In this document: piece by piece, positions 1-64,000 of the stretch
Numbering within the stretch: position 1 is the first letter of the stretch
Layout: every line of letters begins with the position of its first letter
NCBI GenBank assembly: GCA_031360095.1
Contig: JANMAY010000055.1
Location: 175 to 64,174 of the forward strand
Source of the DNA: Gemmatimonadaceae bacterium
GTDB lineage: Bacteria; Gemmatimonadota; Gemmatimonadetes; Gemmatimonadales; Gemmatimonadaceae
Direction: 5' to 3'
DNA length: 64,000 nt
Notes under the pieces: generated by a model
What the model was told of the DNA's origin: nothing
Database searches by the model: none
The model's input: the letters and a program-made list of their open reading frames with translations, nothing else
Made by a program: the position numbers and the translations under genes

Positions 1-614
1 CCGGCGAGTCGCGCCGCTTCCGCGTCGGATCCCACTGCATAGATCGCGCGGCCGATGCGGAGATGACGCAGCATCCAGCTCGCGGCCACGGTGACTGCGA
101 TGGACGTCAGCACGATGACCCAGTACGCAGACGATGGCGACAGGCCGAGCCATTGAAAGTCGGCGGGGAGGTTCTGCACCCACGCGCCTTCGGTCTGCCA
201 ACGCAGACCATCTCGCCAGGCGACGAGCATCGCAAGCGTGACGATGATCGAGGGGAGGCCGAGCACGCCGATGAGCAGACCGTTGAGCGCCCCCATCGCC
301 GCTCCGAGGGCGATCACGCACAGTGGGAGCAGCGATATCGGCACGCCTGCTTTGGCCAACATTCCGGCCGCTACGCTGCACACGGCGAACTGCGAGCCCA
401 CGGAGATGTCGATTTCGCCGATCAGGATGACCATTGTCATCCCGATCGCAACGATCAACACCGGCGCATTGTTCAGCGCCAGGTCGCGCAGGTTCGCGCC
501 GCTGAAGAAGCTCGGCGCGATGGTCGCGACGGCCAGCAGCAGCAGGATGAACGCGACGGCCGGTGGAAGGTCGCGCGTCCGCCGGCCAAGCTGCGCGATC
601 AGCGGCGTGGTCAT
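1..614 (-). CDS. Sugar ABC transporter permease (RbsC-type), N-terminal part only; the gene continues beyond the window start
   Basis: My own translation of the minus strand from the ATG at 612-614 gives MTTPLIAQLGRRTRDLPPAVAFILLLLAVATIAPSFFSGANLRDLALNNAPVLIVAIGMTMVILIGEIDISVGSQF... This is a typical ribose/monosaccharide-type permease N-terminus. The start overlaps the stop of the upstream ATPase gene (ATGA at 611-614). It is absent from the ORF track because it runs off the edge. Confidence 0.8.
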   Translation of the reverse strand, partial: MTTPLIAQLGRRTRDLPPAVAFILLLLAVATIAPSFFSGANLRDLALNNAPVLIVAIGMTMVILIGEIDISVGSQFAVCSVAAGMLAKAGVPISLLPLCVIALGAAMGALNGLLIGVLGLPSIIVTLAMLVAWRDGLRWQTEGAWVQNLPADFQWLGLSPSSAYWVIVLTSIAVTVAASWMLRHLRIGRAIYAVGSDAEAARLA

Positions 615-2140
615 GCGCCCACCGAGGGATTCGCCATGGCCGTGAACTCGCTGGTGCTTTGGCCGAGGGCGCGCGCGAGCAACCGTTCCTGCGTGGCATC
701 GGCGCGGTCGAGCACCTCGCTCACCGTGCCACCCTGCATCACGGCAATGCGATCGCTCATCCCGAGGATCTCGGGGAGCTCCGACGAGATCATGAGGATT
801 GCGACACCGCTCGCGACCAGCTCCATCATGAGCTCGTGCACCTCTGCCTTTGCACCAACGTCGATCCCCTGCGTGGGCTCGTCGAGAATGAGCATCGTGG
901 GGCGCGTGACGAGCCAGCGGCTCAGCGCCACCTTCTGCTGATTGCCTCCCGACAGGGCCGACACCAGCGTGCCGATGGACGGCGTTTTCACACCGAGGCG
1001 GCGCGTGTACTCGATTGCGACATCGCGCTCGCGCCGGAAGTCGAGCGCGCCAAAGCGCGTCATGGTCCCGAGCGCAGCGAGCGTGATGTTCTCGGACACC
1101 GGCATTTCCAGAACGACCCCGTGCCGACGCCGATCTTCGGGCACGTACGCGATTCCGTGCGCGATGGCGTCGGACGGCGAGTGGATCTGAACGCGCTTGC
1201 CGCGGACGAGGATCTCACCTGCGTCGATCGGCGTGAGGCCGAAGATCGTGCGCGCCAATTCGGTTCTTCCCGCCCCCACCAAACCGGACACGCCAACAAT
1301 TTCACCGGCGTGCACAGTCAAGCTGACATCGTGCACTCCGCTGGCCGAGCATCCAACGCGTTTCAACTCGAGCACTGGGTCGCCGATCGGCACCGTGCGT
1401 TTGGGAAACACCGCCGACAGCTCGCGGCCGACCATCATCTGAATGAGCTGTTCGCGATTCACCTCCCGCATATCGTAGGTGCCCAGCGTCCGTCCATCGC
1501 GCAACACCGTGACGCGGTCGGCAATCGCCGACAGCTCTTCCAAGCGGTGCGATATGTAGATCATCGCCACGCCGTGCGCGCGGAGCTGTCGAATCACGCG
1601 GAACAGGTTCTGCGCGTCGTCATCGGAGAGCGACGCGGTGGGCTCGTCGAGGATGAGCACCTTAGCGTCGGCGCCCAATGCGCGCGCGATCTCCACGAGC
1701 TGCTGCTCCGGCATGCTGAGATCGCCGGCTTCCGCATCCGGATCGATCCGCGCACCCACCCGCGAGAGCAGCTCCAGCGCGCGGCGCTTCCGCTCGGCCC
1801 AATCGACGCGACCGCCAAGCCCAGCGCGCTCCCAACCGATTGCGATGTTCTCGGCGACGCTGAGCTCGGGGAACAGTGCCGGTTGCTGATAGATCGCTGT
1901 AATTCCCATCGCGCGCGACGCACGCGGGGAGTGATCGCGCACGAGATGTCCCGCGACCTCTACCTCGCCTGCATCCGCGACGACCGCACCCGTCAGGATC
2001 TTGATGAACGTGGACTTCCCCGCACCGTTCTCACCAATGAGCGCATGGACTTCCCCCGCGCGCAGCTCGAGCGAGGCGCCCGCGAGTGCCTGAACTCCCG
2101 CGTATGCCTTCGTGACACCCGACGCGCGGAGAGCGAGCAT
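611..2140 (-). CDS. Sugar ABC transporter ATP-binding protein with two fused ABC cassettes (RbsA/MglA-like)
   Basis: 509-aa ORF. Walker A GENGAGKST lies near the N-terminus and the second cassette carries the LSGGNQQK signature. There is an 11-nt gap to the upstream rhaEW gene and a 4-nt overlap with the downstream permease. Confidence 0.9.
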   Translation of the reverse strand: MLALRASGVTKAYAGVQALAGASLELRAGEVHALIGENGAGKSTFIKILTGAVVADAGEVEVAGHLVRDHSPRASRAMGITAIYQQPALFPELSVAENIAIGWERAGLGGRVDWAERKRRALELLSRVGARIDPDAEAGDLSMPEQQLVEIARALGADAKVLILDEPTASLSDDDAQNLFRVIRQLRAHGVAMIYISHRLEELSAIADRVTVLRDGRTLGTYDMREVNREQLIQMMVGRELSAVFPKRTVPIGDPVLELKRVGCSASGVHDVSLTVHAGEIVGVSGLVGAGRTELARTIFGLTPIDAGEILVRGKRVQIHSPSDAIAHGIAYVPEDRRRHGVVLEMPVSENITLAALGTMTRFGALDFRRERDVAIEYTRRLGVKTPSIGTLVSALSGGNQQKVALSRWLVTRPTMLILDEPTQGIDVGAKAEVHELMMELVASGVAILMISSELPEILGMSDRIAVMQGGTVSEVLDRADATQERLLARALGQSTSEFTAMANPSVGA

Positions 2141-2151
2141 CGCGATCGCCG

Positions 2152-4361
<2,210 letters not shown>

Positions 4362-4365
<4 letters not shown>

Positions 4366-5801
4366 TGTATTCGGGAATTGGCTGATCGAGGAATGAATTC
4401 GGTGACTCGTGTGCTCCGGCGCGCGGCCTCGCGAACGGACACCCCCGCTGGCAAGTCTCCCAGCGCGCGCGCCTGCACGAGCAGGTTGCCGAGCACCGTG
4501 GCTTCTTCCGGCCCGGCCAGCACCCGCCGGTCGCATGCATCCGCAGTGAGCTGATTGAGCAGCGTGTTGCGCGCACCGCCGCCCACGATGTGGACATCTG
4601 TGATCGGCGATGCGATGAGGCCTTCAAGTTCGCGCAGCGTCGATGCGCAACTCTCGGCAAGGCTGTCGAGGATCAGCCGCACCAACGCGCCGCGGCCTTC
4701 GCCGAGCGTGATCCCGTTCACGACGCACGCGGCGTGGATCTTCTCGGCCATGCCACCGCGCTCACCGAACTGGGGCGCGTCGAGATCGAGCGTCCCGTTG
4801 GACGTCGGGGCATCGGTCGCCTCGGCGAACAGCACGTCGTACGAGGGACGTTCGCCCTTCTCCGCCCACTCTCGACAGCACTCTTCGAGCACCCACATTC
4901 CCGTGCGATTCTTGAGGAAGCGAATCGTGCCGTCCAGACCGGACTCGTTCGTAAAACCTGCCTCACGAGCATGGTCGCTTGTGATCGGCGCATCGAGCTC
5001 CGCACCCACCAGCGACCACGTTCCGGAGCTCACGAACGCCCATCCGCTTTCCCCAGAAGCGGGCACCGCGGCAACGGCGGCCGCCGTGTCGTGCGCACAT
5101 GTCGCGATCACGAGCGGCGCGCTCGCATATCCATCCGGAAGCGCGCCAGGCACCGCCGCGCCAAGGGTCGTGCCGGCCGGTACGATGCGCGGCCAGCGCG
5201 ACGGATCGTCACCGATGGCGCATATCAGTGGCTCGGACCACTCGCCCGTGCGCACGTTCATGAGCTGCGTCGTGCTCGCCATGGTGCGCTCCGCCACCGC
5301 CTTTCCGCTGAGCAAAAACAGGAAGTATTCGGCGATGGTCAGCCGGGTCGCCGTTCGCGCGAGCAGCGCCGGCTCGTCTTCGACATCGGCCACGATCTGC
5401 GAGATCGTGTTCAGCTCGAGAAACTGAATGCCCGTTTGCCCATAGAGCGCCTTGGCGCCACCGGCGAGACGAGTGGCCGTGGCGAGTCGCCCCTGTGTCC
5501 GCGAATCGCGATAGGCATACGGGCGGCGCACCGCGACGCGCTGTTCGTCGAGCGGCACATAATCGACGGCCCACGAATCAACCGAGATCGAACGCAGCGA
5601 GGGCACGGTACTCAGCGCCTCGCTGACGCCGCGCCGGATCTCCGTCCACATCGTCGCGATGTCCCAGTACAGATGCCCCTTCTCCTCGAGGATTGGCGTC
5701 CGAAAGCGATGGACTTCCTGTGTGCGCATGCAGTCGCCATCCCATGTGCCAACGATCGCGCGCCCGCTCGATGCGCCGAGATCGATGGCCAGATAGCTCA
5801 T
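4362..5801 (-). CDS. rhaB: Rhamnulokinase (FGGY carbohydrate kinase family)
   Basis: 479 aa. N-terminal motif MSYLAIDLGASSGRAIVG and C-terminal FGGY motif HIVGGGARNTLLNQLTADA. It sits between the isomerase and aldolase genes with ATGA overlaps on both sides. Confidence 0.85.
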
Positions 5802-7060
5802 TCCGTGCGCTCACTTGCCTTGCGGGCGCGGTATCCCGATGCGCGAAAGGCGGCGATCGGATCGAGTGCTCCGCCGGCGCGGCGTCGCGCTTCGGCGACA
5901 AGCGGTCGCGCGTCGGCCTCGAACGCGTCCTTGAGCGTGCGCTCCGCCATCAGCACGTCACCCGCATCCTGATACTCCGCGAGCGCTCGGCGATCGACGA
6001 GCAGCGCCTTCGCGTACGCGAGCTGCAGCTGATCGACCGTCTGCAGCAACGCTTCGATTGGATCCTTGATGTTGTGGCTCTGGTCGATCATGTACGCCGG
6101 CCGAAATCCCGCGAGCTTCTCGCGCTCGGCGAGCACGAGCTCGTGGAATACGAGAAACAATCCGTATGGCTTGATGGATCCAGCCGTGAGATCGTCGTCG
6201 CCGTACTTCGAGTCGTTGAAGTGAAAGCCGCCGAGCTTTCCTGCGCCCAACAGCCGCGCCACGACGAGCTCGATGTTCGTGTTTGGCAGATGATGGCCGA
6301 GGTCCACGAGACACTGGGCGCGGTCGCCGAGCGACTGCGCGAGCAAGAGCGAGGAGCCCCAGTCCTGCACCACGGTGGCGTAGAAGGCCGGCTCGTACGG
6401 TTTGTGTTCAGTGAACAGTCGCCATGTGCTCGGCAGCGATGCATACACGTCGCGGAGACAGTTGAGCACGCGGTCGAAGCTTCCGCGCAGCGACATCTGG
6501 CCGGGATAATTCGAGCCGTCCGCCAGCCAGATGGAAATGGCGTCCGACCCCAGCGCCTGACCGATTTCGATCACATGCTGATGGTGTTCCACGGCTTGGC
6601 GACGCACGGCGGGATCGGGATGGCTGAACGATCCGAGCTTGTAGCTCAACGGCTGGCCCGGCTGATCCTGGAACGTGTTCGAGTTCACGGCATCGAACGC
6701 CAACCCGAGCAGGGCCGCCTGCTCGCGCAGCGCGGCGGCGTCTTCGGGCTCGTCCCACGGGATGTGCAGCGATACGCGCGGTGTCGCGCCGGTGAGCTGA
6801 TGGACGACCGCCGCATCTTCGAGCTTTTCGGCGATCGTGCGTGGCTCACCGGGACCGGCGAATCGGCCGAACCTGGTACCGCCGGTGGTGAAGGCCCACG
6901 AGGGCAGCGCCACCTCGAACTTTCGAACGGCGACGATGCACTCGTCCATCTGCACGCCCCGTCGCGCGAGCCGATCCGACAGCGCAGCGAGATCGTCCTC
7001 GTGCGCGTGAAGCGTCCGCGCGTCTGCGGTGGTCTCGATGGTCGGACGACTGAATGTCAT
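5798..7060 (-). CDS. rhaI: L-rhamnose isomerase (xylose-isomerase-like TIM barrel, RhaI type)
   Basis: ORF 5798-7102 trimmed to the ATG at 7058-7060 (MTFSRPTIETT...), giving 420 aa. It resembles the ~430-aa Pseudomonas stutzeri/actinobacterial-type rhamnose isomerases. It is the first gene of the rhaB-rhaEW-ABC operon. Confidence 0.75.
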   Translation of the reverse strand: MTFSRPTIETTADARTLHAHEDDLAALSDRLARRGVQMDECIVAVRKFEVALPSWAFTTGGTRFGRFAGPGEPRTIAEKLEDAAVVHQLTGATPRVSLHIPWDEPEDAAALREQAALLGLAFDAVNSNTFQDQPGQPLSYKLGSFSHPDPAVRRQAVEHHQHVIEIGQALGSDAISIWLADGSNYPGQMSLRGSFDRVLNCLRDVYASLPSTWRLFTEHKPYEPAFYATVVQDWGSSLLLAQSLGDRAQCLVDLGHHLPNTNIELVVARLLGAGKLGGFHFNDSKYGDDDLTAGSIKPYGLFLVFHELVLAEREKLAGFRPAYMIDQSHNIKDPIEALLQTVDQLQLAYAKALLVDRRALAEYQDAGDVLMAERTLKDAFEADARPLVAEARRRAGGALDPIAAFRASGYRARKASERTE

Positions 7061-7094
7061 GCCCCGAGGGATGGAGGGCTGGCGCCACGACGTA

Positions 7095-7110
7095 GTGCAC
7101 AAATGTGCAG
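7095..7110. promoter_or_regulatory. Putative operator: near-perfect 16-bp palindrome GTGCACAAATGTGCAG
   Basis: Read directly from the sequence. It lies 35-50 nt upstream of the rhaI start, in the 131-bp gap between rhaI and the TonB receptor gene. A perfect copy, GTGCACAAATGTGCAC, occurs at 11882-11897. Confidence 0.55.
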
Positions 7111-7191
7111 CAACTGTCGTTTGTTCAGCTCAACGTTACGCGCCCCGTGTCCCGGCCACAAGCACGACCGGCCATGTCGCCGGCCGCGCCG

Positions 7192-9330
7192 TCAGCGGTT
7201 CGACTCCAGTCCCACGCTCAGGACGCGGCCCGCCGCCGGGTAGTAGTAGATGAGCGGGCTGCCAGCGGGATCGGGGAAACCCGTCGAGTTGTACTGTGTT
7301 CCGAACAGGTTGCGGACGTCGAGCGTGAGCCTCGTGCGGCCAACCGCGTGCGAGACCCGCGCGTCGAGCTGCGTATGGCCAGCCAACGTGAGCGTATTCT
7401 GGTCGTTCAGGAACGAGTCCCCAATGCTGGTCACGCTGAGCGATGCCGAGAGACCCGTGAGCGACGAGCGAGTGATGCCACTGGCGATCACGCGACGCGG
7501 AATCGCCTTCAGCTGCCGCCCACTGTCGGCAAGATCGCGAGACGTCACACGTTGGAGCGTGAGGTTGGCGAACGCGCTGAGGGACTTCGGTCCGTCGAGC
7601 GTGAGTCCCGTTTCCACACCGCGGTGCCGGCTCGACCCAAGATTCACGTAGCGGAACTTCTTGAGATCGAAATCCAGCTCGTTGCGCATGTCGGTCTGAT
7701 AGGCCGAGACACTCACGCGCGCATCGAGCTCGCTGGGCACAACTTGGACGCGATGGTACGCCCCAATCTCCACGTTCTTGCCGTACTGCGCCTCGAGCGC
7801 GGGGTTGGACGTCGAGATGGCAAAGGGAGGAAAGGGCACGGGCGTACGGCGCTGGTCGAACAGCTGATCCATCGTTGGCGCCTTGAACGACTGGCCGACC
7901 GTCACGTAGGCGCGACCCGTCTGACGCTCGGATTCGAAATAGCGAAGGTTGATTCCCGCCTTGGGGCTGAAGGCCGATCGAAAGACATTGGTTGAAGTCC
8001 CCGTGCTGGGGGTCTGCGGCTCGTACCGATCGGTGATCCAGTCCATTCGCCCACCCAGCGAGAGGCGAAGCGCGTCGGAGAACGATCCTTCCCAGTGCGC
8101 GAAGGCCGCTGCCATCGAGCGGTGTCCTTCGCCCTTGGAGTCGAGCGCGCCCGTGGTGCCGGGCGACGACGCGTACGCGCCCGCCGGCCCAGTCACCACC
8201 TTGAAGTACTCGGACGTGAGGCGGCCCGCACCGGCATCCGTGCCGACGACAATGCTGTTGTGCAGTGCCCCGGTCGTTCCCGAGAGCTCTGTCTGCAGTG
8301 AGCCAACGATGCGATCGGATTGCAACTGCCGGTCCTTCGTGTCAGCGAACGCGGGCGAGAGAGGCAGCGTGCGCACCGCGCTCGTTCGCGACTGTTCGCC
8401 TGTGAGGTAGCCCGACACTCTGGCATGCGCGCTCACGGTGGTCGCGCCGTCCAGCGCGAGACGGTGGACGCGCTGATGGGTGTTGTCGAACCGGAAGAAC
8501 GGAGTCGCCGCGCGTGTCGACCGTCTCACGCTCGAGTCAGCGAGCGGACCTGGTTCGTCGAACGAGCGCCAATGGTTCAACGTCGACAACGTCAGGGAAT
8601 GCGCTACGCTGTTCGTGAGCGCGATCGAGCCTCCAACGCTCGCCCCTTCGCGGCGCTCGTGCGCGCGAAAGCCCGACGAGCGGCGCAGATCGCCGAATAA
8701 GCGCGCCTGATGTCCGCCAATGGGACCGCCGAGCGCGACGTTGCCCTGCGCCTGGCCAAATTCGCCGCCGGCAATGCGCCAACGCGCCAACGTGCCGTCA
8801 CGGCGCGTAATCAGGTTGATCACGCCCCCGACCGCGGCATCGCCATACAGCGGAGACGCGCCGCCACGCACGACTTCGATGGACTCGATCGCCTGAAGCG
8901 GAACGAGATCCCAGTTCACCTGTCCCGTGGCGAGCTCGGTTGACGGAACGCCGTCGATGAGCACCGTGGCGTAGTCGGTCTCGCCTCCGCCATAAAATCC
9001 GCGAACAATCAGACGCGGTGCGAGGCCGAGTCCGTCGCCCTGGAGCACGATGACACCGGGCACGTACTGCATTGCGTCGGCGACTGTAGTTGCCGGCAGC
9101 CGCCGAAGCGCTTCGCCAGATAGACGCGTCACCGCAGCGGAGGACGTGGTGAGCGGCGCATCGACGCGGCCCGCGGTGACGACGATCGCATCGAGCGTCT
9201 GCGAGCGCGTGCTGTCGCGGATGCCCGTCGAGTCGCTCGTGCGCCGCGGCGACTGCGCGCCCGTCGCGAACGCCGGCAACATGATCAAAGTCAGCGCGAC
9301 TGCGCCGAGCGAGCGAGAACGCGCCGTCAT
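7192..9330 (-). CDS. TonB-dependent outer-membrane receptor
   Basis: ORF 7192-9360 trimmed to the ATG at 9330 (MTARSRSLGAVALTLIMLPAFATGAQS signal). A plug region (LDAIVVTAGR..., VADAMQYVPGVIVLQ, RGFYGGGETDYATVLIDGVP) is followed by a long beta-barrel region. The start overlaps the GH31 stop (ATGA at 9327-9330). Confidence 0.85.
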   Translation of the reverse strand: MTARSRSLGAVALTLIMLPAFATGAQSPRRTSDSTGIRDSTRSQTLDAIVVTAGRVDAPLTTSSAAVTRLSGEALRRLPATTVADAMQYVPGVIVLQGDGLGLAPRLIVRGFYGGGETDYATVLIDGVPSTELATGQVNWDLVPLQAIESIEVVRGGASPLYGDAAVGGVINLITRRDGTLARWRIAGGEFGQAQGNVALGGPIGGHQARLFGDLRRSSGFRAHERREGASVGGSIALTNSVAHSLTLSTLNHWRSFDEPGPLADSSVRRSTRAATPFFRFDNTHQRVHRLALDGATTVSAHARVSGYLTGEQSRTSAVRTLPLSPAFADTKDRQLQSDRIVGSLQTELSGTTGALHNSIVVGTDAGAGRLTSEYFKVVTGPAGAYASSPGTTGALDSKGEGHRSMAAAFAHWEGSFSDALRLSLGGRMDWITDRYEPQTPSTGTSTNVFRSAFSPKAGINLRYFESERQTGRAYVTVGQSFKAPTMDQLFDQRRTPVPFPPFAISTSNPALEAQYGKNVEIGAYHRVQVVPSELDARVSVSAYQTDMRNELDFDLKKFRYVNLGSSRHRGVETGLTLDGPKSLSAFANLTLQRVTSRDLADSGRQLKAIPRRVIASGITRSSLTGLSASLSVTSIGDSFLNDQNTLTLAGHTQLDARVSHAVGRTRLTLDVRNLFGTQYNSTGFPDPAGSPLIYYYPAAGRVLSVGLESNR

Positions 9331-11741
9331 GGCGCGAGGGGTTGTCGGGTTACACGCCAACGCACTGTACCATTGAAAGGGTCACCCACGACGCGACCAT
9401 TCGCGACGCGCACTGTCCGAACGTCCCCGGTGTCACCGGATGTCACCTCGCCAGAGGACGTCGTACTATCCGTGGAGAATACACGAAGCTCGAGCTGATT
9501 CCAATTGATCGAACCCGTACTTTGCGCGAGCCCAGCGTGGGCGATCGCCGCATGGTTCCGCACGAGGAGGACGATCGGGATCTGCCCTGCCTCGATCTCG
9601 TGCCACCGAGCGCCTTCGTAGGTGCGGCCCGACTGGTAATCAATCCAGGTGCCGGGCGGAGCGTACACGCGGCGCCGCGAGATGCTGTCGGCGAACAGCG
9701 GCGCCACGAGCAGATCGGTTCCGAACAAGTACTCGTCTTCGATCGTCCACGAGGTTGGATCGTGCGGGAAGTCGAAAAAGAGCGCCCGGAGCATGGGATG
9801 TCCGAGCGCCGCGCTTCGCTTCGCCTGAGCAAGGATGTACGGCATCAGCGTGTACTTGAGCTCGATCGCCCGCCGGAAGTCCGCCATGAACGCCTCGTCG
9901 TATTCCCACGGCTCGCGCGGCGGCGCACCATGCGTGCGCGTGTGCGACGTCAGCGCACCGAACGGCGTCCATCGCCGATACAAGTCGCGCGGCGCACGAT
10001 TGACGAATCCGCCGATGTCATGACTCCAGAAGCTGAAGCCCGACAGTCCCATGGAGAGACCGGACCGGAGCGTCGCCGCCATGGCACTGTTGGTGTTTTC
10101 GGCGTCACCGCCCCAGTGCAGCGGATACCGCTGGCTGCCGGCCCAGGCGCTGCGCGCCCAGATGATCCCCTCGCGCGCGCCGTTCGCCTCGCGCGTCACG
10201 TCGTACACGGCCTGATTGTATCGCACGGGATACAGATTGTGCTCGTACCATCCCGAGCGCCCTGAATGGTAGATGCCCGTTGCCGGCGCATTCTCACCAA
10301 AGTCCGCCTTGATGGCGGAGACGCCCATCCTCAGCAGCTCGGCAAGCTTGCCGCGATACCAGCGTACCGCCGCGGGATTGCTGAAGTCGAGCACAGCATC
10401 CTCGGCCGGCAGACGACCGCCCTCGTTGCGCACGTGGTACCCATTGTCCACCACCTCGCGCCAAATCGTGTTCTTCGGCGTGAAGTACGTGTACTGCCAC
10501 AGGCTCACGCGAAAGCCCAGCGCGCGGAGATCGCTGAGCATGCCGCGCGGATTGGGAAAACGACTGGCAGAAAACTGAAAGTCGCCTCGCCAGTCAGTTT
10601 CGAACCAGCCCGTGTCGAGATGAAGGACATCGGCGGGAATGCGATGCTGGCGCATGAGTCGCGCGACCTCACGCGCCTCCGCCTCCGTCTTGTAGGTGAT
10701 GCGACTCATCCACAGGCCGAACGACCATAGCGGCGGCACGGGACTGCGCCCGGTAATCGCGGTGTACTCGGAAACGACATCCTTCGGTTCGCCGAGGAAG
10801 ACGAAGAGATCGAGCTGCTCATCGCCGGAGTAGATCGCGTGGTGGGAGTCGAACTCGGCACCGACGTCAAAGGTCACGGGAGCGCTCGTGTGCACGAACA
10901 TCCCGTAGCCGCGGCTGCTCAGGAAAAATGGAACGGCTTTGTACTGCAGCTTGCTCTGTGCACCCATCGCGTCACGCAGATACGCCACGATGCGCTGACC
11001 GCGCTTGTCGAGCCGCGTGAAGGATTCTCCCATGCCGAATATCTTCTCGTCTGGCGCCAGCTCGAATACCGCGGCGGTGCTGCGTCCCAGGTCCCGCGCG
11101 CGCCGCACGAACGAGAACGGGACGTATGGTGTGAACGAGTTCGGCTGACCGAGCCGCTGTGTGCGCGTGAGCAGGCGACCGGACGAGTCGTAGAGCTCGA
11201 GCGACCACGGATTCTTCACGAGGCGCACTCGGCCGTAGTCGCTCGTCCAGGTGATCGTGCTGTCGCGTGTTTCGGCGCGCCAGGCGCTGCTGGTTGGCAC
11301 CGGTCCAGCGAGCATGATGGAAGCGCTGTCCGCATCGAATGGCATGTTGCGCGTCGACATCCGGATGCGCAGCGATCGGGCGCTCACGAAGTCGATGCGG
11401 AACGGGAGCACGGGATCGCGGTCGTACTCCGAGCCGGGAAATTCCGTGGCGTTCCCACGCGTGAACCCGCGGTCGACTTTGTTGAAATTCAGCCCCGGCT
11501 GCCTGACGTACCGGTCCCACTGCAGCGTGCCTCGGCCGGTGTTCGCGTCGAACTGCGCGACACGGTTGGCCATGAAAAACGTCTGCTCGGGCGCGAGGAA
11601 GTCTTGACCCACGTCGATCGGATCACCGGCGACCTGCGCCAGCGCCGATGAGGCGAGTGGAAGTGCGCACGCGAGCGCGAGCAGCGTCGCGCCGGCGACC
11701 CGCCACAGCCGGCGTGTGGAGAAAGTGTCAGTGAGCGTCAT
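9327..11741 (-). CDS. Glycoside hydrolase family 31 (YicI-like alpha-xylosidase/alpha-glucosidase), secreted
   Basis: ORF 9327-11768; the ATG at 11741 gives MTLTDTFSTRRLWRVAGATLLALACALPLASSALAQ. GH31 hallmarks are present: HLDTGWF, LWQYTYF, the IKADFGE nucleophile region, and WGGD. Confidence 0.85.
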   Translation of the reverse strand: MTLTDTFSTRRLWRVAGATLLALACALPLASSALAQVAGDPIDVGQDFLAPEQTFFMANRVAQFDANTGRGTLQWDRYVRQPGLNFNKVDRGFTRGNATEFPGSEYDRDPVLPFRIDFVSARSLRIRMSTRNMPFDADSASIMLAGPVPTSSAWRAETRDSTITWTSDYGRVRLVKNPWSLELYDSSGRLLTRTQRLGQPNSFTPYVPFSFVRRARDLGRSTAAVFELAPDEKIFGMGESFTRLDKRGQRIVAYLRDAMGAQSKLQYKAVPFFLSSRGYGMFVHTSAPVTFDVGAEFDSHHAIYSGDEQLDLFVFLGEPKDVVSEYTAITGRSPVPPLWSFGLWMSRITYKTEAEAREVARLMRQHRIPADVLHLDTGWFETDWRGDFQFSASRFPNPRGMLSDLRALGFRVSLWQYTYFTPKNTIWREVVDNGYHVRNEGGRLPAEDAVLDFSNPAAVRWYRGKLAELLRMGVSAIKADFGENAPATGIYHSGRSGWYEHNLYPVRYNQAVYDVTREANGAREGIIWARSAWAGSQRYPLHWGGDAENTNSAMAATLRSGLSMGLSGFSFWSHDIGGFVNRAPRDLYRRWTPFGALTSHTRTHGAPPREPWEYDEAFMADFRRAIELKYTLMPYILAQAKRSAALGHPMLRALFFDFPHDPTSWTIEDEYLFGTDLLVAPLFADSISRRRVYAPPGTWIDYQSGRTYEGARWHEIEAGQIPIVLLVRNHAAIAHAGLAQSTGSINWNQLELRVFSTDSTTSSGEVTSGDTGDVRTVRVANGRVVGDPFNGTVRWRVTRQPLAP

Positions 11742-11855
11742 GGGCGGCGACGGAGGACAAATGAGCACGCACAGCTCGAATGTGTGCCCGGTGCGCTCTA
11801 TTGACTACCCCGCTGACTCTCGCGCGCGTGGAGTGGAGCGAGTAGTCTGGGTGCT

Positions 11856-14348
11856 ATGCGCCATCATCACGCGACGATATCGTGCACAAATGTGCACCCA
11901 CGTACCATTGCTACAATTGCCCTCGCCATCTCGGCAATGTGGCCGGCTTCACTGGCGGCGCAGCAAGCAACCAGCGTCCACGTCCAGTGCTCCGCGAGCC
12001 CGCCGGCGGGCACTCTCGCCATCGGTCCCAGCCTCCTCTACAACGCCGAACGCGGTTACGGATTCCGTGCTCCGCTCGCCGGCGCTTCGGCAACCGAGTG
12101 TGAGAGCGACCGGCCATTCGTGTTGGACGTCGCCCTGCCGGAAGGCGACTACGACGTCACAGTCACTTTTGGCGCTGCCGAGCGCGCGTCGAATACGACA
12201 GTGCGCGCTGAGTCGCGACGATTGATGCTCGAGGCGGTGGGGACGCGCGCCGGTGAGGTCGCGACCCGCACGTTCACGGTCAACGTGCGCACGCCCGCCA
12301 TTCCAGGCGGTGACTCCGTGCGGCTCAAATCACGCGAGATCGGCTCGGCCACGTGGGACGACCGCCTCAGCCTCGAGTTCACTGGGGAGCATCCCGCCCT
12401 GCGCGAGGTATGCATCGCTCCGGCACGCCGTCCGGTCACGATCTTTCTCGCCGGCAACTCCACCGTGGTGGATCAAGCGGCTGAGCCATGGGCGGCGTGG
12501 GGACAGATGATACCGCGATTCTTTCGCCCTGGAGCCATTGTCGTGGCCAATCACGCCGAGTCGGGCGAGACGCTGAAGGCATTCATTGGAGAGCGTCGGT
12601 TGGCCAAAGTGCTGAGCACGATGAAGAAGGGCGACTACCTCTTCATCGAGTTCGCGCACAACGATCAGAAGCCCGGGTCGTCCTACCTGGACCCATTCAC
12701 GACGTACAAGCAGCACCTCAAGCAGTTCATTTCGGAGGCGCGCTCGCGCGGGGCGAACCCCGTGCTGGTTACGTCGATGCATCGACGGCGATTCGACTCC
12801 ACCGGTGTGATCATCAACACGCTCGGCGACTATCCGGAGGCCGTGCGGCAGACTGCTGCTGAAGAGCGCGTGCCGCTCATCGATCTCAACGCCATGAGCA
12901 AGCAGTTTTACGAAGCGCTCGGACCCATCACGTCCATGAAGGCGTTCGTGCACTATCCCGCGGGTACGTATCCCAATCAGACCGCGGAGCTCAAGGACGA
13001 TACGCATTTCAGCAACTACGGGGCATACGAGCTGGCACGGATGGTCGTCGAGGGAATCAAGACGGCGGATGCGAGGCTCGCGCGTCACCTGCTGCCGAAC
13101 TTGCCGCGGTTCGATCCAGCGCATCCCGATGACGTCGATCGGTTCGCGCTTCCTCCGAGCCCGGTCGCCTGGCCCGCGACGGTCGCAGCGAGTCCACCGG
13201 TACTCGAAACCGGCGCTGGCCCGATGCCGCTGGAGTGGATCGATCAGGCAACGGGCCATCGTGTGATGCGACTCTCGCGGCGCGAGGGAGCCAACACGAG
13301 CTTCTACTTCCACAACAATCCGTTCCTGCCGTCGGCAGACGACTCCGGATCGACGATGGTGTTCTCCGGCACCACGGCTATCGGACGCCAGCTCTTCGCG
13401 GTCGATCTTCGCACATTCGCCATCCGGCAGCTCACCGAGCGCACCGGCGGCGTCTCGGGCGAGATCATCGCGCCTCGCCATCGCGAGGTGGTGTATCAGC
13501 GGCGCGACAGCGTGTTCGCGACCCACGTCGACACGCGCGCGACGCGTCTCGTTCACGTGCTGCCGCCCGAGCTGCACGGCAGCATCTCCACGTTGAATGC
13601 GGACGAAACCTTGCTCGCCGGCGTGAGCGCGGGACAGGAAGCGCGGGACATCCTCGCGAAGTACCCGGCAAAGTCCGAGTTCTTCAACCGCATCTTCGAC
13701 GCGCACGTGCCGCATGCGCTGTTCACCGTCGATCTGCGAACGGGCGTGGTCCGCACCGTCCACCAGGAGAAGACCTGGCTTGGCCACGTGCAGTTCTCTC
13801 CGACCGATCCTGCGCTGCTCATGTTTTGCCACGAAGGACCGTGGCATCTGCTCGATCGCATCTGGACCATCGATGTCCGCGATTCCACCGTGCGGCAGAT
13901 CCATCATCGCACGATGGAGCGCGAGATCGCGGGTCATGAGTTCTGGAGCCCCGACGGCCGCACGATCTGGTACGACCTGCAGCTGCCACGCGGAGTGACG
14001 TTTTTTCTTCAGGGTGCCGACGTCACGACTGGTCGCACCGTGCGCTATCAGATGTCACCAGACGAATGGTCGATTCACTTCAACGTGACGGCGGACCAGC
14101 GGCTGTTCGCCGGCGACGGCGGAGATTCGACGCAGGTCGCGCGGGCAAAGAATGGGCGCTGGCTCTACCTGTTCCGTCCGGAGGGTGAGCGCCTCCTGTC
14201 CGAGCGGTTGGTCGACATGCGGCGTCACAACTATCGGCTCGAGCCGAACGTGCACTTCACACCGGATGGGAAGTGGGTAGTGTTTCGCGGCAACTTCGAG
14301 GGGGAGGCGCAGGTGTACGCCGTGGAAGTCGTACGCGCGATGCAATAA
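11856..14348 (+). CDS. Secreted fusion protein: N-terminal beta-rich module + SGNH/GDSL rhamnogalacturonan acetylesterase-like domain + oligogalacturonide lyase (PL22)-like beta-propeller
   Basis: 830-aa ORF. The SGNH block I motif is IFLAGNSTV, with FIEFAHNDQK as the later block. The C-terminal ~400 aa resemble oligogalacturonate lyase (EWIDQATGHRVMRLSRREGANTSFYFHNNPF..., HEFWSPDGRTIWYD). The start is uncertain: ATG at 11856 or in-frame GTG at 11892. Confidence 0.7.
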   Translation: MRHHHATISCTNVHPRTIATIALAISAMWPASLAAQQATSVHVQCSASPPAGTLAIGPSLLYNAERGYGFRAPLAGASATECESDRPFVLDVALPEGDYDVTVTFGAAERASNTTVRAESRRLMLEAVGTRAGEVATRTFTVNVRTPAIPGGDSVRLKSREIGSATWDDRLSLEFTGEHPALREVCIAPARRPVTIFLAGNSTVVDQAAEPWAAWGQMIPRFFRPGAIVVANHAESGETLKAFIGERRLAKVLSTMKKGDYLFIEFAHNDQKPGSSYLDPFTTYKQHLKQFISEARSRGANPVLVTSMHRRRFDSTGVIINTLGDYPEAVRQTAAEERVPLIDLNAMSKQFYEALGPITSMKAFVHYPAGTYPNQTAELKDDTHFSNYGAYELARMVVEGIKTADARLARHLLPNLPRFDPAHPDDVDRFALPPSPVAWPATVAASPPVLETGAGPMPLEWIDQATGHRVMRLSRREGANTSFYFHNNPFLPSADDSGSTMVFSGTTAIGRQLFAVDLRTFAIRQLTERTGGVSGEIIAPRHREVVYQRRDSVFATHVDTRATRLVHVLPPELHGSISTLNADETLLAGVSAGQEARDILAKYPAKSEFFNRIFDAHVPHALFTVDLRTGVVRTVHQEKTWLGHVQFSPTDPALLMFCHEGPWHLLDRIWTIDVRDSTVRQIHHRTMEREIAGHEFWSPDGRTIWYDLQLPRGVTFFLQGADVTTGRTVRYQMSPDEWSIHFNVTADQRLFAGDGGDSTQVARAKNGRWLYLFRPEGERLLSERLVDMRRHNYRLEPNVHFTPDGKWVVFRGNFEGEAQVYAVEVVRAMQ
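11882..11897. promoter_or_regulatory. Putative operator: perfect 16-bp palindrome GTGCACAAATGTGCAC
   Basis: Read directly from the sequence. It lies in the divergent region between the GH31/TonB operon (start 11741, minus strand) and the esterase-lyase gene (plus strand). It matches the site at 7095-7110 in 15 of 16 positions. Confidence 0.55.
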
Positions 14349-14389
14349 TCACTCACTCACACGCCGAGCTGAAGTCCGAGGGCATGGTT

Positions 14390-17149
14390 CTACCGACCGC
14401 GCACTTTCGCCGCGAGCGCTGACGCGAGGTACGTGAACGTGTAATCCCCCGATCCGACCTCGAGATCAACGACGTCGTCCGATTGCTTCGCGCCGGTGAC
14501 TGCGGCTCCGCGCTCCCGCACCTGCTCGAGCCGCGCACCCGGCAAATGAATCGACGCCCGCGCATTCGCCGGCACGCGCACGGTCACCTGCATGGTGTCG
14601 CCAGCGAGCGTCCATCCGGATGCCGCTTCGCCGTAGGGGGTGACGAGCGATGCACGCGCGAAGGTGAATGCACCGCCCGGCTGCGGCCGGATCACGAGAT
14701 GCCGGTAGCCCGGCTGCGCGGGATCCATGTCGAGGCCGGCGACAACGCGATACAGCCAATCGCCGACCGCGCCGTATGCGTAGTGGTTGAACGAATTCAT
14801 CCCCTTGTCCTGAAAGCTGCCGTCGGGCTTCTGGCCGTCCCAGCGCTCCCAGATCGTCGTCGCACCCTGCTTCACCGGATACAGCCATGAGGGATACCGC
14901 TCGTTGAGCAGCAGGCGATACGCTTCGTCCAGATGCCCCGTCTCGCTCAGCGTGCGGGTCAGCGCCGGTGTGCCGAGAAAGCCAGTGGTGAGGTGGCGCA
15001 TCGAGGTGACGTCCGCGGCGAGGCGGCGCGCGGCTTCCATGCGCATCGCATCGGACACCAGTCCGAAATCCAATGCGAGCACGTATGCCGTCTGCGTGTT
15101 CGACGTCATGCGGCCGCTCGAGCTGATGTACTCGCGCTGGAACGCCGTCCGGATCTCGTCGAAGAGCGTGCGATACGTGCGAGCGTCGTCGGTCTTGCCC
15201 AGCGCGACGGCACTGCGGGCCAGAATATCCGTCGAATGCGCGAAGTACGCGGTGGCGATGAGATCTTTGTCCGTGGTCGCGCCCGGGTAGTCAGCACGAG
15301 TGGTAGAGAACGCGAGCCAGTCGCCGAAATGCTGGCCGTTCGTCCAGAGATGACTTGCACCAGCTTTCGTATTCATGTATTCGACCCACGCGCGCATGCT
15401 CGGATACTGCCGCTCCAGTACACGCGTGTCGCCGTACACCTGATACATCGTCCACGGCACGATCACGCTGGCGTCGGCCCAACCCGCGCTCGTGCCCGCG
15501 GCCGGCGCGGTGCGCGACAGGACATCGGGGATCACCCACGGCACGCCCCCGTCCGGTTTTTGGTCCGCGGCCAAGTCACCGAGCCACTTCGCGAAGAACC
15601 CGCTGACGTCCATGTTGAACGCCGCAGTACGCGCGAACACCTGCGCATCTCCGGTCCACCCGAGCCGTTCGTCTCGCTGCGGACAGTCTGTGGGAATGTC
15701 GAGAAAGTTGCCGCGCTCACCCCACACGATGTTGTTCTGGAGCTGATTGACAAGCGAATTCGAGCTCTCGAACCGTCCGGTCGTCGCCATGTCCGAATGG
15801 ATCACGATCCCCGTGATCGCATCGAGCGTGGGCGTGCCGGGATAGCCCTCGACGGCGACGTAGCGGAATCCCTGGAAGGTGAAGTGCGGCTCGTACGTCT
15901 CGACGCCACCGCCCTTGAGGGTGTACTGCACTGTCTCCTGTGCGCCGCGCAGGTTCTCCGTGTAGAAGTTGCCCGCCTTGTCGAGCACCTCCGCGTGACG
16001 GAGACGAACGCTCGTGCCCGCGGGGCCGCTCACGCGCAGCCGTACCCATCCCACCATGTTCTGCCCGAGGTCGAACACGGTTTGCCCCGAGGGCGTCTGG
16101 AGAAGCTTGACCGGCTTGAGCTCCTGCATGCGACGAACGGGTGGACCCTGCGGCGCGATCAGCGTAGCGGTGATCCCGTCGAGCGTGCGCACGCCGCGCC
16201 AGCTGCGATCGTCATACTGCGGGCGACTCCATCCCTCGCGCTCGAGTCGGGCGTCGTACGTCTCGCCATCGTAGATGTCGGAGACGATGATCGGACCGGT
16301 TGCGGCCTTCCAGCTGGTATCCGTACTGATGATTTGCGAGCGGCCGTCGGCATACTGGACAACGAGCTGCGCGAGCAACGCCACACGCGTACCGTAGTTG
16401 TTCCGCTTGCCGCTGAATCCCATGTGGCCGCGATACCATCCGTCGCCGAGTGTCGCGCCGAGTGTGTTGGCTCCGGATTGGAGGAGCGACGTGACGTCGT
16501 AGGTCTCATACTGAATGCGCTTGTCGTAGCTCGTCCATCCTGGCGAGAAGAGATGATCGCCGACGCGGCGTCCATTGAGCTCCATCGCATTGAGTCCCAG
16601 GCTCGTCACGTAGAGGCGCGCCGACGCGATGCGTCCGCTGAGCGCGAATTCGCGACGGAGCATGGGGCTCGGGTTCGAGCGCGTCGTGTCTTCGGGGAGA
16701 TCGGGGGTGACCCAGCGCGCCTGCCAGTCGGACGTGTTCAGCAATCCCATTTCGAAGTACGCCGGCATGCTCCACGGCGAAGCGCGTCCGGCATCGTCCC
16801 AAGCCCGCACTTGCCAGTAATAGCGCTTCCCCGATTGCAGCGCCGGCCCGCCGTACAAACGGAAGATGGATTCGTCGCTCGCCACCCGCCCGGAATCCCA
16901 GATCAGGGTTCGTCCGAACGCCGTGGAATCAGGCGCGACCCGAATCTGATACGCGCTCTGCATCGTGCTGCGACGAGTAGCGTGGAGACGCCAGCTCAAT
17001 CTCGGCGAGCGGACATCGGTGCCGATGGGATTCTGATGGTACTCGGTTCGCAGATTCTCGAGGTGGAACTCCTGTGCGGAGATGGCCGCCGGGAACGCAC
17101 TCAGCGCGAAAAGAGCGATACGAAGTGCTGCGCGTGCAGTCATGGTCAT
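14390..17149 (-). CDS. Alpha-L-rhamnosidase, glycoside hydrolase family 78
   Basis: ORF 14390-18232 trimmed to the ATG at 17149 (MTMTARAALRIALFALSAFPAAISAQ signal). GH78 hallmarks are LENLRTEYHQNPIGTDVRSPRLSW and DCPQRDERLGWTGDAQVF. The upstream 1083 nt of the ORF lies antisense to the GH16 gene and has no signal peptide or recognisable domain. Confidence 0.9.
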   Translation of the reverse strand: MTMTARAALRIALFALSAFPAAISAQEFHLENLRTEYHQNPIGTDVRSPRLSWRLHATRRSTMQSAYQIRVAPDSTAFGRTLIWDSGRVASDESIFRLYGGPALQSGKRYYWQVRAWDDAGRASPWSMPAYFEMGLLNTSDWQARWVTPDLPEDTTRSNPSPMLRREFALSGRIASARLYVTSLGLNAMELNGRRVGDHLFSPGWTSYDKRIQYETYDVTSLLQSGANTLGATLGDGWYRGHMGFSGKRNNYGTRVALLAQLVVQYADGRSQIISTDTSWKAATGPIIVSDIYDGETYDARLEREGWSRPQYDDRSWRGVRTLDGITATLIAPQGPPVRRMQELKPVKLLQTPSGQTVFDLGQNMVGWVRLRVSGPAGTSVRLRHAEVLDKAGNFYTENLRGAQETVQYTLKGGGVETYEPHFTFQGFRYVAVEGYPGTPTLDAITGIVIHSDMATTGRFESSNSLVNQLQNNIVWGERGNFLDIPTDCPQRDERLGWTGDAQVFARTAAFNMDVSGFFAKWLGDLAADQKPDGGVPWVIPDVLSRTAPAAGTSAGWADASVIVPWTMYQVYGDTRVLERQYPSMRAWVEYMNTKAGASHLWTNGQHFGDWLAFSTTRADYPGATTDKDLIATAYFAHSTDILARSAVALGKTDDARTYRTLFDEIRTAFQREYISSSGRMTSNTQTAYVLALDFGLVSDAMRMEAARRLAADVTSMRHLTTGFLGTPALTRTLSETGHLDEAYRLLLNERYPSWLYPVKQGATTIWERWDGQKPDGSFQDKGMNSFNHYAYGAVGDWLYRVVAGLDMDPAQPGYRHLVIRPQPGGAFTFARASLVTPYGEAASGWTLAGDTMQVTVRVPANARASIHLPGARLEQVRERGAAVTGAKQSDDVVDLEVGSGDYTFTYLASALAAKVRGR

Positions 17150-17398
17150 AGAGGATGAGGGCGGAACAGCGGTTTTTCTACCGCAGAGGCGCAGGGACCG
17201 CAGAGGACGGCAACAGCAGGCCTCACGCGCACCTTGGACTTGCTTTCGGTTTGGTCGAAGCGCAAGTACGGGTGGCGCGTCGTAGGAACAGTCCGCCCGT
17301 TCCAGCCCTTTCCGACTCTTCCCCAAATTCAGTTGCGATTCGTCCCTGCCATCTCTCGTGAGCCGTTGCAGTTTCCGGGTCGATCCCGGTATTCCCGG

Positions 17399-18226
17399 AT
17401 GATCGTTTTTGCATTCTCCGTCGCACTGGCCGCACCTGCGGAGTCGCAGCGAACCGCCGTTCCCGGATATCGACTCGTGTGGTCCGACGAATTCGATCGC
17501 GACGGTTGGCCCGATCCGAGAAAGTGGACCTACGAGCGCGGCTTCGCACGCAATCAGGAGCTGCAGTGGTATCAAGCCGACAATGCGCGCGTGCAGAATG
17601 GGATGCTGATCATCGAAGCGCGCCGGGAGCAGAAGCCGAATCCGCTGTTCGTGCCGGACAGCACTGACTGGAGGCGGAAGCGGCCGAACATCGAGTACAC
17701 ATCGTCGAGTTTGACGACACGGGGGCTGCACAGCTGGCGCTACGGCCGCTTCGAGATGCGGGCGCGCATCGACGTGCGGCCGGGAATGTGGCCGGCGTTC
17801 TGGACCGTGGGCGACGGCGGACGCTGGCCCGCCGGTGGCGAGATCGACATCATGGAGTACTACGCCGGCATGCTCCTGGCCAACGTTGCGTGGGCGGACT
17901 CGGCAGGGCGCGCGGTGTGGGACGACACGCGCACACCGCTTGCCGAGCTCGGAGGCCCGGAATGGTCTCGGCACTTTCACTCGTGGCGCATGGAGTGGGA
18001 CGAGGACGCAATTCGACTGTCCGTCGATGGAAGGCTTCTCAACACCACCGATCTCCGCGAAACCTTCAATCGAAGCGGTTCGAACGTCAATCCGCTGCGG
18101 CAGCCGCATCACATCATCTTGAATCTCGCCGTCGGCGGCACGCAGGGCGGCGATCCTTCGGCGACGCGCTTTCCGGCGCGCTTTGAGGTGGATTACGTGC
18201 GAGTCTACCAGCGCACTCCGCGCTGA
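17399..18226 (+). CDS. Glycoside hydrolase family 16 (beta-glucanase/laminarinase-like)
   Basis: ORF 17234-18226 trimmed to the ATG at 17399 (MIVFAFSVALAAPAESQ). GH16 catalytic motif GGEIDIME (E-x-D-x-x-E) and the typical YRLVWSDEFD N-terminal strand are present. Confidence 0.85.
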   Translation: MIVFAFSVALAAPAESQRTAVPGYRLVWSDEFDRDGWPDPRKWTYERGFARNQELQWYQADNARVQNGMLIIEARREQKPNPLFVPDSTDWRRKRPNIEYTSSSLTTRGLHSWRYGRFEMRARIDVRPGMWPAFWTVGDGGRWPAGGEIDIMEYYAGMLLANVAWADSAGRAVWDDTRTPLAELGGPEWSRHFHSWRMEWDEDAIRLSVDGRLLNTTDLRETFNRSGSNVNPLRQPHHIILNLAVGGTQGGDPSATRFPARFEVDYVRVYQRTPR

Positions 18227-18286
18227 TCGCACGTGCCAACATCGCGTCGGCCGCGAGCGTACTGCTTAATCGACCCCCATCACACC

Positions 18287-21200
18287 ATGACCGTGTCTTC
18301 TCAGCGTCTGGCAATCACGTGCGCCCTCGTTCTCGCGTCGGCGTCCTCTCTCCGCGCGCAGAACCCCGCGCAGAATCCCGCTCCGGCGCCCACGCCAATT
18401 CCCTCGAGCGGTCCGCTGCCGCGCAACGCCGCGCGTGAACAGGATTTGCTCCGGCAGACGAAAGCGCCCGACGGCTTCACCGTCACGGTCTTCGCCGGCG
18501 CGCCGGTGGCGGAGTATCCCACCTGCCTGGCGAATTCGCCCGACGGCGCACTCTTCGTCTGCGTCGACCCGAATCTTTCTCTCTCGGTCCACAAGGGCAT
18601 CGGCCGCATCGTCCGGCTCGTGGATGACGATCGCGACGGACGCGCCGACCGCTACACCGTGTTCGCGCAGATGGACAGCCCGCGCGGGGCGTTCTTCGAT
18701 GGGTCGACGCTGTATGTCATGCACCCGCCTTTTCTCACCGCGTATCGTGATACCAACGGCGACGGGATCGCCGATGAATCCGATGACCTCGTGAAGGGAC
18801 TGGGGTTCGACCTCGACTTTCGCGGCGCCGACCACACGACCAACCAGATCACGATGGGGATCGATGGCTGGATCTACGTCGCGGTCGGGGACTACGGCTA
18901 TCAAAAGGCCGTCGGCAAGGACGGCGCGACGATCGGCAACCGCGGCGGCAGTGTGGTGCGCGTGCGACCGGATGGCACGGGCCTCGAGATCTACGCCGTG
19001 GGCACCCGCAATATCTACGATGTGGCGCTCGATCCCTTTCTGCACGTGTTCACGCGCGACAACACCAATGACGGCGACGGCTGGGACACGCGGCTGCACT
19101 ACATCCCGGCGTTGGCGCACATGGGCTATCCCATGTACTACAAGAACTTCGCTGGCGAACACATGCCGTCGCTGCACGACTACGGCGCCGGCGCAGGAAC
19201 GGGCGCGGTGTGGGTGCAGGATCCCGGATTTCCCGCCGGCTACGACAACGTTCTGTATACCGGCGACTGGACCATGAACAAGGTCTTTCGCAACGCGACG
19301 ACGTCCAAGGGCGCGAGCTTCGACGTGCAGCAGGACCAGTTTCTTTCGATACCGCGTCCATCGGACATGGTCATGGATGCGAACTCGAACATGTACGTTG
19401 CAACGCTCATTGGCGGCACGTTCACCTACGTCGGCGATACGGTGGGCGGCGTGGTGCGCGTGAGCTATCCCGCCACATCGGGCGCAGCCGCGCCGCTGTT
19501 GTCTGCACTCGGCAACAGTGAGCTGATGGACGCGCTCGTTGGCCCGTACGCGGAACGCAGGCTTCAAGCGCAGCGCGAGCTGCTGCGTCGCGCGCGGCCG
19601 GGCAGACTTCGCGCCTGGTGGACCCGACGGTCCATCGTCGGCCGGCTTTCCGAGCTCACGCTCGACGCGAGGCGCCCCGACTATGCGCGCGTCGCCGCCA
19701 TGTTCACGCTGAAGCAGATTGCCGGGGTTTCCTCGCACGACGTGCTGTTGCGCGTTGCCGACGATCCAGCGATGCGCGCCCTGGCGCTGCATGCACTCGC
19801 CGACGACACTCGGCAGCTTGCCGGGGTGAGTACGAGCGTGTTCGTGCGTGCGCTGTCCGACCGCGATCCACGCGTACAGCTTCAGGCAATCGAAGGGCTC
19901 GTCCGACTCGGCGCTCATGATGCGGCAGCGTCAATCGTTCCGCTGACGGGAAGCGCGGATGCGGCAATCGCGCACGTCGCGGTGAAGGCCCTCGTCGCTC
20001 TCGATGCCGGTGCGGCGGCGCTCGCCGTCCTGGATACCGCGACACCCGACGTGCGCCGCGGCGCATTGCGTGTACTCGAGCAGATGCACAATGGAGCGTC
20101 CGTCAGCGGATTGATCGCGCGCTTTCGCACGACGAATGACGCGTCGGCTCGGCGTGATGTGCTCGCGGCGCTCGCGCGTCTGTACAACCGCGAAGCGGCG
20201 TGGAAGGGCGAGTGGTGGACGACGCGCCCCTCGTTCCTCGGCCCGTACTTCGCGCCCACACCGTGGGAGGAGAGCGCCACGATCCGTCCCGTGCTGCGCG
20301 ACGCGCTCCTCGCGGCGAACGGCGCCGACCTTGAAACGCTCGCGACTGAGCTCGCGCGCAACCGTGTGTTGCCGCAGGGAGCGAAGTCGATTGTCATCGC
20401 CCTGGCAGCACCGAATGATCAATCGCGCACCGAGGTGATCGACGCGCTCGTCGGCACATCGCATCTCGAGACCGCGGCGATCGCCATGCTTCCGTCGCTC
20501 GACAAGCGGAGTCCGGTGCTGCATTCCGCCGTCGCGCAGTTGCTCGCCGGTGAGACCTCAGTCGGCGAGCAGCTGCTCCCCCTGGTCAGAACCGGCGCGC
20601 TCGACTCCACCCTCGACGCCGAAATTCGCGGACGGCTCCTCAACTCCGTCGCACAGATGTCCGATTCGTCGGCGCGCGCCACATCGACTGAGCTGTTCGT
20701 CCGCACCGTGCCCGGTCCGGCAACACCAGCGCCGGTCGAGGCGGCATGGCGTCGGTACGTCGGCGACAGACGTCGCGGAGCGGAGCTCGACCAGTGGGTT
20801 CGTCTGGCACAAACGGGCGACCCGGCGCAGCGCACGCTCGCATTCTCCGTGCTCGCGCAGGGAATTCGCGGACAGCGCGTTCCGCCCGCGATTCGCAACA
20901 GAGTCGTACCGGTGATCGACGCGGCGTGGTTCGATGCAGCAGCGACGCCGAGTCTCGTGCAGGCGATCCGCGTGATGAAGCTGGAGAGTCAGTACGCCAA
21001 CCATCTGACGGCGTACGACCAGGCGCTCGTCGCGCAGGAGAATGCGCGAAAGGGAATCGTCGTGGTGAACGCACTCAAAGCCCATCCCAAGGAATGGATT
21101 CAGCTCTGGAACGGGCGCGATCTTCAGAATTGGGACATCAAGTTCAAGGGGCGCCCGGTCAACGAGAATTACAACGATACGTTCCGCGCCGAGAGCGGAT

Positions 21201-22312
21201 TGTTGAAGGTGCGATACGACAAGTGGAACGGCTTCAAGGGAGAATTTGGGCACATCTTCACCCGGCGTCCGTTCTCGAATTACATCGTCGCGGCGGAGTA
21301 TCGCTTCGTCGGCAACCAGGTCGCGGGCGCCGGCCCGCAGTACGCCTGGGCACTCCGCAACAACGGCATCATGATCCAGTCGCAGTCCGCGGCGAGTATG
21401 GGGATCGATCAGGATTTTCCCATCTCGCTCGAGGTGCAGCTGCTCGGCGGACTCGGCACCGGTCCGCGCTCGACGGCCAACCTGTGCACTCCGGGCACGA
21501 ACGTGCACTTTGGCGATTCACTGATCACGCAGCACTGCATCAACTCGATTTCGAGGACCTACGACGGCGATCAATGGGTCCGCGTCGAAGCCCTGGTGCT
21601 CGGCGACTCGATCATCAAGCACATCGTGAATGGCGACACGGTGATGACGTACCGCAAGCCGGAAATGGGCGGCGGCAGCGCGAACAACACGGCGCCGGGT
21701 GTGCTCGTTCCCGGCAAGCCTCTCACCGAGGGCTACATCACTCTACAGGCTGAGACGGCGGAGATCGATTTCCGGAAGGTTGAGCTCCTCGAGCTCAAGG
21801 GTTGCATGAATCCGAAGGCAAAGGAGTACAGACGTCACTTCATCGTGTCGGATCCGAGTGCGTGCAGCAGCGCTGCCGGCGAGCAGACCAAGGCCGTAGC
21901 CGAAACGGCTCCGTCGCCGGGGGCAGCAGCGCCACGCTCCGATGCCGAAGGACGACGTGTGTACTCGACGACATGCGTCGCGTGCCATCAGGTGAGCGCG
22001 CTGGGACTGCCTCCGCAGTATCCGCCGCTCGCGGGAAGCGAGTGGGTTACGGGCGACGAGCGCCGGTTGCTGCGCCTCATCCTGCACGGGCTCGTCGGGG
22101 AGGTGAGCGTCGCCGGCGAGACGTTCAACGGGGCAATGCCTGGCTGGGGACCGATGTTGAAGGACGCGGAGATCGCCGCCGTCGCGACGTACATTCGCGG
22201 CAACTTTGGAAACAAGGCCGCGCCGGTGAGCGCGGCGGCAGTTGCGCGCGTGCGCAAGGATTTTGCAACGCGCACGACGCCATGGACTGCCGCAGAACTG
22301 ACAAGACCTTGA
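18287..22312 (+). CDS. Multidomain secreted protein: PVC-type 'membrane-bound dehydrogenase' beta-propeller + HEAT repeats + DUF1080 (3-keto-disaccharide hydrolase-like) + C-terminal c-type cytochrome
   Basis: ORF 18233-22312; the ATG at 18287 gives MTVSSQRLAITCALVLASASSLRAQ. The N-terminal propeller resembles glucose/sorbosone dehydrogenase-like proteins of Planctomycetes/Verrucomicrobia. A HEAT-like region is rich in leucine and alanine. The DUF1080 block runs WIQLWNGRDLQNWDIKF...GYITLQAETAEIDFRKVEL. The heme site CVACH is encoded at 21974-21988. Confidence 0.75.
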   Translation: MTVSSQRLAITCALVLASASSLRAQNPAQNPAPAPTPIPSSGPLPRNAAREQDLLRQTKAPDGFTVTVFAGAPVAEYPTCLANSPDGALFVCVDPNLSLSVHKGIGRIVRLVDDDRDGRADRYTVFAQMDSPRGAFFDGSTLYVMHPPFLTAYRDTNGDGIADESDDLVKGLGFDLDFRGADHTTNQITMGIDGWIYVAVGDYGYQKAVGKDGATIGNRGGSVVRVRPDGTGLEIYAVGTRNIYDVALDPFLHVFTRDNTNDGDGWDTRLHYIPALAHMGYPMYYKNFAGEHMPSLHDYGAGAGTGAVWVQDPGFPAGYDNVLYTGDWTMNKVFRNATTSKGASFDVQQDQFLSIPRPSDMVMDANSNMYVATLIGGTFTYVGDTVGGVVRVSYPATSGAAAPLLSALGNSELMDALVGPYAERRLQAQRELLRRARPGRLRAWWTRRSIVGRLSELTLDARRPDYARVAAMFTLKQIAGVSSHDVLLRVADDPAMRALALHALADDTRQLAGVSTSVFVRALSDRDPRVQLQAIEGLVRLGAHDAAASIVPLTGSADAAIAHVAVKALVALDAGAAALAVLDTATPDVRRGALRVLEQMHNGASVSGLIARFRTTNDASARRDVLAALARLYNREAAWKGEWWTTRPSFLGPYFAPTPWEESATIRPVLRDALLAANGADLETLATELARNRVLPQGAKSIVIALAAPNDQSRTEVIDALVGTSHLETAAIAMLPSLDKRSPVLHSAVAQLLAGETSVGEQLLPLVRTGALDSTLDAEIRGRLLNSVAQMSDSSARATSTELFVRTVPGPATPAPVEAAWRRYVGDRRRGAELDQWVRLAQTGDPAQRTLAFSVLAQGIRGQRVPPAIRNRVVPVIDAAWFDAAATPSLVQAIRVMKLESQYANHLTAYDQALVAQENARKGIVVVNALKAHPKEWIQLWNGRDLQNWDIKFKGRPVNENYNDTFRAESGLLKVRYDKWNGFKGEFGHIFTRRPFSNYIVAAEYRFVGNQVAGAGPQYAWALRNNGIMIQSQSAASMGIDQDFPISLEVQLLGGLGTGPRSTANLCTPGTNVHFGDSLITQHCINSISRTYDGDQWVRVEALVLGDSIIKHIVNGDTVMTYRKPEMGGGSANNTAPGVLVPGKPLTEGYITLQAETAEIDFRKVELLELKGCMNPKAKEYRRHFIVSDPSACSSAAGEQTKAVAETAPSPGAAAPRSDAEGRRVYSTTCVACHQVSALGLPPQYPPLAGSEWVTGDERRLLRLILHGLVGEVSVAGETFNGAMPGWGPMLKDAEIAAVATYIRGNFGNKAAPVSAAAVARVRKDFATRTTPWTAAELTRP

Positions 22313-23037
22313 TGGTGAGGGCGGTCGCGCTCGCCATGGCTCTCGCACCCGCCGCTGCGGGAGCGCAGATCCTCCCGACGACCCTGTCCACTACCGCGCG
22401 GCATTCGGCCGGAGCGGCAGGGGTCTATGCGCAGCCACTCGGCGAGTTCGGCCAGAACGTGAAGCGTGGGTTCGGCCTCGATGGCGCGGCAACCTACGGT
22501 GTCGACTCGCGTGGCATCTTCGGTCTGCGCGCCGAGCTCGGGTATCTGAGCTACAACACCAAGCGCGAGCCCTTCTACGCCAACACCGGCTTCGGCGTCG
22601 TGGAGCTCGAGTCGGAGACCAAGAGCGGCGTCCTCACACTCGGCGTGGGTCCGCAGCTCTCCGTGCCGGCGGGTCCCGTGCGTCCATATGTCGCCGGCAC
22701 GTTTGGGTTCGCGCGGTTCGCCACCGAGACGGCGATCAACGTCCCGGCGCGAAACTCGAGGACCGGTACCACGGAGACGCTCGACAAGCAGACCGTGTCG
22801 AGCGACTTCGTCCGTTCGCTCGCCGCGTCGGCGGGAATCGCGATGGAGTTTTCCATGGTGGGTCGGGGGATTCTCATCGACATCGGCGCGCGCTATCACA
22901 AGAACGGGCAGGCGCGGTACGTTTCGTCCGAGGGCGTGAAGTACACGAGTGGATCTCCGACGCCCACGGTCACGGCGACGGAGAGCCAGGCCGATTTCGT
23001 CGTGTATCGTCTCGGAGCAATCTTCCCCATTCGGTGA
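22312..23037 (+). CDS. Small outer-membrane beta-barrel protein (OmpW/porin-like, family uncertain)
   Basis: ORF 21802-23037 trimmed to the ATG at 22312 (MVRAVALAMALAPAAAGAQ signal), which overlaps the stop of the preceding gene (TGATG). 241 aa with alternating hydrophobic beta-strand periodicity and an aromatic residue near the C-terminus (RLGAIFPIR). Confidence 0.55.
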   Translation: MVRAVALAMALAPAAAGAQILPTTLSTTARHSAGAAGVYAQPLGEFGQNVKRGFGLDGAATYGVDSRGIFGLRAELGYLSYNTKREPFYANTGFGVVELESETKSGVLTLGVGPQLSVPAGPVRPYVAGTFGFARFATETAINVPARNSRTGTTETLDKQTVSSDFVRSLAASAGIAMEFSMVGRGILIDIGARYHKNGQARYVSSEGVKYTSGSPTPTVTATESQADFVVYRLGAIFPIR

Positions 23038-23047
23038 CGCCGCACGC

Positions 23048-25201
23048 TTACGGCATCGGGCGCAATTTCTCCCACTGCACGTTCCAACCACGCGCTGGAA
23101 ATCCCGGCGCGTGCGTCGTTGGTGCTCCGTCCCATCCGGCGGCCATCATCGCGATCGCGCTGAGCAGCGCACCGTTGCCGGGGAGATAAATGCTCAATCC
23201 GGTGCGCTGATAGTTGTGACCGTTCGGCAGGAAGCGGTTCTTCGGCATGTCCATCATCAGCGCATCGATGGCGATCTCCGGCTCGCCGAGCCGCGCCGCC
23301 GTCATCGCGACCATCGGATAGTCCCAGCCCCACGTGTCGTCCCACTGCCAGGTCTCCATCACGCGATGCAGTGTGCGGCGCATCGCGTCGCGATCGATGC
23401 GAGGCGACGGAATGAAGCCGAACGCGGCGAGCAGTGTCGGATGATCGCGTCGCTGATCGGCGTTCGTGAAAGTGTCGGGCGCTGATTCCGCGTTGACGTA
23501 GAGCCCGTCGCGCATCGGCATGGCTGACAGACGCTGTATCACGCGGTCCCACGTCGGCTCGCGCGCGAGTCCCAAACGTTCGCGCCACGTCTGCGCCGTG
23601 CTCAATCCGAATGCCCAGTAGGAGAGCTCGAAGGCGGGATTGAATGTCGCCGCTGGCGGGTGGCTCTCCTGCGCGGGGATGAGCGGCGGACCTAGGACGT
23701 AGCGTTTAGTCGCTTCATCCCAGAAGGGATAGGACGCCATGAACGACGCGCTTTCGTGCACAATGACGCGATACCGATCCAACACGCCGCGGGTGGGTCG
23801 CGCGCGATACACGAGCTCCGCCATGTAGATCGGATGCGGCTGCTGCCAGATCAGAAATGCCCCCACACCCGACGGGCTCTCGCGCCCATCGGGTCCGATC
23901 ATCTTTGGCCAGCGCACGCCGTCGTACCCTTGTCTGCGGGCCGTCTCGCGGGCGCGCGGCAGAATCCGCGAGTAGAACGGCAGGCTCTTCTCGAGCATTG
24001 CCGTGCGATTCCAGAGCGCGAAGTGCGCCGCGTGCCACCAGTGCATCTCGAGATGGAACTTGCCGAACCAGCTGTTGAACGTCTCGCCGGTCTCCTGCGG
24101 CGGGAGCGAACCGGCGCATTGAATGGCGGTGAGGTACTCCGACAGCACGATGCGGCGTTCGAGCTCCTTCGCGCGAGGATCGCGACTCCCAGAGAGATCG
24201 ACCACGCCACCCCGCGTCCAGAATTGCTCCCAGTGTCGCGCGCTGGCGGCGATGACGTCATCGACCGATGGCAGCGCACTCGACTGCTCGGTCGGCGAGA
24301 ACTCGATGACGACGTCGAATCGCGCACTGCCCCGCGCCGGTGCCAGACGATACGCGTGCTCGCTTACCTGCTCGAGCGTGCCGCCGCGCGACCAGCCCGC
24401 TCGCGCGCGATAGCTGTCGGCATCGAGGGTACGTTGCCAGTCGGCTGTTGTCCGGTCGCGCCGCGTGATCGACGTCTGGTGACGCTCGGCGTGTGCCCAG
24501 TCAGACGGGCTCCCCGTATGAAGTGCTCCACCATAAGGAAATGCAATGTCGATCGCGAGCCAGCGCGCGTCGAGATCATACGACTCGATTCGCACGGCAA
24601 TCGCATCGCGCGTCGGGTGCGACCAGGTGTGCACGCGCACGATGCGATCGTCGATCGTGAACCGGCTGTCGAGGGTGCCGCTCCAGAGATCGAGACGCTG
24701 TCGCATGTCCTGCACGTCGGCGGGCCGCGCGCCGTCGCCGTCGCGTCGATGCAGCGCGAAGCCCACGCGCGCCAGCGACAACCGATGTGGATTCTCGCGC
24801 AGCCACTTGCCCGCGTCGCTGTTTTGCGCGCTCGCATACGGCACCTGACGTCCATGCGCATCGTAGGACACAAGCGCCTGCTCCAACCGATGCCCCTGCG
24901 GATTTGGAAAGGTGTGCCAGCCCCACTCGGCCTGCGTTGCGAGTGGGATCTGCGTGTACACGTCGCTGAAAGTCTGAAGTCCTGTCGCATCCGCCGTGAA
25001 GGCGAACGCGCCGTTGCCAACGCTGAGTGGCGCGAGCGGGTCCAACGAGCGCACTACCGGGGAATGCCGCGCCACGCGCGCGCGGCGGTCGATCGCTGCG
25101 CGCGGCGTGAGCTCCGCGAGTCGACGGCCGACCAATGGGCCGTGGAGCGACATCACGGCAAGCCGCTCCGTGAGTGATTGCAGAAAATCCCGACGATGCA
25201 C
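23048..25201 (-). CDS. Tat-signal secreted protein, putative glycoside hydrolase with sandwich + (alpha/alpha)6-like architecture; family not recognised
   Basis: 717-aa ORF with a GTG start at 25201. The twin-arginine motif is MHRRDFLQS. The N-terminal LSVGNGAFAFTADATGLQTF and RQRLDLWSGTLDSRF resemble the N-domains of GH65/GH95-type enzymes. The central FGKFHLEMHWWHAAHFALWNR is a tryptophan/histidine-rich helical region. It is the last gene of the GH106-like/GH95 operon. Confidence 0.5.
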   Translation of the reverse strand: MHRRDFLQSLTERLAVMSLHGPLVGRRLAELTPRAAIDRRARVARHSPVVRSLDPLAPLSVGNGAFAFTADATGLQTFSDVYTQIPLATQAEWGWHTFPNPQGHRLEQALVSYDAHGRQVPYASAQNSDAGKWLRENPHRLSLARVGFALHRRDGDGARPADVQDMRQRLDLWSGTLDSRFTIDDRIVRVHTWSHPTRDAIAVRIESYDLDARWLAIDIAFPYGGALHTGSPSDWAHAERHQTSITRRDRTTADWQRTLDADSYRARAGWSRGGTLEQVSEHAYRLAPARGSARFDVVIEFSPTEQSSALPSVDDVIAASARHWEQFWTRGGVVDLSGSRDPRAKELERRIVLSEYLTAIQCAGSLPPQETGETFNSWFGKFHLEMHWWHAAHFALWNRTAMLEKSLPFYSRILPRARETARRQGYDGVRWPKMIGPDGRESPSGVGAFLIWQQPHPIYMAELVYRARPTRGVLDRYRVIVHESASFMASYPFWDEATKRYVLGPPLIPAQESHPPAATFNPAFELSYWAFGLSTAQTWRERLGLAREPTWDRVIQRLSAMPMRDGLYVNAESAPDTFTNADQRRDHPTLLAAFGFIPSPRIDRDAMRRTLHRVMETWQWDDTWGWDYPMVAMTAARLGEPEIAIDALMMDMPKNRFLPNGHNYQRTGLSIYLPGNGALLSAIAMMAAGWDGAPTTHAPGFPARGWNVQWEKLRPMP

Positions 25202-25322
25202 TGATGCTCCAGGTATTGACCGGGCGAGCAGAATGGCGTCGCACGATTGGTCTACCTACATCGCGTCGCGATAGATGTCATCTGGAGCGAGCGCAGCGCG
25301 TCGAGAAACCCTCACCTTCGGT

Positions 25323-25346
25323 TCTCTTGCCAAATTTGGCAAGAGA
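25323..25346. promoter_or_regulatory. Perfect 24-bp palindrome TCTCTTGCCAAATTTGGCAAGAGA (operator or RNA hairpin)
   Basis: Read directly; all 12 base pairs around the centre at 25334/25335 are complementary. It lies in the 175-bp gap between the GH95 stop (25377) and the start of the unassigned glycosidase (25201). It has an AT-rich core in a GC-rich genome and no U-tract on either side. Confidence 0.5.
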
Positions 25347-25376
25347 CCATGTCAGCCCGGGTGCGCGAACCCGTGC

Positions 25377-27815
25377 TCACGGCTCGAATGTGATGCGCTC
25401 CCCAACCCTCGTTCGATAGTCTCGAACTGCCTTACGATATCGCAGCCGTACCGCTCTCCCCAGCCGCGATGTCAGTACAGCGCGAATGAGCCGACCACCC
25501 CCCCACTCCATCTCCACCTCGAACCCCCCGCGCGCCCGCAGCCCACGCACCGATCCGTCCGGCCACGCCGACGGCAGCGCCGGCAACAGATGAATCTCTC
25601 CCGCGTGCGACTGCACCAGCATCTCGGCAACACCAGCCGTCGCGCCGAAATTGCCATCGATTTGAAACGGCGGATGCGCATCGAACAGATTCGAGTACAC
25701 GCCGCCAATCTGACCGGGCGCTGATCCCAACGGTCGCAGCAAATTCGACAGCAATGCAAAGGCGCGATCGCCGTCGCGCATGCGCGCCCAGAAGTTGATC
25801 TTCCATCCCATCGACCACCCCGTCGCCTCGTCGCCGCGCAGCTCCATCGACCTACGCGCCGCCGCGAACAACTCCGGCGTCCGCTCCGGTGTGATCTCGC
25901 GGCCCGGATACACGCCGAACAGATGTGAGAAGTGCCGGTGATGCGGATCCTCCTCGGGCCAATCCCGCGCCCACTCCTGTAGCTGGCCGCGACTTCCGAT
26001 CTGATAGGGAATCAGTCGTCCCCGCGCCTCGCTCACCCGCCGCCGAAACGCCGCGTCGACTCCCAATGCCTCTGACGCCGCGATCACGTTCGTGAACAGG
26101 TCCCACACCAGCGCGCGATCCATCGTCGAGCCAGCGCTCATCGAAGCGGAGCGTCCATCAGCCAGCTTGAACTTCAATTCCGGCGACGCGGACGGCGAGG
26201 TCACGAGATGTCCATTCGCGTCCGCCACCAGGAAGTCCAGATAGAACGCAGCGGCCCCTTTCATCAACGGGTACGCGCGGCCGCGGAGATACGCCGTGTC
26301 GCCACCAAAGGCGTAATGCTCCCACAGATGCTGCGACAGCCACGCCGATGCGGTCGACCAGTTCGCCCACACCGGATCGCCTTTCCCGTAGTCACCCACT
26401 GGGGCGGACTGCGCCCAGATGTCGCTGTTGTGATGCGCCACCCAACCGCGCGCCCCGTAATTCACCTCCGCCGTCTTGCGACCGTTCACGGCCAGATGCT
26501 CCACGAAGTCGAGCAGCGGCTCGTGCAGCTCGGCGAGATTGGTGCTCTCCGCCGGCCAGTAGTTCATCTCCGTGTTGATGTTGATGGTGTAGTTGGAGCT
26601 CCAGGGTGCACGCACCTGGTCGTTCCAGATTCCCTGCAGATTCGCCGGCTGTGTCCCGCGCCGTGACGAGGCGATGAGCAGATAGCGCCCGTACTGGAAG
26701 AAGAGCTGACTGAGGTACGAATCCTTGGCACCGAGCGACGCGAGACGCTGATCGGTCGACGCATCGGCTGGCGCCGGTGATGTTCCTAGCTGCAGTGCCA
26801 CCCGGTTGAACAGTGCGCGATGGTCGGCGACGTGTGCATCGCGCAGTGCCGCGAAGCGTCGAGCCGCCGCCGACTGCACATCTCGCGCGGCGATGGGCCC
26901 AGGCAATCGGCCCTCGCGCGCCGGTGACCGGTCGAAGCCATTGAAGCTTGTCGCCGCGCTGAGCAGCAGAACGACATCGTCGGCGCCCTCGACGTGCACA
27001 CCATCATGATCGACCCAGCTTCGGCCGCCCACAGTTCTGGACGTGAGATGCGCCTCGAAGCGCATCCCTTCACGCTCGTCGTACCGCACCGGCGTCGAAC
27101 TCTCGTAGTAATTAGGATCGACGTGCGCCGGTGCTCGGCCCAGCAACTTCAACACGGTTCGATCGACAACCGTGGAGTGCCGCAGCCGGCTCGTTAGTTT
27201 CGCGACGAACGTGATTGCGCCGGGTGCATCAGCCGACAACCGAAGGACGATGACCTGATCGGGATGCGACGCAAACACCTCGCGCGCGTACGTTACGCTG
27301 CCGACTTTGTACTTCGTGGTCACGACGCCCGTTCCCAGATCCAACTCCCGCCGATAGCCGCCGCGCGCCGTGTCCCCGTGCTCGAAAGCGATGTCGAGGT
27401 CGCCGAGCGGCAGATACGTCTGCGTGTAGGGTCCCTGCATTTGCCGCGTGGCGCGATCTGCCTCGACGTACTTCTCCTCCGCGATCAAGCGGCGGACTTC
27501 CAGCAGTGCCTCGCGCGCTTTGGGATTGTTCCAGTCCTTCGGACCGCCCGACCACAGGGAATCATCGTTGAGCTGCAGCCGCTCGCGCTCGATTCCACCG
27601 AAAACCATGGCGCCGAGGCGGCCATTGCCAATGGGCAGCGCGTCGACCCACTGTGCCGCGGGACGACGGTACCACAGAACGAGCGCGTCGCTCGCCTGGG
27701 AGCGATTCGGCCAAACCGCACTGCCTCCACCCGCGCGGATGAATGCACCGCCCGCCAGAGCGGCGCTGTGCAGAATGAAATCGCGGCGCGTCAAATGGTC
27801 GAAGGGAGTCGTCAC
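25377..27815 (-). CDS. Glycoside hydrolase family 95 (alpha-L-fucosidase/alpha-L-galactosidase type), Tat-secreted
   Basis: 812 aa with a GTG start at 27815. The Tat motif is [16 protein letters not shown]. The GH95 N-terminal hallmark is [28 protein letters not shown]...[13 protein letters not shown]. The start lies 1 nt after the stop of the upstream gene. Confidence 0.85.
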
Positions 27816-27816
27816 G

Positions 27817-30480
27817 CTACATCGGTGTAATCGGCGTGAGCGTCACAGGCCCCACCAGTCCCGATACCCGTACCGGCCACGTCGACGCGTCGAACGGCCG
27901 ATAGTCGAACCCGACATAATTGATGTCGTGAAACGTCTTCCACGAGACGCCGCGCACGTCGAGATCGCGCACACGATTTGCCGAGAGGTTCGTCACCTCG
28001 ATCTCGAGCAGGTTGTTCTTCGCGCGCAGCAAACCTGTCGCGACGCGGAACGGTCGCGCGATCAGTGTGCCGAGGTCGCGTCCGTTCAGCCGGATGCGCG
28101 CGCTCTCCGCCACTCGCCCGAGATCGAGGGAATGGTTCCGCGCGGATGACGGCGCGTCGAAGCGGAGTGCGTATCGGGCCGTGCCGGCGAAGCGGTCCGC
28201 GTCGGCGTCTCCGCGGCCCGTCCATGGAGTGAGTGAGTCGGCAGCGAACGAGGCGGGAAGTGCCGGGCCACCGCTCGTGAAGGTTACCGACCACGTGCCG
28301 CGAAGCGTGATAGGTGCGCCTGTCACACTGTCGTATGCCCAGCGCGGCGCATCGATGCGCCTGTCGAAAGTGCGCAGGATGAGCGAGGAGCCCGGATCGA
28401 GATGCACGCGGACATCGACTCCGCCCTCTTTGCCAGGACGCATATCGGCGAGTCCAGTGCGACCCGTCATCGGATCCATGATCGCGACATGTGCCGCTGT
28501 CGTCGCGAGCGACACCCAGCCGTGCACGGGTTCCGTGCCCGCGTGGCCGATGAAATACTGGCGACCGCTCACCAAGCGCTGCCGAATGAATCGCACACCC
28601 GGTCGGTCCACCATCGTCTCTCGGTGAATGCCGGACGCCGCCAGCAGCGGCTCGAGCTGTTCCCCAACGAGCAACCTGCCCGATCCGACGCGCGCCGCGC
28701 GTACTCCCGCCGCGTCTGCATCCCCGAACCGCACCTGCTGCTTCGCTGTCGCGAGGAGTGCACGACGAGCTTCGAGCTCGAACAGTCCGGGAACATCGGA
28801 CGGCAGAGATCCGAGGAAGACGACGGTCGCCCCGCTTCGCGCCAGCTCGACGAGACGCTGGAACGTTTCGAGTGGCATGTGCTGCGCGCGAGGCACCACC
28901 ATCGCCGCGTATTCCGCGTTGCCCGCGCGCAGGCGATTGCCCGATGTGTTGACGCTCGTCGCCAGCAATCGGTCGGAGACATAGTCGAACCCGTGTCCAG
29001 TCTTCCAAAGCTCCGTGGCGACCGTGCCGACCGGCTTGTCGAACAACCATCTGGCGTTGCGCACCGCGAAATCCACCCGCAGGCGCGTCGTGTCGTGCCA
29101 GTTGTCCCATACGGGCCAGTAGAGCAAGACGTCGTTGTCCGCGCGACCCGCCTGCATCACCGATTGCACACGCGCCACGTACCGATTCAGCACAGGGAGA
29201 TCGCGCCAGAATGCGTTCCGCGGGTTGAACTCCGCCGACGCATAGAACTCCCAGCCCGGCCACGCGACATTTGCCGGCGAATACGCCGTGCCATGATAGA
29301 TCAGATGATTGATGCCGCCGAGAAAAAAGGCGTCAGCCGCCTGCTTCACGTCGTCGAGCGTCGCCGAGAAGTGCTCGCCGAGCCAGGTGAACGCTTCGGC
29401 GGAGGCAAGTGGCAGACCTGCAACGTGCGCGGCGGACGACGCAAACTTGGCCACGAGAATGTCTTCGTCGTTGCTGCTCGGCCGCCCGAATATTTCGGTC
29501 TCCGGCACATCCGACGCGGCATAGAGATCGAGCAGGTTGCCCGGTGAGCCGTGCGCCTGGTTGCGGCTCTTGCTGGCGCGCGCATGCGACCACTCGCGCA
29601 ACGGAAGGAGAAAGTTCGCGAGCAGCATTTCGTCCAGCGTCTGCCGATAGTCCGACTTCACGCGCGCAATGCGCTCCGGATCGCCCTGCCCCGCGAGTGC
29701 CGCGAGCTCGCGCCTGAGGTCGTACTTGCGAGCCCCCAGAAAAAAGTCGAACAGCTCCGATGAGCCGGTTCCCGTATACTCGAAGGAATCGTGGAAGTAC
29801 GCGCCGACCAATCCCCGTTGCATGGGGCCAAGGCGCTCCGCATAGGTGCGCAGAAAATTGTCGGTCGCGGCGCGGGAGAAGACGTCGATCGCAAACCCTT
29901 CCCCCCCCGGCCCCGGACGCTTCACGTTGTCGCCGGAGAAGCGCATCTCGGCGACATGTGTACCCTTCGCCGAGTCGAAGGTGATGCGCAGCGATTTGTT
30001 GGCGTCCGTCGGCGTGACCGTCGCCCCACCGGTTCGCCATCCTGCACCCGGCGGCATGTCGAGTCCCATGCCGAGCCGGTGCGCCTGAGTCGCGGCGTGC
30101 GCGAGCAGTGCGTTCCATCGTGGCGTCAGATACGGAACGAACTGCGACTCCGCACCCTTGGCGCCGTAGATCGCCGTGACTTCGACGCCGCCGAATCCCG
30201 CACCGGCGAGTTGCGTGAGCTCTCTGGTGAGATTGGCCGAATCGACGGCGCTTCCCATCCACCACCAGCGCGTCCACGGTTTGGCGTCGCGGGTGATGGC
30301 CGGCCAGGCGAGAGGAGTGCCATCGCCGCGAGGGCGCTGTGCGAACGCTCCGCGCGACGACAGGAATGCAACTGCAACGACAATGAGCCTGGTGACGCGC
30401 AACGAGGTGCTAGTGTAGATACTGCGCGACAAACGACAGCACGTCGCTCTTGTCCATGCGGAACACACCGCCGGTTCCAC
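27817..30480 (-). CDS. Secreted glycoside hydrolase, GH106-like (alpha-L-rhamnosidase type)
   Basis: 887-aa ORF. The N-terminal motif [15 protein letters not shown] followed by [11 protein letters not shown] is what I recall from BT0986-type GH106 enzymes. The family call is from memory only. The longest ORF start (30480) overlaps the upstream protease gene by 71 nt. An in-frame TTG at 30402 (…[21 protein letters not shown] signal) lies 7 nt after the protease stop and is the more likely start. Confidence 0.55.
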
Positions 30481-31243
30481 CGCACGTGCCGTTGATGCCG
30501 AACGAGGTCACGGCTGCAACCACACTGCTCGTGCCGAGGAAGTTCGGTCCGCCGGAATCGCCGAAGCAGGTGCCGCCGGTCGAGGCGTTGTTCGACAGCA
30601 GGAGCGAGCCAGATCCTGTGAAGCCCGTGTTGATCTGGAGCAGATGCGGCTGCGCATACATGCGAATCTTCTGGGCCGTGATCTTCGCCGGGTTGATCTG
30701 CTGCAACCCATAGCCCACGGCGGTGAAGATCGTGCTGCTTCTCGGCTTCAACGCGTCCAGTTCTCCAACGCTCGGCAGACGTCCGTATGCGGACGCGGGT
30801 AGGTTGATTGCACTCGAGAGCTCGATCACGCCCACGTCGTGCAGATAGAACGCCGCTTCCGTGAACTGCGGATGTGAATGCCACGCGGTGGCCTCGACCG
30901 TGTTCGGGCCGGCGTACGGGTAGTTGTTGTTCCCGTTCTGCACATCGGATTCGGTGAACACACGCATTCCGCTGAATTCGCCCGGTTCACCGGTGCAATG
31001 GCCGGCGGTCAGCACGACTTTCGGCGAGAGGAGCGTCCCCGAGCAGCGGTACGCCGGACTTCCGCCGACGTCCATGATGATGAGAATGACGCCGGGATGC
31101 GCGGCGCCGTCGACGGTGCCGTTCGTGATCCGCGAGGCCTCCGCGGGTGGAGCGAACGGAGCAGACACCGACTGTTCACAGGCGGAAAGGAGCAGCAGCA
31201 AACCGGCCGCGGCAGCGGTTGGGAGCAGGGCGCGCGTTCTCAT
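30410..31243 (-). CDS. Trypsin-like serine protease (S1 family) lipoprotein
   Basis: 277 aa. The lipobox signal is MRTRALLPTAAAAGLLLLLSAC. The catalytic His motif is LTAGHC and the Ser motif is CFGDSGGP. A GGAGGG Shine-Dalgarno lies 5 nt upstream of the ATG. Confidence 0.85.
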   Translation of the reverse strand: MRTRALLPTAAAAGLLLLLSACEQSVSAPFAPPAEASRITNGTVDGAAHPGVILIIMDVGGSPAYRCSGTLLSPKVVLTAGHCTGEPGEFSGMRVFTESDVQNGNNNYPYAGPNTVEATAWHSHPQFTEAAFYLHDVGVIELSSAINLPASAYGRLPSVGELDALKPRSSTIFTAVGYGLQQINPAKITAQKIRMYAQPHLLQINTGFTGSGSLLLSNNASTGGTCFGDSGGPNFLGTSSVVAAVTSFGINGTCGGTGGVFRMDKSDVLSFVAQYLH

Positions 31244-31359
31244 GAATCCCTCCAGATTGTCGAATGCGCGCCGACAACGCCGTCACTGTGAGGGCAACTG
31301 GGTGCGCCAGCGATAATACGAGCGGCAGCGGCGATGAGCTAGTGGAGCCATGCTCGACC

Positions 31360-32400
31360 TCAGATCGCCCCCCTCCGTATGCCCAGCGCGACGATGGTCT
31401 CGATCAACTTTTCATACTTCATCCCCGCTTTCAGCGCCGATTGGGCAAACTCTTCCTTCTTGGCAATCTCCGGATTCGGATTCGCCTCGATGAAGTACGC
31501 CACCCCATCCGCCCGCAGGCGAAAGTCCAGCCGCGCGTACCCGTCCAGCGACAAGTTGCGATAGATCCGCCGCGCGACGGCCACGAGCTTCGCGCGAACG
31601 GTAGGATCCAGCTCTGCCACCCCCTCGGAAATACCGTGCTTCGACTGATAGTCCAGATTGTGCTTCACCCGCTGCGTCGCGATTGCCACCGCGCCCGGCG
31701 CGGTGTTCTCGAAGAACAATTCCCACGGCGGAAGAACGGTCAGCCGCTTGTTGCCAAACACTCCGACGTAAATCTCCCGCCCATCGATGAATTCCTCGAT
31801 CAGCGCGTCGCCAGTGACGCTCTCGTGGATGAACTTCACCCGTGTCTCGAGCTCCTCGTCGTTCCACACAACCGAGGCCTGCGCGATGCCAACCGACGAT
31901 TCCTCGGTCAGACTCTTCACGATCAGCGGAAAGGTGAGCGCTTTCGGCCGGCGAACGCGCCGTCCGGAATGCACGACATCGAACTTGGGGACGTGAATCC
32001 GGTGATACGTCAGGATCTTCTTCGCGAGTGACTTGTCGCGCGCGAGCACGAGACCGCGCGGATTGCATCCGGTGTAGGGCACGCGCAGCAGCTCGAGATA
32101 GCTCACGACGTGCTGGTCGAACTCCCGGAGGTCGAAGAACGCTTCCAGCATGTTGAACACGACGTGCGGCTTCCACTCCTCGACTTCGCGCCGAATGGGA
32201 GCCAGCTCCTCATGAATTTCGAGCGGACGCGCTTCGTGGCCGAGTGCGCGGAGGGTGGTGAGGACGTCGTTCTCGGTCTTGAAGGCATGGCGCTCCTGAT
32301 CGCTCAGACTCTTCAGATCATCGGGCGGCGTCATACCCGGCTCGATGAGCACGAGCACGCGGAGCGGCTTACGGCTGGTGCGGCGTCGAGTTGGGCTCAT
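31360..32400 (-). CDS. ATP-grasp enzyme of the D-alanine--D-alanine ligase-like family
   Basis: Long ORF 31360-33420 trimmed to the ATG at 32400 (MSPTRRRTSRKPLRVLVLIEPG...), which overlaps the stop of the upstream peptidase gene (ATGA). Ddl-like C-terminal motifs are EEFIDGREIYVGVFG and YARLDFRLRADGVAYFIEANPNPEI. Confidence 0.8.
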   Translation of the reverse strand: MSPTRRRTSRKPLRVLVLIEPGMTPPDDLKSLSDQERHAFKTENDVLTTLRALGHEARPLEIHEELAPIRREVEEWKPHVVFNMLEAFFDLREFDQHVVSYLELLRVPYTGCNPRGLVLARDKSLAKKILTYHRIHVPKFDVVHSGRRVRRPKALTFPLIVKSLTEESSVGIAQASVVWNDEELETRVKFIHESVTGDALIEEFIDGREIYVGVFGNKRLTVLPPWELFFENTAPGAVAIATQRVKHNLDYQSKHGISEGVAELDPTVRAKLVAVARRIYRNLSLDGYARLDFRLRADGVAYFIEANPNPEIAKKEEFAQSALKAGMKYEKLIETIVALGIRRGAI

Positions 32401-33404
32401 AAGGGAATCGAGACGCGTCGTCTGTACAGAAAGTGCACCGAGCGCACGGCCAACATGCCCGCGAAATCCATTAGCACCTTCTTGTCCGGGCCTGGCACGC
32501 GCAACTTCAACGCTCGGCTTCGTCCAACCATGTCTCGCAGCAACTGATCGATCGTGAACTCGGACTCGCCCGTCCAGCGAGCCACCAGCAGGCGGATTTC
32601 CTTGAGGTGCCGCTTGATGAAACGGGAGGCCAGCTCCCGGTGCGCATGTCGTGGCGCCTTTGAGAACACTCGACAGAGCTCGTTGTCGTACGTGCTCGGA
32701 TAGTCGACGGCGTAAAACGCGCGCTTCGCGTCGTAGTACTCGCGCAGGGTCGCCGACAGCTGGGATATGGGCGCGACACGCATGCGTGTATTCACCGGAG
32801 GTCGCTTCCCGTCGAGATCTTCGATCAGCGCGTCGACGTACTCCAACTTTCTGAGCGCTCCCCACCCTTCGTACCGCGTTCGCCACCGCGCGCGTGGCTG
32901 CATCCACACGGCGAAGGACTCGGCAAAATCCTCGTCCGGGTGCGCCTGCGCGTAGTACGCCCGAAGGTGCTGCACGTAGTTGCGGCTCGCGGGCTTGGGA
33001 CGATAGAACGTGGGATACTTCGTCGAGGACATGCCGAACAGCCGTTGATAGCTCGGGCGACGATGCAGCCGGTAGCCATGCTGCATCGCATGCCCTGCCT
33101 CGTGTCGCAGAATGCGCATGCATTCGGCCCTCGACGCGCCTTCGGCTTCGAGCATCATGCTCCGCTCGAGCCGAATCAGCCGTGGATGGACGAGGTAGAA
33201 CGGGATGCCGATGCCCGGCACATTGGTCGGAGAGAACCATTCGTCGGAGAGCCAGCAGTGCGGGCGGAGCGCGATGTCGCGCTTCTCGAGCTCCGCGTAC
33301 AACTGTTGGATGCACGACTCCACCCACGTACCATCGAGCGTGAGCCCGAGATCCTTGATCCGCACATCGAGCAACTCCTGCAGCGGCCACCGGTCCCATT
33401 TCAT
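32397..33404 (-). CDS. Putative zinc metallopeptidase (HExxH; Peptidase_Mx-like)
   Basis: 335-aa ORF with an HEAGH zinc-binding motif (ILRHEAGHAMQHGYRLH) and no signal peptide. It is translationally coupled to the ATP-grasp gene. Confidence 0.6.
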   Translation of the reverse strand: MKWDRWPLQELLDVRIKDLGLTLDGTWVESCIQQLYAELEKRDIALRPHCWLSDEWFSPTNVPGIGIPFYLVHPRLIRLERSMMLEAEGASRAECMRILRHEAGHAMQHGYRLHRRPSYQRLFGMSSTKYPTFYRPKPASRNYVQHLRAYYAQAHPDEDFAESFAVWMQPRARWRTRYEGWGALRKLEYVDALIEDLDGKRPPVNTRMRVAPISQLSATLREYYDAKRAFYAVDYPSTYDNELCRVFSKAPRHAHRELASRFIKRHLKEIRLLVARWTGESEFTIDQLLRDMVGRSRALKLRVPGPDKKVLMDFAGMLAVRSVHFLYRRRVSIPL

Positions 33405-33523
33405 TCAGGCAAGCTCGCATGGGAGAGTGCCAGCGGCAACGTGATGGGGGTGAAGGACGACGGACCCGACCTGCACCCCACCCGACTCTGGCGCCCTATC
33501 CCGAGCAGTCCTACCTTCGCGAC

Positions 33524-36157
33524 GTGAGCTCCACCGAGATCCCCGACCACCTTCAGCAAGCGCTCGGCACCGCGTACACGATTGAGCGCGAGCTCGGTGG
33601 CGGCGGCATGAGCCGCGTCTTCCTGGCCGATGAAGCCGCCCTTGGCCGAAAGGTCGTCGTGAAGGTGCTGCGCCCCGAGCTCGCCGGCGATCTGTCCGCC
33701 GAGCGGTTCAAGCGCGAGGTGCGCCTTGCTGCGCGGTTGCAGCACCCGCACATCGTACCCCTTCTCGCTGCGGGCTCGCTCGACAGCGGGCTGCTCTACT
33801 ATACGATGCCGCTGGTCGAGGGCTCCACACTGCGCGGTCGACTCGAGCACGAAGGCGCACTGCCGATCGCCGATGTGGTACGCATCGTGTCCGACGTCGC
33901 CAGCGCGCTCGCGTACGCGCACCGCGCCGGTGTCGCCCATCGCGACATCAAGCCCGAGAATATTCTGTTGTCCGACGGTGGCGCCGTCGTCACCGACTTC
34001 GGCATCGCGAAGGCGATCAGCGCCGCGCGGACCACGTTGAGCGATAGCGACGCGCGAAGCAGCGCAACACTCACCGCCGCGGGCACGTCGCTCGGCACTC
34101 CCGCGTACATGGCGCCAGAGCAGGTGGCCGGCGACGCAACGGATCATCGTGCCGATCTCTATGCCATCGGCGTCATCGCGTACGAAATGCTCTGTGGCCA
34201 TGCGCCGTTCGAAGGACGAAACGCGCAGCAGCTCATGGCCGCGCACGCGACGCAGTCCCCCGAGCCGCTCGTGAAGCGACGCGCCAGCGTTCCGCCTGCA
34301 CTCGCGGCGCTCGTCATGCGGCTGCTCGAGAAGAATCCGGCCGATCGGCCGCAGTCCGCCGACGAGGTGCGCCAGGCCCTCGATGAGACTGCGGCGCCAC
34401 CGCGTATGCTCGTGCCGTGGACCGGAGAGCGGCACGTCGCCGTCAAGCGAAAGCCGTGGTGGATGGTGCCGTGGGCACTGCTCGCGGCAACGCTGGTGTT
34501 CGCGGCGATGTACCGGGCCAACGTCCCGCGCAGCGACCGCGCGATCGTCGTATCCTTTACCGCTCCTCCCGGCCAGGAACTCCGCCCCGCGAACAACGCC
34601 GCGTTCTCGCCGGACGGTACCCGGCTCGCGTTCGTCGCGACGGACGCGCAGGGACGATCATCCATCTGGGTGCGCTCGCTCGACAGCACCCAGGCAGTGC
34701 GCATCGACCATACCGACGGCGCGACGTGGCCCACGTGGTCCCCGGACGGTTTGACGCTCGGATTCTTCGCTGACGCGCAGCTCAAGATCATCGATTTGCG
34801 CGGCGGCGCGGCGCGCTCGTTGTGTCCGTCCGCGTTCGTCGTGGGTGCGACATTTACCAGCGACGATGTCATCGTGTACGCACCATCGGTGTTTGGTTCG
34901 CTCTACAAAGCCTCGGTCAAGCATGGCGACTGCAAGCCGCTGACCAAGCTCCGACTTGGCGACGGCGATCACCGCCGTCCGTCCGCCCTTCCCGATGGCC
35001 GAGTGCTCTTCAGCAGCGTCGTCACGAATACGGCGCTCGCAGCGAATCTTGCTTCCGGAGCGATCGTCGAGATCCGACGTCCGGGGCGCGATGCGCAGTT
35101 CGTCGCTCCCGACTGGATGCTCTACTATGACACCGACAACGGCCCGCTGTACGCGCAACGACTCGATCTCGCAACCCTGAAACCACGCGGGGAGCCGCAA
35201 ATTGTCGCCGAGCACGTTTCGACGGTGAACGGACGGTTCGCGCGATTCGCGGCCTCGCCATCGGCGCTTCTCTTCGAGCAAACGTCAGCGTCCGCGACAA
35301 AGCTCCATTGGGTCGATCGCCAGTCGCTGCTCCGCGATTCGGTCTTGGCGCCGGCGGATGCGCAATCGTTCGCCGTATCGCACGACGGACGCCGTATCGT
35401 CTTTGGTGGGCTCGGACTTTCGCTGTACGACCGCGATCGGAATGTGACGACGCGTCTCGCGTCGCAAACGGTGCGAAATCAGCTCTCGTCCGATCCGGCC
35501 TGGGATCCGGGTGACACGCTGATCGCGTACCGCACGTCGTTCGAGGGAACGCCTACACTCAATATCATCAACGTCGCCACCGGCAAAGTCGATTCACTCA
35601 TCGCGCTGCCTCGCCGCATTCCCTTCCGGCCGAGCTGGTCTCCCGACGGACGACACCTGGCGATCACGTTTCGCCCTGGAGATCTCGGAGCGTACGAAGA
35701 GTTGTGGATCTATTCGTTCGCCACGCACACAGCCACACGCGCGTTCGATCCGAAGGGCAATCTCGCCTCGCCGGCATGGTCTCCCGACGGGGGGTGGCTT
35801 GCCTACGAGTCGGACGAGAGCGGAGCGTCCGAGGTCTATGTTCGCCCCGTGACCGGTCAGAGCGCACCCATCCGAGTGTCGAACGCAGGCGGCCAGTTTC
35901 CACACTGGCGTGGCGACGGAAAATCAGTGTACTACCGTGCGCCAGACGGATCGATCATGGAAGTCGCGGTCACGCGAGGACGCTCGCTCGGACTGTCGAC
36001 ACCCGCCCTCGCGGTCGCACGCGCGCCGTTTTCATTTTCCGCCGCAAACAGGGCCTTCGCGGTCACACCGAACGGCGAGCAATACATCGCCTTCGCGCGC
36101 GGCGACGCGCCTGTATTCACACTCATGCTCAACTGGCAAGCGCGCCTGCACCGATAA
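33524..36157 (+). CDS. Ser/Thr protein kinase with single transmembrane segment and C-terminal TolB-like beta-propeller
   Basis: ORF 33419-36157. Kinase motifs are GGGGMSRVF, HRDIKPENILL, DFGIAK and YMAPE. A transmembrane helix (WWMVPWALLAATLVFAAMY) is followed by repeated FSPDG/WSPDG propeller blades. A GTG at 33524 is preferred over the ATG at 33419, because the latter leaves only 14 nt to the divergent peptidase gene. Confidence 0.85.
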   Translation: MSSTEIPDHLQQALGTAYTIERELGGGGMSRVFLADEAALGRKVVVKVLRPELAGDLSAERFKREVRLAARLQHPHIVPLLAAGSLDSGLLYYTMPLVEGSTLRGRLEHEGALPIADVVRIVSDVASALAYAHRAGVAHRDIKPENILLSDGGAVVTDFGIAKAISAARTTLSDSDARSSATLTAAGTSLGTPAYMAPEQVAGDATDHRADLYAIGVIAYEMLCGHAPFEGRNAQQLMAAHATQSPEPLVKRRASVPPALAALVMRLLEKNPADRPQSADEVRQALDETAAPPRMLVPWTGERHVAVKRKPWWMVPWALLAATLVFAAMYRANVPRSDRAIVVSFTAPPGQELRPANNAAFSPDGTRLAFVATDAQGRSSIWVRSLDSTQAVRIDHTDGATWPTWSPDGLTLGFFADAQLKIIDLRGGAARSLCPSAFVVGATFTSDDVIVYAPSVFGSLYKASVKHGDCKPLTKLRLGDGDHRRPSALPDGRVLFSSVVTNTALAANLASGAIVEIRRPGRDAQFVAPDWMLYYDTDNGPLYAQRLDLATLKPRGEPQIVAEHVSTVNGRFARFAASPSALLFEQTSASATKLHWVDRQSLLRDSVLAPADAQSFAVSHDGRRIVFGGLGLSLYDRDRNVTTRLASQTVRNQLSSDPAWDPGDTLIAYRTSFEGTPTLNIINVATGKVDSLIALPRRIPFRPSWSPDGRHLAITFRPGDLGAYEELWIYSFATHTATRAFDPKGNLASPAWSPDGGWLAYESDESGASEVYVRPVTGQSAPIRVSNAGGQFPHWRGDGKSVYYRAPDGSIMEVAVTRGRSLGLSTPALAVARAPFSFSAANRAFAVTPNGEQYIAFARGDAPVFTLMLNWQARLHR

Positions 36158-36221
36158 ATGTATTGCCCTTCCTCGCCGACCTCATTAGCGTTGTGGCGCC
36201 CACCCAAGGAGCCCCGCGCGC

Positions 36222-37610
36222 ATGCTGTTCCCCCACCGCGCCGCAAGCCTCGTATTGCTCTGTTGTTGTACCGTCGGCGCGATCTCCTACTCGCGTGAGC
36301 GGCGCGTACCGGTCGTCCCGGTCGCGCCGCGTCTCGTTGAGACGACGCTCATCGCGGCACCCACTCGGCTGTCCCTGCTCCCGGGCGTGCAAACGGACGC
36401 CGACGCCTACAATGGACAGGTGCCCGGGCCGACGCTCGAATTTCGCGAAGGGGATCACGTCGTCATCCACTTTCGCAACGCGCTCCCAGAGTCGACGACC
36501 GTGCACTGGCATGGTCTGCACATTCCCGTGAGCTCGGATGGAAGCCCCTTTCAACCCGTGCCCCCAGGCGGATCACGCGACTACGTCTTCGACGTTCCCA
36601 CCGGCAGCGCGGGAACGTACTGGTATCATCCGCATCCGCATCATCGCACCGCCTATCAGGTCGCGAGAGGTCTCTACGGCGCGATCATCATTCGCGCTCC
36701 CGATGATCCGCTCCCGGCGTCGATGACCGAGCGGTTGATCCTGCTCTCCGACAATCGCTTTCGCGAGGATGGCTCGATCGATTTGCCCACGGATCATCAT
36801 GCCGGCGCGCGACTCGACGCGGAAAATGGTCGCGAAGGCGACGTGCTCTTCGTCAATGGGCAGATCAAGCCAACACTCACGATCAGAAGCGGCGAGGTGC
36901 AGCGCTGGCGCATTGTGAATGCCTCGGGCGCCCGCATCTACAAGCTCGCTCTGCCCGAGCAGACGCTGCTCCAGATAGGCACAGATGGCGGACTGTTCGA
37001 GCGTCCCGTCGAACAGTCGTCGATCCTGCTTGCGCCCGGCGAGCGCGCGGAGGTGCTCGTGCGCGGAACCGCAGCGCCAGGCACGCACACCGTGCTCCTG
37101 ACACTTCCCTACGATCGCTACATCCCGCAGACGAAGCCGGGCAACTGGAATCTGTCGCGCGAGCTATTGTCGTTGGACTACACGGATGAGGCGCCCGTTG
37201 CACCCATCGCGATCCCGCAGCGGCTGCGCGTCGTTCCCGCCCTCGACACATCGAAAGCCACCGCGCACAGAGTGATGGCGCTGAGCCAGCACATGATCAA
37301 CGGCCGCAAAATGAAACTGCGGCGGTCCGATGTGCGGACGCGCCTTGGAACGACGGAGATCTGGGAGGTGGAGAATCTCGTCGGCATGGATCACCCGTTC
37401 CACTTGCACGGCTTCCAATTCCAGGTGCTCGACCGCAACGGAGTGCCGGAGCCGTATCGCAGTTGGAAAGACGTCGTGAACGTGCCGAAGCACGAGCGAG
37501 TGCGCTTCATCGTGCGCTTTCTCGACCACCCGGGGAAGTGGATGTTTCACTGCCACATCCTCGACCACGAGGATCATGGCATGATGGGCGTGCTCGAAGT
37601 TCAACCCTGA
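36222..37610 (+). CDS. Multicopper oxidase
   Basis: 462 aa. Copper-binding motifs are HWHGLH, HPFHLHG and HCHILDHEDHGMM. Confidence 0.85.
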   Translation: MLFPHRAASLVLLCCCTVGAISYSRERRVPVVPVAPRLVETTLIAAPTRLSLLPGVQTDADAYNGQVPGPTLEFREGDHVVIHFRNALPESTTVHWHGLHIPVSSDGSPFQPVPPGGSRDYVFDVPTGSAGTYWYHPHPHHRTAYQVARGLYGAIIIRAPDDPLPASMTERLILLSDNRFREDGSIDLPTDHHAGARLDAENGREGDVLFVNGQIKPTLTIRSGEVQRWRIVNASGARIYKLALPEQTLLQIGTDGGLFERPVEQSSILLAPGERAEVLVRGTAAPGTHTVLLTLPYDRYIPQTKPGNWNLSRELLSLDYTDEAPVAPIAIPQRLRVVPALDTSKATAHRVMALSQHMINGRKMKLRRSDVRTRLGTTEIWEVENLVGMDHPFHLHGFQFQVLDRNGVPEPYRSWKDVVNVPKHERVRFIVRFLDHPGKWMFHCHILDHEDHGMMGVLEVQP

Positions 37611-37628
37611 CAAACACAGGAGGCCAGC

Positions 37629-38267
37629 GTGCTACGTTCGTTCAGCAGGTCCTTTCGGTACGCCGGATTGCTGGTTCCGGTCATCCTACTCGTCGCATGG
37701 GTTCCTCGTGCGCGAACTAGCGGCGAGGGTGACGCCGCCCACAACAAGCAAATTTTGCGTGGACGGCAAATGGTGCTCGAGCACGGATGCGCCGATTGTC
37801 ATGGCGGCGGGCCAAATCCGGCGGCTGATGGATATCTGTCCGGCATGCGCACCCCGGACCAGGAATTTCCCATCGGGCCGTTCAAAACGCGGCCGCGCAA
37901 CATCACGCCGGATAACACCACCGGAATTGGCCGCTTTACGGATCGGCAGATCTTCAACGCCATTCGGTTCGGCCTGCGACCGGGGGAGACGCCCGACGTG
38001 ACGATCACCTCCACCACCCCCGGCAAGGGGAATTTTCCGGAGAACCCGAAATACCTGGCGCCGCCGATGCCATGGCCAGCGTTCCGCCACATGTCGGACG
38101 CGGACATTCGGGCCATGGTGGCGTACTTGAAACGCGGCGTGAAGCCGGTCAGCAATCGCGTCGCGGACAGCGAAGGCCCGCCGGACTTCTGGGCAAGTGC
38201 GTATACGCCCGAGAAGATTGGCCCATACCCCGCGGTACCGTTTCCGTCGAAAGCGGAGCAGCCCTGA
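37629..38267 (+). CDS. Membrane-anchored c-type cytochrome
   Basis: 212 aa with a GTG start 18 nt after the multicopper oxidase stop. It has an N-terminal hydrophobic anchor and the single heme motif CADCH. Confidence 0.75.
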   Translation: MLRSFSRSFRYAGLLVPVILLVAWVPRARTSGEGDAAHNKQILRGRQMVLEHGCADCHGGGPNPAADGYLSGMRTPDQEFPIGPFKTRPRNITPDNTTGIGRFTDRQIFNAIRFGLRPGETPDVTITSTTPGKGNFPENPKYLAPPMPWPAFRHMSDADIRAMVAYLKRGVKPVSNRVADSEGPPDFWASAYTPEKIGPYPAVPFPSKAEQP

Positions 38268-38284
38268 CGTTGGTGGCTGGCGGG

Positions 38285-38315
38285 AGACCTGCTCTCCGAT
38301 AGCGAGAGCAGGTCT
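38285..38315. terminator. Hairpin between convergent genes (possible bidirectional terminator)
   Basis: A perfect 12-bp stem, AGACCTGCTCTC / GAGAGCAGGTCT, with a 7-nt loop. It lies between the cytochrome c stop (38267) and the DUF4440-like gene stop (38337). There is no strong T-tract. Confidence 0.4.
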
Positions 38316-38336
38316 TACGTCTGTGTCGGGAGCGCT

Positions 38337-38846
38337 CTACTGCGGCACGTCCGACAGATGCTCCTGGATGATCACCCACTTCCCCGCACGGCGCTGAAAC
38401 ACCGCCGTCCACGCTCCCGCAATCACGTGAGGCACGCCGCGCGGAGTGAGATGCGGAACGCGATACGTCGTCGTCACGACCGCCGCGTCGCGAGCCAACA
38501 CGTCGACATGCATCGCGCCCCACGTCCACTTCGGGTCACGCATGTTCTTGCCGACATTGTCCCAAAAGGCGCGCACCCCCGCCTCGAGCGAATCGCGCGA
38601 CACGGATACCTGCCCTCCACTCGCCGAGACGATGGTGCCGGTGGACGGGTACAGGCTCATCAATCGAGCGACGGCGTCACCGGGTTTGGTCAGGTCGTAC
38701 GCCGCTGCGATCTCTCTCCGAAGCGTGTCGGCGATCGCGTCGCGCTCTGCCCCAGTGAAAGCGCGCTCGTCGGACCGAGCGCACCCGGTCAGCGATACCA
38801 TCGCCAGCACGAGTGCGACAACCATTCTGTGTTGTTTTGACGACAT
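38337..38846 (-). CDS. SnoaL/DUF4440-like (NTF2 fold) lipoprotein
   Basis: 169 aa. The lipobox is ALVLAMVSLTGC. The C-terminal AGAWTAVFQRRAGKWVIIQEHLS is typical of DUF4440/NTF2-like domains. Confidence 0.55.
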   Translation of the reverse strand: MSSKQHRMVVALVLAMVSLTGCARSDERAFTGAERDAIADTLRREIAAAYDLTKPGDAVARLMSLYPSTGTIVSASGGQVSVSRDSLEAGVRAFWDNVGKNMRDPKWTWGAMHVDVLARDAAVVTTTYRVPHLTPRGVPHVIAGAWTAVFQRRAGKWVIIQEHLSDVPQ

Positions 38847-38983
38847 GATGTCCCCGCTTGCGGACAGTGATGGGCACCCTCACGGGCAACGGCATTTGGC
38901 GCAAGGAATGCAGCGTTGCGGACGCGCGCGACGCACACAACATTGTACACCGCAAGCATCGCGTCACCCCGAGGACCTTCAAA

Positions 38984-39634
38984 ATGCGGACGCATCGGAC
39001 AGTCGCCACGCTCTCGCTCGCCCTTCTTGTCGGCGCATGCGACAAGCGGCAGGAGCCCACCGCCGAACTCCCCAGCGATCTGCAGCGCGACCTCGCCGCA
39101 GCCTCGGCATCGGGAAGCGAGCTGGCATCGGCGCCGCGCAGCTATCAGCGCGCACGATTCGTCTCCGACGTCGAGCGATGGAAATCGAGCGCGCCAGTCA
39201 AGCGGACGGTCACGGTTCACCATCACGCCGCTCAGCCTGCTGTCAGCGAACAGCCCGCGGCCGAGTCGACAACCGATGTCGCGCCTGAACCGGTCGTGAC
39301 CGCATCGGCGAGTCCCGCTCCAGTCGCAACCGAGGCAGCGCCGGTGCTCGATGCCGCCGTTGGCGACGCGCCACCTCCATACCATGGTCCCTCCAGCGCG
39401 CCGTCGGGTTCCACGTCCGAGGGCCCGATCATCGAGCGCGGCAACGGCGGTGGCGGCTTGGGCGGAATGCTCGGCGGCATCATCGGCGCGGTGGTCATCC
39501 GCGGTGGTCACGGCGGCATCGACAAATGCGATCCGCGCACCGATGGACGCCGGCCCACACTCACCGGGCGCCCCGACTTCCGCGATCCCATGCCGCTCAC
39601 GCCACCCATGTTCCCCGGTCGGCGCGGCCTGTAG
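38984..39634 (+). CDS. Hypothetical lipoprotein with proline/alanine-rich middle and glycine-rich C-terminal segment
   Basis: ORF 38858-39634 trimmed to the ATG at 38984 (MRTHRTVATLSLALLVGAC lipobox). The glycine-rich hydrophobic stretch is GNGGGGLGGMLGGIIGAVVIRGGHGG. I recognise no family. Confidence 0.45.
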   Translation: MRTHRTVATLSLALLVGACDKRQEPTAELPSDLQRDLAAASASGSELASAPRSYQRARFVSDVERWKSSAPVKRTVTVHHHAAQPAVSEQPAAESTTDVAPEPVVTASASPAPVATEAAPVLDAAVGDAPPPYHGPSSAPSGSTSEGPIIERGNGGGGLGGMLGGIIGAVVIRGGHGGIDKCDPRTDGRRPTLTGRPDFRDPMPLTPPMFPGRRGL

Positions 39635-39659
39635 CCGTCAGGGCACGACGGGTGACCGC

Positions 39660-39980
39660 CTAGTCAACATGGAACACCTCTCGCAGCGCCACGCTGCGAG
39701 GGCTGTCGTCCGGATTGGTCGGCATGAGATCGCGCATGTGCGACCACCACCGTTTGCACACGTCGGTGCGCGCGATGGCGTCCCACCGCGCTTCGTCCTC
39801 GACCTCCACGTAGCCGAACAAACTACCGTCGCTCTCGTCGAGGAAGATGGAATAGCGGTGCGCACCGTGCGCGCGCAGCACGTCCTCCAGCTCGGCCCAG
39901 ATGGGATTGTGCCGACGTGCGTATTCCTCGCGGCTGCCGGCGTAGACGGCCATCCGGAAAGCCTTTCGCATCGGGGTCAT
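39660..39980 (-). CDS. rhaM: L-rhamnose mutarotase
   Basis: ORF 39660-40100 trimmed to the ATG at 39980, giving 106 aa. The sequence [49 protein letters not shown]...[10 protein letters not shown] matches the RhaM/YiiL family pattern and size. Confidence 0.85.
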
Positions 39981-39996
39981 CAGTTCAGGCTCTGAG

Positions 39997-41103
39997 CTAC
40001 TGCCGCCCGATGCCGAACTGATCACCCGCCTGCACCGGACGGCCGTCGTCGAACACGATCTCGAGTAGCTTCTCGCTCTGCACCGGCTTCCCGTTCTCAT
40101 CCGCCAACGTGGTCACGACGCGCTTGCGCCTGACGTCGATGATCTCACCAGACGACGGAATGGCAAACCGTCCGTCGATGGTGAACGTGACCCAGCCCGG
40201 TTGGTCGCGCACCACGAAGCTGTGGATCAATCGCGGCGGCATCATGGTGTTGTCGAACACGTGCACTCGGCTATTGGCACCATCACACACCCACACCTCG
40301 CGCTCGTCCGGGGTGAGGCCAACACCATGACTGGGACAGCCGTGGCGCTTCACCGGTCCCTTCTCGAACCCCGGTACCTCAACGCGATGCAGCACCGCGC
40401 CCGTGCGCAGATCGCCGATCTCGAAGCCGAGCAGCTCGTTGACGTTCACGTAGCACCGGCCGCGTACACCAACGGTGAACGGTCGAATGACGTTGCCGAA
40501 TGGGCCGATCTCACGCACTATCTCGCGTGTGCTCGTGTCGACCACGCGCAGTAGCGGCGACCGGAGACCTGCAAGGTAGGCATACCTCCCGTCAGCGGAA
40601 CACAGAGTGTTGTGTGCACCGGAGTTCGGCACGATGCGCGACGTGACGTCGCCCGTGGCAGCGTCCACCACGTTCCAGTGCGGCCCTTCGAGCGAGGGGA
40701 GATAGATGGTGCGTCCATCTGGCGTCAACGCCATACGATCGCATCCGCCGTCGTACTCACGATTCCACAGCACCGCGTCCGTCACGAGATCCAGACACAC
40801 CATCCGCTTGATGGTCGTCACGTACACTCGGCCCGTAGCTGCGCTTGCGCAGATGCCCTTGACGTTCTCCGGCGGTGCGCCAACAGGCGCATTCGGCGTC
40901 GGGATTCGGCGCACAAAGCGAAAGTTGTCGTCGATGTCGTAGACGAGAATGCCGATGCCGCCCCACTCTACGTAATTCCGTATTCCCGGCTCGGCGACGT
41001 AGAGCAGACGTCGCTGCGCGAGACGCGGACGCAGCGCATGCACGCCGAACAATGCGACGCTAGTGCGCGCAACGAAGGTTCGGCGGGAGATTGGTTCCGT
41101 CAT
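39997..41103 (-). CDS. Secreted beta-propeller protein (YncE/YVTN/lactonase-like)
   Basis: ORF 39997-41595 trimmed to the ATG at 41103 ([20 protein letters not shown], Tat-like), giving 368 aa. It has repeated propeller-blade patterns ([32 protein letters not shown]). It sits 26 nt after the upstream gene and 16 nt before rhaM. Confidence 0.55.
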
Positions 41104-41129
41104 GAAGGAGCCTCTGCGTGCTGACACGT

Positions 41130-43835
41130 TTACCGCTGCGGTCCACGAATGGCGTACAACTGAATTTGCTGCATGGCCCATGGCGGTCCGTTCTCCACGC
41201 TCGCCGTCTGCGTGATGCGGACGAGCTTCGCCGACACCGGTCGGAACGCAATCACCATCGACTGACCCGTTCCCTGCCCTTCGGCGACGGGGTCGCTCCA
41301 GGTGGTTCCATCCAGAGAAACTTGTATGCGGTATCCGCGCGGAAAACGCGCCGGCACCGGTGGAGTCGTGGGCCGCCCACCGGCCGCGGACTGGAATTGG
41401 ATCTCCGACAGCATCACCGGTTCGGGGAGCTCGAACTGAAACCACATCCCCGCTAGCTGCGACACAACGGTCGACCACCCCGCAGTGCCAAATGCTCGAA
41501 CCGCACTCTCGGTGTTGTGGCTTGCGCTCGCCTTCCATGAGGATTGGACGTGCATCAACATCGGTACTGATGAGGACAGCTCCTGATACGTCCACGGTGT
41601 CGTGCGAGCACGCGTGGCCGTGCGGATGGCCGTCACCTGCTCCGATGATACGAACGAGGCCTGATTCGTCATCGAGTTGCGCACGTAGGACGCAACAGCG
41701 GAGATCCAGTCGTCGGACTGCTGGGCTTGGGACACCATGATCTGCCCCGCATACGTCTTTCCATCGATCGGGCCTGTGAGGCCCTGCAACAGCGTCCTCA
41801 CGATGTAGTCCGGATGCCCCGTCACCCGAGGAGAGCCTGCGAGCGCCGGCGCGATCGTCTGACCCGGACCGGCCGGCGTACCCAGCCCCGTCTCACCATG
41901 ACACTGCGAGCACATCTCCTTGTAGACCGTCGCTCCGCGGTCCAGCATCGCGCGTTGCGCAGCGGTGAGGTTGCGGCCGCCCGCGCCTGGGGGCGGCGTG
42001 AGTATCTGCGTGCCAACGAGCTGCACGCCGCGCGCATTGTTCGCAGCGACCGCCGCACGCACCGTGGTCGTCGCATCGCGGACCCTGAGCGTGTTCATCG
42101 TCAGCAGCGCCTGGATGACGACGTCCGCGTCGGGATCGCGAGTCAGGCGGCGATAATCGGCTGCCAGCGACGTGTCGCCACTCTTATAGAGCGTCTCGCT
42201 CGCGCGCATCGCGTGCATCCGCATGCGGGGGTTCGCATCGCTCATCTGCTCGCGTACGAATGCAGCGTCCAGCACACCGAGCCCCTCGAGTGTCCACAGT
42301 GCATGCATGCGAGCGACGGGAATCGTGTCCCGACGCGCGATGGCCTGGAGCGCCGGAACCACGGACCGATCCTGTCGCAGCACCAACAACTGCTGCGCCA
42401 TGTCGCGCCACCAGCCATTGGGGTGCGACAGGTGCCGAACGAGCTCCAAAGGAGTTTCGTCGAGCATCCGCGGCCGCGTGGTGTCGCGCGGGTTGGCGTC
42501 ATGCGTCAACCGCCAGATCCGGCCGAGTCCCACGATTCGGTCGAGCTTGTACTGCTCGACTTTGGCGCGGAGATACGAACCCTTCGGCGTCCACTGGCTC
42601 TCTTGGATGATGCCGTGATACATGTCGACGACGTACATCGAGCCGTCCGGCGCCGTCTTGATCTCTACCGGCCGGAAGAGCGGATCCGCCGAGCGGATGA
42701 ACTCGGACTTGTCGGGCTGGTAGACGTTCCGGATCTGCGTGATCCCGTCCGTTTTCACAGGCCGCACGCGGCGAACCACTCGGCCCACGACCTCGCCGTA
42801 GAAGTAGTCGCCGAGCAGGTCCGCGGGCAGTCGGCCGCCCCGGTAGACGTTGGAGCCGGATCCTGCGGTGGCACGACTGAGCGACCCATCGGGCATGCGA
42901 ACGACCGTCATACCGCCCTGCATGTCCGCGATGCGCATGGGCGCACCGAAGATTTCGTCGAAGCCGGGCGCGTATTGATCGGGGATCGCGAAGTTGCCGT
43001 ACGCGATGGGAAATTGGAAATACGACGGCACACCGCTCGCGCCGCCCTGGAACCAGACCTTGCCGTCGTCATCCTGCGACGCGCCCCATTGCGCGCCGTT
43101 GAAGCCGGTCGCTTCGCGAATCACCCCCGTCGGCGTCGCACGCACGCGGAATGCATTCACGGTGCTGTACAGCCAATTGTCCATCGCCCAGAAGAGCGAC
43201 GACTGCAGATGCTCCACGTTCGCCAGGCGGCCAAAGTTGGTGGTGAACAACTCCTTCGTGTCCGCGGTGCCGTCGCCATTCGTGTCGGTGAACTTCCAGA
43301 CGTCGTTGCTGTTCGACTCCATCGTGAGAATCGCGTTCGCGCCGTATGGTGTAGCAAATCGCGGAAACACGAGGCTGTCGACGAACACCGAGTGGCTCTC
43401 GTACATGCCGTCGTTGTCCCGATCCTCCCATCGTGAAATGCGACTCACCGGTGCGAGTTGATCGCGCGCGTCCGCGTCGAGCATGTAGGTGCGAAGCTCG
43501 AGCACGAACATCCGGCCGTTGCCGTCGAACGAGATCGTTGCCGGCTGCTGAATTGCCGGCTCGGTGAGGATGGGTTCCATCCGGTAGCCAGCCGGCAGGA
43601 TGAACCGGCTCTGCTCGTCGGTGGGCGAGCGCGGTTCAACGGGCGGCTTGGGTGAGAGGTCGGCGCCTTCGAATGGATCGCGCGGCGCCGGTGCCGGCGC
43701 GGCAGTCTGCGTCGACGTCGTGGGCTGTGGAGGTACAGAGCGCCCTGTCGAGCAGCCGCCACCGCCGATCAGCGCGAGCCCGGCCAGCGCGAGCTGAGCC
43801 CGGTGTGCGAGAGCTGAGGGAAATGGAAGTTCCAT
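41130..43835 (-). CDS. Lipoprotein: PVC-type dehydrogenase-like beta-propeller + HEAT repeats + c-type cytochrome + C-terminal F5/8 type C (discoidin) domain
   Basis: ORF 41130-43907 trimmed to the ATG at 43835 (MELPFPSALAHRAQLALAGLALIGGGGC lipobox). It is paralogous in architecture to 18287-22312. The heme motif CSQCH is encoded at 41898-41912. The discoidin-like tail runs GMWFQFELPEPVMLSEIQF...YRIQVSLDGTTWSDP. Confidence 0.75.
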   Translation of the reverse strand: MELPFPSALAHRAQLALAGLALIGGGGCSTGRSVPPQPTTSTQTAAPAPAPRDPFEGADLSPKPPVEPRSPTDEQSRFILPAGYRMEPILTEPAIQQPATISFDGNGRMFVLELRTYMLDADARDQLAPVSRISRWEDRDNDGMYESHSVFVDSLVFPRFATPYGANAILTMESNSNDVWKFTDTNGDGTADTKELFTTNFGRLANVEHLQSSLFWAMDNWLYSTVNAFRVRATPTGVIREATGFNGAQWGASQDDDGKVWFQGGASGVPSYFQFPIAYGNFAIPDQYAPGFDEIFGAPMRIADMQGGMTVVRMPDGSLSRATAGSGSNVYRGGRLPADLLGDYFYGEVVGRVVRRVRPVKTDGITQIRNVYQPDKSEFIRSADPLFRPVEIKTAPDGSMYVVDMYHGIIQESQWTPKGSYLRAKVEQYKLDRIVGLGRIWRLTHDANPRDTTRPRMLDETPLELVRHLSHPNGWWRDMAQQLLVLRQDRSVVPALQAIARRDTIPVARMHALWTLEGLGVLDAAFVREQMSDANPRMRMHAMRASETLYKSGDTSLAADYRRLTRDPDADVVIQALLTMNTLRVRDATTTVRAAVAANNARGVQLVGTQILTPPPGAGGRNLTAAQRAMLDRGATVYKEMCSQCHGETGLGTPAGPGQTIAPALAGSPRVTGHPDYIVRTLLQGLTGPIDGKTYAGQIMVSQAQQSDDWISAVASYVRNSMTNQASFVSSEQVTAIRTATRARTTPWTYQELSSSVPMLMHVQSSWKASASHNTESAVRAFGTAGWSTVVSQLAGMWFQFELPEPVMLSEIQFQSAAGGRPTTPPVPARFPRGYRIQVSLDGTTWSDPVAEGQGTGQSMVIAFRPVSAKLVRITQTASVENGPPWAMQQIQLYAIRGPQR

Positions 43836-43940
43836 CGCGACGAATATGCTTCGCTCTCGCCGCCGCGATAGGCCGAACCGGGCGTGTCTCTTGCACTCGG
43901 CTAGCACATTCGCGACTCATCACCTCTGGCCGGAGGCATC

Positions 43941-44258
43941 ATGTCACGCGTTGCATATGGAAGCACGTTCGTGCTCGTCGCATCACTCATTCTCGCGCGC
44001 CCACTCACTGCGCAAAACAAGATGCCGGACAAGTCCACTGGTTTGTGTGGAGACGGCACCTGGACGATGGCCGCGTCTCAGCGCGGCGCGTGCTCAGCGC
44101 ATCAGGGCGTGAAAAAATGGATCGGCAAGAGACCGCGCGGAGCCAAGGCCCGGTGCAACGACGGCGAGTACTGGGTGAACGCCGCCGCGCAGGGCGCGTG
44201 CTCGGGCCACGACGGCGTGCTCATGTGGTACAAGAAGCCCGCTGGCGGAAAGAAGTAG
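43941..44258 (+). CDS. Secreted DUF3761-type protein with two tandem repeats
   Basis: 105 aa with a signal peptide ending ARPLTAQ. It has two copies of the C-x-DG-x-(W/Y)...GACS-x-H-x-GV...W motif (CGDGTWTMAASQRGACSAHQGVKKW and CNDGEYWVNAAAQGACSGHDGVLMW). Confidence 0.65.
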   Translation: MSRVAYGSTFVLVASLILARPLTAQNKMPDKSTGLCGDGTWTMAASQRGACSAHQGVKKWIGKRPRGAKARCNDGEYWVNAAAQGACSGHDGVLMWYKKPAGGKK

Positions 44259-44278
44259 GAGCGAGTCGCCGAAAGGCA

Positions 44279-44314
44279 GCGCCGGGCCGACGATGAGTCG
44301 GCCCGGCGCTTTTT
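44279..44314. terminator. Rho-independent terminator, usable in both directions
   Basis: A perfect 13-bp GC-rich stem (GCGCCGGGCCGAC / GTCGGCCCGGCGC) with a 5-nt loop, followed by TTTTT on the plus strand. It lies between the convergent DUF3761 gene and pilC, and the T-run abuts the pilC stop codon. Confidence 0.75.
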
Positions 44315-44315
44315 C

Positions 44316-45515
44316 TTACTGCACCGCGTTGATCATGTCGAAGATCGGCAGATACATGGCCACGACCATGCCGCCCACCACCACGCCAAGAAACACGATC
44401 ATGATCGGCTCCATGAGGCTCAGCAAGCCAGACACAGCGGCGTCGACCTCTTCATCGTAGAAGTCGGCGATTTTCGAAAGCATCTCGTCCAGACCACCGG
44501 TCTGCTCGCCCACCGCGATCATCGAGATCACCATCGGCGGAAACACCGCGGACTTCTGCAGCGGTGCGGAGATCGTTTCACCACCGGCGATCGACGTCCG
44601 CGACTCCATGATTGCGTCGGAGATGACGCGGTTGCCCGCCGTCTTCGCCGTGATCTCGAGGCCATCGAGAATCGACACGCCCGAGCCGATCAGCGTACCG
44701 AGCGTCCGCGTGAAGCGCGACACCGCCGACTTTCTGAGCACGTCGCCAAGCACCGGCATTTTCAGCATCAGTTTGTCGATCGCGAGCTTCCCGCTGCTCG
44801 TGGCGTAATACTTTTTGACGAAGAAGACGAACGCGAAAATCGCGGCGAGCACGATGTACCAGAAACTCGTCAGGAACTTCGACATGCCGATGACGACGCG
44901 CGTCGGGAACGGCAGCGCCATGCCGACGCTCGCGAACATCTTCTCGAACACCGGAATCACGAAGATCAGCAGCACGATGATCGCGATGGCCGCCACGCTC
45001 GAGATGACGGCCGGATAGATCATCGCGCCCTTCACCTTGCGCACGAGCGCATCGTTCTTTTCCATGAACGTCGCGAGCCGCATGAGGATGGTGTCGAGAA
45101 TACCGCCCGCTTCACCGGCGGCGACCATGTTCACATACAGCTCGCTGAACGCCTTGGGATGTTTGCGCAGCGCGTCCGCCACGGTGTGACCGCTCTCGAC
45201 GTCGAACACGACGGCGTGCGTCACGTCCTTGAGCGCCTTGTTCTAGCTCTGCTTCGCGAGGATGTCGAGGGCCTCCACCAGCGGCAGGACGGCGTTGATC
45301 ATGGTCGAGAACTGCCGCGTGAAGATCACGATGTCGCGCATCGAGATACGGCCGCCGCTCTTTTTCTTCTTCGCGGTGGCGGTTTCGTCGATCTTCACGA
45401 CGTTCAGGCGCTGCTTTCTCAGCTGCGCGACGACGTCGTCCCGGCTCGGCGCGTCGATCGTTGCGGTGCGAAGGTCGCCGTTGAGGGCGCGGGCCGTATA
45501 GGTAAATGCTGGCAT
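44316..45515 (-). pseudogene. pilC: Type IV pilus platform protein PilC (GspF family) interrupted by one in-frame TAG
   Basis: ORFs 45243-45515 (90 aa, PilC N-terminus) and 44316-45224 (302 aa, remainder) are in the same frame. They are separated only by a TAG at 45243-45245. The continuous reading is ...LDILAKQS*NKALKDVTHAVVFDVESGHTVADALRKHPKAF..., totalling 400 codons including the terminal stop, the normal PilC length. Confidence 0.8.
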
Positions 45516-45537
45516 GGAGTGTCTCCTCGGTTTGATC

Positions 45538-45656
45538 GTAGGACGGTAGGACGGTAGGACGGTAGGACGGCCAGCCTCGGGACGTCCCTACAGTCGTTTC
45601 CGTTCTACTGTCCTACCGTCCTACTGTCCTACCGTCCTACCGTCCTACCGTCCTAC
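45538..45656. repeat. Inverted arrays of a tandem 8-bp unit: (GTAGGACG)x4 at 45538-45569 and (YGTCCTAC)x7 at 45601-45656
   Basis: Counted directly. The two arms are reverse complements of each other. The spacer contains the 10-bp palindrome GGGACGTCCC at 45579-45588. The array fills the pilT-pilC intergenic region, and the pilT stop codon (45653-45655) lies inside the last unit. Confidence 0.9.
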
Positions 45657-46801
45657 CTCTTTCCCGCCATCGCCCCACCCGACGCGCCGGGCTTCTTCGC
45701 GCCGTCGTCCTCGGGTGACTGGCCGATCATGCGCAGGAATTCGTTCGCGTCGTGTGTCGCACGAAGGCAATCGTCCAGCGCGACTTCCCGGCTCATGTAC
45801 AAGCCGTACAGCGCGTCGTTCATGGTCTGCATACCATACTTCTTTCCGGACTGCATGGTGCTGTAAATCTGGTGGATCTTGTCGTCGCGGATCAGCGCAC
45901 GCACCGCCGGCGTGACGACGAGAATCTCCGCGGCCATCGCGCGGCCGCGGCCCTTCGCCTTGGGCAGCAGCGTCTGCGTGATGATGCCCTCGAGCACGAA
46001 CGCGAGTTGCGCGCGCACCTGGCTCTGCTGGTGAGCCGGAAAGACATCGATGATGCGATTGATCGCCTCGGCCGCGCTGTTGGTGTGCAGCGTGGCGAAG
46101 GCAAGGTGGCCTGTTTCGGAGATCGTGAGTGCCGCCTGGATCGTATCCAGGTCGCGCATCTCACCGATCAGAATGACATCGGGATCCTGACGCAGCGCGT
46201 ACTTGAGCGATGCCTGGAAGCTCTTCGTGTCCGTTCCCACCTCGCGCTGGTTGACGATGCAGCCCTGGTGGCGGTGAATGAACTCGATGGGATCTTCGAC
46301 CGTGATGATGTGACCCTTCCGCTCCTTGTTGATCTTGTCGATCATCGCGGCGAGCGTCGTGCTCTTGCCCGACCCCGTAGGGCCCGTCACGAGCACCAGA
46401 CCGCGCGGCCGTTCCGCCATCTTGCGGATCACGTCGGGGAGCTTGAGCTCGTCGAAGGTCTTGATCGAAAACGGAATCTGCCGGATCACCATCGAGACAC
46501 AGCCGCGCTGCTTGAAGCAGTTGCCGCGAAAGCGCGCAAGGTTCTGGATGCCGAACGAGAAATCCAGCTCGTCCTCCATCTCGAACCGCTTCTTCTGATT
46601 TTCGGTGAGCACGCTGTAGGCGAGTTGCAGCGTATCCTTTGGCGACATCACGAACTCGAGATTCGAGTTCTGGATCTCGCCGTCGATGCGCATCTTGGGG
46701 CGCTCGCCGGCAGTCACGTGCAAGTCGGACGCGTCGCGCTCGATCATCTCCTCGAGCAGCACGCGGAGATTGACGCCTTGGGCTGATGCGGGTGCGGTCA
46801 T
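45653..46801 (-). CDS. pilT: Type IV pilus retraction ATPase PilT
   Basis: ORF 45653-46831, whose first codon is a TTG; the ATG at 46801 is preferred. Walker A is GPTGSGKSTT, and the PilT-type motifs TLHTNSAAEAINRIID and PAVRALIRDDKIHQI are present. Confidence 0.9.
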   Translation of the reverse strand: MTAPASAQGVNLRVLLEEMIERDASDLHVTAGERPKMRIDGEIQNSNLEFVMSPKDTLQLAYSVLTENQKKRFEMEDELDFSFGIQNLARFRGNCFKQRGCVSMVIRQIPFSIKTFDELKLPDVIRKMAERPRGLVLVTGPTGSGKSTTLAAMIDKINKERKGHIITVEDPIEFIHRHQGCIVNQREVGTDTKSFQASLKYALRQDPDVILIGEMRDLDTIQAALTISETGHLAFATLHTNSAAEAINRIIDVFPAHQQSQVRAQLAFVLEGIITQTLLPKAKGRGRAMAAEILVVTPAVRALIRDDKIHQIYSTMQSGKKYGMQTMNDALYGLYMSREVALDDCLRATHDANEFLRMIGQSPEDDGAKKPGASGGAMAGKR

Positions 46802-47078
46802 TGTGTGTGAAACGAGGATCGGGCCATCCAACGGACGGCAGCCATGTCGCGGTCTCGCGGCATGGGCGTCCTACAGCAGGACGATTGAGGCCGGTGGAGC
46901 GGAACAGACGCGTCACTCAGCAGACACCGGAGAAAGCTACTTTCAGCGGCGCCCCGCCACAGCCTCCGCAGCGCTGGAGACCCCGTTACCTGCCCGCTGG
47001 CGTGTGGCTAGCCTCTTGCCATTCTTCCCGGGGCGCTTTAGGCGCCTTGGATCCTCACTCCTTTCGACGCTCATCCGC

Positions 47079-47990
47079 ATGCCCGGCACGCACTTCACCC
47101 CCGCCAGCTCCACGGACGCCGTATCGGCCATAGCGTTCGGTGCCTTGCAGGGCCGGGTGGAGCAGGTTCTCAACGCCATTGACGACGGCGTCTTCTGCCT
47201 CGATGCTGAAGGTCGCGTGATTTTCATCAACGAGGCAGCCGTTCGACTGCTCGGATTCACGACTCGCGAGGTGATCGGACAGTCGATGCACGCGCTGTCA
47301 CATCACCACTATGCAGACGGCTCGGTATTTCCCGCGGAATCGTGCCCGATCCTCTCGTCAGTGACCGATGCAGTCCAACAGCGCGTTGGCGGCGACACGT
47401 TCTGGACGAAAGCCAAATCGCCGCTGCCCGTGGATTACACGAGTATCCCGATCAAGGACGGGCGGATCGTGGTAGGAGTGGTCGTCACGTTCCGGGACAT
47501 CAGCGAGCAGCAGCGGTCGGAAGAACAGGCGGCCCGGCTCAAGGGAGAGCGGGCTGCACGTGCCGAGGCGGAAGCGGCGCGAGAAGCCTTGCGAGTCAGC
47601 GAAGCGCGCTACCGGTTCCTCGCCGAGGCGATCCCGGTGCTGATCTGGACGGCTCGGCCAGACGGTGGGTTGGACTACGTGACACAACGCGTTGCCGACT
47701 ACTTCGGAACGTCCGTCGAGCAACTGCTCGCCGATGGGTGGAAAAACGTCGTTCACCCCGACGATCTCCCTGGCGTCGCGGAGCAGTGGGGCCATTCACT
47801 CAACACCGGGGAACCGTACAAAGTCGAGTTCCGACTCCGGGCGGCCGACGGTACGTTCCGCTGGCATCTCGCCCGTGCGCTCCCCCAGCGCGACGCCGCA
47901 GGCAAAGTCGTTCACTGGTTCGGAACCAATACCGAAATTGAGGATCAGAAACAGCAGTTGCTGCAGCAGACGTCACGGATGATCGTGTAG
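47079..47990 (+). CDS. Stand-alone tandem PAS/PAC domain protein (no output domain)
   Basis: ORF 46686-47990 trimmed to the ATG at 47079, giving 303 aa. Two PAS-like modules (DGVFCLDAEGRVIFINEAAVRLLGF... and IPVLIWTARPDGGLDYVTQRVADYFG...HWFGTNTEIEDQK) are joined by a charged coiled segment. The upstream part of the ORF overlaps pilT antisense. Confidence 0.7.
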   Translation: MPGTHFTPASSTDAVSAIAFGALQGRVEQVLNAIDDGVFCLDAEGRVIFINEAAVRLLGFTTREVIGQSMHALSHHHYADGSVFPAESCPILSSVTDAVQQRVGGDTFWTKAKSPLPVDYTSIPIKDGRIVVGVVVTFRDISEQQRSEEQAARLKGERAARAEAEAAREALRVSEARYRFLAEAIPVLIWTARPDGGLDYVTQRVADYFGTSVEQLLADGWKNVVHPDDLPGVAEQWGHSLNTGEPYKVEFRLRAADGTFRWHLARALPQRDAAGKVVHWFGTNTEIEDQKQQLLQQTSRMIV

Positions 47991-48035
47991 CACGCCTTCG
48001 AATTGTCGGGCTGATGGTCGCTCACCAACAGCTCC

Positions 48036-50081
48036 TCAGGCGCCGCGCATCAGCTCCTCGTATTGCTGCTTCATCCGCGAGAGCATTCGGCCGAATTCGG
48101 GATCGCCACGGATTCGGTCCAGCGAAGGATCCGACGCGAACAGCAGATAGCAGGGAAAGCCGTCGTCGGCGGCCTTTCGGAGCCACGGAACGGCATCGCG
48201 CGCGCTGCCGAGCATCGCGTACGCACTCCCGACATTGTACTCCGAGTGATGGAAGTGGCCGAACCCGCTACCCAGCCGGCTCGCCAGCGCGGCGTCACGA
48301 TCGACAGCGGTCCGGTCGCCGCGCCTCGCATCCAGCATGGCCCGCGTACTCCCGACGAGCCCGCCGCGGTCGATCGCCCGAGAACGCGCAAACGCGTCGA
48401 GCGTCTCCCGTGCGCCACTGGTGTCGCTCATTTGCAGCTGCGACCACGCCACGTGATACGCCCACAGCGAAGGGTTGAAGGTGGGCGGAATCTTTCGATA
48501 AACCTCGAGTGCGCCGGCGAAGTCGAGCCGGTACGCCTTGCCCACCCCAACACGGAACTGCGCGAGCCGATTTGCAGGATTGAGCTCGAGTGCCAGCCCA
48601 ATCTGATGCGCCGCCGAGTCCAGCATTCCCACATGGAGATAGACCAGGCCGAGCTGGTGGTGCGCCTCATCGTAGCGAGGGTCGAGCGCGATGGCGCGCC
48701 GAAATCCCTTGATGATCTGCGCGTGGGGAAAGTGACTTCGCGGCGACCACAGCAAAAACGCGCGGGCGTAGTGCGCCTCGGCAAGATTAGGGTCGAGTTG
48801 GAGCGCATGCTCGGCGGCCACATCACCCTTCTCGGCGTCCACTGAGTCATTTGGCGCGAAATAAAACACGTGGGTCGCGTAGGCGTTCGCCAGCGCCGCG
48901 AGCGCAGCCGGAAAGTTGGGATCCCGCTGCACGGCAGCTTCCAGCACCGCGATCGCCTGCGAGATGTCCTCACCATTCTCCTTCCGCAAATGCACCTTCC
49001 CGCGGAGGTACAGCTCGTTCGCAACCACGTCGGAACTCGGGCGCGCCTGCGGGCTTGCCGGCATCGCGCGCACCTCGCTCTCCAAGGTCGACGTGGATCC
49101 CGGACCAGCAATCGCAATGCTGGATACAGGAGGGCGCAACATGCGAAGAGCCATCGTGACACCCACCACACCAATCGCTACGACAGATGCGATCACCAGC
49201 CGCCGCGTAGTCATTCCTGACATTCGGCCAGAGCCACCGCTTAGAATCCGCTGCTCGCCGCGCAGCGCCGCGACGAACTCCGCGGCAGTGGCGTAGCGCT
49301 CCGCTGGCACCTTGGCCAGCGCGAGCATGACGGCCTGTTCGACTGCACGCGGAATCTCCGGACGGATAGTGCGAAGGGAGGGCGGCACGTCCACCGCGTG
49401 TCGCGCGAGGATGGCCTGCGCGGTGGCGCCGGTAAAGGGCGGCGTCCCCGCCAGCATCTCGTAGGTAAGGCAGCCGAGCGCGTAGATATCACCGCGCGCG
49501 TCGGGCTCGCGCGCGCCATCGATCTGCTCCGGGCTCATGTAATGGGGCGTGCCCACGAGCATGCCAGTCGACGTGATCCGCTCGCCATCCGCGACAAGCC
49601 TGCGCGCGATGCCAAAGTCGGTGAGCACCGCGTGTCCATCGATCAGCATCACGTTCTCGGGCTTCACGTCGCGGTGGATGACGCCACGGCGATGCGCGTG
49701 CTCGAGCGCCTCGCCGATTTCGCCTGCGAAGCGCACGGCGTCGGCAGTTGAGAGCTGGCGCTCGCGCTGCAGCAACCCGCGCAGCGATTCCCCGTCCACC
49801 ACCGGCATCGCAAAGTAGAGGTGCTCTCCGGTTCGTCCGGAATGCAACAGCGGGAGCACTCCGGGATGGGCGAGTGAGCCCACGGCGCGCACCTCGCGGA
49901 GGAATCGTTCCGCGACGGAGGGATCGGTCTGGTCTGCGGCGATCACCTTCAGGGCCACTGCGCGCTGCTCGACCCTGTCGTCAGCGAGATACACGGTGGC
50001 CATCCCGCCGCGCCCGAGCACGCGGCGGAGCGTGTAGCGGCCGTCGAACTCGCTGGGAAAGTCGGCGGGAAGGGGGGGCAT
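48036..50081 (-). CDS. Ser/Thr protein kinase with transmembrane segment and C-terminal TPR repeats
   Basis: ORF 48036-50114 trimmed to the ATG at 50081, 10 nt after the pilB stop. Kinase motifs are GRGGMATVY, HRDVKPENVML, DFGIAR and YMSPE. A transmembrane helix (LVIASVVAIGVVGVTMAL) is followed by TPR-like repeats. Confidence 0.85.
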   Translation of the reverse strand: MPPLPADFPSEFDGRYTLRRVLGRGGMATVYLADDRVEQRAVALKVIAADQTDPSVAERFLREVRAVGSLAHPGVLPLLHSGRTGEHLYFAMPVVDGESLRGLLQRERQLSTADAVRFAGEIGEALEHAHRRGVIHRDVKPENVMLIDGHAVLTDFGIARRLVADGERITSTGMLVGTPHYMSPEQIDGAREPDARGDIYALGCLTYEMLAGTPPFTGATAQAILARHAVDVPPSLRTIRPEIPRAVEQAVMLALAKVPAERYATAAEFVAALRGEQRILSGGSGRMSGMTTRRLVIASVVAIGVVGVTMALRMLRPPVSSIAIAGPGSTSTLESEVRAMPASPQARPSSDVVANELYLRGKVHLRKENGEDISQAIAVLEAAVQRDPNFPAALAALANAYATHVFYFAPNDSVDAEKGDVAAEHALQLDPNLAEAHYARAFLLWSPRSHFPHAQIIKGFRRAIALDPRYDEAHHQLGLVYLHVGMLDSAAHQIGLALELNPANRLAQFRVGVGKAYRLDFAGALEVYRKIPPTFNPSLWAYHVAWSQLQMSDTSGARETLDAFARSRAIDRGGLVGSTRAMLDARRGDRTAVDRDAALASRLGSGFGHFHHSEYNVGSAYAMLGSARDAVPWLRKAADDGFPCYLLFASDPSLDRIRGDPEFGRMLSRMKQQYEELMRGA

Positions 50082-50091
50082 CGCCGGCGGG

Positions 50092-51921
<1,830 letters not shown>

Positions 51922-52035
51922 AAACGGACGGGGAGCGGCGAAGGGGAGCCACGAACAGCGGTCGCGAGGCGCCGCGAGTCCGGACAAAGGACGGACGCTG
52001 AAGCTCGCCCCCTACGTCGTGCCTGTCAAGAATTT

Positions 52036-52677
52036 CTAATGTCCGGTGCGGGCAGGCGTCGCGCCGGAGAAAGTAACCAGATCACTGAGCTTTTGAAGGG
52101 TAGCGGCTCCAAGACCCTTGACTCGACCTAGTCCGTCAAGGGATTTGAACGCGCCAAAGGAGTCGCGATTGGCGACGATTCGCCTTGCCGTCGCCGCGCC
52201 AACGCGGGGGAGCTTGTCGATTTCGGCCGCACTGGCAACGTCGAGGTCGATGCGCGACCGCTCACCTTTATATATGGTAGCGCGCGGGAGCGGCGCTGGA
52301 GTCCGATAGTCGACATCGATTCGAGGTCCGGGCGGCGGAAAGCCGGATCTGGACGAGACGGACCCGTACGGGGCGTGAGAAAATGGGTCGTCTGGCCTGG
52401 CAAAGTTCTGTGGGACGGAGGCGACACCAGCGACTATTTTGGCGACAGTATCGCGACTGCTAGGCGTCATTTTATGCTGTCTAGCTCCTTTGCTGCGCTT
52501 TGTTTTCGTGGCCTCCGCGGCGGCTTGATCTGCTGCCGTTGCTTGACCTGCGAGGGCCTGCTGCTCCGATTCAGTCGGACCCGCTGCGGAGCCGGCGCGA
52601 ACGACCCGGACGGCGCCGCCGAGCAGGATGATGATGGCGACGAAGGCGAGGGCCTTTTGTTCTGAGGGTGTTGGCAT
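52036..52677 (-). CDS. comEA: ComEA-like helix-hairpin-helix DNA-binding protein
   Basis: ORF 52036-52728 trimmed to the ATG at 52677 (MPTPSEQKALAFVAIIILLGGAV membrane anchor). The C-terminal tandem HhH region is IDLDVASAAEIDKLPRVGAATARRIVANRDSFGAFKSLDGLGRVKGLGAATLQKL. Confidence 0.75.
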   Translation of the reverse strand: MPTPSEQKALAFVAIIILLGGAVRVVRAGSAAGPTESEQQALAGQATAADQAAAEATKTKRSKGARQHKMTPSSRDTVAKIVAGVASVPQNFARPDDPFSHAPYGSVSSRSGFPPPGPRIDVDYRTPAPLPRATIYKGERSRIDLDVASAAEIDKLPRVGAATARRIVANRDSFGAFKSLDGLGRVKGLGAATLQKLSDLVTFSGATPARTGH

Positions 52678-52834
52678 GGGGCGGAAGATGCCGAGTGTGG
52701 CCACCTGTCCATCACCGAATCCGTGCATGTACGATCAAAACACCCGACGTGTCGCGGAGAACTTTCAAAGCGCTTGCTCAGAAGTCCTCCGCGACAACCA
52801 AACTTCGCAGTGGATTTGCCTTGTTGCGGCGGTG

Positions 52835-53317
52835 TTACGCCGCCTTTCTGGTCGAGATGGGGAGCGGAACCAACTCCGCCGCACGGACCCGACCAAAGAC
52901 TCGCCGCTCAACGATCGCATCGACTGAGAATGCGCCCGCGCCCGTCACGCCAAGAGCTGTGGCCATGGCGAGGAGTGCGAGGGGGAACTCGAATCCGCCG
53001 GGGTTGAAGAATCCCGCCTTGAGATGCACAGCCAGGATGGCTACGACCATGGTGCTGGAGAGTCCGAACGCGGCGAAGCGCGTCAGGAGGCCGAGGATGA
53101 TCGCGAGCCCGCCGAAGAGCTCGACGAGGGCGACGAAGGGTCCGAGCAGGCCTGGTATGGGCATGCCCATCTGCGCGAATGCGCCAGAGACGCCGGCGAA
53201 GCCATAGACGAACAACTTTTGCCCCCCGTGCATGACGAAGGTGGCGCCAAGGACGACGCGGAGGATTGTGAGGCCGATGGTGACTTGGCGCGCGGAGGGA
53301 GAACGGAAGATCGACAT
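52835..53317 (-). CDS. DoxX family membrane protein
   Basis: 160 aa with four predicted transmembrane helices. The characteristic DoxX stretch is LRVVLGATFVMHGGQKLF...VELFGGLAIILGLLTRFAAF. Confidence 0.8.
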   Translation of the reverse strand: MSIFRSPSARQVTIGLTILRVVLGATFVMHGGQKLFVYGFAGVSGAFAQMGMPIPGLLGPFVALVELFGGLAIILGLLTRFAAFGLSSTMVVAILAVHLKAGFFNPGGFEFPLALLAMATALGVTGAGAFSVDAIVERRVFGRVRAAELVPLPISTRKAA

Positions 53318-53361
53318 GAGAGGGTGCCTCGAGTGAGTGGTGATTCGGTGTCGCGATACTT

Positions 53362-53375
53362 GGTGTTATAACATC
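53362..53375. promoter_or_regulatory. Putative MarR operator GGTGTTATAACATC (contains the perfect palindrome TGTTATAACA)
   Basis: Read directly. It lies in the AT-rich 75-bp gap between the marR stop and the doxX start. It matches the site upstream of marR (53872-53885) in 13 of 14 positions. Confidence 0.5.
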
Positions 53376-53392
53376 TATTAGTTCAAAAAAAC

Positions 53393-53860
53393 CTAATCTT
53401 TGTCTCGCGCCTTGGTGAGCAAATCGATCAATGAGCGCAACTGAGCGTCGGTAAGGTGCCCGAGCTGCGCTTCGTGCAACTCGCTGACAGGCTGGTCGAG
53501 CTCGTCCAGCAGTCGAAGCGCCCTGGCGGTGATCCGGGTGGAAACGAGCCGCCGATCGTCGCTGTCTCTCGAGCGCAACACCAGCCCCGCCTCCTCCATC
53601 CGGTCGAGCAGGCGTGTCATGTCCGGCATGCGCGTAAGCATGCGGTCGCGCAGTGCGTTTCGACATAACCCGTCGGGTTCCGAGCCCCGAAGAATCCGGA
53701 GCACGTTGTACTGCGTGCCACTGATGCCATACGGCTTGAACAAATCTTCCATGGCATCCACGAGCGCCGTCGACGTCCGCAGCACATTCAGAAAGCACTC
53801 CTGGGAGAGGCTCGTGAACGGCTTGCTCTGGCGAAGATCACTGCGAAGCGTGGCGGGCAT
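53393..53860 (-). CDS. MarR family transcriptional regulator
   Basis: 155 aa with a winged-helix region (GISGTQYNVLRILRGSEPDGLCRNALRDRMLTRMPDMTRLLDRMEEAGLVLRSRDSDDRRLV) typical of the MarR/SlyA family. Confidence 0.85.
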   Translation of the reverse strand: MPATLRSDLRQSKPFTSLSQECFLNVLRTSTALVDAMEDLFKPYGISGTQYNVLRILRGSEPDGLCRNALRDRMLTRMPDMTRLLDRMEEAGLVLRSRDSDDRRLVSTRITARALRLLDELDQPVSELHEAQLGHLTDAQLRSLIDLLTKARDKD

Positions 53861-53871
53861 GAGTGAATGTA

Positions 53872-53885
53872 GGTGTTATGACATC
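53872..53885. promoter_or_regulatory. Putative MarR operator GGTGTTATGACATC
   Basis: Read directly. It lies 12-25 nt upstream of the marR start codon and matches the site at 53362-53375 in 13 of 14 positions. Confidence 0.5.
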
Positions 53886-54073
53886 GAGTGTCAAGACCTC
53901 GGATCGAAACGGCCGAGGTGGCATGGATTGGCGAACAACCACAATGGCGGACAGCCCAACCGCGGAACCGATATGGGAACCGCTCGAACATCCGGCGGAT
54001 CGCTCCTCGTTCAGTCGCGTAAAGATTCGTCCCAGCGACAGCTCATACGAGTAAAGGAACTCTCTTCGCTCGA

Positions 54074-55027
54074 TCATTGATCCATGATCAACGACAGCGC
54101 AACGTCTCCGACGATCTGTAGACTCTTCGCCGAGACATGCTCCATCGTATCCCCGAGCGTGTGATGGTAGTTCGGAGAGGAGTAGCCTGCCGGCCCGAGC
54201 GGACCGTAGTCGATGTCGAGCACGTCGATCACGCGATATCCCTTCTGGAGGAACGGCACGTGGTCGTCGGTGATCGCCGACGCATACGCGCGCGGGATGA
54301 AGTACTTGGCGTATCCCAGGTCCGCGGCCTTTTGCCACACTCTGCTCACGACCTCCGGCGCGCCGTTCATCGAGTTGGGCTCCTGAAGGATGTTGAGGTC
54401 TGCGTCGCCGATCATATCCCAGAGCACGCCGTAGATGGGCCGGTAGTCGGGTGACGGCGGATGCGCAACGAAGTACTGCGAGCCGAGGAGCACGTCGGTG
54501 TACGGTGGATCGAAGCTGGTGCCGTAGTCCTCACCATCCACGAGCAACAGGTCCACGCCGATGTTGGGCGGTGTCTTCTTCATCACGTCGGCAAGCGCAA
54601 TGAACAACCCGACGCCGGAGGCGCCGTCGTTGGCGCCGAGAATGGGCGTCGCGCGGTTGCCGAGCACTGGATCGCTGTCGGCCACAGGACGCGTATCCCA
54701 GTGCGTGATGTAGAGCACGCGCTGCGTGGCGTGCGGACGAAAGCGCGCGAAGATGTTTCGCAGCGCGATCGAGTCGCCCTTGAGCGTTTTGTGCTTCCAG
54801 CGCTGCTCGATGACGGTGTCCGCGCGCTGCTTCATCATCGTCACGATCCAATCCCCGGCCTTCTCGGCTCCGGCAGTGCCAGGCACGCGCGGACCGAAGG
54901 CGACCTGCTGTCGCACGTACGAAAGCGCCGAATCACCGTTGAAGGCGGTCTTCGGCCGGCTCGGCAGCTTATCGCAGGCGGTGAGGCTGATCGCAGCAGC
55001 GAGAATCATCAGCACGCGAATCGTCAT
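54074..55027 (-). CDS. M28-family lipoprotein, glutaminyl cyclase-like
   Basis: 317 aa. The lipobox is MILAAAISLTAC. The motifs ITHWDTRPVADSDP, GANDGASGVGLFIALADVM and LLLVDGEDYG are those I recall from bacterial type II glutaminyl-peptide cyclotransferases and related M28 peptidases. Confidence 0.65.
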   Translation of the reverse strand: MTIRVLMILAAAISLTACDKLPSRPKTAFNGDSALSYVRQQVAFGPRVPGTAGAEKAGDWIVTMMKQRADTVIEQRWKHKTLKGDSIALRNIFARFRPHATQRVLYITHWDTRPVADSDPVLGNRATPILGANDGASGVGLFIALADVMKKTPPNIGVDLLLVDGEDYGTSFDPPYTDVLLGSQYFVAHPPSPDYRPIYGVLWDMIGDADLNILQEPNSMNGAPEVVSRVWQKAADLGYAKYFIPRAYASAITDDHVPFLQKGYRVIDVLDIDYGPLGPAGYSSPNYHHTLGDTMEHVSAKSLQIVGDVALSLIMDQ

Positions 55028-55033
55028 TGATGG

Positions 55034-55149
55034 GTAGGACTGTAGGACGGTAGGCCGGTAGGACGGTAGGACGGTAGGACGGGAGAGAGCGGAGCGGGGG
55101 AGACCAGCGGGAGCGGATCGTGTTGCAGTTTGCGGTCCTACGGTCCTAC
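55034..55149. repeat. Second inverted array of the 8-bp unit: (GTAGGMYK)x6 at 55034-55081 and (GGTCCTAC)x2 at 55134-55149
   Basis: Counted directly. The left-arm units are GTAGGACT, GTAGGACG, GTAGGCCG, GTAGGACG, GTAGGACG, GTAGGACG. After a 52-bp spacer come two reverse-complement units. The element fills the gap between the sprA stop (55151) and the M28 gene start (55027). Confidence 0.9.
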
Positions 55150-55150
55150 G

Positions 55151-58100
55151 TCATTTCGGTTCCCCAAAGAACTGCACCTGCAGCACCGTCGACAGCACGA
55201 GCTGTGTCGCGCGACGGTTGAAGTTGTTGTCGTACGTGATCACACGCGAGCCCTGCAGCGTGAAGATTACAGTTTCGCTCAAGTCGGTGTCGGCATTGAT
55301 GCTCACCGCGCTGCGGCCGTTGTCGGCGAGGCGGCTCGTTCCCAGGCGCGCAAGATCGTTGATGTACGTGCTCGTGCGCGTCTGCTGCCACCCCACACGC
55401 GTGCGAATGTCGTTCTCGATGGTGAAGCCGAGGCTTTTCGGCAGCTTGAATGGACGGCCGATATCGAGGCTCACTTCCTCGGACCTTCCGTCGGCGACGC
55501 TGCCGGGAAGTGAATCGACGCGCGTCGTCAGTGTATAGCCGGCAGACGATGTGAGCCCGCGCCCGAAGCCCCACAGCACCGACGCATTGAGCGGGATGGT
55601 GCGCGTTCGTGAGCCGCGGAGCTCCGGTCGCTCACGGTTTACATCGCCGGGCAAAAGGGTGGACGCAAGGGAGCGCGCGTAGCCGGCGTTGGCGCCGACG
55701 GAGGCGAGAAATGGCAGCACCATTGCGGGCGGCTTCCAGTTCCAGCGAACGCTGACGTCGGGGAACACGGTCTGTGCGCCGTCGGCGACAGACTGCGCGT
55801 CGTCGGAGCGACGCGTCCAACTGCGCGTCGTGGTGCGGCGGTAGCGATTTACGAAGGCGACGTTTCCGGGAAAGAGAAACGACTGGCTCGCAGCGAGCGC
55901 CTGGGTGAGGCCGGTGGTCGCAGCGAGTTGGCCATTCGCCTGTCGAAACGCATCGATGCCTCCCAGTCCGAACTGCAGGCCGAGGGGCGAACCGTTGCTG
56001 GCGGCGTCGAACGCGGAGAGCAAGCTGCGATTGACGGTGATGTCGAGTGGCGCAAACACTCTGGCAAGCCGCCGAGCGAGCGAGGAATCCGCGCCGTAGA
56101 TCGTGAGGGCGCGGCCGAGATCGATCGTCACGCCGCCGCCGAGGTTCTGCGACACCGTGATACGGCGCGGCAATGTCTCCGTCACGGTGTTGCCGAACGT
56201 GAGACCGGCGAGCGAGCCGGCGTTCGGATCGCGCAGCATGCCGTACTGCGTGCCGAAGTCCACGCGCGGCTTGAACCACTGCGAGCGCTGTGGCGCGAAT
56301 GCCATCGACGTGAGCAGAGAGCGTTCGCGCTCCATCCCGACATTGGCGCCGAACAGCTGCGCGCGACTATCGGTAGCCGCTCGGGCAGCGGCGGTCGTAT
56401 CCCCATAGTCGCGGAGGTCGCGCAATGAGATGAAGTCCCAGCGCGCGGTGAGTGCGTCGGTAGGGCGGAACTCGAGCGTGCTCGCGTTGCGCCACAGGTT
56501 TTGTTCGGCGCGCGAGACGCGAGCGGAATCGTCGAACGCGGCGGCGGGCTTGAGAAACGAAAACCGCTGATCGGTACCGCGCACCACGCCGCTGGAGAAG
56601 CGCAGCACCGTGGGATTCCAGCGAAACAGCGTGGGTTGATTGAGGGTGTCCGCGAAGCGAAAGAATCCAGGCATGAACCTCGACGGCGAGCCAAGCAGCC
56701 CGGGCACGCGCGTGCGCCGCGCTTCCGCCGCGACGCTGTAGTCGAGGCTCATCGCAAAGTTGTCACTCACGCCTCGCTGATATTCGTTGCGGCTGTCGCC
56801 CGTGGTGTAGGTCGAGGTCAACCCGAGATTGTCCACCAGCGCGCTGACGAGCGGATTGCCCACAGGCGCCGTACGACGCACCGTGAGCGCGTACGTCGTG
56901 ACCCCCTGGGACGGAGCGCGCAGATTCTGCACTCCCGCGCCGGGAACGTCGGTGCCACTCAGGAACAGTGGTGTACTCGCCGCAGACACGTGCGTGATGG
57001 TGAGCGGCACGGCGAACCCGAAGCTCACCGGCAACAGCTTTTCCAGATGCACGGTGCCAACGAGATCGAACACGCGATCGTTCACGAAGCTCGGCTGGTC
57101 GGTGAGCTGGCGAAAGTACGGATCCTTCTTCGTGAACCCCACGCGAATGTCAGCGATGCCCGCCGCGGATAGCGCAACGCTCATCTGGCCGGCATATCCG
57201 GGATGGTTGACGACCTGGCCGAGCCGGATGTCGTCGACCCAGAGTTCGAGTGAATCGGCAGGGCCGATCGTGCTCGGTGCACCGCCCGTCGCCGGAAGGC
57301 GGACGAAGCCAACGGCCATCTCCTGCACCGCCGCGAGATTGGGCGGTGCCGCTCCCGGCTCGACGGTGTACACCATGTAGCCGCCGTCGCACGCGGCGTA
57401 GCGCTGCTGGCCGGAGATCGCGGGAATCGGCGATGCGTTCACCAGGGCCGCATCGGCACCTGTGCACGAGAGCGTGTCGCCCTTGTTCTGCAGATACGCG
57501 TTCTGGATGCGCTGTCGCAACTGGAAGAAGCGGTCGAAGTCCACCCGGACTTCGGGATTCCATGCCTCCTGCCCCGGACCACTGTTGACCGGCGTGCGAT
57601 AGAGATAAAAGTTGTTCGCATCGCGTCCGATCTTCACGTACATCTGGAGCTCTCCGCGATCACCCCATCCGTTGCGGCGTCCGCGCGCCCAGAGCCTGAG
57701 CTGCTGGTACCCCATGAAGCTCTGCTGGCCATTGGGAAAGCGATAATACGCTTCGGCTCGGCCATACACCGGAAGGTTGCCCGCCTGTAGACGCAGCGAG
57801 CGCTCGTTGATCTGTGTCAGCCCCGTCGTGAACTGCGAGGTGCGCGTGTCGGCTTCGTCGATCACGCCGGGGGGCGGCTGGTAGTCGTCGCCGCTGACGG
57901 TGGACTTGTCCGCCGTTCCGATCAGCGACGTTTGCGTATATCCACCGGCTGGCCGCTCGCCAGCGATGCCCGACAGCGTTTGCTCGTTGCGCTTGATCCA
58001 CGGCGCTCCGGTGAGCTTGAGGCGCGCGAGGGGAATCTGAATGAACTCATCGTCGCGCGCACCTGCCCCGCTCACCATCGTCACGCGCAGCGCACGAACG

Positions 58101-61100
58101 CGGCGCAGGAGCACGTCGTTGAGCGTGTCGTCGGCGAGGCGGAAGGGCACCTTCACCTGCACCCACTGAAGCGCGCGAGGGGTGCCCGTGGCATCCAGGC
58201 GCTGGACGAACCGCTTTCCGAATCGCACCCAGCGTTTTTGATCGCTGAGGTCGACGACGAAGCGTGTGATGCGCTCGCGATCGCGCACGCTGCTCGGCAA
58301 GTTGAGGACGTTGTCGAGATCGATGTCTTCCTCGTCGAGCTTGTTGTTGTGCACCGTGCAATTAGCGCGCGTGTCGCCAAGTCGCGCGACGACGTTCAGC
58401 GTGCCGGAGCAGAGGGGAACGTTGAAGGCGCGTGTTGTCCCCGCGCCGGTGTCGACGAGCAGCGTATCCGCGATGTCGCCCGGCAGTCCGGTGTCGTTCG
58501 CATCGGCGTTGAATGCGCGGGAGATGGGATCGCGCTCCGAATCCAGACGGTCGAATCCCTGGAGCTTTTTGCCACGAAAGAGCGAGTCCGGCGTGGAACC
58601 GGGCCGGACGACGAGCGTTTCCGGCGCGAATGCGACGGTGTTCTCGGAGATCTCACCGAGATCGAAGACGAGTGTGGGATTGGACGCACGGCGCGCCGCG
58701 CTCGTGTCGACGAGCGTCCAAAACTCGAGGTCTTCGACGCGCGAGAGATCGGCACCGGACGGACTGAGCACGGTGCGCACGGACCGAAATCGGCGACCGG
58801 ATGGCGCGTTGGCGACCGACCAGGCATACGTGCGCGTCGCAGGATCGTACCGGCCGCCGATGCTCAAAGGATACAACGTGAGCCAGAGCACCGTCTCATT
58901 CGACGAGAAGAGGCCAGCGGTGAGCGCATTCTGATCGATGCTGTCACCGCGCACGAGGACGTTCACCCCATCGGCCGAGAGGCCGTTGTTCTGAAATGCG
59001 ATGGTGGAGGCTCGGCGAAGATCGAACGGATTGACGCCGTATTTCCGCGGCAGGAGGTGTCCGTCGGCGGGTTGACTTGCGAGCGCCCAGTTCTGGTCGG
59101 AGAGACCGACGGTAATCCCTGCCTCGCCCTCGAAGCTTTCGATGAACGCCTGGGCCTGTGTGTTCAGCTGCGGGCGGCTGGTGGCGAATTCGCCTTGCAC
59201 GCTGAGTCGTGACGGCGTCGTGCTCTTCACGAACGGCAAACGATTCATCAGCCGGGTGAGCGGCGCGACCTCCCATCCGATCTGCCCATTCACGCCGGCA
59301 AGAAGCGACGACACCGGCTCGAAGCCGAGCTGCGGGCGAGTGAAGTTGGTTTTCTGCGACTGCTGGACGGCGATGAAATTCAGCTCGCCATTCGGGAGTG
59401 GGAGTGTGCTCGTCATGCCGAACAGCGTCGTGGGTGTGACGGCGAACAGCGGATTCTCTTCGAATCGAACGCTCACCGCGCGCTGGCGTGTGAACAGCGT
59501 GTCTGGCCGCGCGAAGGTGAGCCGGCCGAGCTCGTAGTCGACGCGATAGTCGACGTCGCGCACGAGCGGCCTGCCATCGAGCACGACGCGCTCCGATCCC
59601 CTGCGCACCTGCACGCTGCCGAGCATGACGGCGCCGCCGGTGGATTCGGTGCTGGCATCGGTCTCGTAGCGCACCTTCAGGCGATAGACGTTCGCGGGAT
59701 GCTGCGGCGAATAGAGGTATTCGCCCGGGGTGACGTAGATCGCGTCGTTACTCGGGTTGCCCGGCACGACAAGCCCCGAGTCGCGGCGGGCGAACGGCTG
59801 AAGGGAGGGAAAGATCACGAAGTGGTCGCGAATGATCCGTCCGCCGCTCGCCGCGCTCGCGCTCGATGCGGCGCCAAGGGAGGCCGCACTCGCGAGTCCG
59901 GCAGTGCCGCCGGCTGCTGCGCTGTAGTTCGGATCGGAGGGTCGTGGCCACAGGCGGTTCTCGATGTCGAAGCTCGCGGGGTTGGTGGCTTGCGCGAGGC
60001 CGAGCATCTGGAGGAACGTTGCGTACGATCCTGCGGCGGGCTTTTCCTGCTCCCCTGCTCCGCTCACGATGCGAAGCGTGGTCGTGGCGCGCACCAGCTC
60101 CTCGCCACCCACGCGATACACCGAGCGGATCTCGCGCCGAAACGCCGGCGTGCCAGGAAGCACGTTGGGATCGGACACGAGGTTCGCCTGCTGATCGGCG
60201 CTGCTGAACTGCAGATCGGGAGTTCCGCCGGTGGCGGGGTAGACGGTGTCGACGCCATTGATGCGAACGGTGTACGCGACGACGAGGCGCTCGTTGGTCT
60301 GATTGAGGGGGCGCACCAGCGCGAACCAGAGCTGCGACGGATCGAGATAGTAGTCGACGCCTTCGCGAAGTACGTCGTACGTCTGCCGGCCGCCACCCGG
60401 ATCTCCGATCAGGCGAAAGCGCGGCCCGTTGGGATTTTGCGGTTGGGTGCCGAACTGCACGCGGTACAGGAGGACGCGTCGTGGGCGCAGGGTGTCGGGG
60501 AGTGACGCGGCGAGGGCCGTGAGTTGGCGGCGGTCGAGAATGTCGATGTTCGGATACGTTCCGGTGAACAGCGTGGGATCGACGGTGAAGAAGAAGCGCC
60601 TCGGCTCGATCTGATTGTCGAGGATTTCGTGCTCGGCGCTCTGGCGGGTGCGGTCGGCGATGAGATACGTGCGCTCCTGTGCGATGTTGCCTTTCTGCTG
60701 GGCGGCGATTGCCTGGAGACGAAAGCGCCCCAGGCGTCCGTTTGCCTGGAGCCCGTAGTTTCCGCTCGGCACGCCGCTGGAGAGGAATCGCGTGGAGGGC
60801 AGCGCGAAGGCGACGTTGCCCACCTCCACGCGCTGAAGGCGGTCGGTGGCTTTACCCTGGTAGTAGATGTTCAGTGCATTCGACGCGTCGAACTCGCGCT
60901 GGGTGTCGTAGTCGACGTTCACGTGCACACGATCCGCCACGGTGCCGGTGCTTTGCATCGTGAACTGGAACTTGAAGTCCGGGGTCAGGCCGGGCCGACA
61001 TTCCACGCCGGGGATGAACTGGCCGGTGTTGCATTTCTCGTCGAGCCGGCGTTCACCTTTGGCCTCGATGCGGGTGCGAACGTCGACATTGAGGTCCGTA

Positions 61101-61315
61101 TTCGGCCCAAAGAGGCCCGGCTTTTTGCCCGTGTCGGCGGCTGGGGCGCGCGGGAGCCTGGGCTTTCGGCTCGAGTCGGCGCCGGGCGGATGCAACGTGT
61201 CCACCCGCACGGAGTCCACGCGCGGCACCGGTGTGGACGGCGGCTGCTGCGCGCTCGCGGGCGAAGGCATGGCGAACACCGCAATTGCGGCGACGAGCCG
61301 GAGAACGCGCACCAA
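55151..61315 (-). CDS. sprA: SprA-like giant outer-membrane protein (type IX secretion translocon family)
   Basis: 2054-aa ORF with a signal peptide (VLRLVAAIAVFAMPSPASAQQ). The N-terminal block NIYYQGKATDRLQRVEVGNVAFALPSTRFLSSGVPSGNYGLQANGRLGRFRLQAIAAQQKGN parallels the conserved SprA block (...LEAGNVSMP...GxQxLFG...QFG...AQQxS). The rest has beta-rich composition throughout. The start codon is TTG (61315) or the adjacent GTG (61312). Confidence 0.7.
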   Translation of the reverse strand: MVRVLRLVAAIAVFAMPSPASAQQPPSTPVPRVDSVRVDTLHPPGADSSRKPRLPRAPAADTGKKPGLFGPNTDLNVDVRTRIEAKGERRLDEKCNTGQFIPGVECRPGLTPDFKFQFTMQSTGTVADRVHVNVDYDTQREFDASNALNIYYQGKATDRLQRVEVGNVAFALPSTRFLSSGVPSGNYGLQANGRLGRFRLQAIAAQQKGNIAQERTYLIADRTRQSAEHEILDNQIEPRRFFFTVDPTLFTGTYPNIDILDRRQLTALAASLPDTLRPRRVLLYRVQFGTQPQNPNGPRFRLIGDPGGGRQTYDVLREGVDYYLDPSQLWFALVRPLNQTNERLVVAYTVRINGVDTVYPATGGTPDLQFSSADQQANLVSDPNVLPGTPAFRREIRSVYRVGGEELVRATTTLRIVSGAGEQEKPAAGSYATFLQMLGLAQATNPASFDIENRLWPRPSDPNYSAAAGGTAGLASAASLGAASSASAASGGRIIRDHFVIFPSLQPFARRDSGLVVPGNPSNDAIYVTPGEYLYSPQHPANVYRLKVRYETDASTESTGGAVMLGSVQVRRGSERVVLDGRPLVRDVDYRVDYELGRLTFARPDTLFTRQRAVSVRFEENPLFAVTPTTLFGMTSTLPLPNGELNFIAVQQSQKTNFTRPQLGFEPVSSLLAGVNGQIGWEVAPLTRLMNRLPFVKSTTPSRLSVQGEFATSRPQLNTQAQAFIESFEGEAGITVGLSDQNWALASQPADGHLLPRKYGVNPFDLRRASTIAFQNNGLSADGVNVLVRGDSIDQNALTAGLFSSNETVLWLTLYPLSIGGRYDPATRTYAWSVANAPSGRRFRSVRTVLSPSGADLSRVEDLEFWTLVDTSAARRASNPTLVFDLGEISENTVAFAPETLVVRPGSTPDSLFRGKKLQGFDRLDSERDPISRAFNADANDTGLPGDIADTLLVDTGAGTTRAFNVPLCSGTLNVVARLGDTRANCTVHNNKLDEEDIDLDNVLNLPSSVRDRERITRFVVDLSDQKRWVRFGKRFVQRLDATGTPRALQWVQVKVPFRLADDTLNDVLLRRVRALRVTMVSGAGARDDEFIQIPLARLKLTGAPWIKRNEQTLSGIAGERPAGGYTQTSLIGTADKSTVSGDDYQPPPGVIDEADTRTSQFTTGLTQINERSLRLQAGNLPVYGRAEAYYRFPNGQQSFMGYQQLRLWARGRRNGWGDRGELQMYVKIGRDANNFYLYRTPVNSGPGQEAWNPEVRVDFDRFFQLRQRIQNAYLQNKGDTLSCTGADAALVNASPIPAISGQQRYAACDGGYMVYTVEPGAAPPNLAAVQEMAVGFVRLPATGGAPSTIGPADSLELWVDDIRLGQVVNHPGYAGQMSVALSAAGIADIRVGFTKKDPYFRQLTDQPSFVNDRVFDLVGTVHLEKLLPVSFGFAVPLTITHVSAASTPLFLSGTDVPGAGVQNLRAPSQGVTTYALTVRRTAPVGNPLVSALVDNLGLTSTYTTGDSRNEYQRGVSDNFAMSLDYSVAAEARRTRVPGLLGSPSRFMPGFFRFADTLNQPTLFRWNPTVLRFSSGVVRGTDQRFSFLKPAAAFDDSARVSRAEQNLWRNASTLEFRPTDALTARWDFISLRDLRDYGDTTAAARAATDSRAQLFGANVGMERERSLLTSMAFAPQRSQWFKPRVDFGTQYGMLRDPNAGSLAGLTFGNTVTETLPRRITVSQNLGGGVTIDLGRALTIYGADSSLARRLARVFAPLDITVNRSLLSAFDAASNGSPLGLQFGLGGIDAFRQANGQLAATTGLTQALAASQSFLFPGNVAFVNRYRRTTTRSWTRRSDDAQSVADGAQTVFPDVSVRWNWKPPAMVLPFLASVGANAGYARSLASTLLPGDVNRERPELRGSRTRTIPLNASVLWGFGRGLTSSAGYTLTTRVDSLPGSVADGRSEEVSLDIGRPFKLPKSLGFTIENDIRTRVGWQQTRTSTYINDLARLGTSRLADNGRSAVSINADTDLSETVIFTLQGSRVITYDNNFNRRATQLVLSTVLQVQFFGEPK

Positions 61316-61454
61316 TTCAGGGAGGCGGGGTATCGAACCGCCGGGTAGACTTGAAATCTGGCGGTGGCGGTGCGGAATTTACTGGCTGCGACGCACGCTA
61401 CAACCCTGTGCAACTCTTGAAGTTCCGCGCGCCTCACGCACCTCGGCCTACAGC

Positions 61455-63278
61455 GTGAAGATAATCACCCGTTACGTCCTCCGGGAACACGCTGGCCCAC
61501 TGGCGTTCGCGTTCACTGCGCTGACGTCGTTGATGCTGCTGAACTTCATCTCCCGGCAGTTCGGGGAGCTGGTGGGCAAGGGGCTGCCGTGGAGCGTGAT
61601 TGGCAAGTTTTTCCTCCTGTCCATTCCGTTCACGGTGGCACTCACGGTACCGATGTCCGTGCTCGTGGCAGTGCTGTTTGCGTATAGCCGGCTGGCGGCG
61701 GAGAACGAAGTAACGGCGCTCAAGGCCAATGGGGTGAGTCCGTGGCGCATGGTCACGCCGGCGATTCTGGCCGGGCTGGTGATGTCGGCGCTGCTGCTGG
61801 CCTTCAACGACCAGGTGCTGCCGCGTGCCAATCACGAGCTCAAGACGCTGCAAGAGGACATCTCGCAGACGCGACCCACGCTGCTGCTCAAGCCGCAGGT
61901 GATCAACGCCGTCTCGGAAGGAAAGTTGTACTTGAAGGCGGGATCGATCGACAATGGTGGCGGCCGGATGAAAGAGGTGGTGATCTACGATCTCAGCGAG
62001 TCGACGCGGCGGCGCACGATCTACGCGCAGCGCGGCGCGATTGCCTTCGCGCCCAATAAAGTCGACCTCGATCTCGATTTGTATGATGGCGAGATGCAGG
62101 AGGTGTCGACCGAAAAACCCACTCAGCTGAGCCGGATGTTTTTCAAGAAGGACCGCATTCGCGTTCGAAATGTCGGGCGGACCTTCTCGCAGAGCGCATC
62201 CGATTCGTCAAGCAAGGGCGATCGCGAGATGAGCATCTGCGAGATGCAGAAGCGTCTCTGGTCCGAGGAGACGCGCTACGACATGGCGAAGCGCGAATAC
62301 GCGCAGGTGCAGCGAGCGACGAATCGGTCGCTCGATCAACTGCCGCCGAGCTTCCGCCGCAAAATCGCGGAGCCACATGGCATCGGGTGGGTGTACTGCA
62401 CGCTGATGAACAAGGTGGGAGCGGTGCGCACCGCACACGCTGCCGACGTGGGCGCTGTGGTGTTGCACGCGTGGCAGGACACGGTGCCCCGGAAGCCGGT
62501 CGTGCAGCCGGCGATCGTGCGTGTGGAGTCGACGGCTGCCACGCCGCCGGTACGTCCGGAGACGAGCACCGCGGCCAAGCCGGTCATGATCACCCCACTG
62601 CAGGCACCAGCCACCGTCCCTGCGCCGGTACAGCAACCGGTGCAGCAACCGCTGCAGCAACCGCTGCAGCAGCCGGCGGTGGGAGTTGGCCAGCCCGTGT
62701 TGACGCCATTGCCCGCGGGCACTGTTCCCGGGGTCACTCCGGGTGTTCCAGGACCGGCGATGGATGCACAGGCCAGAATCGCCGCGCAAGCTGCGGCGGC
62801 GATGGCGACCGGGAACGTGTCCACTGAAATGACGATGCTGACTGCACGAAAGATGGAGGCGAAGGTGCGGTTGGACATGGCACAGCGTGCGCGCAATCGC
62901 TACGACATCGAGATTCACAAGAAGTTCTCGCTCGCGGCTGCATGTTTGATCTTTTGCATCGTGGCGCCGCCGATTGCGCTGCGCTTTCCGCGCGGCGGGG
63001 TGGGGCTGGTGCTCGTCGTGAGCCTGGTGGTGTTCGCGCTGTACTACGTGGGGCTGATCGGCGGCGAGTCATTGGCCAACAAGGGAATCGTGCCGCCATT
63101 TTGGGCGATGTGGGGCACAAACGTCATCATGACGCTGGTGGGGCTCGTGCTGCTGTTGCGCATGGGATACGAGAGCAACACCGGTCGCGGAGGCGGTGTG
63201 CGTGAATGGCTCGACAACATGCGGGCGCGGCGGGAGGATCGGCGAGCGGCGTCGCTTCGTGCGAAGGCCGCGGCATGA
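61455..63278 (+). CDS. LptF/LptG-family (YjgP/YjgQ) permease with a long Pro/Gln/Ala-rich insertion
   Basis: ORF 60942-63278 trimmed to the in-frame GTG at 61455 (VKIITRYVLREHAGPLAFAFTALTSLMLLNFI, the canonical family N-terminus). It has three N-terminal and three C-terminal transmembrane helices. At 607 aa it is much longer than the usual ~360-400 aa. The upstream part of the ORF overlaps sprA antisense. Confidence 0.8.
   Translation: MKIITRYVLREHAGPLAFAFTALTSLMLLNFISRQFGELVGKGLPWSVIGKFFLLSIPFTVALTVPMSVLVAVLFAYSRLAAENEVTALKANGVSPWRMVTPAILAGLVMSALLLAFNDQVLPRANHELKTLQEDISQTRPTLLLKPQVINAVSEGKLYLKAGSIDNGGGRMKEVVIYDLSESTRRRTIYAQRGAIAFAPNKVDLDLDLYDGEMQEVSTEKPTQLSRMFFKKDRIRVRNVGRTFSQSASDSSSKGDREMSICEMQKRLWSEETRYDMAKREYAQVQRATNRSLDQLPPSFRRKIAEPHGIGWVYCTLMNKVGAVRTAHAADVGAVVLHAWQDTVPRKPVVQPAIVRVESTAATPPVRPETSTAAKPVMITPLQAPATVPAPVQQPVQQPLQQPLQQPAVGVGQPVLTPLPAGTVPGVTPGVPGPAMDAQARIAAQAAAAMATGNVSTEMTMLTARKMEAKVRLDMAQRARNRYDIEIHKKFSLAAACLIFCIVAPPIALRFPRGGVGLVLVVSLVVFALYYVGLIGGESLANKGIVPPFWAMWGTNVIMTLVGLVLLLRMGYESNTGRGGGVREWLDNMRARREDRRAASLRAKAAA
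62625..62672 (+). repeat. Four tandem 12-nt units (CCGSTRCAGCAR) encoding PVQQ-PVQQ-PLQQ-PLQQ
   Basis: Counted directly. The repeat is in frame within the permease gene and lies inside its low-complexity insertion. Confidence 0.9.
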
Positions 63279-64000
63279 GAGTCGGGCATCCGCTGGACCG
63301 CTACGTCTTCGTGGAATGGACGAAGATCTTCCTCGCTACGGCTCTGGGCCTGCCGTTTCTGCTGGTGATCATCGATTTGACGGATCACTTGCAGGTATAC
63401 CTCGATCGAAGCATTCCGCGCGGCGACATCCTGCTGAGCTATCTCTACTGGATACCGCAGTCGATGTTTCTGGCCATGCCGGCCGCTGTGCTGTTCGCGA
63501 CGGTCTTCTCGATTGGCACGTTGACGCGGCACTCGGAGGTGACGGCGGCGAAGGCGTCGGGGATCAGCTTCTATCGGCTCGTCGCACCGATTCTGCTCGG
63601 GGCGTTGCTGGCGGCGGGCGCGGACCTCGTCATCGGGGAGTTGGTGCCCATTACCGACGCGAGGCGCAACGACCTGCTAGGGGAAAGCAAGATCGGATCG
63701 GGAACGCAGCGCGCGAATTTTGCCTTTGCCGGCGAGTACGGCCGCGTGTTCAAGGCGCAGCTACTCGATGTCACGCGGTCGTCGCTGGACGGTCTCCAGA
63801 TCGAACGCCGCGGGCGAGGGGCGGATTACCCAACCGTGGTGATATCCGCGGTGGGCGCGAAGTTCGTTCCCAACACCGGGTGGATCGTTCGAGAAGGAGA
63901 GATGCACGTCATTCGTGATACGACTCCCGCGATGAACCTGAGCTTTACCCAAATGCGGGACCGCCGGATGAATGAGGTGAAGCCGGCGGACATGATGGCC
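63275..64000 (+). CDS. Second LptF/LptG-family permease, N-terminal part; the gene continues beyond the window end
   Basis: My own translation from the ATG at 63275 gives MRVGHPLDRYVFVEWTKIFLATALGLPFLLVIIDLTDHLQVYLDRSIPRGDILLSYLYWIPQSMFLAMPAAVLFATVFSIGTLTRHSEVTAAKASGISFYRLVAPILLGALL... The start overlaps the upstream stop (ATGA at 63275-63278). It is not in the ORF track because it runs off the edge. Confidence 0.8.
   Translation, partial: MRVGHPLDRYVFVEWTKIFLATALGLPFLLVIIDLTDHLQVYLDRSIPRGDILLSYLYWIPQSMFLAMPAAVLFATVFSIGTLTRHSEVTAAKASGISFYRLVAPILLGALLAAGADLVIGELVPITDARRNDLLGESKIGSGTQRANFAFAGEYGRVFKAQLLDVTRSSLDGLQIERRGRGADYPTVVISAVGAKFVPNTGWIVREGEMHVIRDTTPAMNLSFTQMRDRRMNEVKPADMMA

Follow-up and report, generated by a model that had tools for sequence, protein, structure and literature searches.

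The regulator DeoR of Bacillus subtilis (PDB 8r7y and 7bhy; PMC11229326) is composed of an N-terminal helix-turn-helix (HTH) and a PF04198 phosphosugar-binding domain, and the pathway under its control is that of the deoxyribonucleosides. The published operator is ATTGAACAAAATTTCAATTACCAATTTACATATGTTCAA, and its left half reads TGAAC-AAAA-TTTCA (PMC11229326). This operator, that of dra-nupC-pdp, carries the half-site TTGAACA in a 5-4-5 inverted repeat and is located at -60 to -21. Like the operators described here, it is bipartite and combines a strong dimer site with a degenerate one, an arrangement expected to accommodate a tetramer. [quoted passage not shown] The B. subtilis CggR/gapA system likewise uses a tetramer on two tandem half-operators and a phosphosugar effector. 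The CggR operator lies in the transcribed gapA leader (+32 to +77), and the CggR gene is part of the regulated operon. CggR differs in that its DNA-binding domain is of the winged-helix subclass and its motif, CGGGAC...GTC, is unrelated to the motif described here.

The known rhamnose regulators are the AraC-type RhaS and RhaR, the DeoR-family RhaR of Rhizobium, Bacillales, Thermotogales and Chloroflexales, and the LacI-family RhaR of Actinomycetales (PMC3870299). The published motifs are tandem repeats with a 21-bp period for the AraC type, direct repeats with a 10-11-bp period for the DeoR type and 20-bp palindromes for the LacI type (PMC3870299). These regulators govern local regulons of rha catabolism and transport, and in some lineages also rhamnose-oligosaccharide genes, as at the locus described here, whereas they differ from the present regulator and operator in both protein family and motif (PMC3870299). 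A SorC-type rhamnose regulator is not included in that survey, in which Gemmatimonadota are not covered and Gemmatimonas appears only in a carotenoid reference (PMC3870299), and none was found by a full-text search of the literature for SorC together with rhamnose.

The stretch of DNA analysed here (64,000 nucleotides, hereafter the window) represents most of the 76.7-kb contig C224 of a metagenome-assembled genome of a soil Gemmatimonadaceae bacterium (4.59 Mb, 540 contigs, 65% GC, about 90% complete). The closest rhaI loci in public genomes belong to Gemmatimonadaceae. The rhamnose/rhamnogalacturonan locus occupies the left third of the window. On the minus strand, the L-rhamnose isomerase gene rhaI of the rhizobial type (5798-7060; TIGR02629, 602.6 bits) is followed by the rhamnulokinase gene rhaB (4362-5801; TIGR02627, 389 bits, with FGGY domains) and by rhaEW (2152-4365; NF006189, 1005 bits, over its cutoff), which encodes a bifunctional rhamnulose-1-phosphate aldolase/short-chain dehydrogenase. 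The likely start of rhaEW is the ATG at 4365, which overlaps the rhaB stop in an ATGA. A sugar ABC transporter follows on the same strand (1-2140), with the ATPase at 611-2140 and the start of a permease, and the operon goes on into contig C509 and, probably, C427. Upstream of rhaI, genes for a TonB-dependent receptor (7192-9330, minus strand) and a GH31 glycosidase (9327-11741, minus strand), both assigned by Pfam, overlap in an ATGA and form one unit (7192-11741). The scan of the gap between the receptor gene and rhaI detected no terminator-like site. In the opposite direction, a gene at 11856-14348 (plus strand) encodes a secreted rhamnogalacturonan acetylesterase fused to an oligogalacturonide-lyase-like propeller, according to Pfam. 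The start candidates of this esterase-lyase gene are the ATG at 11856 and the GTG at 11892. As the signal peptides of the homologues align with residues encoded from 11892, the true start should be 11892 or 11856, rather than the ATG at 11937 of the database gene call. Enzymes of the families GH78, GH95 and GH106 are encoded beyond this gene.

Several other features of the window were recorded. At 39660-40100 (minus strand), 28 kb from the rha operon, a gene encodes a homologue of L-rhamnose mutarotase (rhaM) that is extended by about 44 residues at its N-terminus, and no operator-like site was found upstream of this gene (best score, 1.4 bits). Two large proteins encoded among the glycosidases, at 18233-22312 (plus strand) and 41130-43907 (minus strand), contain DUF7133 and a cytochrome c domain together with HEAT repeats; a 3-keto-disaccharide hydrolase domain is added in one of them, and an F5/8 type C domain in the other. 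A perfect 24-bp palindrome at 25323-25346, TCTCTTGCCAAATTTGGCAAGAGA, follows the GH95 gene. It represents a different motif; the half-site, TTGCCAAA, shows no relation to the TG(A/C)ACA motif described below, and no U-tract is present.

The original prediction concerned two copies of a 16-bp palindrome, proposed as operators of a rhamnose regulon. The two 16-mers are GTGCACAAATGTGCAG at 7095-7110 and GTGCACAAATGTGCAC at 11882-11897, both in non-coding DNA. Site 1 is indeed located 35-50 nt upstream of the rhaI ATG (7060, minus strand), within the 131-bp gap from the receptor stop (7192) to rhaI. Site 2 is located between the divergent GH31 gene (start 11741) and the esterase-lyase gene (11856 or 11892). 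The 16-mer is an inverted repeat of the form 7-2-7; its centre AA is non-symmetric, so that the 16-mer is not fully self-complementary. The functional 14-bp core TGCACAAATGTGCA is identical at both sites and shows the layout TGCAC-AAAT-GTGCA, a 5-4-5 inverted repeat. The AT-rich centre, taken before as typical of dimeric repressor sites, corresponds to the 2-4-bp spacer that separates two TG(A/C)AC half-sites, and the B. subtilis DeoR operator has the same feature.

The recurrence of the 16-mer was predicted to be beyond chance, and the mismatch counts and a matrix ranking agree in excluding chance. In the window, six matches with up to three mismatches were detected, against 0.53 expected. 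In the 4.59-Mb assembly, 1, 1 and 1 sites were found at 0, 1 and 2 mismatches, and 0, 0 and 0 with the reversed control. All three are intergenic, rather than scattered in unrelated coding regions. The class with three mismatches is at background level in the assembly (14 sites against 11 in the reversed control). A symmetric weight matrix was trained on 15 sites from other genomes, with the window's own sites left out. The two window sites are the top two matches of this matrix in the assembly, at 22.8 bits each, and 0.037 such sites are expected by chance under a zero-order base-composition model. Matches scoring 15-18.4 bits occur at the chance rate in the matrix scan of the assembly. Only two sites in the genome thus stand above background, and both are located in the rhamnose/rhamnogalacturonan locus.

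The two next-best matches of the matrix, both intergenic and in the chance-rate range, were rejected as regulon members, and neither has a partner site at 18 bp. The first, at C129:4403 (TGCGCATTTGTGCA, 18.4 bits), lies upstream of a gene for an apparent dicarboxylate/amino-acid:cation symporter, as judged from its sequence. The second, at C464:3858 (CGAACAAATGTGCG, 17.6 bits), lies 146 nt upstream of a gene for a 1012-aa SusC-like TonB receptor, which is not an orthologue of the receptor of locus L105 mentioned below. Some lower-scoring matches have the form CGAAC-N4-GTTCG, for example C497:7190, C440:1960 and C313:5624. This form resembles the Gram-positive LexA (SOS) box, and at low thresholds SOS boxes may be among the sites that the matrix detects.

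The similarity of the two window sites runs 12 nt into the left flank, so that 7083-7114 and 11870-11901 (CGCcACGAcgTaGTGCAC... and CGCgACGAtaTcGTGCAC...) share 32 nt at 81% identity. The shared 12-nt flank is not conserved in relatives, and it may represent a local operator copy or extra contacts. The extended likeness could also mean that a segment was copied, in which case the two sites would be a recent local duplication, or a recurrence by chance, with no function. This explanation deserves hardly any weight. The expectation of 0.037 sites per genome is against chance, both copies are intergenic within one functional locus, the motif class is tied to a regulator family as described below, and the site is kept at rhaI in six other genomes. 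The conservation alone largely refutes it.

The conservation upstream of rhaI was found in six Gemmatimonadaceae relatives (L001-L005 and L007), with sites such as TGAACAAATGTGCA in L001, TGCACAATTGTGCA in L007 and TGAACATTTGTGCC in L003. The proposal had been made dependent on conservation in orthologous upstream regions, and for rhaI such conservation is observed. In the metagenome contig L101, a site is present in the gap between rhaI and a regulator gene. In five of the relatives, as in the window, an invariant TGAACA(G/A)A box precedes the motif by 18-19 bp. Further upstream, TTGTCA-N17-TA(c/g)nnT is found in L002, L003, L004, L005 and L007. The alignment shows this promoter-like element in L002, L003, L004 and L007, and the promoter stretch of L005 is outside the aligned part. 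In L001, the motif is present without a recognisable box or promoter element. The original reading of the palindromes as operators of a rhamnose-regulon repressor is supported by the intergenic location of the sites and by the retention of the rhaI site in the six relatives.

For site 2, an orthologous region was not found among the relatives compared. The closest homologues of the esterase-lyase are 55% identical, and one of them is from an unrelated organism of 54% GC in which the sites are absent.

The left arm of the motif is variable in the relatives (TGAACA, TGCACA, TGAGCA and CGAACA), and the right arm stays GTGC. A changing left arm with a fixed right arm is the pattern of a protein-binding site, not of an RNA stem. 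The palindromes might nevertheless act as RNA, since both are located in probably transcribed leaders and the predicted folds include a hairpin with a 6-bp stem and a 4-nt loop, which could affect stability, processing or translation. However, these folds are no more stable than those of shuffled sequence (z about -1). No Rfam match, no U-tract and no terminator-like site were found, and the changes of the left arm are not compensated in the GTGC of the right arm, so that the stem would be broken. An action as RNA is thus considered extremely improbable, and the motif is regarded below as a protein-binding site.

The motif is TG(A/C)ACA-WW-TGT(G/T)CA, a 14-bp inverted repeat. In order to search for partner sites, 38 distinct strong sites were examined at each offset. 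The mean score of a second site is -0.3 when the offset is exactly 18 bp, against about -14.5 for most other offsets. A partner of at least 8 bits is present at 18 bp in 12 of the 38 sites, and in 0-1 at other offsets, except for the 10-bp self-similarity of the motif itself. These results indicate a 32-bp operator in which 4 bp lie between two palindromes of 14 bp. One half is usually strong and the other degenerate, and the phasing is occasionally 19 bp rather than 18 bp. The 16-mer of the original prediction is thus only the strong half of a bipartite operator, which probably accommodates a tetramer rather than a single dimer.

The operator upstream of rhaI (O1) consists of the strong half TGCACAAATGTGCA at 7096-7109 (22.8 bits, joint top of the genome, at a position kept in the six relatives) and the weak half CTGTCGTTTGTTCA at 7114-7127 (4.5 bits), 18 bp from the strong half. 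The score of the weak half is reached or exceeded by about 0.1% of genome positions. The weak half includes TGTTCA, which reads TGAACA on the rhaI strand and corresponds to the conserved box (box A). The operator in the divergent region (O2) has the strong half TGCACAAATGTGCA at 11883-11896 (22.8 bits, joint top of the genome) and the candidate weak half CGTACCATTGCTAC at 11901-11914 (1.1 bits), again 18 bp apart. About 0.4% of genome positions score as high or higher than this half, which is barely above background. A further candidate, which is also a 3-mismatch match of the window scan, is located before the GH31 start at 11754-11786. It is composed of AGGACAAATGAGCA (11754-11767, 9.6 bits) and AGCTCGAATGTGTG (11773-11786, 1.9 bits), 19 bp apart. 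This pair is only suggestive of a second, weaker operator for the GH31 unit.

The original prediction stated that no regulator gene is visible in the window, and this is essentially right. The sole transcription factor found among the ORFs scanned in the window is a MarR-family regulator next to a DoxX membrane protein gene (52835-53860, minus strand), 46 kb away and unrelated to the rhamnose locus. No transcription factor gene was found next to rhaI on its upstream side in the Gemmatimonadaceae relatives compared. The cognate factor, previously left unassigned, most probably belongs to the B. subtilis DeoR subclass of the SorC family, with a gene linked to the rha operon. In the relative L002, the operon rhaI-rhaB-rhaEW-ABC transporter ends in a gene for a protein of 320 aa, the start of which overlaps the stop of the transporter gene. 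This protein has an HTH and a PF04198 sugar-binding domain, which places it in the SorC family. PF04198 was detected at E = 1e-67 to 1e-70, together with an HTH, in the regulators of L002, L010 and L011. The best solved relative of the L002 regulator is B. subtilis DeoR (8r7y, E = 2e-47), which has the same domain build. The sequence SRPTVSRLLQ is identical in the two proteins, and the wider pattern QQ.IAE.L..SRPTVSRLLQ.A...GYVQI is conserved. The best NCBIfam match is the Bacillus DeoR repressor with 241.6 bits, under the equivalog cutoff of 420, and the regulator is therefore not a DeoR equivalog. The match to CggR is weak (E = 1e-13). Orthologues are encoded divergently from rhaI in L010 (Longimicrobiales), L011 (Rhodothermaceae) and L101, and at the operon end in L086.

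In the genome of the window, the sole SorC-family sequence comprises the 145 C-terminal residues of such a regulator and is found at the very start of contig C427. The fragment is 60-71% identical to Gemmatimonadota orthologues and covers the effector domain only, since the DNA-binding half falls in an assembly gap. Breaks in the assembly divide the rha operon of this genome, as the end of C224 lies within the first permease gene and the rest of the transporter is on C509. The regulator was missed in the window as the operon is broken across contigs. According to the synteny of L002, C427 probably follows C509, and the link of the genome's own regulator to the rha operon is deduced from this arrangement. 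The lutAB genes of this genome are located elsewhere (C411, 4855-7052, after enolase), in contrast to L081-L084, in which lutABC precedes the regulator gene. Thus, the regulator gene probably follows the transporter genes, as in L002.

The lactate utilisation genes lutABC were observed after the rha operon or before the SorC regulator gene in several relatives (L001, 10912-12530; L081-L084). This location fits the conversion of rhamnose to lactaldehyde and lactate.

The association between the motif and the regulator was examined in an independent set of 44 metagenome loci. These loci encode distant members of the regulator clade (41-48% identity), and none of them was used in the training of the matrix. 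In the 300 bp upstream of the regulator genes, 17 sites were found, against 0.28 expected from the local composition, and their density is 66 times that of the remaining 399 kb of the 44 loci. The motif tracks the SorC regulator genes in 15 of the 44 loci. Such an enrichment is usually seen where a local repressor regulates its own gene through its operator. The majority of these distant loci are without rha genes, and the motif thus marks the regulator clade rather than a specificity for rhamnose. In L105 and L109, an operator of the same kind is located between the regulator gene and a divergent gene for a SusC-like TonB receptor. The genome of the window is therefore not alone in placing an outer-membrane uptake unit under the control of this regulator.

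A large subgroup of the orthologous regulators (L089-L100) has no recognisable site upstream of its own gene. In L089-L100, L102, L106 and L111, which are high-GC soil contigs, no TG(A/C)ACA site was found upstream of the regulator gene; these loci share the blocks GGTGTCAAGCTA and GGTTGCCG and a divergent gene for a secreted protein.

The matrix built from Gemmatimonadota sites was applied to the B. subtilis DeoR operator. Its halves TGAACAAAATTTCA and TTTACATATGTTCA, 22 bp apart, score 15.0 and 15.2 bits. The two systems therefore share the half-site type in addition to the regulator build, and differ in several points. The dimer sites are 22 bp apart in B. subtilis, whereas they are 18 bp, occasionally 19 bp, apart here. 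TGCAC occurs here as often as TGAAC, unlike in the DeoR half-site. No HTH residue tracking the preference for TGCAC or TGAAC was found among the regulators compared. The controlled pathway is rhamnose/rhamnogalacturonan instead of deoxyribonucleosides.

The types suggested before for the regulator were LacI, GntR and E. coli-type DeoR. A binding by one of these, by a Crp/Fnr-type protein, the sites of which have 5-4-5 symmetry, or by LexA is considered very unlikely, although the DNA-binding domain of the genome's own regulator lies outside the assembly and, at 90% completeness, another regulator could be missing. In its TGAAC-N4-GTTCA form, the motif is similar to the Gram-positive LexA box, GAAC-N4-GTTC, and some of the low-scoring genome matches (CGAAC...GTTCG) could be LexA boxes. 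The window sites, however, have GCAC where LexA needs GAAC, and they are located on sugar genes. The motif follows the SorC regulator genes in the independent loci, matches the experimentally defined DeoR operator and shows a tandem two-dimer architecture, and no regulator of another such family is adjacent in the window or in the relatives. A LacI operator was rejected as the motif, which has an AT centre and is paired in tandem, is a 5-4-5 repeat of 14 bp, whereas the LacI-type RhaR motifs are 20-bp palindromes (PMC3870299); no LacI gene was found among the window ORFs scanned or next to rhaI in the relatives. The direct repeats with a 10-11-bp period of the DeoR-family RhaR do not fit either (PMC3870299).

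In order to place the operators relative to transcription, promoters were searched for. A strict sigma-70 consensus scan detected no promoter at either site. In a loose scan, TTGTGG (7161-7156), a 17-nt spacer and TAACGT (7138-7133) form the sole TTG-N17-TAnnnT pair in the rhaI gap, and this element (7133-7161, minus strand) is the predicted rhaI promoter, according to the loose match and the equivalent element in the relatives. For the genes flanking O2, a promoter-like element was found neither in the strict scan nor in the loose TTG-N17-TAnnnT scan. O1 would start about five bases past the predicted -10 and cover about +1 to +31. This predicted position downstream of the -10 differs from that of the B. 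subtilis DeoR operator and is comparable to that of the CggR operator in the gapA leader.

Taken together, the palindromes are very likely to be the high-affinity halves of two 32-bp operators for a SorC/DeoR-type tetrameric repressor that controls the rhamnose and rhamnogalacturonan genes. We infer binding and repression from the motif, its architecture and its position in the sequence. O1 (7096-7127) and O2 (11883-11914) would each be bound by a tetramer (dimer of dimers) of the SorC-family repressor. The repressor would be encoded at the 3' end of the operon rhaI-rhaB-rhaEW-ABC transporter-regulator and would thus be part of the regulated operon, as is CggR. As O1 is located just downstream of the predicted promoter, the bound repressor would block rhaI initiation or promoter escape. 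O1 could also act as a roadblock to read-through from the GH31/TonB-receptor unit, since no terminator-like site was found in the gap. O2, in the region between the divergent GH31/TonB-receptor unit and the esterase-lyase gene, overlaps the start region of the latter, and the weaker candidate before the GH31 start may provide control of the GH31/receptor unit. In this way, the uptake and catabolism of rhamnose and the breakdown of rhamnogalacturonan would come under common control. The obvious effector candidate, by analogy with the family, is L-rhamnulose-1-phosphate, the product of RhaB. This compound, or a near intermediate, would bind to the effector domain and release the tetramer, resulting in induction.

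The same SorC-type protein might act as an activator or a dual regulator, or O2 and the weak site on the GH31 side might be bridged by one tetramer into a DNA loop of about 129 bp. Some SorC-family members, such as Klebsiella SorC, are reported to act both as activator and as repressor. No promoter could be placed at O2, the 9.6-bit site is 129 bp from O2, and the B. subtilis DeoR tetramer bridges two DNA-binding events (PMC11229326). On the other hand, O1 is located directly past a conserved promoter-like element, which is the typical position of a repressor site, and DeoR and CggR of B. subtilis are both repressors. Activation or looping is therefore regarded as unlikely, and repression is preferred.

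The mechanism of a repressor on a bipartite operator is familiar, whereas a SorC-type regulator for rhamnose is not among the published types. We consider it rather probable that an eighth type of rhamnose regulator, so far undescribed, operates in Gemmatimonadota and apparently also in Rhodothermia. This would be a SorC-family RhaR of the Bacillus DeoR lineage, with 32-bp operators phased by 18 bp and not 22 bp, that couples rhamnose catabolism to TonB-receptor genes and secreted rhamnogalacturonan-degrading genes. It would add one more protein family to the published non-orthologous types of rhamnose regulator. If this is true, the 18-bp phasing implies a differently twisted tetramer-DNA geometry. 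With its spacing 4 bp shorter, the pair would be a naturally occurring variant of the DeoR tetramer-operator complex of known structure, and could serve to test the adaptation of SorC tetramers to the geometry of their operators. For metagenomes, the matrix together with the 14-4-14 rule offers a means of annotating the regulons of the regulator clade. In Gemmatimonadota, which are abundant in soil, hardly any gene regulation has been characterised, and the operator-regulator pair would provide an entry point to their sensing of sugars from plant cell walls.

Follow-up and report, generated by a model that had tools for sequence, protein, structure and literature searches.

What does a single polypeptide that joins a β-propeller, an α-solenoid, a DUF1080 fold and a haem domain do among glycosidase genes? 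The protein, P0001, comes from a soil-type Gemmatimonadota bacterium and is encoded in the window analysed here, one stretch of 64,000 nucleotides. Its parts and the neighbouring genes in relatives point, by sequence, to sugar chains being cut by oxidation, not hydrolysis. With about even confidence we read P0001 as an enzyme of the LacABC/BT2156-2160 pathway type that would work in the periplasm, cleave glycosides by oxidation and be coupled to respiration; LacABC with DUF1080 and BT2156-2160 are the precedents (PMC9007349, PMC8121099, bioRxiv 10.1101/2024.03.25.586180).

Gene, export and domain order

The gene and its parts are as follows (window coordinates).

18287..22312, + strand: whole gene, 1341 aa (open frame and translation; four-domain orthologues P0003, P0004, G180)
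18287..18358, + strand: Sec signal peptide, residues 1–24, cleavage after LRA (read from sequence)
18446..19486, + strand: six-bladed β-propeller, DUF7133, sGDH-like, with His183, Arg241-Asn242 and the invariant acidic loop R257DNTNDGDGWD267 (Pfam, AF2, Foldseek, hhalign)
19499..21061, + strand: α-solenoid (HEAT-like), residues ~405–925 (Pfam HEAT_2, family profile)
21086..21871, + strand: DUF1080/3-keto-disaccharide-hydrolase-family jelly roll, residues 934–1195 (Pfam, Foldseek, motif alignments)
21872..21940, + strand: Ala/Pro-rich flexible tether (pLDDT < 50 throughout)
21941..22309, + strand: class I cytochrome c domain, C1230xxC1233H1234 and Met1284 (Pfam, PDB sequence matches)

The open frame spans 18233-22312 (+), and the ATG at 18287 gives the 1341-residue translation. 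Its N-terminus, MTVSSQRLAITCALVLASASSLRA|QNP, reads as a Sec-type signal peptide with neither a lipobox nor a twin-arginine motif, which shows P0001 to be an exported protein. The signal peptide is followed by the DUF7133 propeller, the HEAT-like solenoid of ~500 residues, DUF1080, the flexible linker and the CVACH cytochrome c; both this order and secretion had been proposed in the initial annotation, and the Pfam matches, open frame and signal peptide bear them out. An assembly error does not account for the fusion, because four-domain orthologues occur independently: P0003 and P0004, from two JGI metagenomes, at 70% identity, and a frame of 1342 aa in G180, a closed genome. Membership of the TIGR02604/TIGR02603 class, also suggested initially, holds in part. 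TIGR02604 scores 105.7 bits, under its cut-off of 122.2, and TIGR02603 is practically unmatched (14 bits vs a cut-off of 68), so P0001 is a relative of the “PVC-type” class and not a curated member.

The solenoid has a HEAT_2 match at residues 488–569 and the conserved motifs WWTTRPSF (643–650) and AWRRYVGDRRR (820–830), and the PDB matches of its family profile are alphaRep/HEAT proteins only. The tether starts exactly at the end point of stand-alone DUF1080 proteins (...DPAACR, then stop). Beyond it, the predicted C-terminal haem domain of the initial annotation is confirmed by a Cytochrome_CBB3/Cytochrom_C match at residues 1220–1304 and by the motif C1230-VAC-H1234, and Met1284, in GAMPGWG, is the likely axial haem ligand. 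Among PDB sequences, the tethered cytochrome c of Ralstonia Cu-nitrite reductase matches this domain at 3.6e-18; further matches are Thermus c552 and the cytochrome c subunits of glucose, alcohol and fructose dehydrogenases. The host genome encodes cytochrome c biogenesis genes.

Propeller and DUF1080 as candidate catalytic modules

DUF7133 matches residues 54–349 (1e-30, 107.8 bits; cut-off 27). The best Foldseek matches of the AF2 propeller model (pLDDT 86.8, pTM 0.90) are PQQ-dependent sGDH/aldose dehydrogenases (2ISM, 1CQ1, 3DAS, 3A9G), followed by AA12. When aligned by hhalign with E. coli YliI, His183 falls on the catalytic His position and Arg241-Asn242 on the RN pair, and the catalytic His is retained in 6/6 paralogues of the same genome. 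The Pfam GSDH model reaches 16.7 bits, under its cut-off of 25, and the C-terminal Arg-x-Arg, which holds the PQQ carboxylate in sGDH and YliI, is not conserved in the family when sequences are compared by eye. PqqC (TIGR02111) was not found in the host genome (90% complete), in a genome of the same genus or in any of the 15 Gemmatimonadota genomes with DUF7133 that were searched, of which two are closed; the same search recovered it in 6 other genera. The sugar-oxidising module first proposed is supported in fold and in the retained His and Arg-Asn, but not by a PQQ synthesis gene in family-bearing genomes. The redox cofactor would be scavenged PQQ or something else.

Every characterised structural neighbour of the propeller oxidises C1, which favours a periplasmic aldose (C1) dehydrogenase. 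Its propeller would form lactones by oxidising free reducing sugars (rhamnose, fucose, oligosaccharide ends), with electrons passing via cytochrome c to respiration, and the His-less DUF1080 would be a non-catalytic, CBM66-like carbohydrate-binding domain. We consider this unlikely on the evidence of DUF1080 and the relatives' operons given below.

The lack of a PQQ synthesis gene in the family-bearing genomes searched also suits a cofactor-independent glycosidase or lyase, in which the propeller-solenoid itself would cleave glycosidic bonds and cytochrome c would be sensing, regulatory or unrelated, as does the occurrence of six-bladed-propeller metal-dependent lyases and lactonases (Vgb, PAL, Drp35) lower in the Foldseek list. 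Purified Lac161_ORF7 (TIGR02604-HEAT-cytochrome c) is reported to release glucose from lactose with a Km of 1.8 mM and a kcat of 13 s-1, acting as a hydrolase when no cofactor is added (PMC5342196). This counts against the oxidative reading, and it qualifies the initial description of the class as essentially uncharacterised. The assayed protein was made in E. coli BL21, and we found no control for host β-galactosidase in the passages of that account consulted. Across phyla the family retains a cytochrome c partner, either fused or as a neighbouring gene, which favours redox chemistry; we regard a glycosidase or lyase as very improbable.

The DUF1080 assignment stands: the 3keto-disac_hyd/DUF1080 model matches residues 936–1167 at 7.7e-27 (95 bits; cut-off 26.8), and Foldseek matches of the domain model include 8RR2/9FBE, 8TDA (BT2), 8V31 (AL2) and 3OSD, and CBM66 too. 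Motif alignments place it in a variant subfamily, with LQAE1156T where the canonical motif is LQDHG. Glu1156 replaces the His of 8RR2, which the 8RR2/9FBE depositors mutated to trap substrate (Asn in 9FBE) and which is probably catalytic in canonical DUF1080; the Tyr190-equivalent position differs too. The same subfamily is fused to a carboxylesterase, a β-lactamase fold, a sulfatase, BD-FAE esterases and an amidohydrolase. Together with the Glu-for-His exchange, these fusions suggest that the domain may be a binding module behaving like a carbohydrate-binding module, which counts against a catalytic DUF1080; of the 3-keto-glycoside-cleaving module initially proposed, family membership holds and catalysis is in doubt.

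For the C1 dehydrogenase, the exchanged His, the CBM66 match and the promiscuous fusion to esterases and sulfatase are all favourable. So are the modules of other proteins: a paralogue within the window carries an F5/8C (CBM32-like) module in place of DUF1080, Tundrisphaera L083 also has F5/8C, and L024 contains a ThuA-GSDH-PKD-cytochrome c-CBM6 protein. Against it, most members of the DUF1080 subfamily are stand-alone proteins (260–310 aa), and many polar residues are retained even where identity falls to 40%. It also leaves unexplained a TIM-barrel eliminase homologue in 14 operons and the two lipoprotein-signal DUF1080 paralogues that flank the propeller gene in one locus.

Split operons and the rhamnose-glycan locus

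We surveyed 80 loci, with a Gemmatimonadota evaluable subset of n=35. DUF1080 is adjacent to the propeller-HEAT gene on the same strand in 29/35 (14 fused), cytochrome c lies downstream in 18/21 Gemmatimonadota loci, and a PF01261 TIM-barrel gene is also present in 14 of the 29. Relatives carry propeller-HEAT, DUF1080 and cytochrome c as separate, translationally coupled genes, often with PF01261 and sometimes with an MFS importer; six operons have, between DUF1080 and cytochrome c, an MFS transporter that belongs to the nucleoside:H+ symporter family. The order is DUF7133-HEAT/DUF1080 (1-nt overlap)/cytochrome c in L030 and DUF1080/DUF7133-HEAT/PF01261/DUF1080/cytochrome c in L031, where the two DUF1080 paralogues each have a lipoprotein signal. 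P0047 and P0053 are propeller-HEAT-DUF1080 proteins followed by a small cytochrome c gene that overlaps by 16 and 4 nt, respectively. Independent fusions occur in another order (P0146, DUF1080-DUF7133-HEAT-cytochrome c) and with another propeller (P0175 and P0198, DUF1080-GSDH). The cytochrome c partner belongs to the propeller-HEAT part, because P0005, L057 and PVC relatives have both without DUF1080. Judged from these gene orders, P0001 is the fused form of a conserved Gemmatimonadota operon, which is a new finding; that it is a single-chain periplasmic version of an operon for respiration-linked oxidative glycoside processing seems to us evenly balanced.

The operon TIM-barrel protein matches 8TCD/8TCS/8TCT at ~4e-29, entries that are probably AL1/BT1, judged by entry names and numbering only, and 8BVK at 3.6e-21, which is AtOGE, an O-glycoside β-eliminase acting on 3-keto-glucosides (PMC10628242). 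Its Tat signal and lipobox indicate a periplasmic lipoprotein. The host genome has a 74% identical copy on contig C427, in a DUF1080-A + TIM pair adjoining a SorC-type sugar regulator.

In the oxidative reading, the propeller, with His183 as general base, Arg241-Asn242 and an acidic loop of metal type (257–267), would oxidise a sugar hydroxyl of the glycoside, most likely to a 3-keto-glycoside, and electrons would pass through the tethered haem c to the respiratory chain. Next, in the manner of BT2/AL2, DUF1080 would eliminate the aglycone and/or hydrate the glycal, or at minimum would hold the glycan; the matching TIM-barrel eliminase would be supplied from contig C427. Substrates would be rhamnose-bearing glycans or oligosaccharides shared with the neighbouring GH78, GH106, GH95, GH16 and GH31 enzymes.

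The locus is a rhamnose-glycan locus (GH16, GH78, GH95, GH106, GH31, PL22-like, rhamnose catabolism), and Pfam verifies the glycosidase setting first noted:

611..7102, − strand: rhamnose catabolic operon of ABC ATPase, RhaEW-like, FGGY kinase and RhaI-like genes (Pfam)
14390..17150, − strand: GH78 α-L-rhamnosidase (Pfam; true start read from sequence)
17234..18226, + strand: GH16 (Pfam PF00722), stop 61 nt ahead of the P0001 start
22312..23037, + strand: possible 241-aa β-barrel-like ORF, uncertain gene; start overlaps the P0001 stop (TGATG)
25377-27815, − strand: GH95
27817-30480, − strand: GH106

The neighbourhood also contains GH31, a gene for a TonB-dependent receptor and one that joins an SGNH esterase to a PL22-like propeller. 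GH16 and P0001 probably form one transcription unit; the 16-bp palindrome of the locus is absent from the P0001 promoter. GH78 also follows P0003 and P0004. The 1280-aa GH78 ORF is overextended; the gene actually starts near 17150 (−), where a signal peptide is encoded. The ORF at 22312..23037 has a signal peptide, an alternating β pattern and GC3 of 0.82, with no Pfam match and no homologue in related loci or elsewhere in the genome. The rhamnose operon likewise adjoins the relatives P0005 (L005) and P0108 (L031), and the 70%-identity subclade conserves SusC/SusD, GH106, GH78, GH16, PF01261, PL22-like and rhamnose-operon genes.

CAZyme neighbours are lacking around the G180 orthologue and around P0047 and P0053, and several close homologues lie among DsbD, thioredoxin, sigma/anti-sigma, MsrPQ-like, PadR or peptidase genes, likewise without CAZymes. 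CAZyme linkage is thus a property of the P0001 subclade only, and the oxidative glycoside-cleavage route first suggested draws its strong comparative support from the split operons. These settings would also fit a redox enzyme that acts on something other than a glycan, or a protein whose role is mainly structural, “membrane-coat-like” as in PVC bacteria, placed at this locus incidentally; propeller plus solenoid is a membrane-coat architecture (PMC2799638), and the symporter-family MFS in six operons implies that substrates could be small N-/O-glycosides, not polysaccharides. We think such a role improbable: the invariant polar pocket residues and obligatory cytochrome c partner indicate an enzyme, the constant partners DUF1080 and PF01261 are sugar-acting families, and rhamnose and CAZyme genes recur beside members of the P0001 subclade.

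Comparison with known systems

LacABC of Caulobacter crescentus and Agrobacterium G3DH would share with P0001 a periplasmic location, a cytochrome c electron acceptor, linked DUF1080 and a 3-keto intermediate in glycoside catabolism (PMC9007349). They oxidise with an FAD GMC oxidoreductase that has a small subunit, whereas P0001 would use its sGDH-like DUF7133 propeller, mounted on a HEAT solenoid and in one polypeptide with a Glu-for-His DUF1080. The BT2156-BT2160 and AL1-AL3 sets of Bacteroides and Alistipes combine a TIM-barrel 3-keto-β-glycoside lyase, a DUF1080 lyase/hydratase and an oxidising enzyme, an arrangement mirrored in the relatives' split operons (PMC8121099; bioRxiv 10.1101/2024.03.25.586180). 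Their oxidant is an NAD-bound Gfo/Idh/MocA enzyme in a redox-neutral cycle; the relatives' operon has no such enzyme, and electrons would exit via cytochrome c. His275 of BT2 corresponds to the Glu in P0001. AtOGE (Agrobacterium tumefaciens, 8BVK) is a homologue of the operon PF01261 gene and of the C427 copy, outside the fused protein.

PQQ sGDH/aldose dehydrogenases (A. calcoaceticus sGDH 1CQ1, E. coli YliI/Asd, 3DAS, 3A9G) and AA12 pyranose dehydrogenase (6JT5, 6I1T) are the best structural matches of the propeller; the catalytic His and Arg-Asn pair align at ~14–19% identity. In the known enzymes oxidation takes place at C1 of free sugars, and their PQQ carboxylate-binding Arg pair is not conserved in the P0001 family. 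CcPDH, an AA12 enzyme, is a multi-domain sugar oxidase linked to haem and equipped with a binding module, a make-up that P0001 would resemble (PMC6881810).

Relatives at 50–55% identity occur in Isosphaeraceae, Tundrisphaera lichenicola, Chthoniobacter and Pedosphaera. The PVC-type haem-binding CxxCH proteins (TIGR02604 + TIGR02603; DUF7133), including Lac161_ORF7 (PMC5342196), share the propeller-HEAT-cytochrome c architecture. P0001 differs from them in its cytochrome c, which is of the c552/cbb3-subunit-III type and not TIGR02603, and in the DUF1080 domain inserted ahead of it.

Modules of the fused protein and the cofactor of its propeller

The open frame at 18233–22312 (+) gives 1341 residues from the ATG at 18287 and encodes an exported protein of four modules, P0001, that begins with a Sec-type signal peptide as read from the sequence (MTVSSQRLAITCALVLASASSLRA/QNP). 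The window, placed in the Gemmatimonadaceae by the names of homologues, has a G+C content of 64–66% and comes from a MAG with 540 contigs, 4.59 Mb in total and 90% complete; NCBI labels proteins of this kind "family 16 glycoside hydrolase" or "hypothetical".

Pfam modules of P0001
Residues 54–349: DUF7133 (PF23500), 1e-30, 107.8 bits against a gathering cut-off of 27
From residue 488: HEAT_2
Residues 936–1167: 3keto-disac_hyd (DUF1080, PF06439), 7.7e-27, 95 bits against a cut-off of 26.8
Residues 1220–1304: class I cytochrome c (PF13442/PF00034), with C1230VACH1234 and Met1284

Two modules named in the initial annotation are confirmed by these searches: DUF1080, which lies above the Pfam cut-off and has a jelly-roll fold by Foldseek, and the C-terminal CVACH haem domain, which Pfam assigns to class I cytochrome c with C1230VACH1234 and M1284. 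The proposed dehydrogenase module stands as DUF7133, above its cut-off but with a score below those of the canonical paralogues in the same genome (up to 354 bits), whereas both NCBIfam models fall short: TIGR02604 reaches 105.7 bits (curated cut-off 122.2), and TIGR02603 on the C-terminal haem domain reaches 14 bits against 68.15, essentially no match.

The AlphaFold2 model of the propeller (pLDDT 86.8, pTM 0.90) has as its best PDB matches in Foldseek the PQQ-dependent soluble glucose/aldose dehydrogenases (sGDH/Asd) 2ISM, 1CQ1, 3DAS, 3A9G, and 7CDY (E 1e-11 to 1e-13; TM up to 0.73, normalised on the target), with AA12 pyranose dehydrogenases ranking next, and the modelled fold is a six-bladed, sGDH-like propeller. 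At the sequence level, PDB searches with the whole protein, the DUF1080 domain, and family profiles gave no relative of the propeller and returned solely cytochromes c, HEAT-like chains, and weak DUF1080 matches. Alignment by hhalign with YliI, the E. coli member (E 0.019, low probability), places DH183TTN on NHFGG and GTR241N242 on GIRN, making His183 the putative catalytic histidine and Arg241-Asn242 the putative PQQ-contacting pair. The histidine is kept in all six DUF7133 paralogues of the genome. An invariant acidic loop, R257DNTNDGDGWD267, stands in place of the EHGP(x)GGDE segment, the Pfam GSDH model (PF07995) scores 16.7 bits against a cut-off of 25, and the PQQ-carboxylate-binding arginine pair is not conserved, the R-I-R of YliI corresponding by eye to a variable P(R/H)P(S/A)D.

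A search for PqqC came up empty in all 15 genomes bearing the family, this one and 14 others (ten DUF7133-bearing genomes of the family sample and five further carriers, two of them closed), and likewise in a 97%-complete genome of the same genus. We consider the search valid because it recovered PqqC in 6 other genera. Since the carriers lack detectable PqqC and the carboxylate-binding arginines are not conserved, the propeller may use external PQQ taken up by its carrier or some other cofactor.

The C-terminal module is a class I cytochrome c by sequence, with haem attachment predicted from its motif. The CxxCH motif and the distal methionine (GAMPGWG) are conserved in fused and stand-alone homologues. 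Its nearest relatives are the tethered cytochrome of Ralstonia nitrite reductase (RpNiR) and Thermus c552, and it also resembles the cytochrome subunits of membrane glucose, alcohol, and fructose dehydrogenases. Genes for cytochrome c biogenesis and maturation are present in the genome. The AlphaFold2 model of this part is poor (pLDDT 30–60) and was left out of the analysis.

A glutamate variant of DUF1080

The DUF1080 model matches 3U1X, 4JQT, 8RR2 and 9FBE (both titled "3-keto-glycoside eliminase/hydratase"), the Bacteroides enzyme BT2 (8TDA, 3OSD), and the Alistipes enzyme AL2 (8V31). Canonical DUF1080 domains, including the paralogues in this genome, carry LQDHG, with the active-site histidine corresponding to BT2 His275, whereas P0001 has LQAE1156T and is missing this residue. 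The position is His in 8RR2 and Asn in the glucal complex 9FBE, and the existence of both forms of one protein suggests that the LQDHG histidine is catalytic; in BT2, His275 touches the sugar 2-OH (bioRxiv 10.1101/2024.03.25.586180). With Glu103, Asn134, Glu164, Gln166, and Gln273 of BT2 as reference site residues, motif alignment tentatively places E1004 (EYR), N1025/N1026 (NNG), E1049-x-Q1051, and Q1154 in P0001; equivalents of Tyr190 and Lys245 were not placed.

The glutamate is kept across a subfamily of 315 cluster representatives (E<=1e-30), down to about 40% identity. Most members stand alone; others share a chain with BD-FAE esterases, a carboxylesterase, a sulfatase, a beta-lactamase fold, or an amidohydrolase, a promiscuity that is typical for binding modules. 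This resemblance favors the main rival explanation, in which P0001 would be a C1 aldose dehydrogenase with a CBM-like DUF1080; we judge that explanation unlikely. In two further proteins, P0175 and P0198, a DUF1080 of this same Glu-variant subfamily is joined to a canonical GSDH propeller and Laminin_G_3 domains. P0175 (1144 aa) has a C-terminal dockerin; P0198 (1586 aa) looks haloarchaeal, being acidic with a Tat signal, and a cupredoxin-like N-terminal region seen in it by eye was dropped for want of Pfam support.

A conserved operon fused into one gene

P0001 joins the genes of a conserved operon in one frame; among its database homologues, which fall into four length classes, the parts occur in various states of fusion.

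Length classes of homologues
About 900 aa: propeller-HEAT
1071 aa (P0005): propeller-HEAT-cytochrome c
About 1170 aa, many members: propeller-HEAT-DUF1080
Four-domain form: the orthologues P0003 and P0004 (70% identity) and a 1342-aa frame in the closed genome G180

Behind chains without a cytochrome, a gene for a 160–200-aa cytochrome c lies immediately 3', overlapping the preceding gene by 16 nt (P0047) or 4 nt (P0053). Fully split loci read DUF7133-HEAT, DUF1080, cytochrome c (L030) or DUF1080, DUF7133-HEAT, PF01261 TIM barrel, DUF1080, cytochrome c (L031, the locus of P0108, with Gfo/Idh/MocA genes, a TonB receptor, and a rhamnose operon next to it). P0146 is a fusion in another order, DUF1080-DUF7133-HEAT-cytochrome c. 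The end of the stand-alone DUF1080 protein (...DPAACR, then stop) coincides exactly with the start of the Ala/Pro linker in the fusion. Lipoprotein signals are present on the DUF1080 and TIM proteins where these stand alone, with a Tat signal as well on the TIM protein, and we therefore place the whole set in the periplasm.

The arrangement was surveyed in 80 loci from species-representative genomes, scanned with HMMs built from the operon parts. DUF1080 is adjacent on the same strand in 29 of the 35 evaluable Gemmatimonadota loci (fused in frame in 14 of those), a TIM gene lies between the propeller-HEAT and DUF1080 genes in 14/35, and a cytochrome c follows downstream in 18 of the 21 loci with enough flank. 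Six split operons hold, between DUF1080 and cytochrome c, an MFS transporter of the nucleoside:H+ symporter family (PF03825, 1e-101), hinting that the substrates or products may be small glycosides, perhaps nucleosides.

MFS transporter genes (PF03825) between DUF1080 and cytochrome c
L045, 11701–13035
L044, 11821–13182

Beside PVC homologues, DUF1080, TIM, and cytochrome c were mostly not detected by these HMMs, which are Gemmatimonadota-built and insensitive outside the phylum. PVC relatives at 50–55% identity have the propeller-HEAT-cytochrome c core and no visible DUF1080 neighbour, and Pfam scans of five PVC homologues found a fused cytochrome c and no DUF1080. The DUF1080 link is therefore shown only for Gemmatimonadota and for scattered fusions elsewhere. 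The cytochrome is a constant partner of the propeller-HEAT unit.

The operonic TIM-barrel protein (PF01261) is homologous to 3-keto-glycoside-processing enzymes, matching 8TCD/8TCS/8TCT, presumably AL1/BT1, at about 4e-29 and 8BVK at 3.6e-21. The last is AtOGE of Agrobacterium, which removes the aglycone from 3-keto-O-glucosides by elimination (PMC10628242). The orthologue locus L001 holds a TIM copy (76% identity), and another (74% identity) is found next to an A-type DUF1080 and a SorC-type regulator on C427, a short contig of the same genome that carries the missing partner genes of the operon. In relatives' operons, the TIM eliminase homologue and DUF1080 are linked to an electron outlet, the cytochrome c.

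Partner genes on the short contig
C427 (L029), 1–4240: SorC-type sugar regulator fragment, PF01261 eliminase homologue, A-type DUF1080 lipoprotein, beta-lactamase-fold protein, DUF3597

At L024 1593–5117, a 1175-aa ThuA-GSDH-PKD-cytochrome c-CBM6 protein adjoins a propeller-HEAT/TIM/cytochrome c operon and is another haem-linked sugar-dehydrogenase architecture.

Genomic setting, proposed chemistry, and known systems

Genes around P0001 and its paralogue in the window
14390–18232 (-): GH78 ORF, true start with signal peptide near 17150, divergent from GH16
17234–18226 (+): GH16 (Pfam), ending 61 nt 5' of the main-gene start
22312–23037 (+): possible 241-aa ORF with signal peptide, beta-barrel-like alternating pattern, GC3 0.82
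23048–25201 (-): 717-aa protein, convergent with the main gene, conserved, no family assigned
41130–43907 (-): second paralogue, DUF7133 (4e-74), HEAT, cytochrome c, and C-terminal F5/8C (CBM32-like)

The first ~340 codons of the 1280-aa GH78 ORF were rejected as coding, being antisense to GH16. The 367-aa ORF at 21988–23091 (-) is likewise discounted as a gene: it shadows the cytochrome c domain on the antisense strand, and its sole matches in related loci face their cytochrome c genes. Left of GH78 lie GH31, a TonB-dependent receptor, a PL22-like propeller joined to an SGNH esterase, and a rhamnose catabolic operon (RhaI-like, FGGY kinase, RhaEW-like, ABC ATPase); GH95, GH106, and a trypsin-like protease lie to the right of the main gene. 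The 241-aa ORF starts on the last base of the main-gene stop (TGATG), and neither Pfam nor a comparison with related loci and the rest of the genome gave a match. The 717-aa protein, which matches nothing in Pfam or PDB sequences, is a conserved neighbour, since a 76%-identical homologue occupies the same position after P0005 in L005. A 532-aa NHL-like ORF follows the second paralogue, and a three-domain multicopper oxidase gene lies at 36222–37610 (+), 3' of a Ser/Thr kinase with PD40 repeats.

A 16-bp palindrome, GTGCACAAATGTGCAC, occurs at 7095–7110, before rhaI, and at 11882–11897, before the esterase-lyase gene (6 matches at <=3 mismatches, both strands of the two sites counted, versus 0.5 expected). 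No copy was found near the GH16/main-gene promoter, and the palindrome therefore does not point to shared regulation.

A SusC-like/SusD-like pair (L001 1310–5988; L002 1206–5898) immediately precedes P0003 and P0004, with GH106, GH78, and GH16 also nearby; these Gemmatimonadota metagenome contigs thus hold a polysaccharide utilisation locus of Bacteroidota style. P0005 and P0108 adjoin rhamnose operons. This carbohydrate setting, of which the glycosidases named in the initial annotation are a part, is a feature of the protein's own subclade (P0003, P0004, P0005, P0108) but does not extend to P0047, P0053, L030, or G180.

We propose that P0001 may carry out respiration-linked oxidative glycoside processing, a mechanism to which, taken whole, we give roughly even chances. 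The propeller would oxidise a glycoside, most likely at C3, and pass electrons through the tethered haem to respiration; DUF1080, and elsewhere the TIM eliminase, would cleave or hydrate the activated sugar, and the products would be imported. Against this simple reading stand the missing PqqC, Glu1156, the promiscuous DUF1080, the CAZyme-free orthologues, the DUF1080-less PVC relatives, and Lac161_ORF7, a TIGR02604-HEAT-cytochrome c protein. One report (PMC5342196) describes Lac161_ORF7 as a lactose-hydrolysing enzyme whose cosmid is functional in S. meliloti and not in E. coli. The probability left by respiration-linked processing and the C1 dehydrogenase is divided between a glycosidase that needs no cofactor and a role that has nothing to do with glycans.

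A more specific form of the oxidative proposal, which we hold to be rather doubtful, is that the DUF7133 propeller-solenoid represents a third, unrecognised class of glycoside 3-dehydrogenase, reducing a dedicated cytochrome c without endogenous PQQ (with a metal site, or with a cofactor that is novel or scavenged), and that DUF1080 domains with the glutamate form a new catalytic subtype among 3-keto-glycoside eliminases/hydratases. If so, the "PVC-type haem-binding" proteins, a very large family in Planctomycetota, Verrucomicrobiota, and Gemmatimonadota, would gain a function.

Few uncharacterised exported families have expanded as much in Planctomycetota, Verrucomicrobiota, and some Gemmatimonadota as the propeller-HEAT-cytochrome c proteins, of which this genome encodes about 7. 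The chemistry of DUF1080 lyase/hydratases and TIM-barrel eliminases was solved only in 2021–2024. Fusion and split operons link the propeller family to both, and this link provides the first concrete, testable biochemical hypothesis for the family. Were it true, soil bacteria would possess a respiration-coupled, hydrolase-independent glycoside cleavage that annotation of carbohydrate turnover now misses, and a sugar-oxidising propeller would be working in organisms unable to make PQQ.

We found no publication joining DUF1080 with the DUF7133 propeller family. In comparison with sGDH/Asd, P0001 shares the fold and, by alignment, the histidine and the Arg-Asn pair, but it scores below the GSDH cut-off and does not keep the carboxylate arginine pair, and PqqC was not found in its genome. 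In contrast to PVC-type CxxCH proteins, its cytochrome is closest to the RpNiR tethered cytochrome and Thermus c552, not to TIGR02603. Neither a GMC-FAD nor a Gfo/Idh/MocA-NAD glycoside 3-dehydrogenase is present in P0001 or in the 3- to 6-gene operons of its relatives, Gfo/Idh/MocA genes occurring only further off, in the loci L031, L020, and L083. The same logic is seen in LacABC with DUF1080 (PMC9007349) and in BT2156-2160/AL1-3 (PMC8121099; bioRxiv 10.1101/2024.03.25.586180); unlike these systems, P0001 has a different, uncharacterised oxidising module and unites everything in one chain.

Follow-up and report, generated by a model that had tools for sequence, protein, structure and literature searches.

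Described systems resembling the locus

PVC-type heme-binding CxxCH proteins (TIGR02604/DUF7133) constitute a large family in Planctomycetota, Verrucomicrobiota and others; they begin with a propeller, followed by a HEAT-like linker and, at the C terminus, a CxxCH haem domain. No mention of DUF7133 was found in the literature searched. The six-bladed propeller fold is also found in PQQ-dependent sugar dehydrogenases, such as sGDH (1c9u/1cq1), Asd (2g8s) and the fungal AA12 enzymes, and the AA12 pyranose dehydrogenase reportedly combines a catalytic propeller with a cytochrome and a carbohydrate-binding module. In the 3-keto-glycoside route (ThuAB, LacABC, Agrobacterium G3DH, then BT2157), the known glycoside 3-dehydrogenases are FAD or NAD enzymes and not propellers, and the DUF1080 hydrolase BT2157, predicted to be periplasmic, cleaves 3-keto-trehalose (PMC8121099). 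Seven-bladed propellers include the YVTN propeller of an archaeal S-layer protein (1l0q) and the lactonases YbhE/Pgl (1ri6) and 6nau.

The non-phosphorylated L-rhamnose pathway (LRA1-4) proceeds through rhamnose 1-dehydrogenase, lactonase, rhamnonate dehydratase and KDR aldolase. Its known gene clusters reportedly often contain the rhamnose mutarotase gene rhaM (Watanabe et al.; Rodionova et al. 2013). This route from rhamnose is oxidative, with a dehydrogenase and then a lactonase as its first steps; it is cytoplasmic and NAD(P)-dependent.

Organization of the three-gene unit

The window, a 64,000-nucleotide stretch of a Gemmatimonadaceae contig, carries three genes on its minus strand: gene 1 (43835..41130, 901 aa, ATG start), gene 2 (41103..39997, 368 aa) and gene 3, rhaM (39980..39660, 106 aa). 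The coordinates agree with the predicted gaps of 26 nt between gene 1 and gene 2 and 16 nt between gene 2 and rhaM. Since most rhaM homologues encode 104 aa, translation may instead begin at the ATG of position 39971, giving 103 aa and a second gap of 25 nt instead of 16. Spacing of 26 and 16 nt is a strong hint of co-expression, and genes expressed together often have related functions, a point that runs counter to reading the unit as a juxtaposition.

A 105-nt divergent intergenic region (43836..43940), presumed to hold the promoter of the unit, separates gene 1 from a small DUF3761 gene on the plus strand (43941..44258). Neither a consensus sigma-70 site nor a palindrome was found in these 105 nt, and no operator-like motif was common to the gene 1 upstream region and the rha and GH promoters. 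The DUF3761 gene is followed by a G+C-rich 14-bp hairpin with a T-run (44278-44310), which also sets the unit apart from the upstream T2SS-F gene. Downstream of rhaM the boundary is a convergent plus-strand ORF (38858..39634, 258 aa); its GC3 is 0.76, compared with 0.68 in the minus-strand ORF that overlaps it, and it has no Pfam or family match. No terminator-like hairpin was found between the three genes, and they probably form one transcript, which would run from the 105-nt divergent region to a point short of the convergent ORF.

Gene 1, a DUF7133-cytochrome c-discoidin protein

Profile searches upheld the domain calls of all three genes. Gene 1 had been described as a PVC-type dehydrogenase-HEAT-cytochrome c (CSQCH) protein with a terminal F5/8 type C domain, and it passes both family thresholds, with DUF7133 at residues 70-446 (E 3.8e-74) and TIGR02604 ('PVC-type heme-binding CxxCH protein') at 135.9 bits (cut-off 122.2), while HEAT_2 (24.6 bits) is slightly below its cut-off of 27.7. 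The cytochrome c domain (residues 630-720) contains CSQCH (C642/C645/H646) and M700, all invariant in 31 homologues, and is similar to cytochrome domains or subunits found in nitrite reductase and in fructose, glucose and alcohol dehydrogenases. Compared with the described family, gene 1 has an additional C-terminal F5/8 type C (discoidin, CBM32-like) domain (residues 766-882, 40.8 bits, cut-off 28.2), matching CBM32-type modules; this discoidin-bearing group is large and strongly conserved, its members in Gemmatimonadota, Acidobacteriota and Bacteroidota sharing 55-60 % identity. The proposed lipoprotein nature is plausible, as most homologues have a cysteine behind the N-terminal hydrophobic stretch, but the lipobox GGGC is non-canonical.

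No PDB sequence match was found for the DUF7133 domain, and Pfam GSDH did not match gene 1 itself. Its propeller fold is six-bladed, and Foldseek weakly matched sGDH, Asd, HHIP and further PQQ sugar dehydrogenases; for the PQQ dehydrogenases the TM-scores are 0.4-0.5, all below 0.5, and the identity is 10-13 %. The domain architecture parallels that of AA12, although the AA12 cytochrome is b-type and that of gene 1 c-type. In relation to the 3-keto-glycoside route, both DUF1080 and ThuA are fused to a homologue 66 % identical to gene 1, and in Catenovulum a ThuA gene lies divergently next to a homologue, whereas within the window gene 1 itself is accompanied by neither DUF1080 nor ThuA. The gene 1 product is probably a cytochrome-linked enzyme of the periplasm with a carbohydrate substrate. 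Such a redox role is inferred from the cytochrome, the discoidin domain, the weakly matching propeller fold, a megaprotein-like paralogue passing the GSDH threshold, the DUF1080/ThuA fusion and the ThuA neighbour; specificity for rhamnose is unsupported.

Gene 2, an exported seven-bladed propeller

The AlphaFold model of gene 2 (pLDDT 85.6) is a seven-bladed propeller, with the YVTN propeller 1l0q (Foldseek E 9e-16, profile E 5e-19) and the lactonase 6nau as best structural matches; the best TM-score (0.70/0.76) was obtained with 6nau, a seven-bladed 6-phosphogluconolactonase. Although the fold is shared, gene 2 is only 14-18 % identical to YVTN propellers and seven-bladed lactonases, matches no lactonase HMM, and has invariant motifs of its own and a Tat signal. 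At the sequence-profile level YbhE/6nau matched insignificantly (E 0.4-0.7), and neither Pfam YNCE nor Pfam Lactonase was matched. The earlier label 'YncE-type' is only loosely right: it agrees with JGI naming but not with Pfam YNCE or with the best structural matches. The 'Tat-like' secretion of gene 2 is consistent with the twin-arginine motif SRRTFV, in which R7/R8 are retained by at least 90 % of 30 homologues, but the Tat HMM was unmatched.

RhaM and the rhamnose pathway

By sequence, gene 3 is a genuine orthologue of the E. coli protein YiiL, the cytoplasmic L-rhamnose mutarotase (TIGR02625, PF05336), as had been predicted. It scored 157.2 bits against the TIGR02625 equivalog (cut-off 99.6) and aligned gap-free with YiiL (1x8d) over 102 residues (E 5.8e-40). 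The two proteins have the same length, no signal peptide was found, and the alignment includes the segment EEYxRRHNPIW, which we take to hold the catalytic Tyr18/His22.

The phosphorylated pathway, which RhaM would serve in the cytoplasm, is encoded by a minus-strand cluster at 2152..7102, comprising a rhamnose isomerase-like TIM barrel (5798-7102), an FGGY kinase (4362-5801) and an aldolase-SDR fusion (2152-4536); the names are assigned after Rodionova et al. 2013. The window already encodes this pathway, and the scan of window ORFs detected neither L-rhamnonate dehydratase nor KDR aldolase. Gene 3 itself is not adjacent to the catabolic genes: 33 kb separate it from rhaI/B/EW, and it follows two exported proteins.

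Conservation of the gene arrangement

We surveyed 166 loci (134 after dereplication) with a propeller 56-82 % identical to gene 2, 135 of them with 500 bp or more of downstream sequence and 95 with 3 kb or more on the upstream side; the closest relatives (83 %) lie on contigs too short for this neighbourhood survey. rhaM was near the propeller in 0/166. Only in Singulisphaera (L051) did a DUF7133 gene adjoin the propeller, ~700 bp downstream of it, and at L020 one was found 8 kb away. Gemmatimonadaceae orthologues of the propeller (73-74 %) have other neighbours. The immediate neighbours comprised 131 Pfam families in 124 proteins, with no family in more than 5, and the largest neighbour cluster after dereplication covered 12/134 loci. 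The gene 2 propeller has no conserved gene partner anywhere among the loci surveyed.

The five inspectable loci with gene 1 orthologues or homologues (81, 75, 73, 60 and 38 % identity) contained neither the propeller nor rhaM. The propeller of Gemmatirosa kalamazoonensis is chromosomal; its gene 1 orthologue is carried by plasmid 2, beside a kinase, a peptidase and an amidohydrolase and no sugar genes; in the MAG GCA_036008805.1 the gene 1 orthologue and rhaM are on separate contigs. Gemmatimonadaceae RhaM orthologues (76-80 %) are located in a conserved GH43-rhaM-GH28 operon at four loci. One of them (L174) also encodes a TonB receptor and a GDSL domain that match window 7192-9360 at 71 % and window 11856-14348 at 67 % identity, respectively, and from these orthologues rhaM appears to have been relocated by ~26 kb in the source genome. 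As rhaM normally lies between secreted glycosidases, co-transcription of the mutarotase with exported proteins is usual in this lineage and gives no clue to function. The arrangement was absent from all 166 propeller, five gene 1 and four rhaM loci, and the proposed link to rhamnose through rhaM fails for its two exported neighbours, the linkage being absent in every relative examined, an outcome that the original prediction itself had named as refuting. A grouping seen only in the source organism gives little support to a new pathway that oxidises rhamnose.

Megaprotein locus and glycoside hydrolase genes around it

A plus-strand megaprotein (18284..22312) combines DUF7133, HEAT, DUF1080 (3-keto-disaccharide hydrolase) and cytochrome c. 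It is distantly paralogous to gene 1, with 24 % identity between the propeller domains and 36 % between the cytochrome domains. A GH16 gene (17234..18226, plus strand; 6t2n match E 5.5e-43) ends 58 nt before it. Divergent from this pair is a GH78 alpha-L-rhamnosidase gene (14390..17149, minus strand) with a true start at about 17149 and a signal peptide. A GH106 alpha-L-rhamnosidase gene (27817..30480, minus strand) is directly followed by a GH95 gene (25377-27815). In G. kalamazoonensis (L176) the megaprotein domains are separate neighbouring genes beside GH16/GH78-like and GH106 genes, the GH106 orthologue being 62 % identical, and one megaprotein-like paralogue passed the Pfam GSDH threshold. 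The richness of the window in rhamnose genes (GH78, GH106, rhaI/B/EW) is an observation that runs counter to reading the unit as a lineage-specific juxtaposition.

Interpretation of the locus

We consider it somewhat more probable than not (roughly 55%) that the three real genes, likely one transcript, are a lineage-specific juxtaposition and not a conserved functional module. Under this juxtaposition, rhaM would have moved ~26 kb out of a pectin/rhamnose utilisation cluster and landed behind two exported proteins, and RhaM would speed the interconversion of rhamnose anomers after uptake, feeding the isomerase-kinase-aldolase pathway at 2-7 kb. Gene 1 would be a periplasm-facing lipoprotein whose discoidin domain may bind a glycan, whose six-bladed propeller domain may oxidise a sugar hydroxyl and whose fused c-type haem may hand electrons towards the respiratory chain, by analogy with periplasmic glycoside 3-dehydrogenases acting ahead of DUF1080 3-keto-glycoside hydrolases. 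Gene 2 would be a Tat-exported seven-bladed propeller, and co-transcription may mean joint production of the three proteins while glycans are being degraded. No result shows genes 1 and 2 acting on rhamnose.

Expression of rhaM from its own promoter in the 3' end of gene 2, with neighbours unrelated in function and regulation, is unlikely. The evidently recent insertion of rhaM here fits such a promoter, as does a weak sigma-70-like match with an extended TG (TTGCCA-16-GATCAT, 40166-40139, minus strand) ~160 nt upstream of rhaM. This site fits 9/12 positions of the E. coli consensus, which Gemmatimonadota promoters may not follow; two such sites were observed in the region against 0.7 expected by chance, which is no evidence of function, and no terminator-like hairpin lies between the genes. 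A functional pairing of genes 1 and 2, as an oxidoreductase for sugars or glycans with an accessory lactonase or metal-dependent enzyme, acting on a non-rhamnose carbohydrate with rhaM as a passenger, is quite improbable. The 26-nt gap, the export of both proteins, the lactonase-like fold of gene 2, the Singulisphaera locus and carbohydrate-related neighbours at a minority of dereplicated propeller loci (GHL6/GH42M 11/134, GH31 7/134, TonB receptors 12/134) favour the pair; but adjacency in 1/134 loci is about the chance level where a genome has many DUF7133 paralogues, the propeller is absent from 5/5 other gene 1 loci, and the lactonase profiles do not recognise gene 2.

The predicted periplasmic oxidative step on L-rhamnose or rhamnosides, in which gene 1 would oxidise the sugar and pass electrons to its own cytochrome c, the propeller would assist, for example as a lactonase, and RhaM would supply or consume the matching anomer, is very improbable for this unit. 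Tight spacing on one strand, GH78, GH106 and the rhamnose catabolic cluster in the window, DUF7133-cytochrome c paralogues adjoining GH78-like and GH106 genes both in the window and in G. kalamazoonensis, and the likeness of the propeller to 6nau all speak for it. Against this, the arrangement does not recur, RhaM without a signal peptide has no access to a periplasmic substrate pool, and an oxidised product would have no user nearby, given the lack of dehydratase and KDR aldolase in the scanned ORFs; the region upstream of gene 1 also has no operator-like motif in common with the rha and GH promoters, and the G. kalamazoonensis orthologue of gene 1 is not among sugar genes. Since paralogues lie beside rhamnosidase-like genes (the window megaprotein and L176), gene 1 may still have a rhamnoside-linked role. 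The broader idea that DUF7133-cytochrome c proteins carry out a periplasmic oxidative step in the breakdown of rhamnose-containing glycans gains independent support from the megaprotein locus, which the original prediction had also cited, not from the rhaM linkage of the three-gene unit. For rhamnose-glycan oxidation the megaprotein locus is a better lead than the rhaM operon, and its association with GH78-like and GH106 genes and with DUF1080 is conserved in G. kalamazoonensis.

Conservation of the three-gene arrangement

Three genes lie together on the minus strand of the window: gene 1 (43835..41130, 901 aa), encoding a DUF7133-HEAT-cytochrome c protein with a C-terminal F5/8 type C domain; gene 2 (41103..39997, 368 aa), encoding a propeller; and gene 3, the L-rhamnose mutarotase gene rhaM (39980..39660, 106 aa). 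The intergenic gaps are 26 nt between genes 1 and 2 and 16 nt between genes 2 and 3, and these coordinates bear out the close same-strand spacing of the original prediction, which also held that rhaM ties the operon to rhamnose. If such a unit were a conserved module, it would indicate that deoxy-sugar glycans are handled by a new extracytoplasmic route linked to respiration, and a protein family of which many soil and aquatic bacteria carry dozens of copies would gain its first function.

A total of 166 propeller loci (L001-L167; 134 after 95% dereplication) were collected from species-representative genomes, metagenomes and direct look-ups, with at least 500 bp downstream in 135 of the 166 and at least 3 kb upstream in 95. 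No rhaM was found near the propeller in any of the 166 loci (tblastn, E ≤ 1e-5); a weak RhaM-like match in L024 (33%, E 0.002), on the strand opposite to the propeller and 7.7 kb away from it, was not counted as linkage. Among the same loci a DUF7133 gene adjoined the propeller only in L051 (Singulisphaera), and L020 contained one 8 kb off. At the loci of the close Gemmatimonadaceae propeller orthologues (73-74%), the upstream gene encodes a PD40 protein and the downstream genes are unrelated. The Pfam census of 124 immediate propeller neighbours gave 131 families, each found five times at most, and the commonest neighbour clusters in the 134 dereplicated loci were TonB receptors (12), GHL6/GH42M-like proteins (11), ABC ATPases (10), the PD40 protein (9), ClC channels (8) and GH31 (7). 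Reading the function of gene 2 from its neighbours was rejected because they are too diverse.

The architecture family of gene 1 is 55-81% identical across phyla, and its homologues were found in differing surroundings: beside a convergent AP_endonuc_2 gene (81%, L171), a nucleoside hydrolase-like gene (75%, L169), an FG-GAP protein and type II secretion genes (73%, L168), a kinase, a Tricorn/amidohydrolase-like protein and a peptidase (60%, L170 on plasmid 2 of Gemmatirosa kalamazoonensis), and a divergent ThuA gene in a sulfatase/arabinose region (38%, L177 on a Catenovulum plasmid). All five loci contained neither the propeller nor rhaM, and the hypothetical gene downstream of the Catenovulum homologue is not a propeller homologue. 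In G. kalamazoonensis the propeller gene is chromosomal and the gene 1 orthologue is located on the plasmid; in one MAG the gene 1 orthologue and rhaM are on separate contigs. The searches also returned a 73% propeller homologue (P0013) and an 80% rhaM homologue (P0252), both from a JGI contig of 2,962 nt; several such agreements in length are expected by chance, and a comparable one at 2,622 nt broke down, since L115, probably the contig concerned, lacks rhaM.

The three-gene order was found in none of the 166 propeller, five gene 1 and four rhaM loci, and only contigs 99-100% identical to the window carry it. Genes 1-3 do not form a conserved operon or functional gene cluster, and the proposed tie of the operon to rhamnose through rhaM did not hold among the loci of the relatives examined.

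Identity and usual location of rhaM

The identification of the third gene as rhaM was confirmed by the TIGR02625 equivalog (157.2 bits, cut-off 99.6), by PF05336 (97.8 bits, cut-off 23.4) and by a gap-free alignment with E. coli YiiL (1x8d, E 5.8e-40, residues 4-105 against 2-103). The EEY-RRHNPIW segment, which contains the catalytic Tyr and His of the mutarotase, is conserved between gene 3 and 1x8d. Gene 3 is thus unambiguously predicted to encode L-rhamnose mutarotase. Since the RhaM homologues are mostly 104 aa long, its start may be the ATG at 39971, and the second gap would then be 25 nt.

RhaM orthologues (76-80%) were found in the operon GH43 (or GDSL-GH43)-rhaM-GH28 at four loci of at least two organisms, including L172 (6989-9993) and L174 (5810-10064), with GFO/IDH/MocA, AP_endonuc_2, ThuA and SorC-type regulator genes nearby. 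Because the orthologues sit in such operons, co-transcription of a cytoplasmic mutarotase with secreted proteins is usual for this lineage. The window itself contains a pectin/rhamnose cluster at about 0.6-30.5 kb, composed of an ABC ATPase, an aldolase-SDR fusion, an FGGY kinase, an isomerase-like TIM barrel, a TonB receptor, GH31, GDSL-PL22, GH78, GH16, the DUF7133-containing megaprotein, GH95 and GH106. rhaM is located 9 kb past the end of this cluster, and rhaI/B/EW, GH78 and GH106 do not adjoin it, being 9-37 kb off within the window. In L174, one gene encodes a TonB receptor with 71% identity to window 7192-9360, and a GDSL domain matches the N-terminal half of window 11856-14348 at 67% identity. 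As L174 shares these orthologues with the window, the ancestral home of rhaM seems to be the pectin/rhamnose utilisation cluster, from which the gene would have moved out in the window's organism. The present neighbours of rhaM are new acquaintances.

We found no GH43 or GH28 remnant beside the window rhaM by tblastn, the GDSL part alone matching at 11922-13169, and an ancestral remnant at rhaM was rejected on this basis. At the place taken by GH43 in L174, the window ORF at 11856-14348 contains a PL22-like domain. The ORFs scanned in the window included no enolase-superfamily gene and no dedicated KDR-aldolase gene; in the non-phosphorylated L-rhamnose pathway (LRA1-4), a rhamnonate dehydratase and a KDR aldolase accompany the dehydrogenase and lactonase.

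The three-gene unit is best considered a lineage-specific juxtaposition in which rhaM is ordinary and displaced (probability about 0.55). Genes 1 and 2 come from known families that are uncharacterised, and neither shows a conserved link to the other or to rhamnose. That they constitute a functional pair unrelated to rhamnose is quite unlikely. The rhamnose oxidation originally proposed for the three-gene operon is very doubtful, as the gene order did not recur in any of the propeller, gene 1 or rhaM loci. With the rhaM link taken as a local accident of this lineage, the three-gene unit is unusable for assigning a function to DUF7133.

Gene 2, an exported propeller

Gene 2 had been described as a YncE-type propeller. 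The AlphaFold model is a seven-bladed propeller (pLDDT 85.6), but membership of the YncE family did not stand: Pfam YNCE (PF21783) gave no match, YncE was absent from the 50 best Foldseek matches, and the name came from the JGI annotation. The only Pfam match was a weak one to NHL. The best Foldseek matches were the YVTN propeller 1l0q (E 9e-16) and the 6-phosphogluconolactonase 6nau (TM 0.70/0.76, 14% identity), and generic WD40 and YVTN propellers scored about as well as 6nau; Pfam Lactonase (PF10282), the model of the seven-bladed lactonases (YbhE/Pgl), was not matched. The gene 2 profile gave E 0.4-0.7 with the lactonases 1ri6/6nau, which is not significant, and a weak, also not significant E 0.004-0.25 with thiocyanate dehydrogenase. 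Deriving the function from structure was rejected on these grounds, the protein being a generic seven-bladed propeller.

The N-terminus contains the twin-arginine motif SRRTFV plus a segment of 14 residues (not shown), and conservation of R7 and R8 across the family is at least 90%; neither Pfam TAT_signal nor the TIGR Tat model was matched. With a twin-arginine and a hydrophobic stretch that are conserved in the homologues, gene 2 is predicted to be a Tat-exported protein. The family also has invariant His- and Cys-rich motifs (15 residues, not shown), lying partly in low-confidence loops of the AlphaFold model. These motifs together with the Tat motif hint at a bound cofactor. The family, which is very large and unusually well conserved, is 56-83% identical over at least seven phyla (Gemmatimonadota, Acidobacteriota, Planctomycetota, Verrucomicrobiota, Bacteroidota, Armatimonadota and Myxococcota), and appears to be an exported enzyme of wide distribution, possibly with a bound cofactor. 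No gene neighbour is conserved across it.

Gene 1, a DUF7133-cytochrome c-discoidin protein

The composition proposed for gene 1, a dehydrogenase-HEAT-cytochrome c (CSQCH) protein ending in an F5/8 type C domain, agreed with its DUF7133 domain (residues 70-446, E 3.8e-74), with TIGR02604, the 'PVC-type heme-binding CxxCH protein' model (135.9 bits, cut-off 122.2), and with the haem motif. Gene 1 also passed PF23500 (250.8 bits, cut-off 27) and its cytochrome c Pfam matches exceeded the cut-offs, while the HEAT-like stretch was slightly below that of Pfam. C642, C645 and H646 of the CSQCH motif and the distal M700 were invariant in 31 sequences. The C-terminal F5/8 type C domain resembles CBM32-type modules. 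The cytochrome domain is similar to cytochrome domains that occur in fusion with copper nitrite reductases, and also to cytochrome subunits from fructose, glucose and alcohol dehydrogenases.

The DUF7133 domain was modelled as a six-bladed propeller (pLDDT 78), for which Foldseek returned virginiamycin B lyase, HHIP, sGDH, aldose sugar dehydrogenase (Asd) and other PQQ sugar dehydrogenases at TM of only 0.37-0.49 and 10-13% identity. The fold may resemble that of the PQQ-dependent soluble sugar dehydrogenases (GSDH/AA12). Gene 1 gave no match to Pfam GSDH (PF07995) at E ≤ 0.01. A megaprotein-like paralogue of G. kalamazoonensis was narrowly over the GSDH cut-off (26.6 against 25). No pqq genes were found within the window. 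The PDB sequence search with the DUF7133 domain, by gene 1 alone and by the family profile, returned no solved structure, and this way to a function was dropped. A literature search for DUF7133 or the PVC-type haem protein family found no papers.

In the metagenome protein P0164 (1353 aa, 66% identical to gene 1), DUF1080 and ThuA are fused at the N-terminus. BT2157, a periplasmic 3-keto-disaccharide hydrolase, belongs to the DUF1080 family (PMC8121099). From the fold, the cytochrome, the CBM32-like domain and the DUF1080/ThuA fusion, we infer that gene 1 encodes a periplasmic glycan-binding oxidoreductase passing electrons to its own haem. Other gene 1 homologues are fused to FG-GAP repeats (P0126) and to a ceramidase-like domain (P0208), which apparently reflect upstream neighbours.

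The megaprotein locus

The megaprotein (18284..22312, plus strand) has the architecture DUF7133-HEAT-DUF1080-cytochrome c. It was rightly called a paralogue of gene 1, though a distant one: the propeller domains share 24% identity and the cytochrome domains 36%. A GH16 gene (17234-18226, plus strand) ends 58 nt upstream of it on the same strand, and the GH78 rhamnosidase gene is divergent from both. The listed 1280-aa ORF overstates the length of GH78, which actually starts at about 17149 and has a signal peptide; the apparent N-terminal extension (17150-18232) is the antisense of the GH16 gene. Between the megaprotein and GH95/GH106, in the glycan utilisation cluster, an ORF of 717 aa (23048-25201, minus strand) carries a Tat-like N-terminal sequence (RRDFLQS) and matched no Pfam family.

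The matching region was found on plasmid 2 of G. kalamazoonensis (L176, NZ_CP007130 56612-91308; 3840-19721 and 29316-33949). The order there starts with a DUF7133-HEAT-cytochrome c gene, which shares 36% identity with gene 1, and a single GH16 + GH78-like ORF. Divergent from these two runs a DUF1080 gene, followed by a DUF7133-HEAT gene that matches the megaprotein N-terminus at 55%, then AP_endonuc_2, a DUF1080 gene with 72% identity to its counterpart segment in the megaprotein, cytochrome c (65%) and another DUF7133-HEAT gene. Some 11 kb beyond are GFO/IDH/MocA and a GH106 gene 62% identical to that of the window. The megaprotein is a fusion of genes that are separate but neighbouring in this other genus, which is good evidence that DUF7133-HEAT, DUF1080 and cytochrome c function together. 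Their proximity to GH78-like and GH106 genes is conserved between the window and G. kalamazoonensis. In a third genome, a megaprotein-like DUF1080 domain (77%) and cytochrome c (58%) were found about 6 kb from GH43-rhaM-GH28.

The periplasmic oxidative step suggested for the three-gene unit thus finds support at the megaprotein locus, in the fusion and in the clustering with GH78-like and GH106 genes, and not in the unit itself. The megaprotein cluster is the better candidate for periplasmic oxidative glycoside cleavage; its substrate need not be a rhamnoside, since GH16 is present. A wider proposal is that the DUF7133-HEAT-cytochrome c proteins, including gene 1, oxidise glycosides in the periplasm, deliver the electrons to respiration and would make keto-glycosides for DUF1080-type hydrolases in Gemmatimonadaceae pectin/rhamnoside loci, with the three-gene unit as a rhamnose-responsive branch; taken as a whole we hold this to be improbable. 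Compared with the juxtaposed three-gene unit, the megaprotein and its split-gene counterpart in cultured G. kalamazoonensis offer a better-supported entry to DUF7133-cytochrome c function that is open to experiment, at a locus pairing DUF7133-HEAT, the DUF1080 3-keto-glycoside hydrolase domain and cytochrome c with GH16, GH78-like and GH106 genes.

Borders and transcription of the three-gene unit

The G+C content of the window is about 64-65%, and its proteins have their closest relatives in Gemmatimonadaceae. Upstream, the three-gene unit is bordered by a divergent DUF3761 gene (43941-44258); downstream, by a convergent ORF (38858-39634). No terminator-like site was found within the unit, and genes 1-3 are likely co-transcribed, probably as one operon. 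One promoter-like match, single and weak, was located 160 nt upstream of rhaM; transcription of rhaM separately from genes 1 and 2 is unlikely. Comparing the upstream region of gene 1 with the rha and GH promoters revealed no palindrome or shared operator but only GC-rich 12-mers with two mismatches, which are at chance level, and a common operator for gene 1, rha and GH genes was rejected. The Rfam scan of 38000-45500 revealed nothing at E ≤ 0.1.

Beyond the DUF3761 gene is a strong hairpin with a T-run (44278-44310), a perfect G+C-rich 14 bp stem flanked by an A-run and a T-run between the DUF3761 and T2SS-F genes, which could be a bidirectional terminator. Just upstream of the three-gene unit in window order, a gap of 18 nt separates the gene of a three-domain multicopper oxidase from the cytochrome c gene that comes after it (36222-38267, plus strand), possibly another extracytoplasmic redox pair. 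The unit is also flanked by a type II secretion/type IV pilus-like set and a SprA-like protein of 2054 aa (44316-52728 and 55151-61315), the set including T2SS-F, two T2SS-E ATPases and a ComEA-like HHH protein; type II secretion genes adjoin the gene 1 orthologue at L168 as well.

Follow-up and report, generated by a model that had tools for sequence, protein, structure and literature searches.

Our study addresses a question raised by a single codon: what does an in-frame stop signify in the middle of an otherwise ordinary pilus gene? The window, by which we mean the whole stretch of 64,000 nucleotides analysed here, is high-GC DNA (~64% G+C) from an uncultured soil Gemmatimonadaceae bacterium, and its gene for the platform protein of the type IV pilus, pilC, is interrupted by a TAG at codon 91. 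The original prediction offered four readings of this interruption, namely a sequencing error, a recent inactivating mutation, a population on/off switch and a gene expressed in two parts; our analysis retains the first two and discards the other pair. In a homologue search the nearest named homologues of this pilC are all MAGs of Gemmatimonadaceae, and because all relatives are MAGs or metagenome contigs, the window's own contig of 76,728 nt very likely has the same origin. The pilus genes lie in the order, from upstream to downstream, pilB, a TPR Ser/Thr kinase gene, an antisense gene for a PAS protein, pilT, pilC and a convergent DUF3761 gene. Two pilus ATPases are thus in the neighbourhood of pilC, with pilT immediately upstream and pilB 4.6 kb upstream, and pilC is the final gene of the pilT-pilC unit.

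50092-51921, minus strand: pilB, extension ATPase, intact, with the same protein sequence as in sister contig L087.
45653-46801, minus strand: pilT, retraction ATPase, intact, with the same protein sequence as in sister contig L084.
45516-45652, no strand: pilT-pilC spacer, a palindromic array of 8-nt units, unit GTAGGACG.
44316-45515, minus strand: pilC, type IV pilus platform protein of the T2SSF family, 399 codons, interrupted at codon 91.

Translation of the minus strand (45515 to 44316) gives 399 sense codons, one internal TAG at codon 91 and a terminal TAA. It agrees with the original prediction in every particular: a single in-frame TAG at 45243-45245, two fragments in one frame that together give a 399-residue PilC on read-through, the residues ILAKQS on one side of the stop and NKALKD on the other, and a GTG six codons past the TAG. 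This GTG, at 45224-45222, is the next in-frame start and has only an AAGGA motif, which abuts it, with no well-spaced ribosome-binding motif; the true start of pilC has GAGGAG 7 nt upstream of its ATG. A GC3-based scan for further in-frame stops, a crude test, flagged the pilC site as the sole clear case.

45243-45245, minus strand: in-frame TAG, codon 91 (CTA on the plus strand), with its private base at 45245.
45246-45515, minus strand: N-terminal 90-codon pilC fragment, comprising T2SSF_N and the first 26 residues of T2SSF domain 1.
44316-45224, minus strand: C-terminal 302-codon pilC open reading frame, opening at the GTG of codon 98.

When the frame is read through with X in place of the stop, the product matches PF00482 (T2SSF) twice (E=1.1e-62) and has the ~400-residue PilC/GspF architecture; its residues 4-399 align to Myxococcus xanthus PilC (3JC8) with 392 bits, and its relatives are annotated with PF00482 and PF28597. 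The cut falls 26 residues inside the first T2SSF domain (residues 65-188 by Pfam) and also inside the range of the crystallised Thermus PilC domain (58-163). The domains, the full-length similarity and the ATPase neighbourhood of the PilC/GspF family are all present, and the uninterrupted frame is not. Judged by its sequence, architecture and context, the window pilC belongs to this family, though in interrupted form.

Three intact 399-aa PilC proteins, at 99%, 98% and 98% identity (P0002-P0004), came up in the homologue search, and we compared the window with their contigs and with one further contig whose PilT is identical. The closest, L084 (ENA ERZ27314311), differs from the window by 6 substitutions in 3,083 nt, and L001 (ERZ28573539) is 98.8% identical to it over 3.5 kb; both carry an intact pilC. 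Over the 1,200 nt of the gene, the window differs from each of them at the same three positions and nowhere else.

45289, minus strand: private transversion, codon 76 GGC to GTC, Gly76Val; Gly in 83 of 83 relatives.
45275, minus strand: private transversion, codon 81 CAG to GAG, Gln81Glu; Gln in 83 of 83 relatives.
45245, minus strand: private transversion, codon 91 GAG to TAG, Glu91stop.

The three changes span 45 nt, are all nonsynonymous and are all transversions at G:C pairs; on the coding strand two are G-to-T and one is C-to-G, and the changed guanines lie on both strands. This clustering, private to the assembly, adds to the TAG that could be seen from the sequence alone. As L084 and L001 have the same bases here, and so do the more distant L002 and L003, it is the window that carries the derived state. 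Searches for the variant elsewhere came back empty: exact look-up of the 90-aa and 302-aa fragments gave no record, a homologue search with the 90-aa stub gave only P0148, a singleton on the window's own contig, and the JGI metagenomes held no match to near-identical DNA with any base allowed at the three variant sites, and no TAA or TAG at codon 91 in its residue context. We have high confidence that this is a private lesion of recent origin and not a programmed feature.

The altered positions are strongly conserved in a set of 83 related pilC loci, made up of 80 species representatives and three close contigs. Gly76 and Gln81, which lie in the AGLPLxQAL motif common to Myxococcus and Thermus PilC, are invariant in this set, and no locus has Val76 or Glu81. 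At position 91 there is Glu in 65 loci (GAG in 59, GAA in 6), Asp in 16 (GAC or GAT) and Gln in 2 (CAG), and a stop in none, in keeping with the Glu (GAG) that had been predicted for relatives. The TAG is absent from all related strains compared, including the 99.8% identical one, which has Glu. A split pilC was likewise found neither among the 83 loci nor among the best 120 homologues.

The background of divergence around pilC is of a different kind. The other 22 differences between the window and L001 include 19 synonymous changes and 17 transitions. Against L085 there are 30 substitutions and no indels in 14.7 kb, and the comparisons with L085, L086 and L087 (roughly 32 kb) show mostly synonymous differences, with no frameshift, coding indel or other broken gene; small indels relative to the sister contigs occur in intergenic DNA only. 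Clusters of differences elsewhere, in ddl (31684-31792) and pilB (50710-50821), are almost wholly synonymous, as would be expected for recombination between functional alleles. When 36 substitutions were placed at random over 17.8 kb, three fell within 45 nt in ~11% of simulations, a frequency that dropped to roughly 1e-4 when all three also had to be nonsynonymous transversions. This low chance, together with the odd pattern, indicates that the pilC cluster is the result of one local event and not of ordinary divergence or the slow decay of a pseudogene.

The lesion also appears to be young. A test for a decaying pilus locus turned up nothing else altered in pilC and no amino-acid difference from the sister strain in PilT or PilB; the 11 nucleotides at which pilB differs from its L087 counterpart are all synonymous. 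The unchanged PilT and PilB proteins place the lesion as very recent, with no time for further decay. Being derived, private to the assembly and very young, it fits the part of the original prediction that spoke of an error or a recent inactivation.

The sister contigs also differ from the window in ways that do not concern the stop. In ddl, three window-specific substitutions (31684, 31702 and 31792) fall within 108 nt and are all synonymous, with L085 and L086 carrying the other base; this cluster is of the ordinary recombination type and contrasts with the nonsynonymous one in pilC. The 137-nt pilT-pilC spacer consists almost wholly of 8-nt units arranged as a palindrome, four copies of GTAGGACG facing about seven copies of the complement (window 45516-45657), and the TAG stop of pilT lies inside the last octamer unit. 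The spacer array has two units (16 nt) more in the window than in L001 and L084, and its difference from L084 means that array length is variable between strains that are 99.8% identical; it is context only and not the cause of the pilC stop. At 46825 the window has CC and L084 has C, 24 nt upstream of the pilT start codon, a one-base difference that falls in the divergent promoter region of pilT and the PAS gene. Identity between L087 and the window is 99.0% over 47529-55048 but falls to 93.5% over sprA (55142-60775); divergence rises abruptly at a second octamer-array element (55034-55149) and the first ~75 codons of an M28 peptidase gene, which suggests a recombination boundary at a REP-like repeat.

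The best explanation of these data, to which we give an even chance, is that the TAG is a true stop, produced by a private and very recent lesion, and that it belongs to a real allele rather than to a consensus error. We infer that the three changes would then be present in the DNA of the sampled population, and not only in the consensus, and that they would have arisen together, in a single multi-base mutational event that altered three G:C pairs within 45 bp of pilC. Translation from the canonical start would yield a 90-residue stub ending inside the first cytoplasmic domain, made up of T2SSF_N followed by roughly one and a half helices from the first cytoplasmic bundle. A product restarted at GTG98, which would be devoid of the N-terminal region and part of domain 1, is expected to be inactive. 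No membrane-embedded platform would be made, and the pilus machine would assemble no pili; in type IVa pili, PilB cannot drive pilin polymerisation when the platform is missing. The cell would probably be deprived of pili, twitching motility, pilus-dependent DNA uptake and phage adsorption, and nothing downstream would be affected, because pilC is the last gene of its unit.

Selection, by pilus-dependent phages for instance, may have promoted loss of the pilus. In P. aeruginosa, truncating pilC mutations are selected by a pilus-targeting phage, and it is well documented that bacteria can become resistant to pilus-dependent phage by losing pilC (PMC13170266).

One point in favour of a real allele is that all three changes are of the type produced by guanine oxidation or error-prone repair. 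What counts against it is that three substitutions from one event are a rare kind of mutation, that the variant occurs in no other public record and that no donor sequence or quasi-palindrome in the window accounts for the cluster. A gene is usually knocked out by a single nonsense change.

Several sources of a ready-made cluster were considered and rejected. Gene conversion or quasi-palindrome correction from within the window fails: k-mers that include two or more of the variant bases are found nowhere else in it, and the cluster is not spanned by any inverted repeat. An origin by recombination with a divergent strain was set aside because the real tracts of this kind here are almost wholly synonymous and no relative has Val76 or Glu81, and mutagenesis by a diversity-generating retroelement because there is no ancestral adenine among the changed bases. 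That the cluster is the mark left by guanine damage at several neighbouring sites, or by a patch of error-prone repair, and was swept to high frequency by selection for loss of the phage receptor, we consider highly improbable in this specific form; in a weaker variant of that reading, restart at GTG98 would give an N-terminally shortened platform with altered function.

The most serious rival to a genuine null allele is that the organism's pilC is intact and that poor or damaged reads gave rise to the three changes, for instance through oxidised guanines or a low-coverage bridge carried into the contig. We judge this to be a substantial possibility, somewhat short of an even chance. Changes never seen at invariant or near-invariant positions, confined to 45 nt of a gene that is otherwise the same as in its sisters, resemble a miscalled stretch, and two missense changes so close beside the stop raise the odds of an artefact. 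Two of the three changes are G-to-T, which is the classic type of oxidative or base-calling artefact; the variant is absent from independent assemblies, in the homologue search with the 90-aa stub as in the JGI metagenomes; a triple substitution is rare in nature; public MAG records often contain pilC genes that look broken (for instance the frameshifted P0151, P0158 and P0191 on long contigs); and the window's contig very likely belongs to a MAG itself. Against this stands the quality of the assembly elsewhere: the roughly 32 kb compared with the sisters is clean, and the finding of no indels in 14.7 kb against L085, with the small ones intergenic, argues against a generally error-prone consensus. 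Furthermore, three random errors rarely enter the consensus of a long contig, short-read assemblers dropping low-depth paths, and a single damaged strand cannot give all three changes because the changed guanines are on both strands.

Similar irregularities are found in other records. At least ten other public Gemmatimonadota records (P0151, P0158, P0162, P0163, P0177, P0179, P0191, P0207, P0240 and P0249) contain N-terminal fragments of pilC in which the frame is lost after residues roughly 35-117 and translation stops at out-of-frame codons that the fragments share, and most of these lie on contigs of 10-174 kb; such frameshifted pilC genes in MAG records are probably, for the most part, assembly indels. 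In L085 alone, two second-position transversions lie 12 nt apart (33468 and 33480) in a Ser/Thr kinase-Tricorn-like gene (33419-36157), so that codons 17 and 21 both read Leu in place of the window's Arg and His, respectively; L086 is like the window here. Sister assemblies thus also show small clusters of radical changes.

The remaining readings take the stop as part of a functioning gene. A two-part or shortened PilC would require ribosomes to restart at GTG98 and make the 302-aa product, alone or together with the 90-aa stub. The six codons between stop and GTG are a distance at which termination-reinitiation is possible in principle, and the rest of pilC is undamaged, but the interruption falls within the first helical T2SSF domain and not between domains, no relative is split, GTG98 is without a well-spaced ribosome-binding motif of the kind found at the true start, and the stub is itself altered at two invariant residues. 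The two-part gene of the original prediction is therefore very improbable. Programmed decoding of the TAG, whether by readthrough, a suppressor tRNA or pyrrolysine, would give a full-length PilC, and the frame is open on either side of the TAG and yields a protein of normal length; yet TAG is the terminator of 13 of the 34 genes in the window, pilT and pilB included, a stop at this codon recurs in neither the 83 related loci, the 99.8% identical strain nor the JGI metagenomes, and we give this idea almost no credence. The window contains no tRNA and no Rfam family, no suppressor tRNA or pyl genes, and the predicted RNA fold of the 121 nt around and downstream of the TAG is no better than that of shuffled sequence (z = +0.57). 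A reversible on/off switch of piliation in the population, for which one might invoke the phase-variable pilus genes of some bacteria and the octamer array next to pilC that differs by two units between strains, is just as implausible and was likewise dropped from the original prediction, since pilC has no simple-sequence repeat, homopolymer, inverted repeat or invertible segment near 45243-45289, the only repeats nearby are the pilT-pilC spacer arrays about 270 nt or more from the stop, and a transversion stop accompanied by two missense transversions has no high-frequency way back.

Returning to the choice between a recent null allele and a consensus error, the practical consequence is the same for annotation: the window pilC merits a flag as a pseudogene or possible assembly error, and the genome should be scored neither pilus-competent nor pilus-deficient unless reads support the call. 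As a point of method, it was the near-identical metagenome contigs that revealed the stop to be one of three clustered private changes, and the comparison with them rules out the recoding and split-gene ideas for pilC.

A comparison with known systems places the locus in a familiar setting. Like the type IVa platform proteins and their relatives, among them M. xanthus PilC (3JC8), the N-domain of T. thermophilus PilC (2WHN) and V. cholerae EpsF (2VMA), the protein encoded here combines a T2SSF_N region with two T2SSF domains, and it shares with known PilC proteins the AGLPLxQAL motif region and a neighbourhood of pilB followed by pilT-pilC. It departs from them in being stopped at codon 91 and in having Val76 and Glu81 at invariant positions. 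The closest parallel to its present state is found in the phage-selected pilC mutants of P. aeruginosa, which also have an early truncation of the platform protein with the other pilus genes intact; those mutants are laboratory-selected frameshift deletions with a measured phenotype, whereas the window pilC carries a three-substitution cluster in an uncultured soil bacterium known from assembly sequence (PMC13170266 for the mutants). Nonsense and frameshift knockouts of pilus genes are already well known, and the stop in the window is no special coding trick: it is either an ordinary knockout of recent date or an error in the consensus, and nothing about the lesion is even slightly unusual apart from its cluster of three bases.
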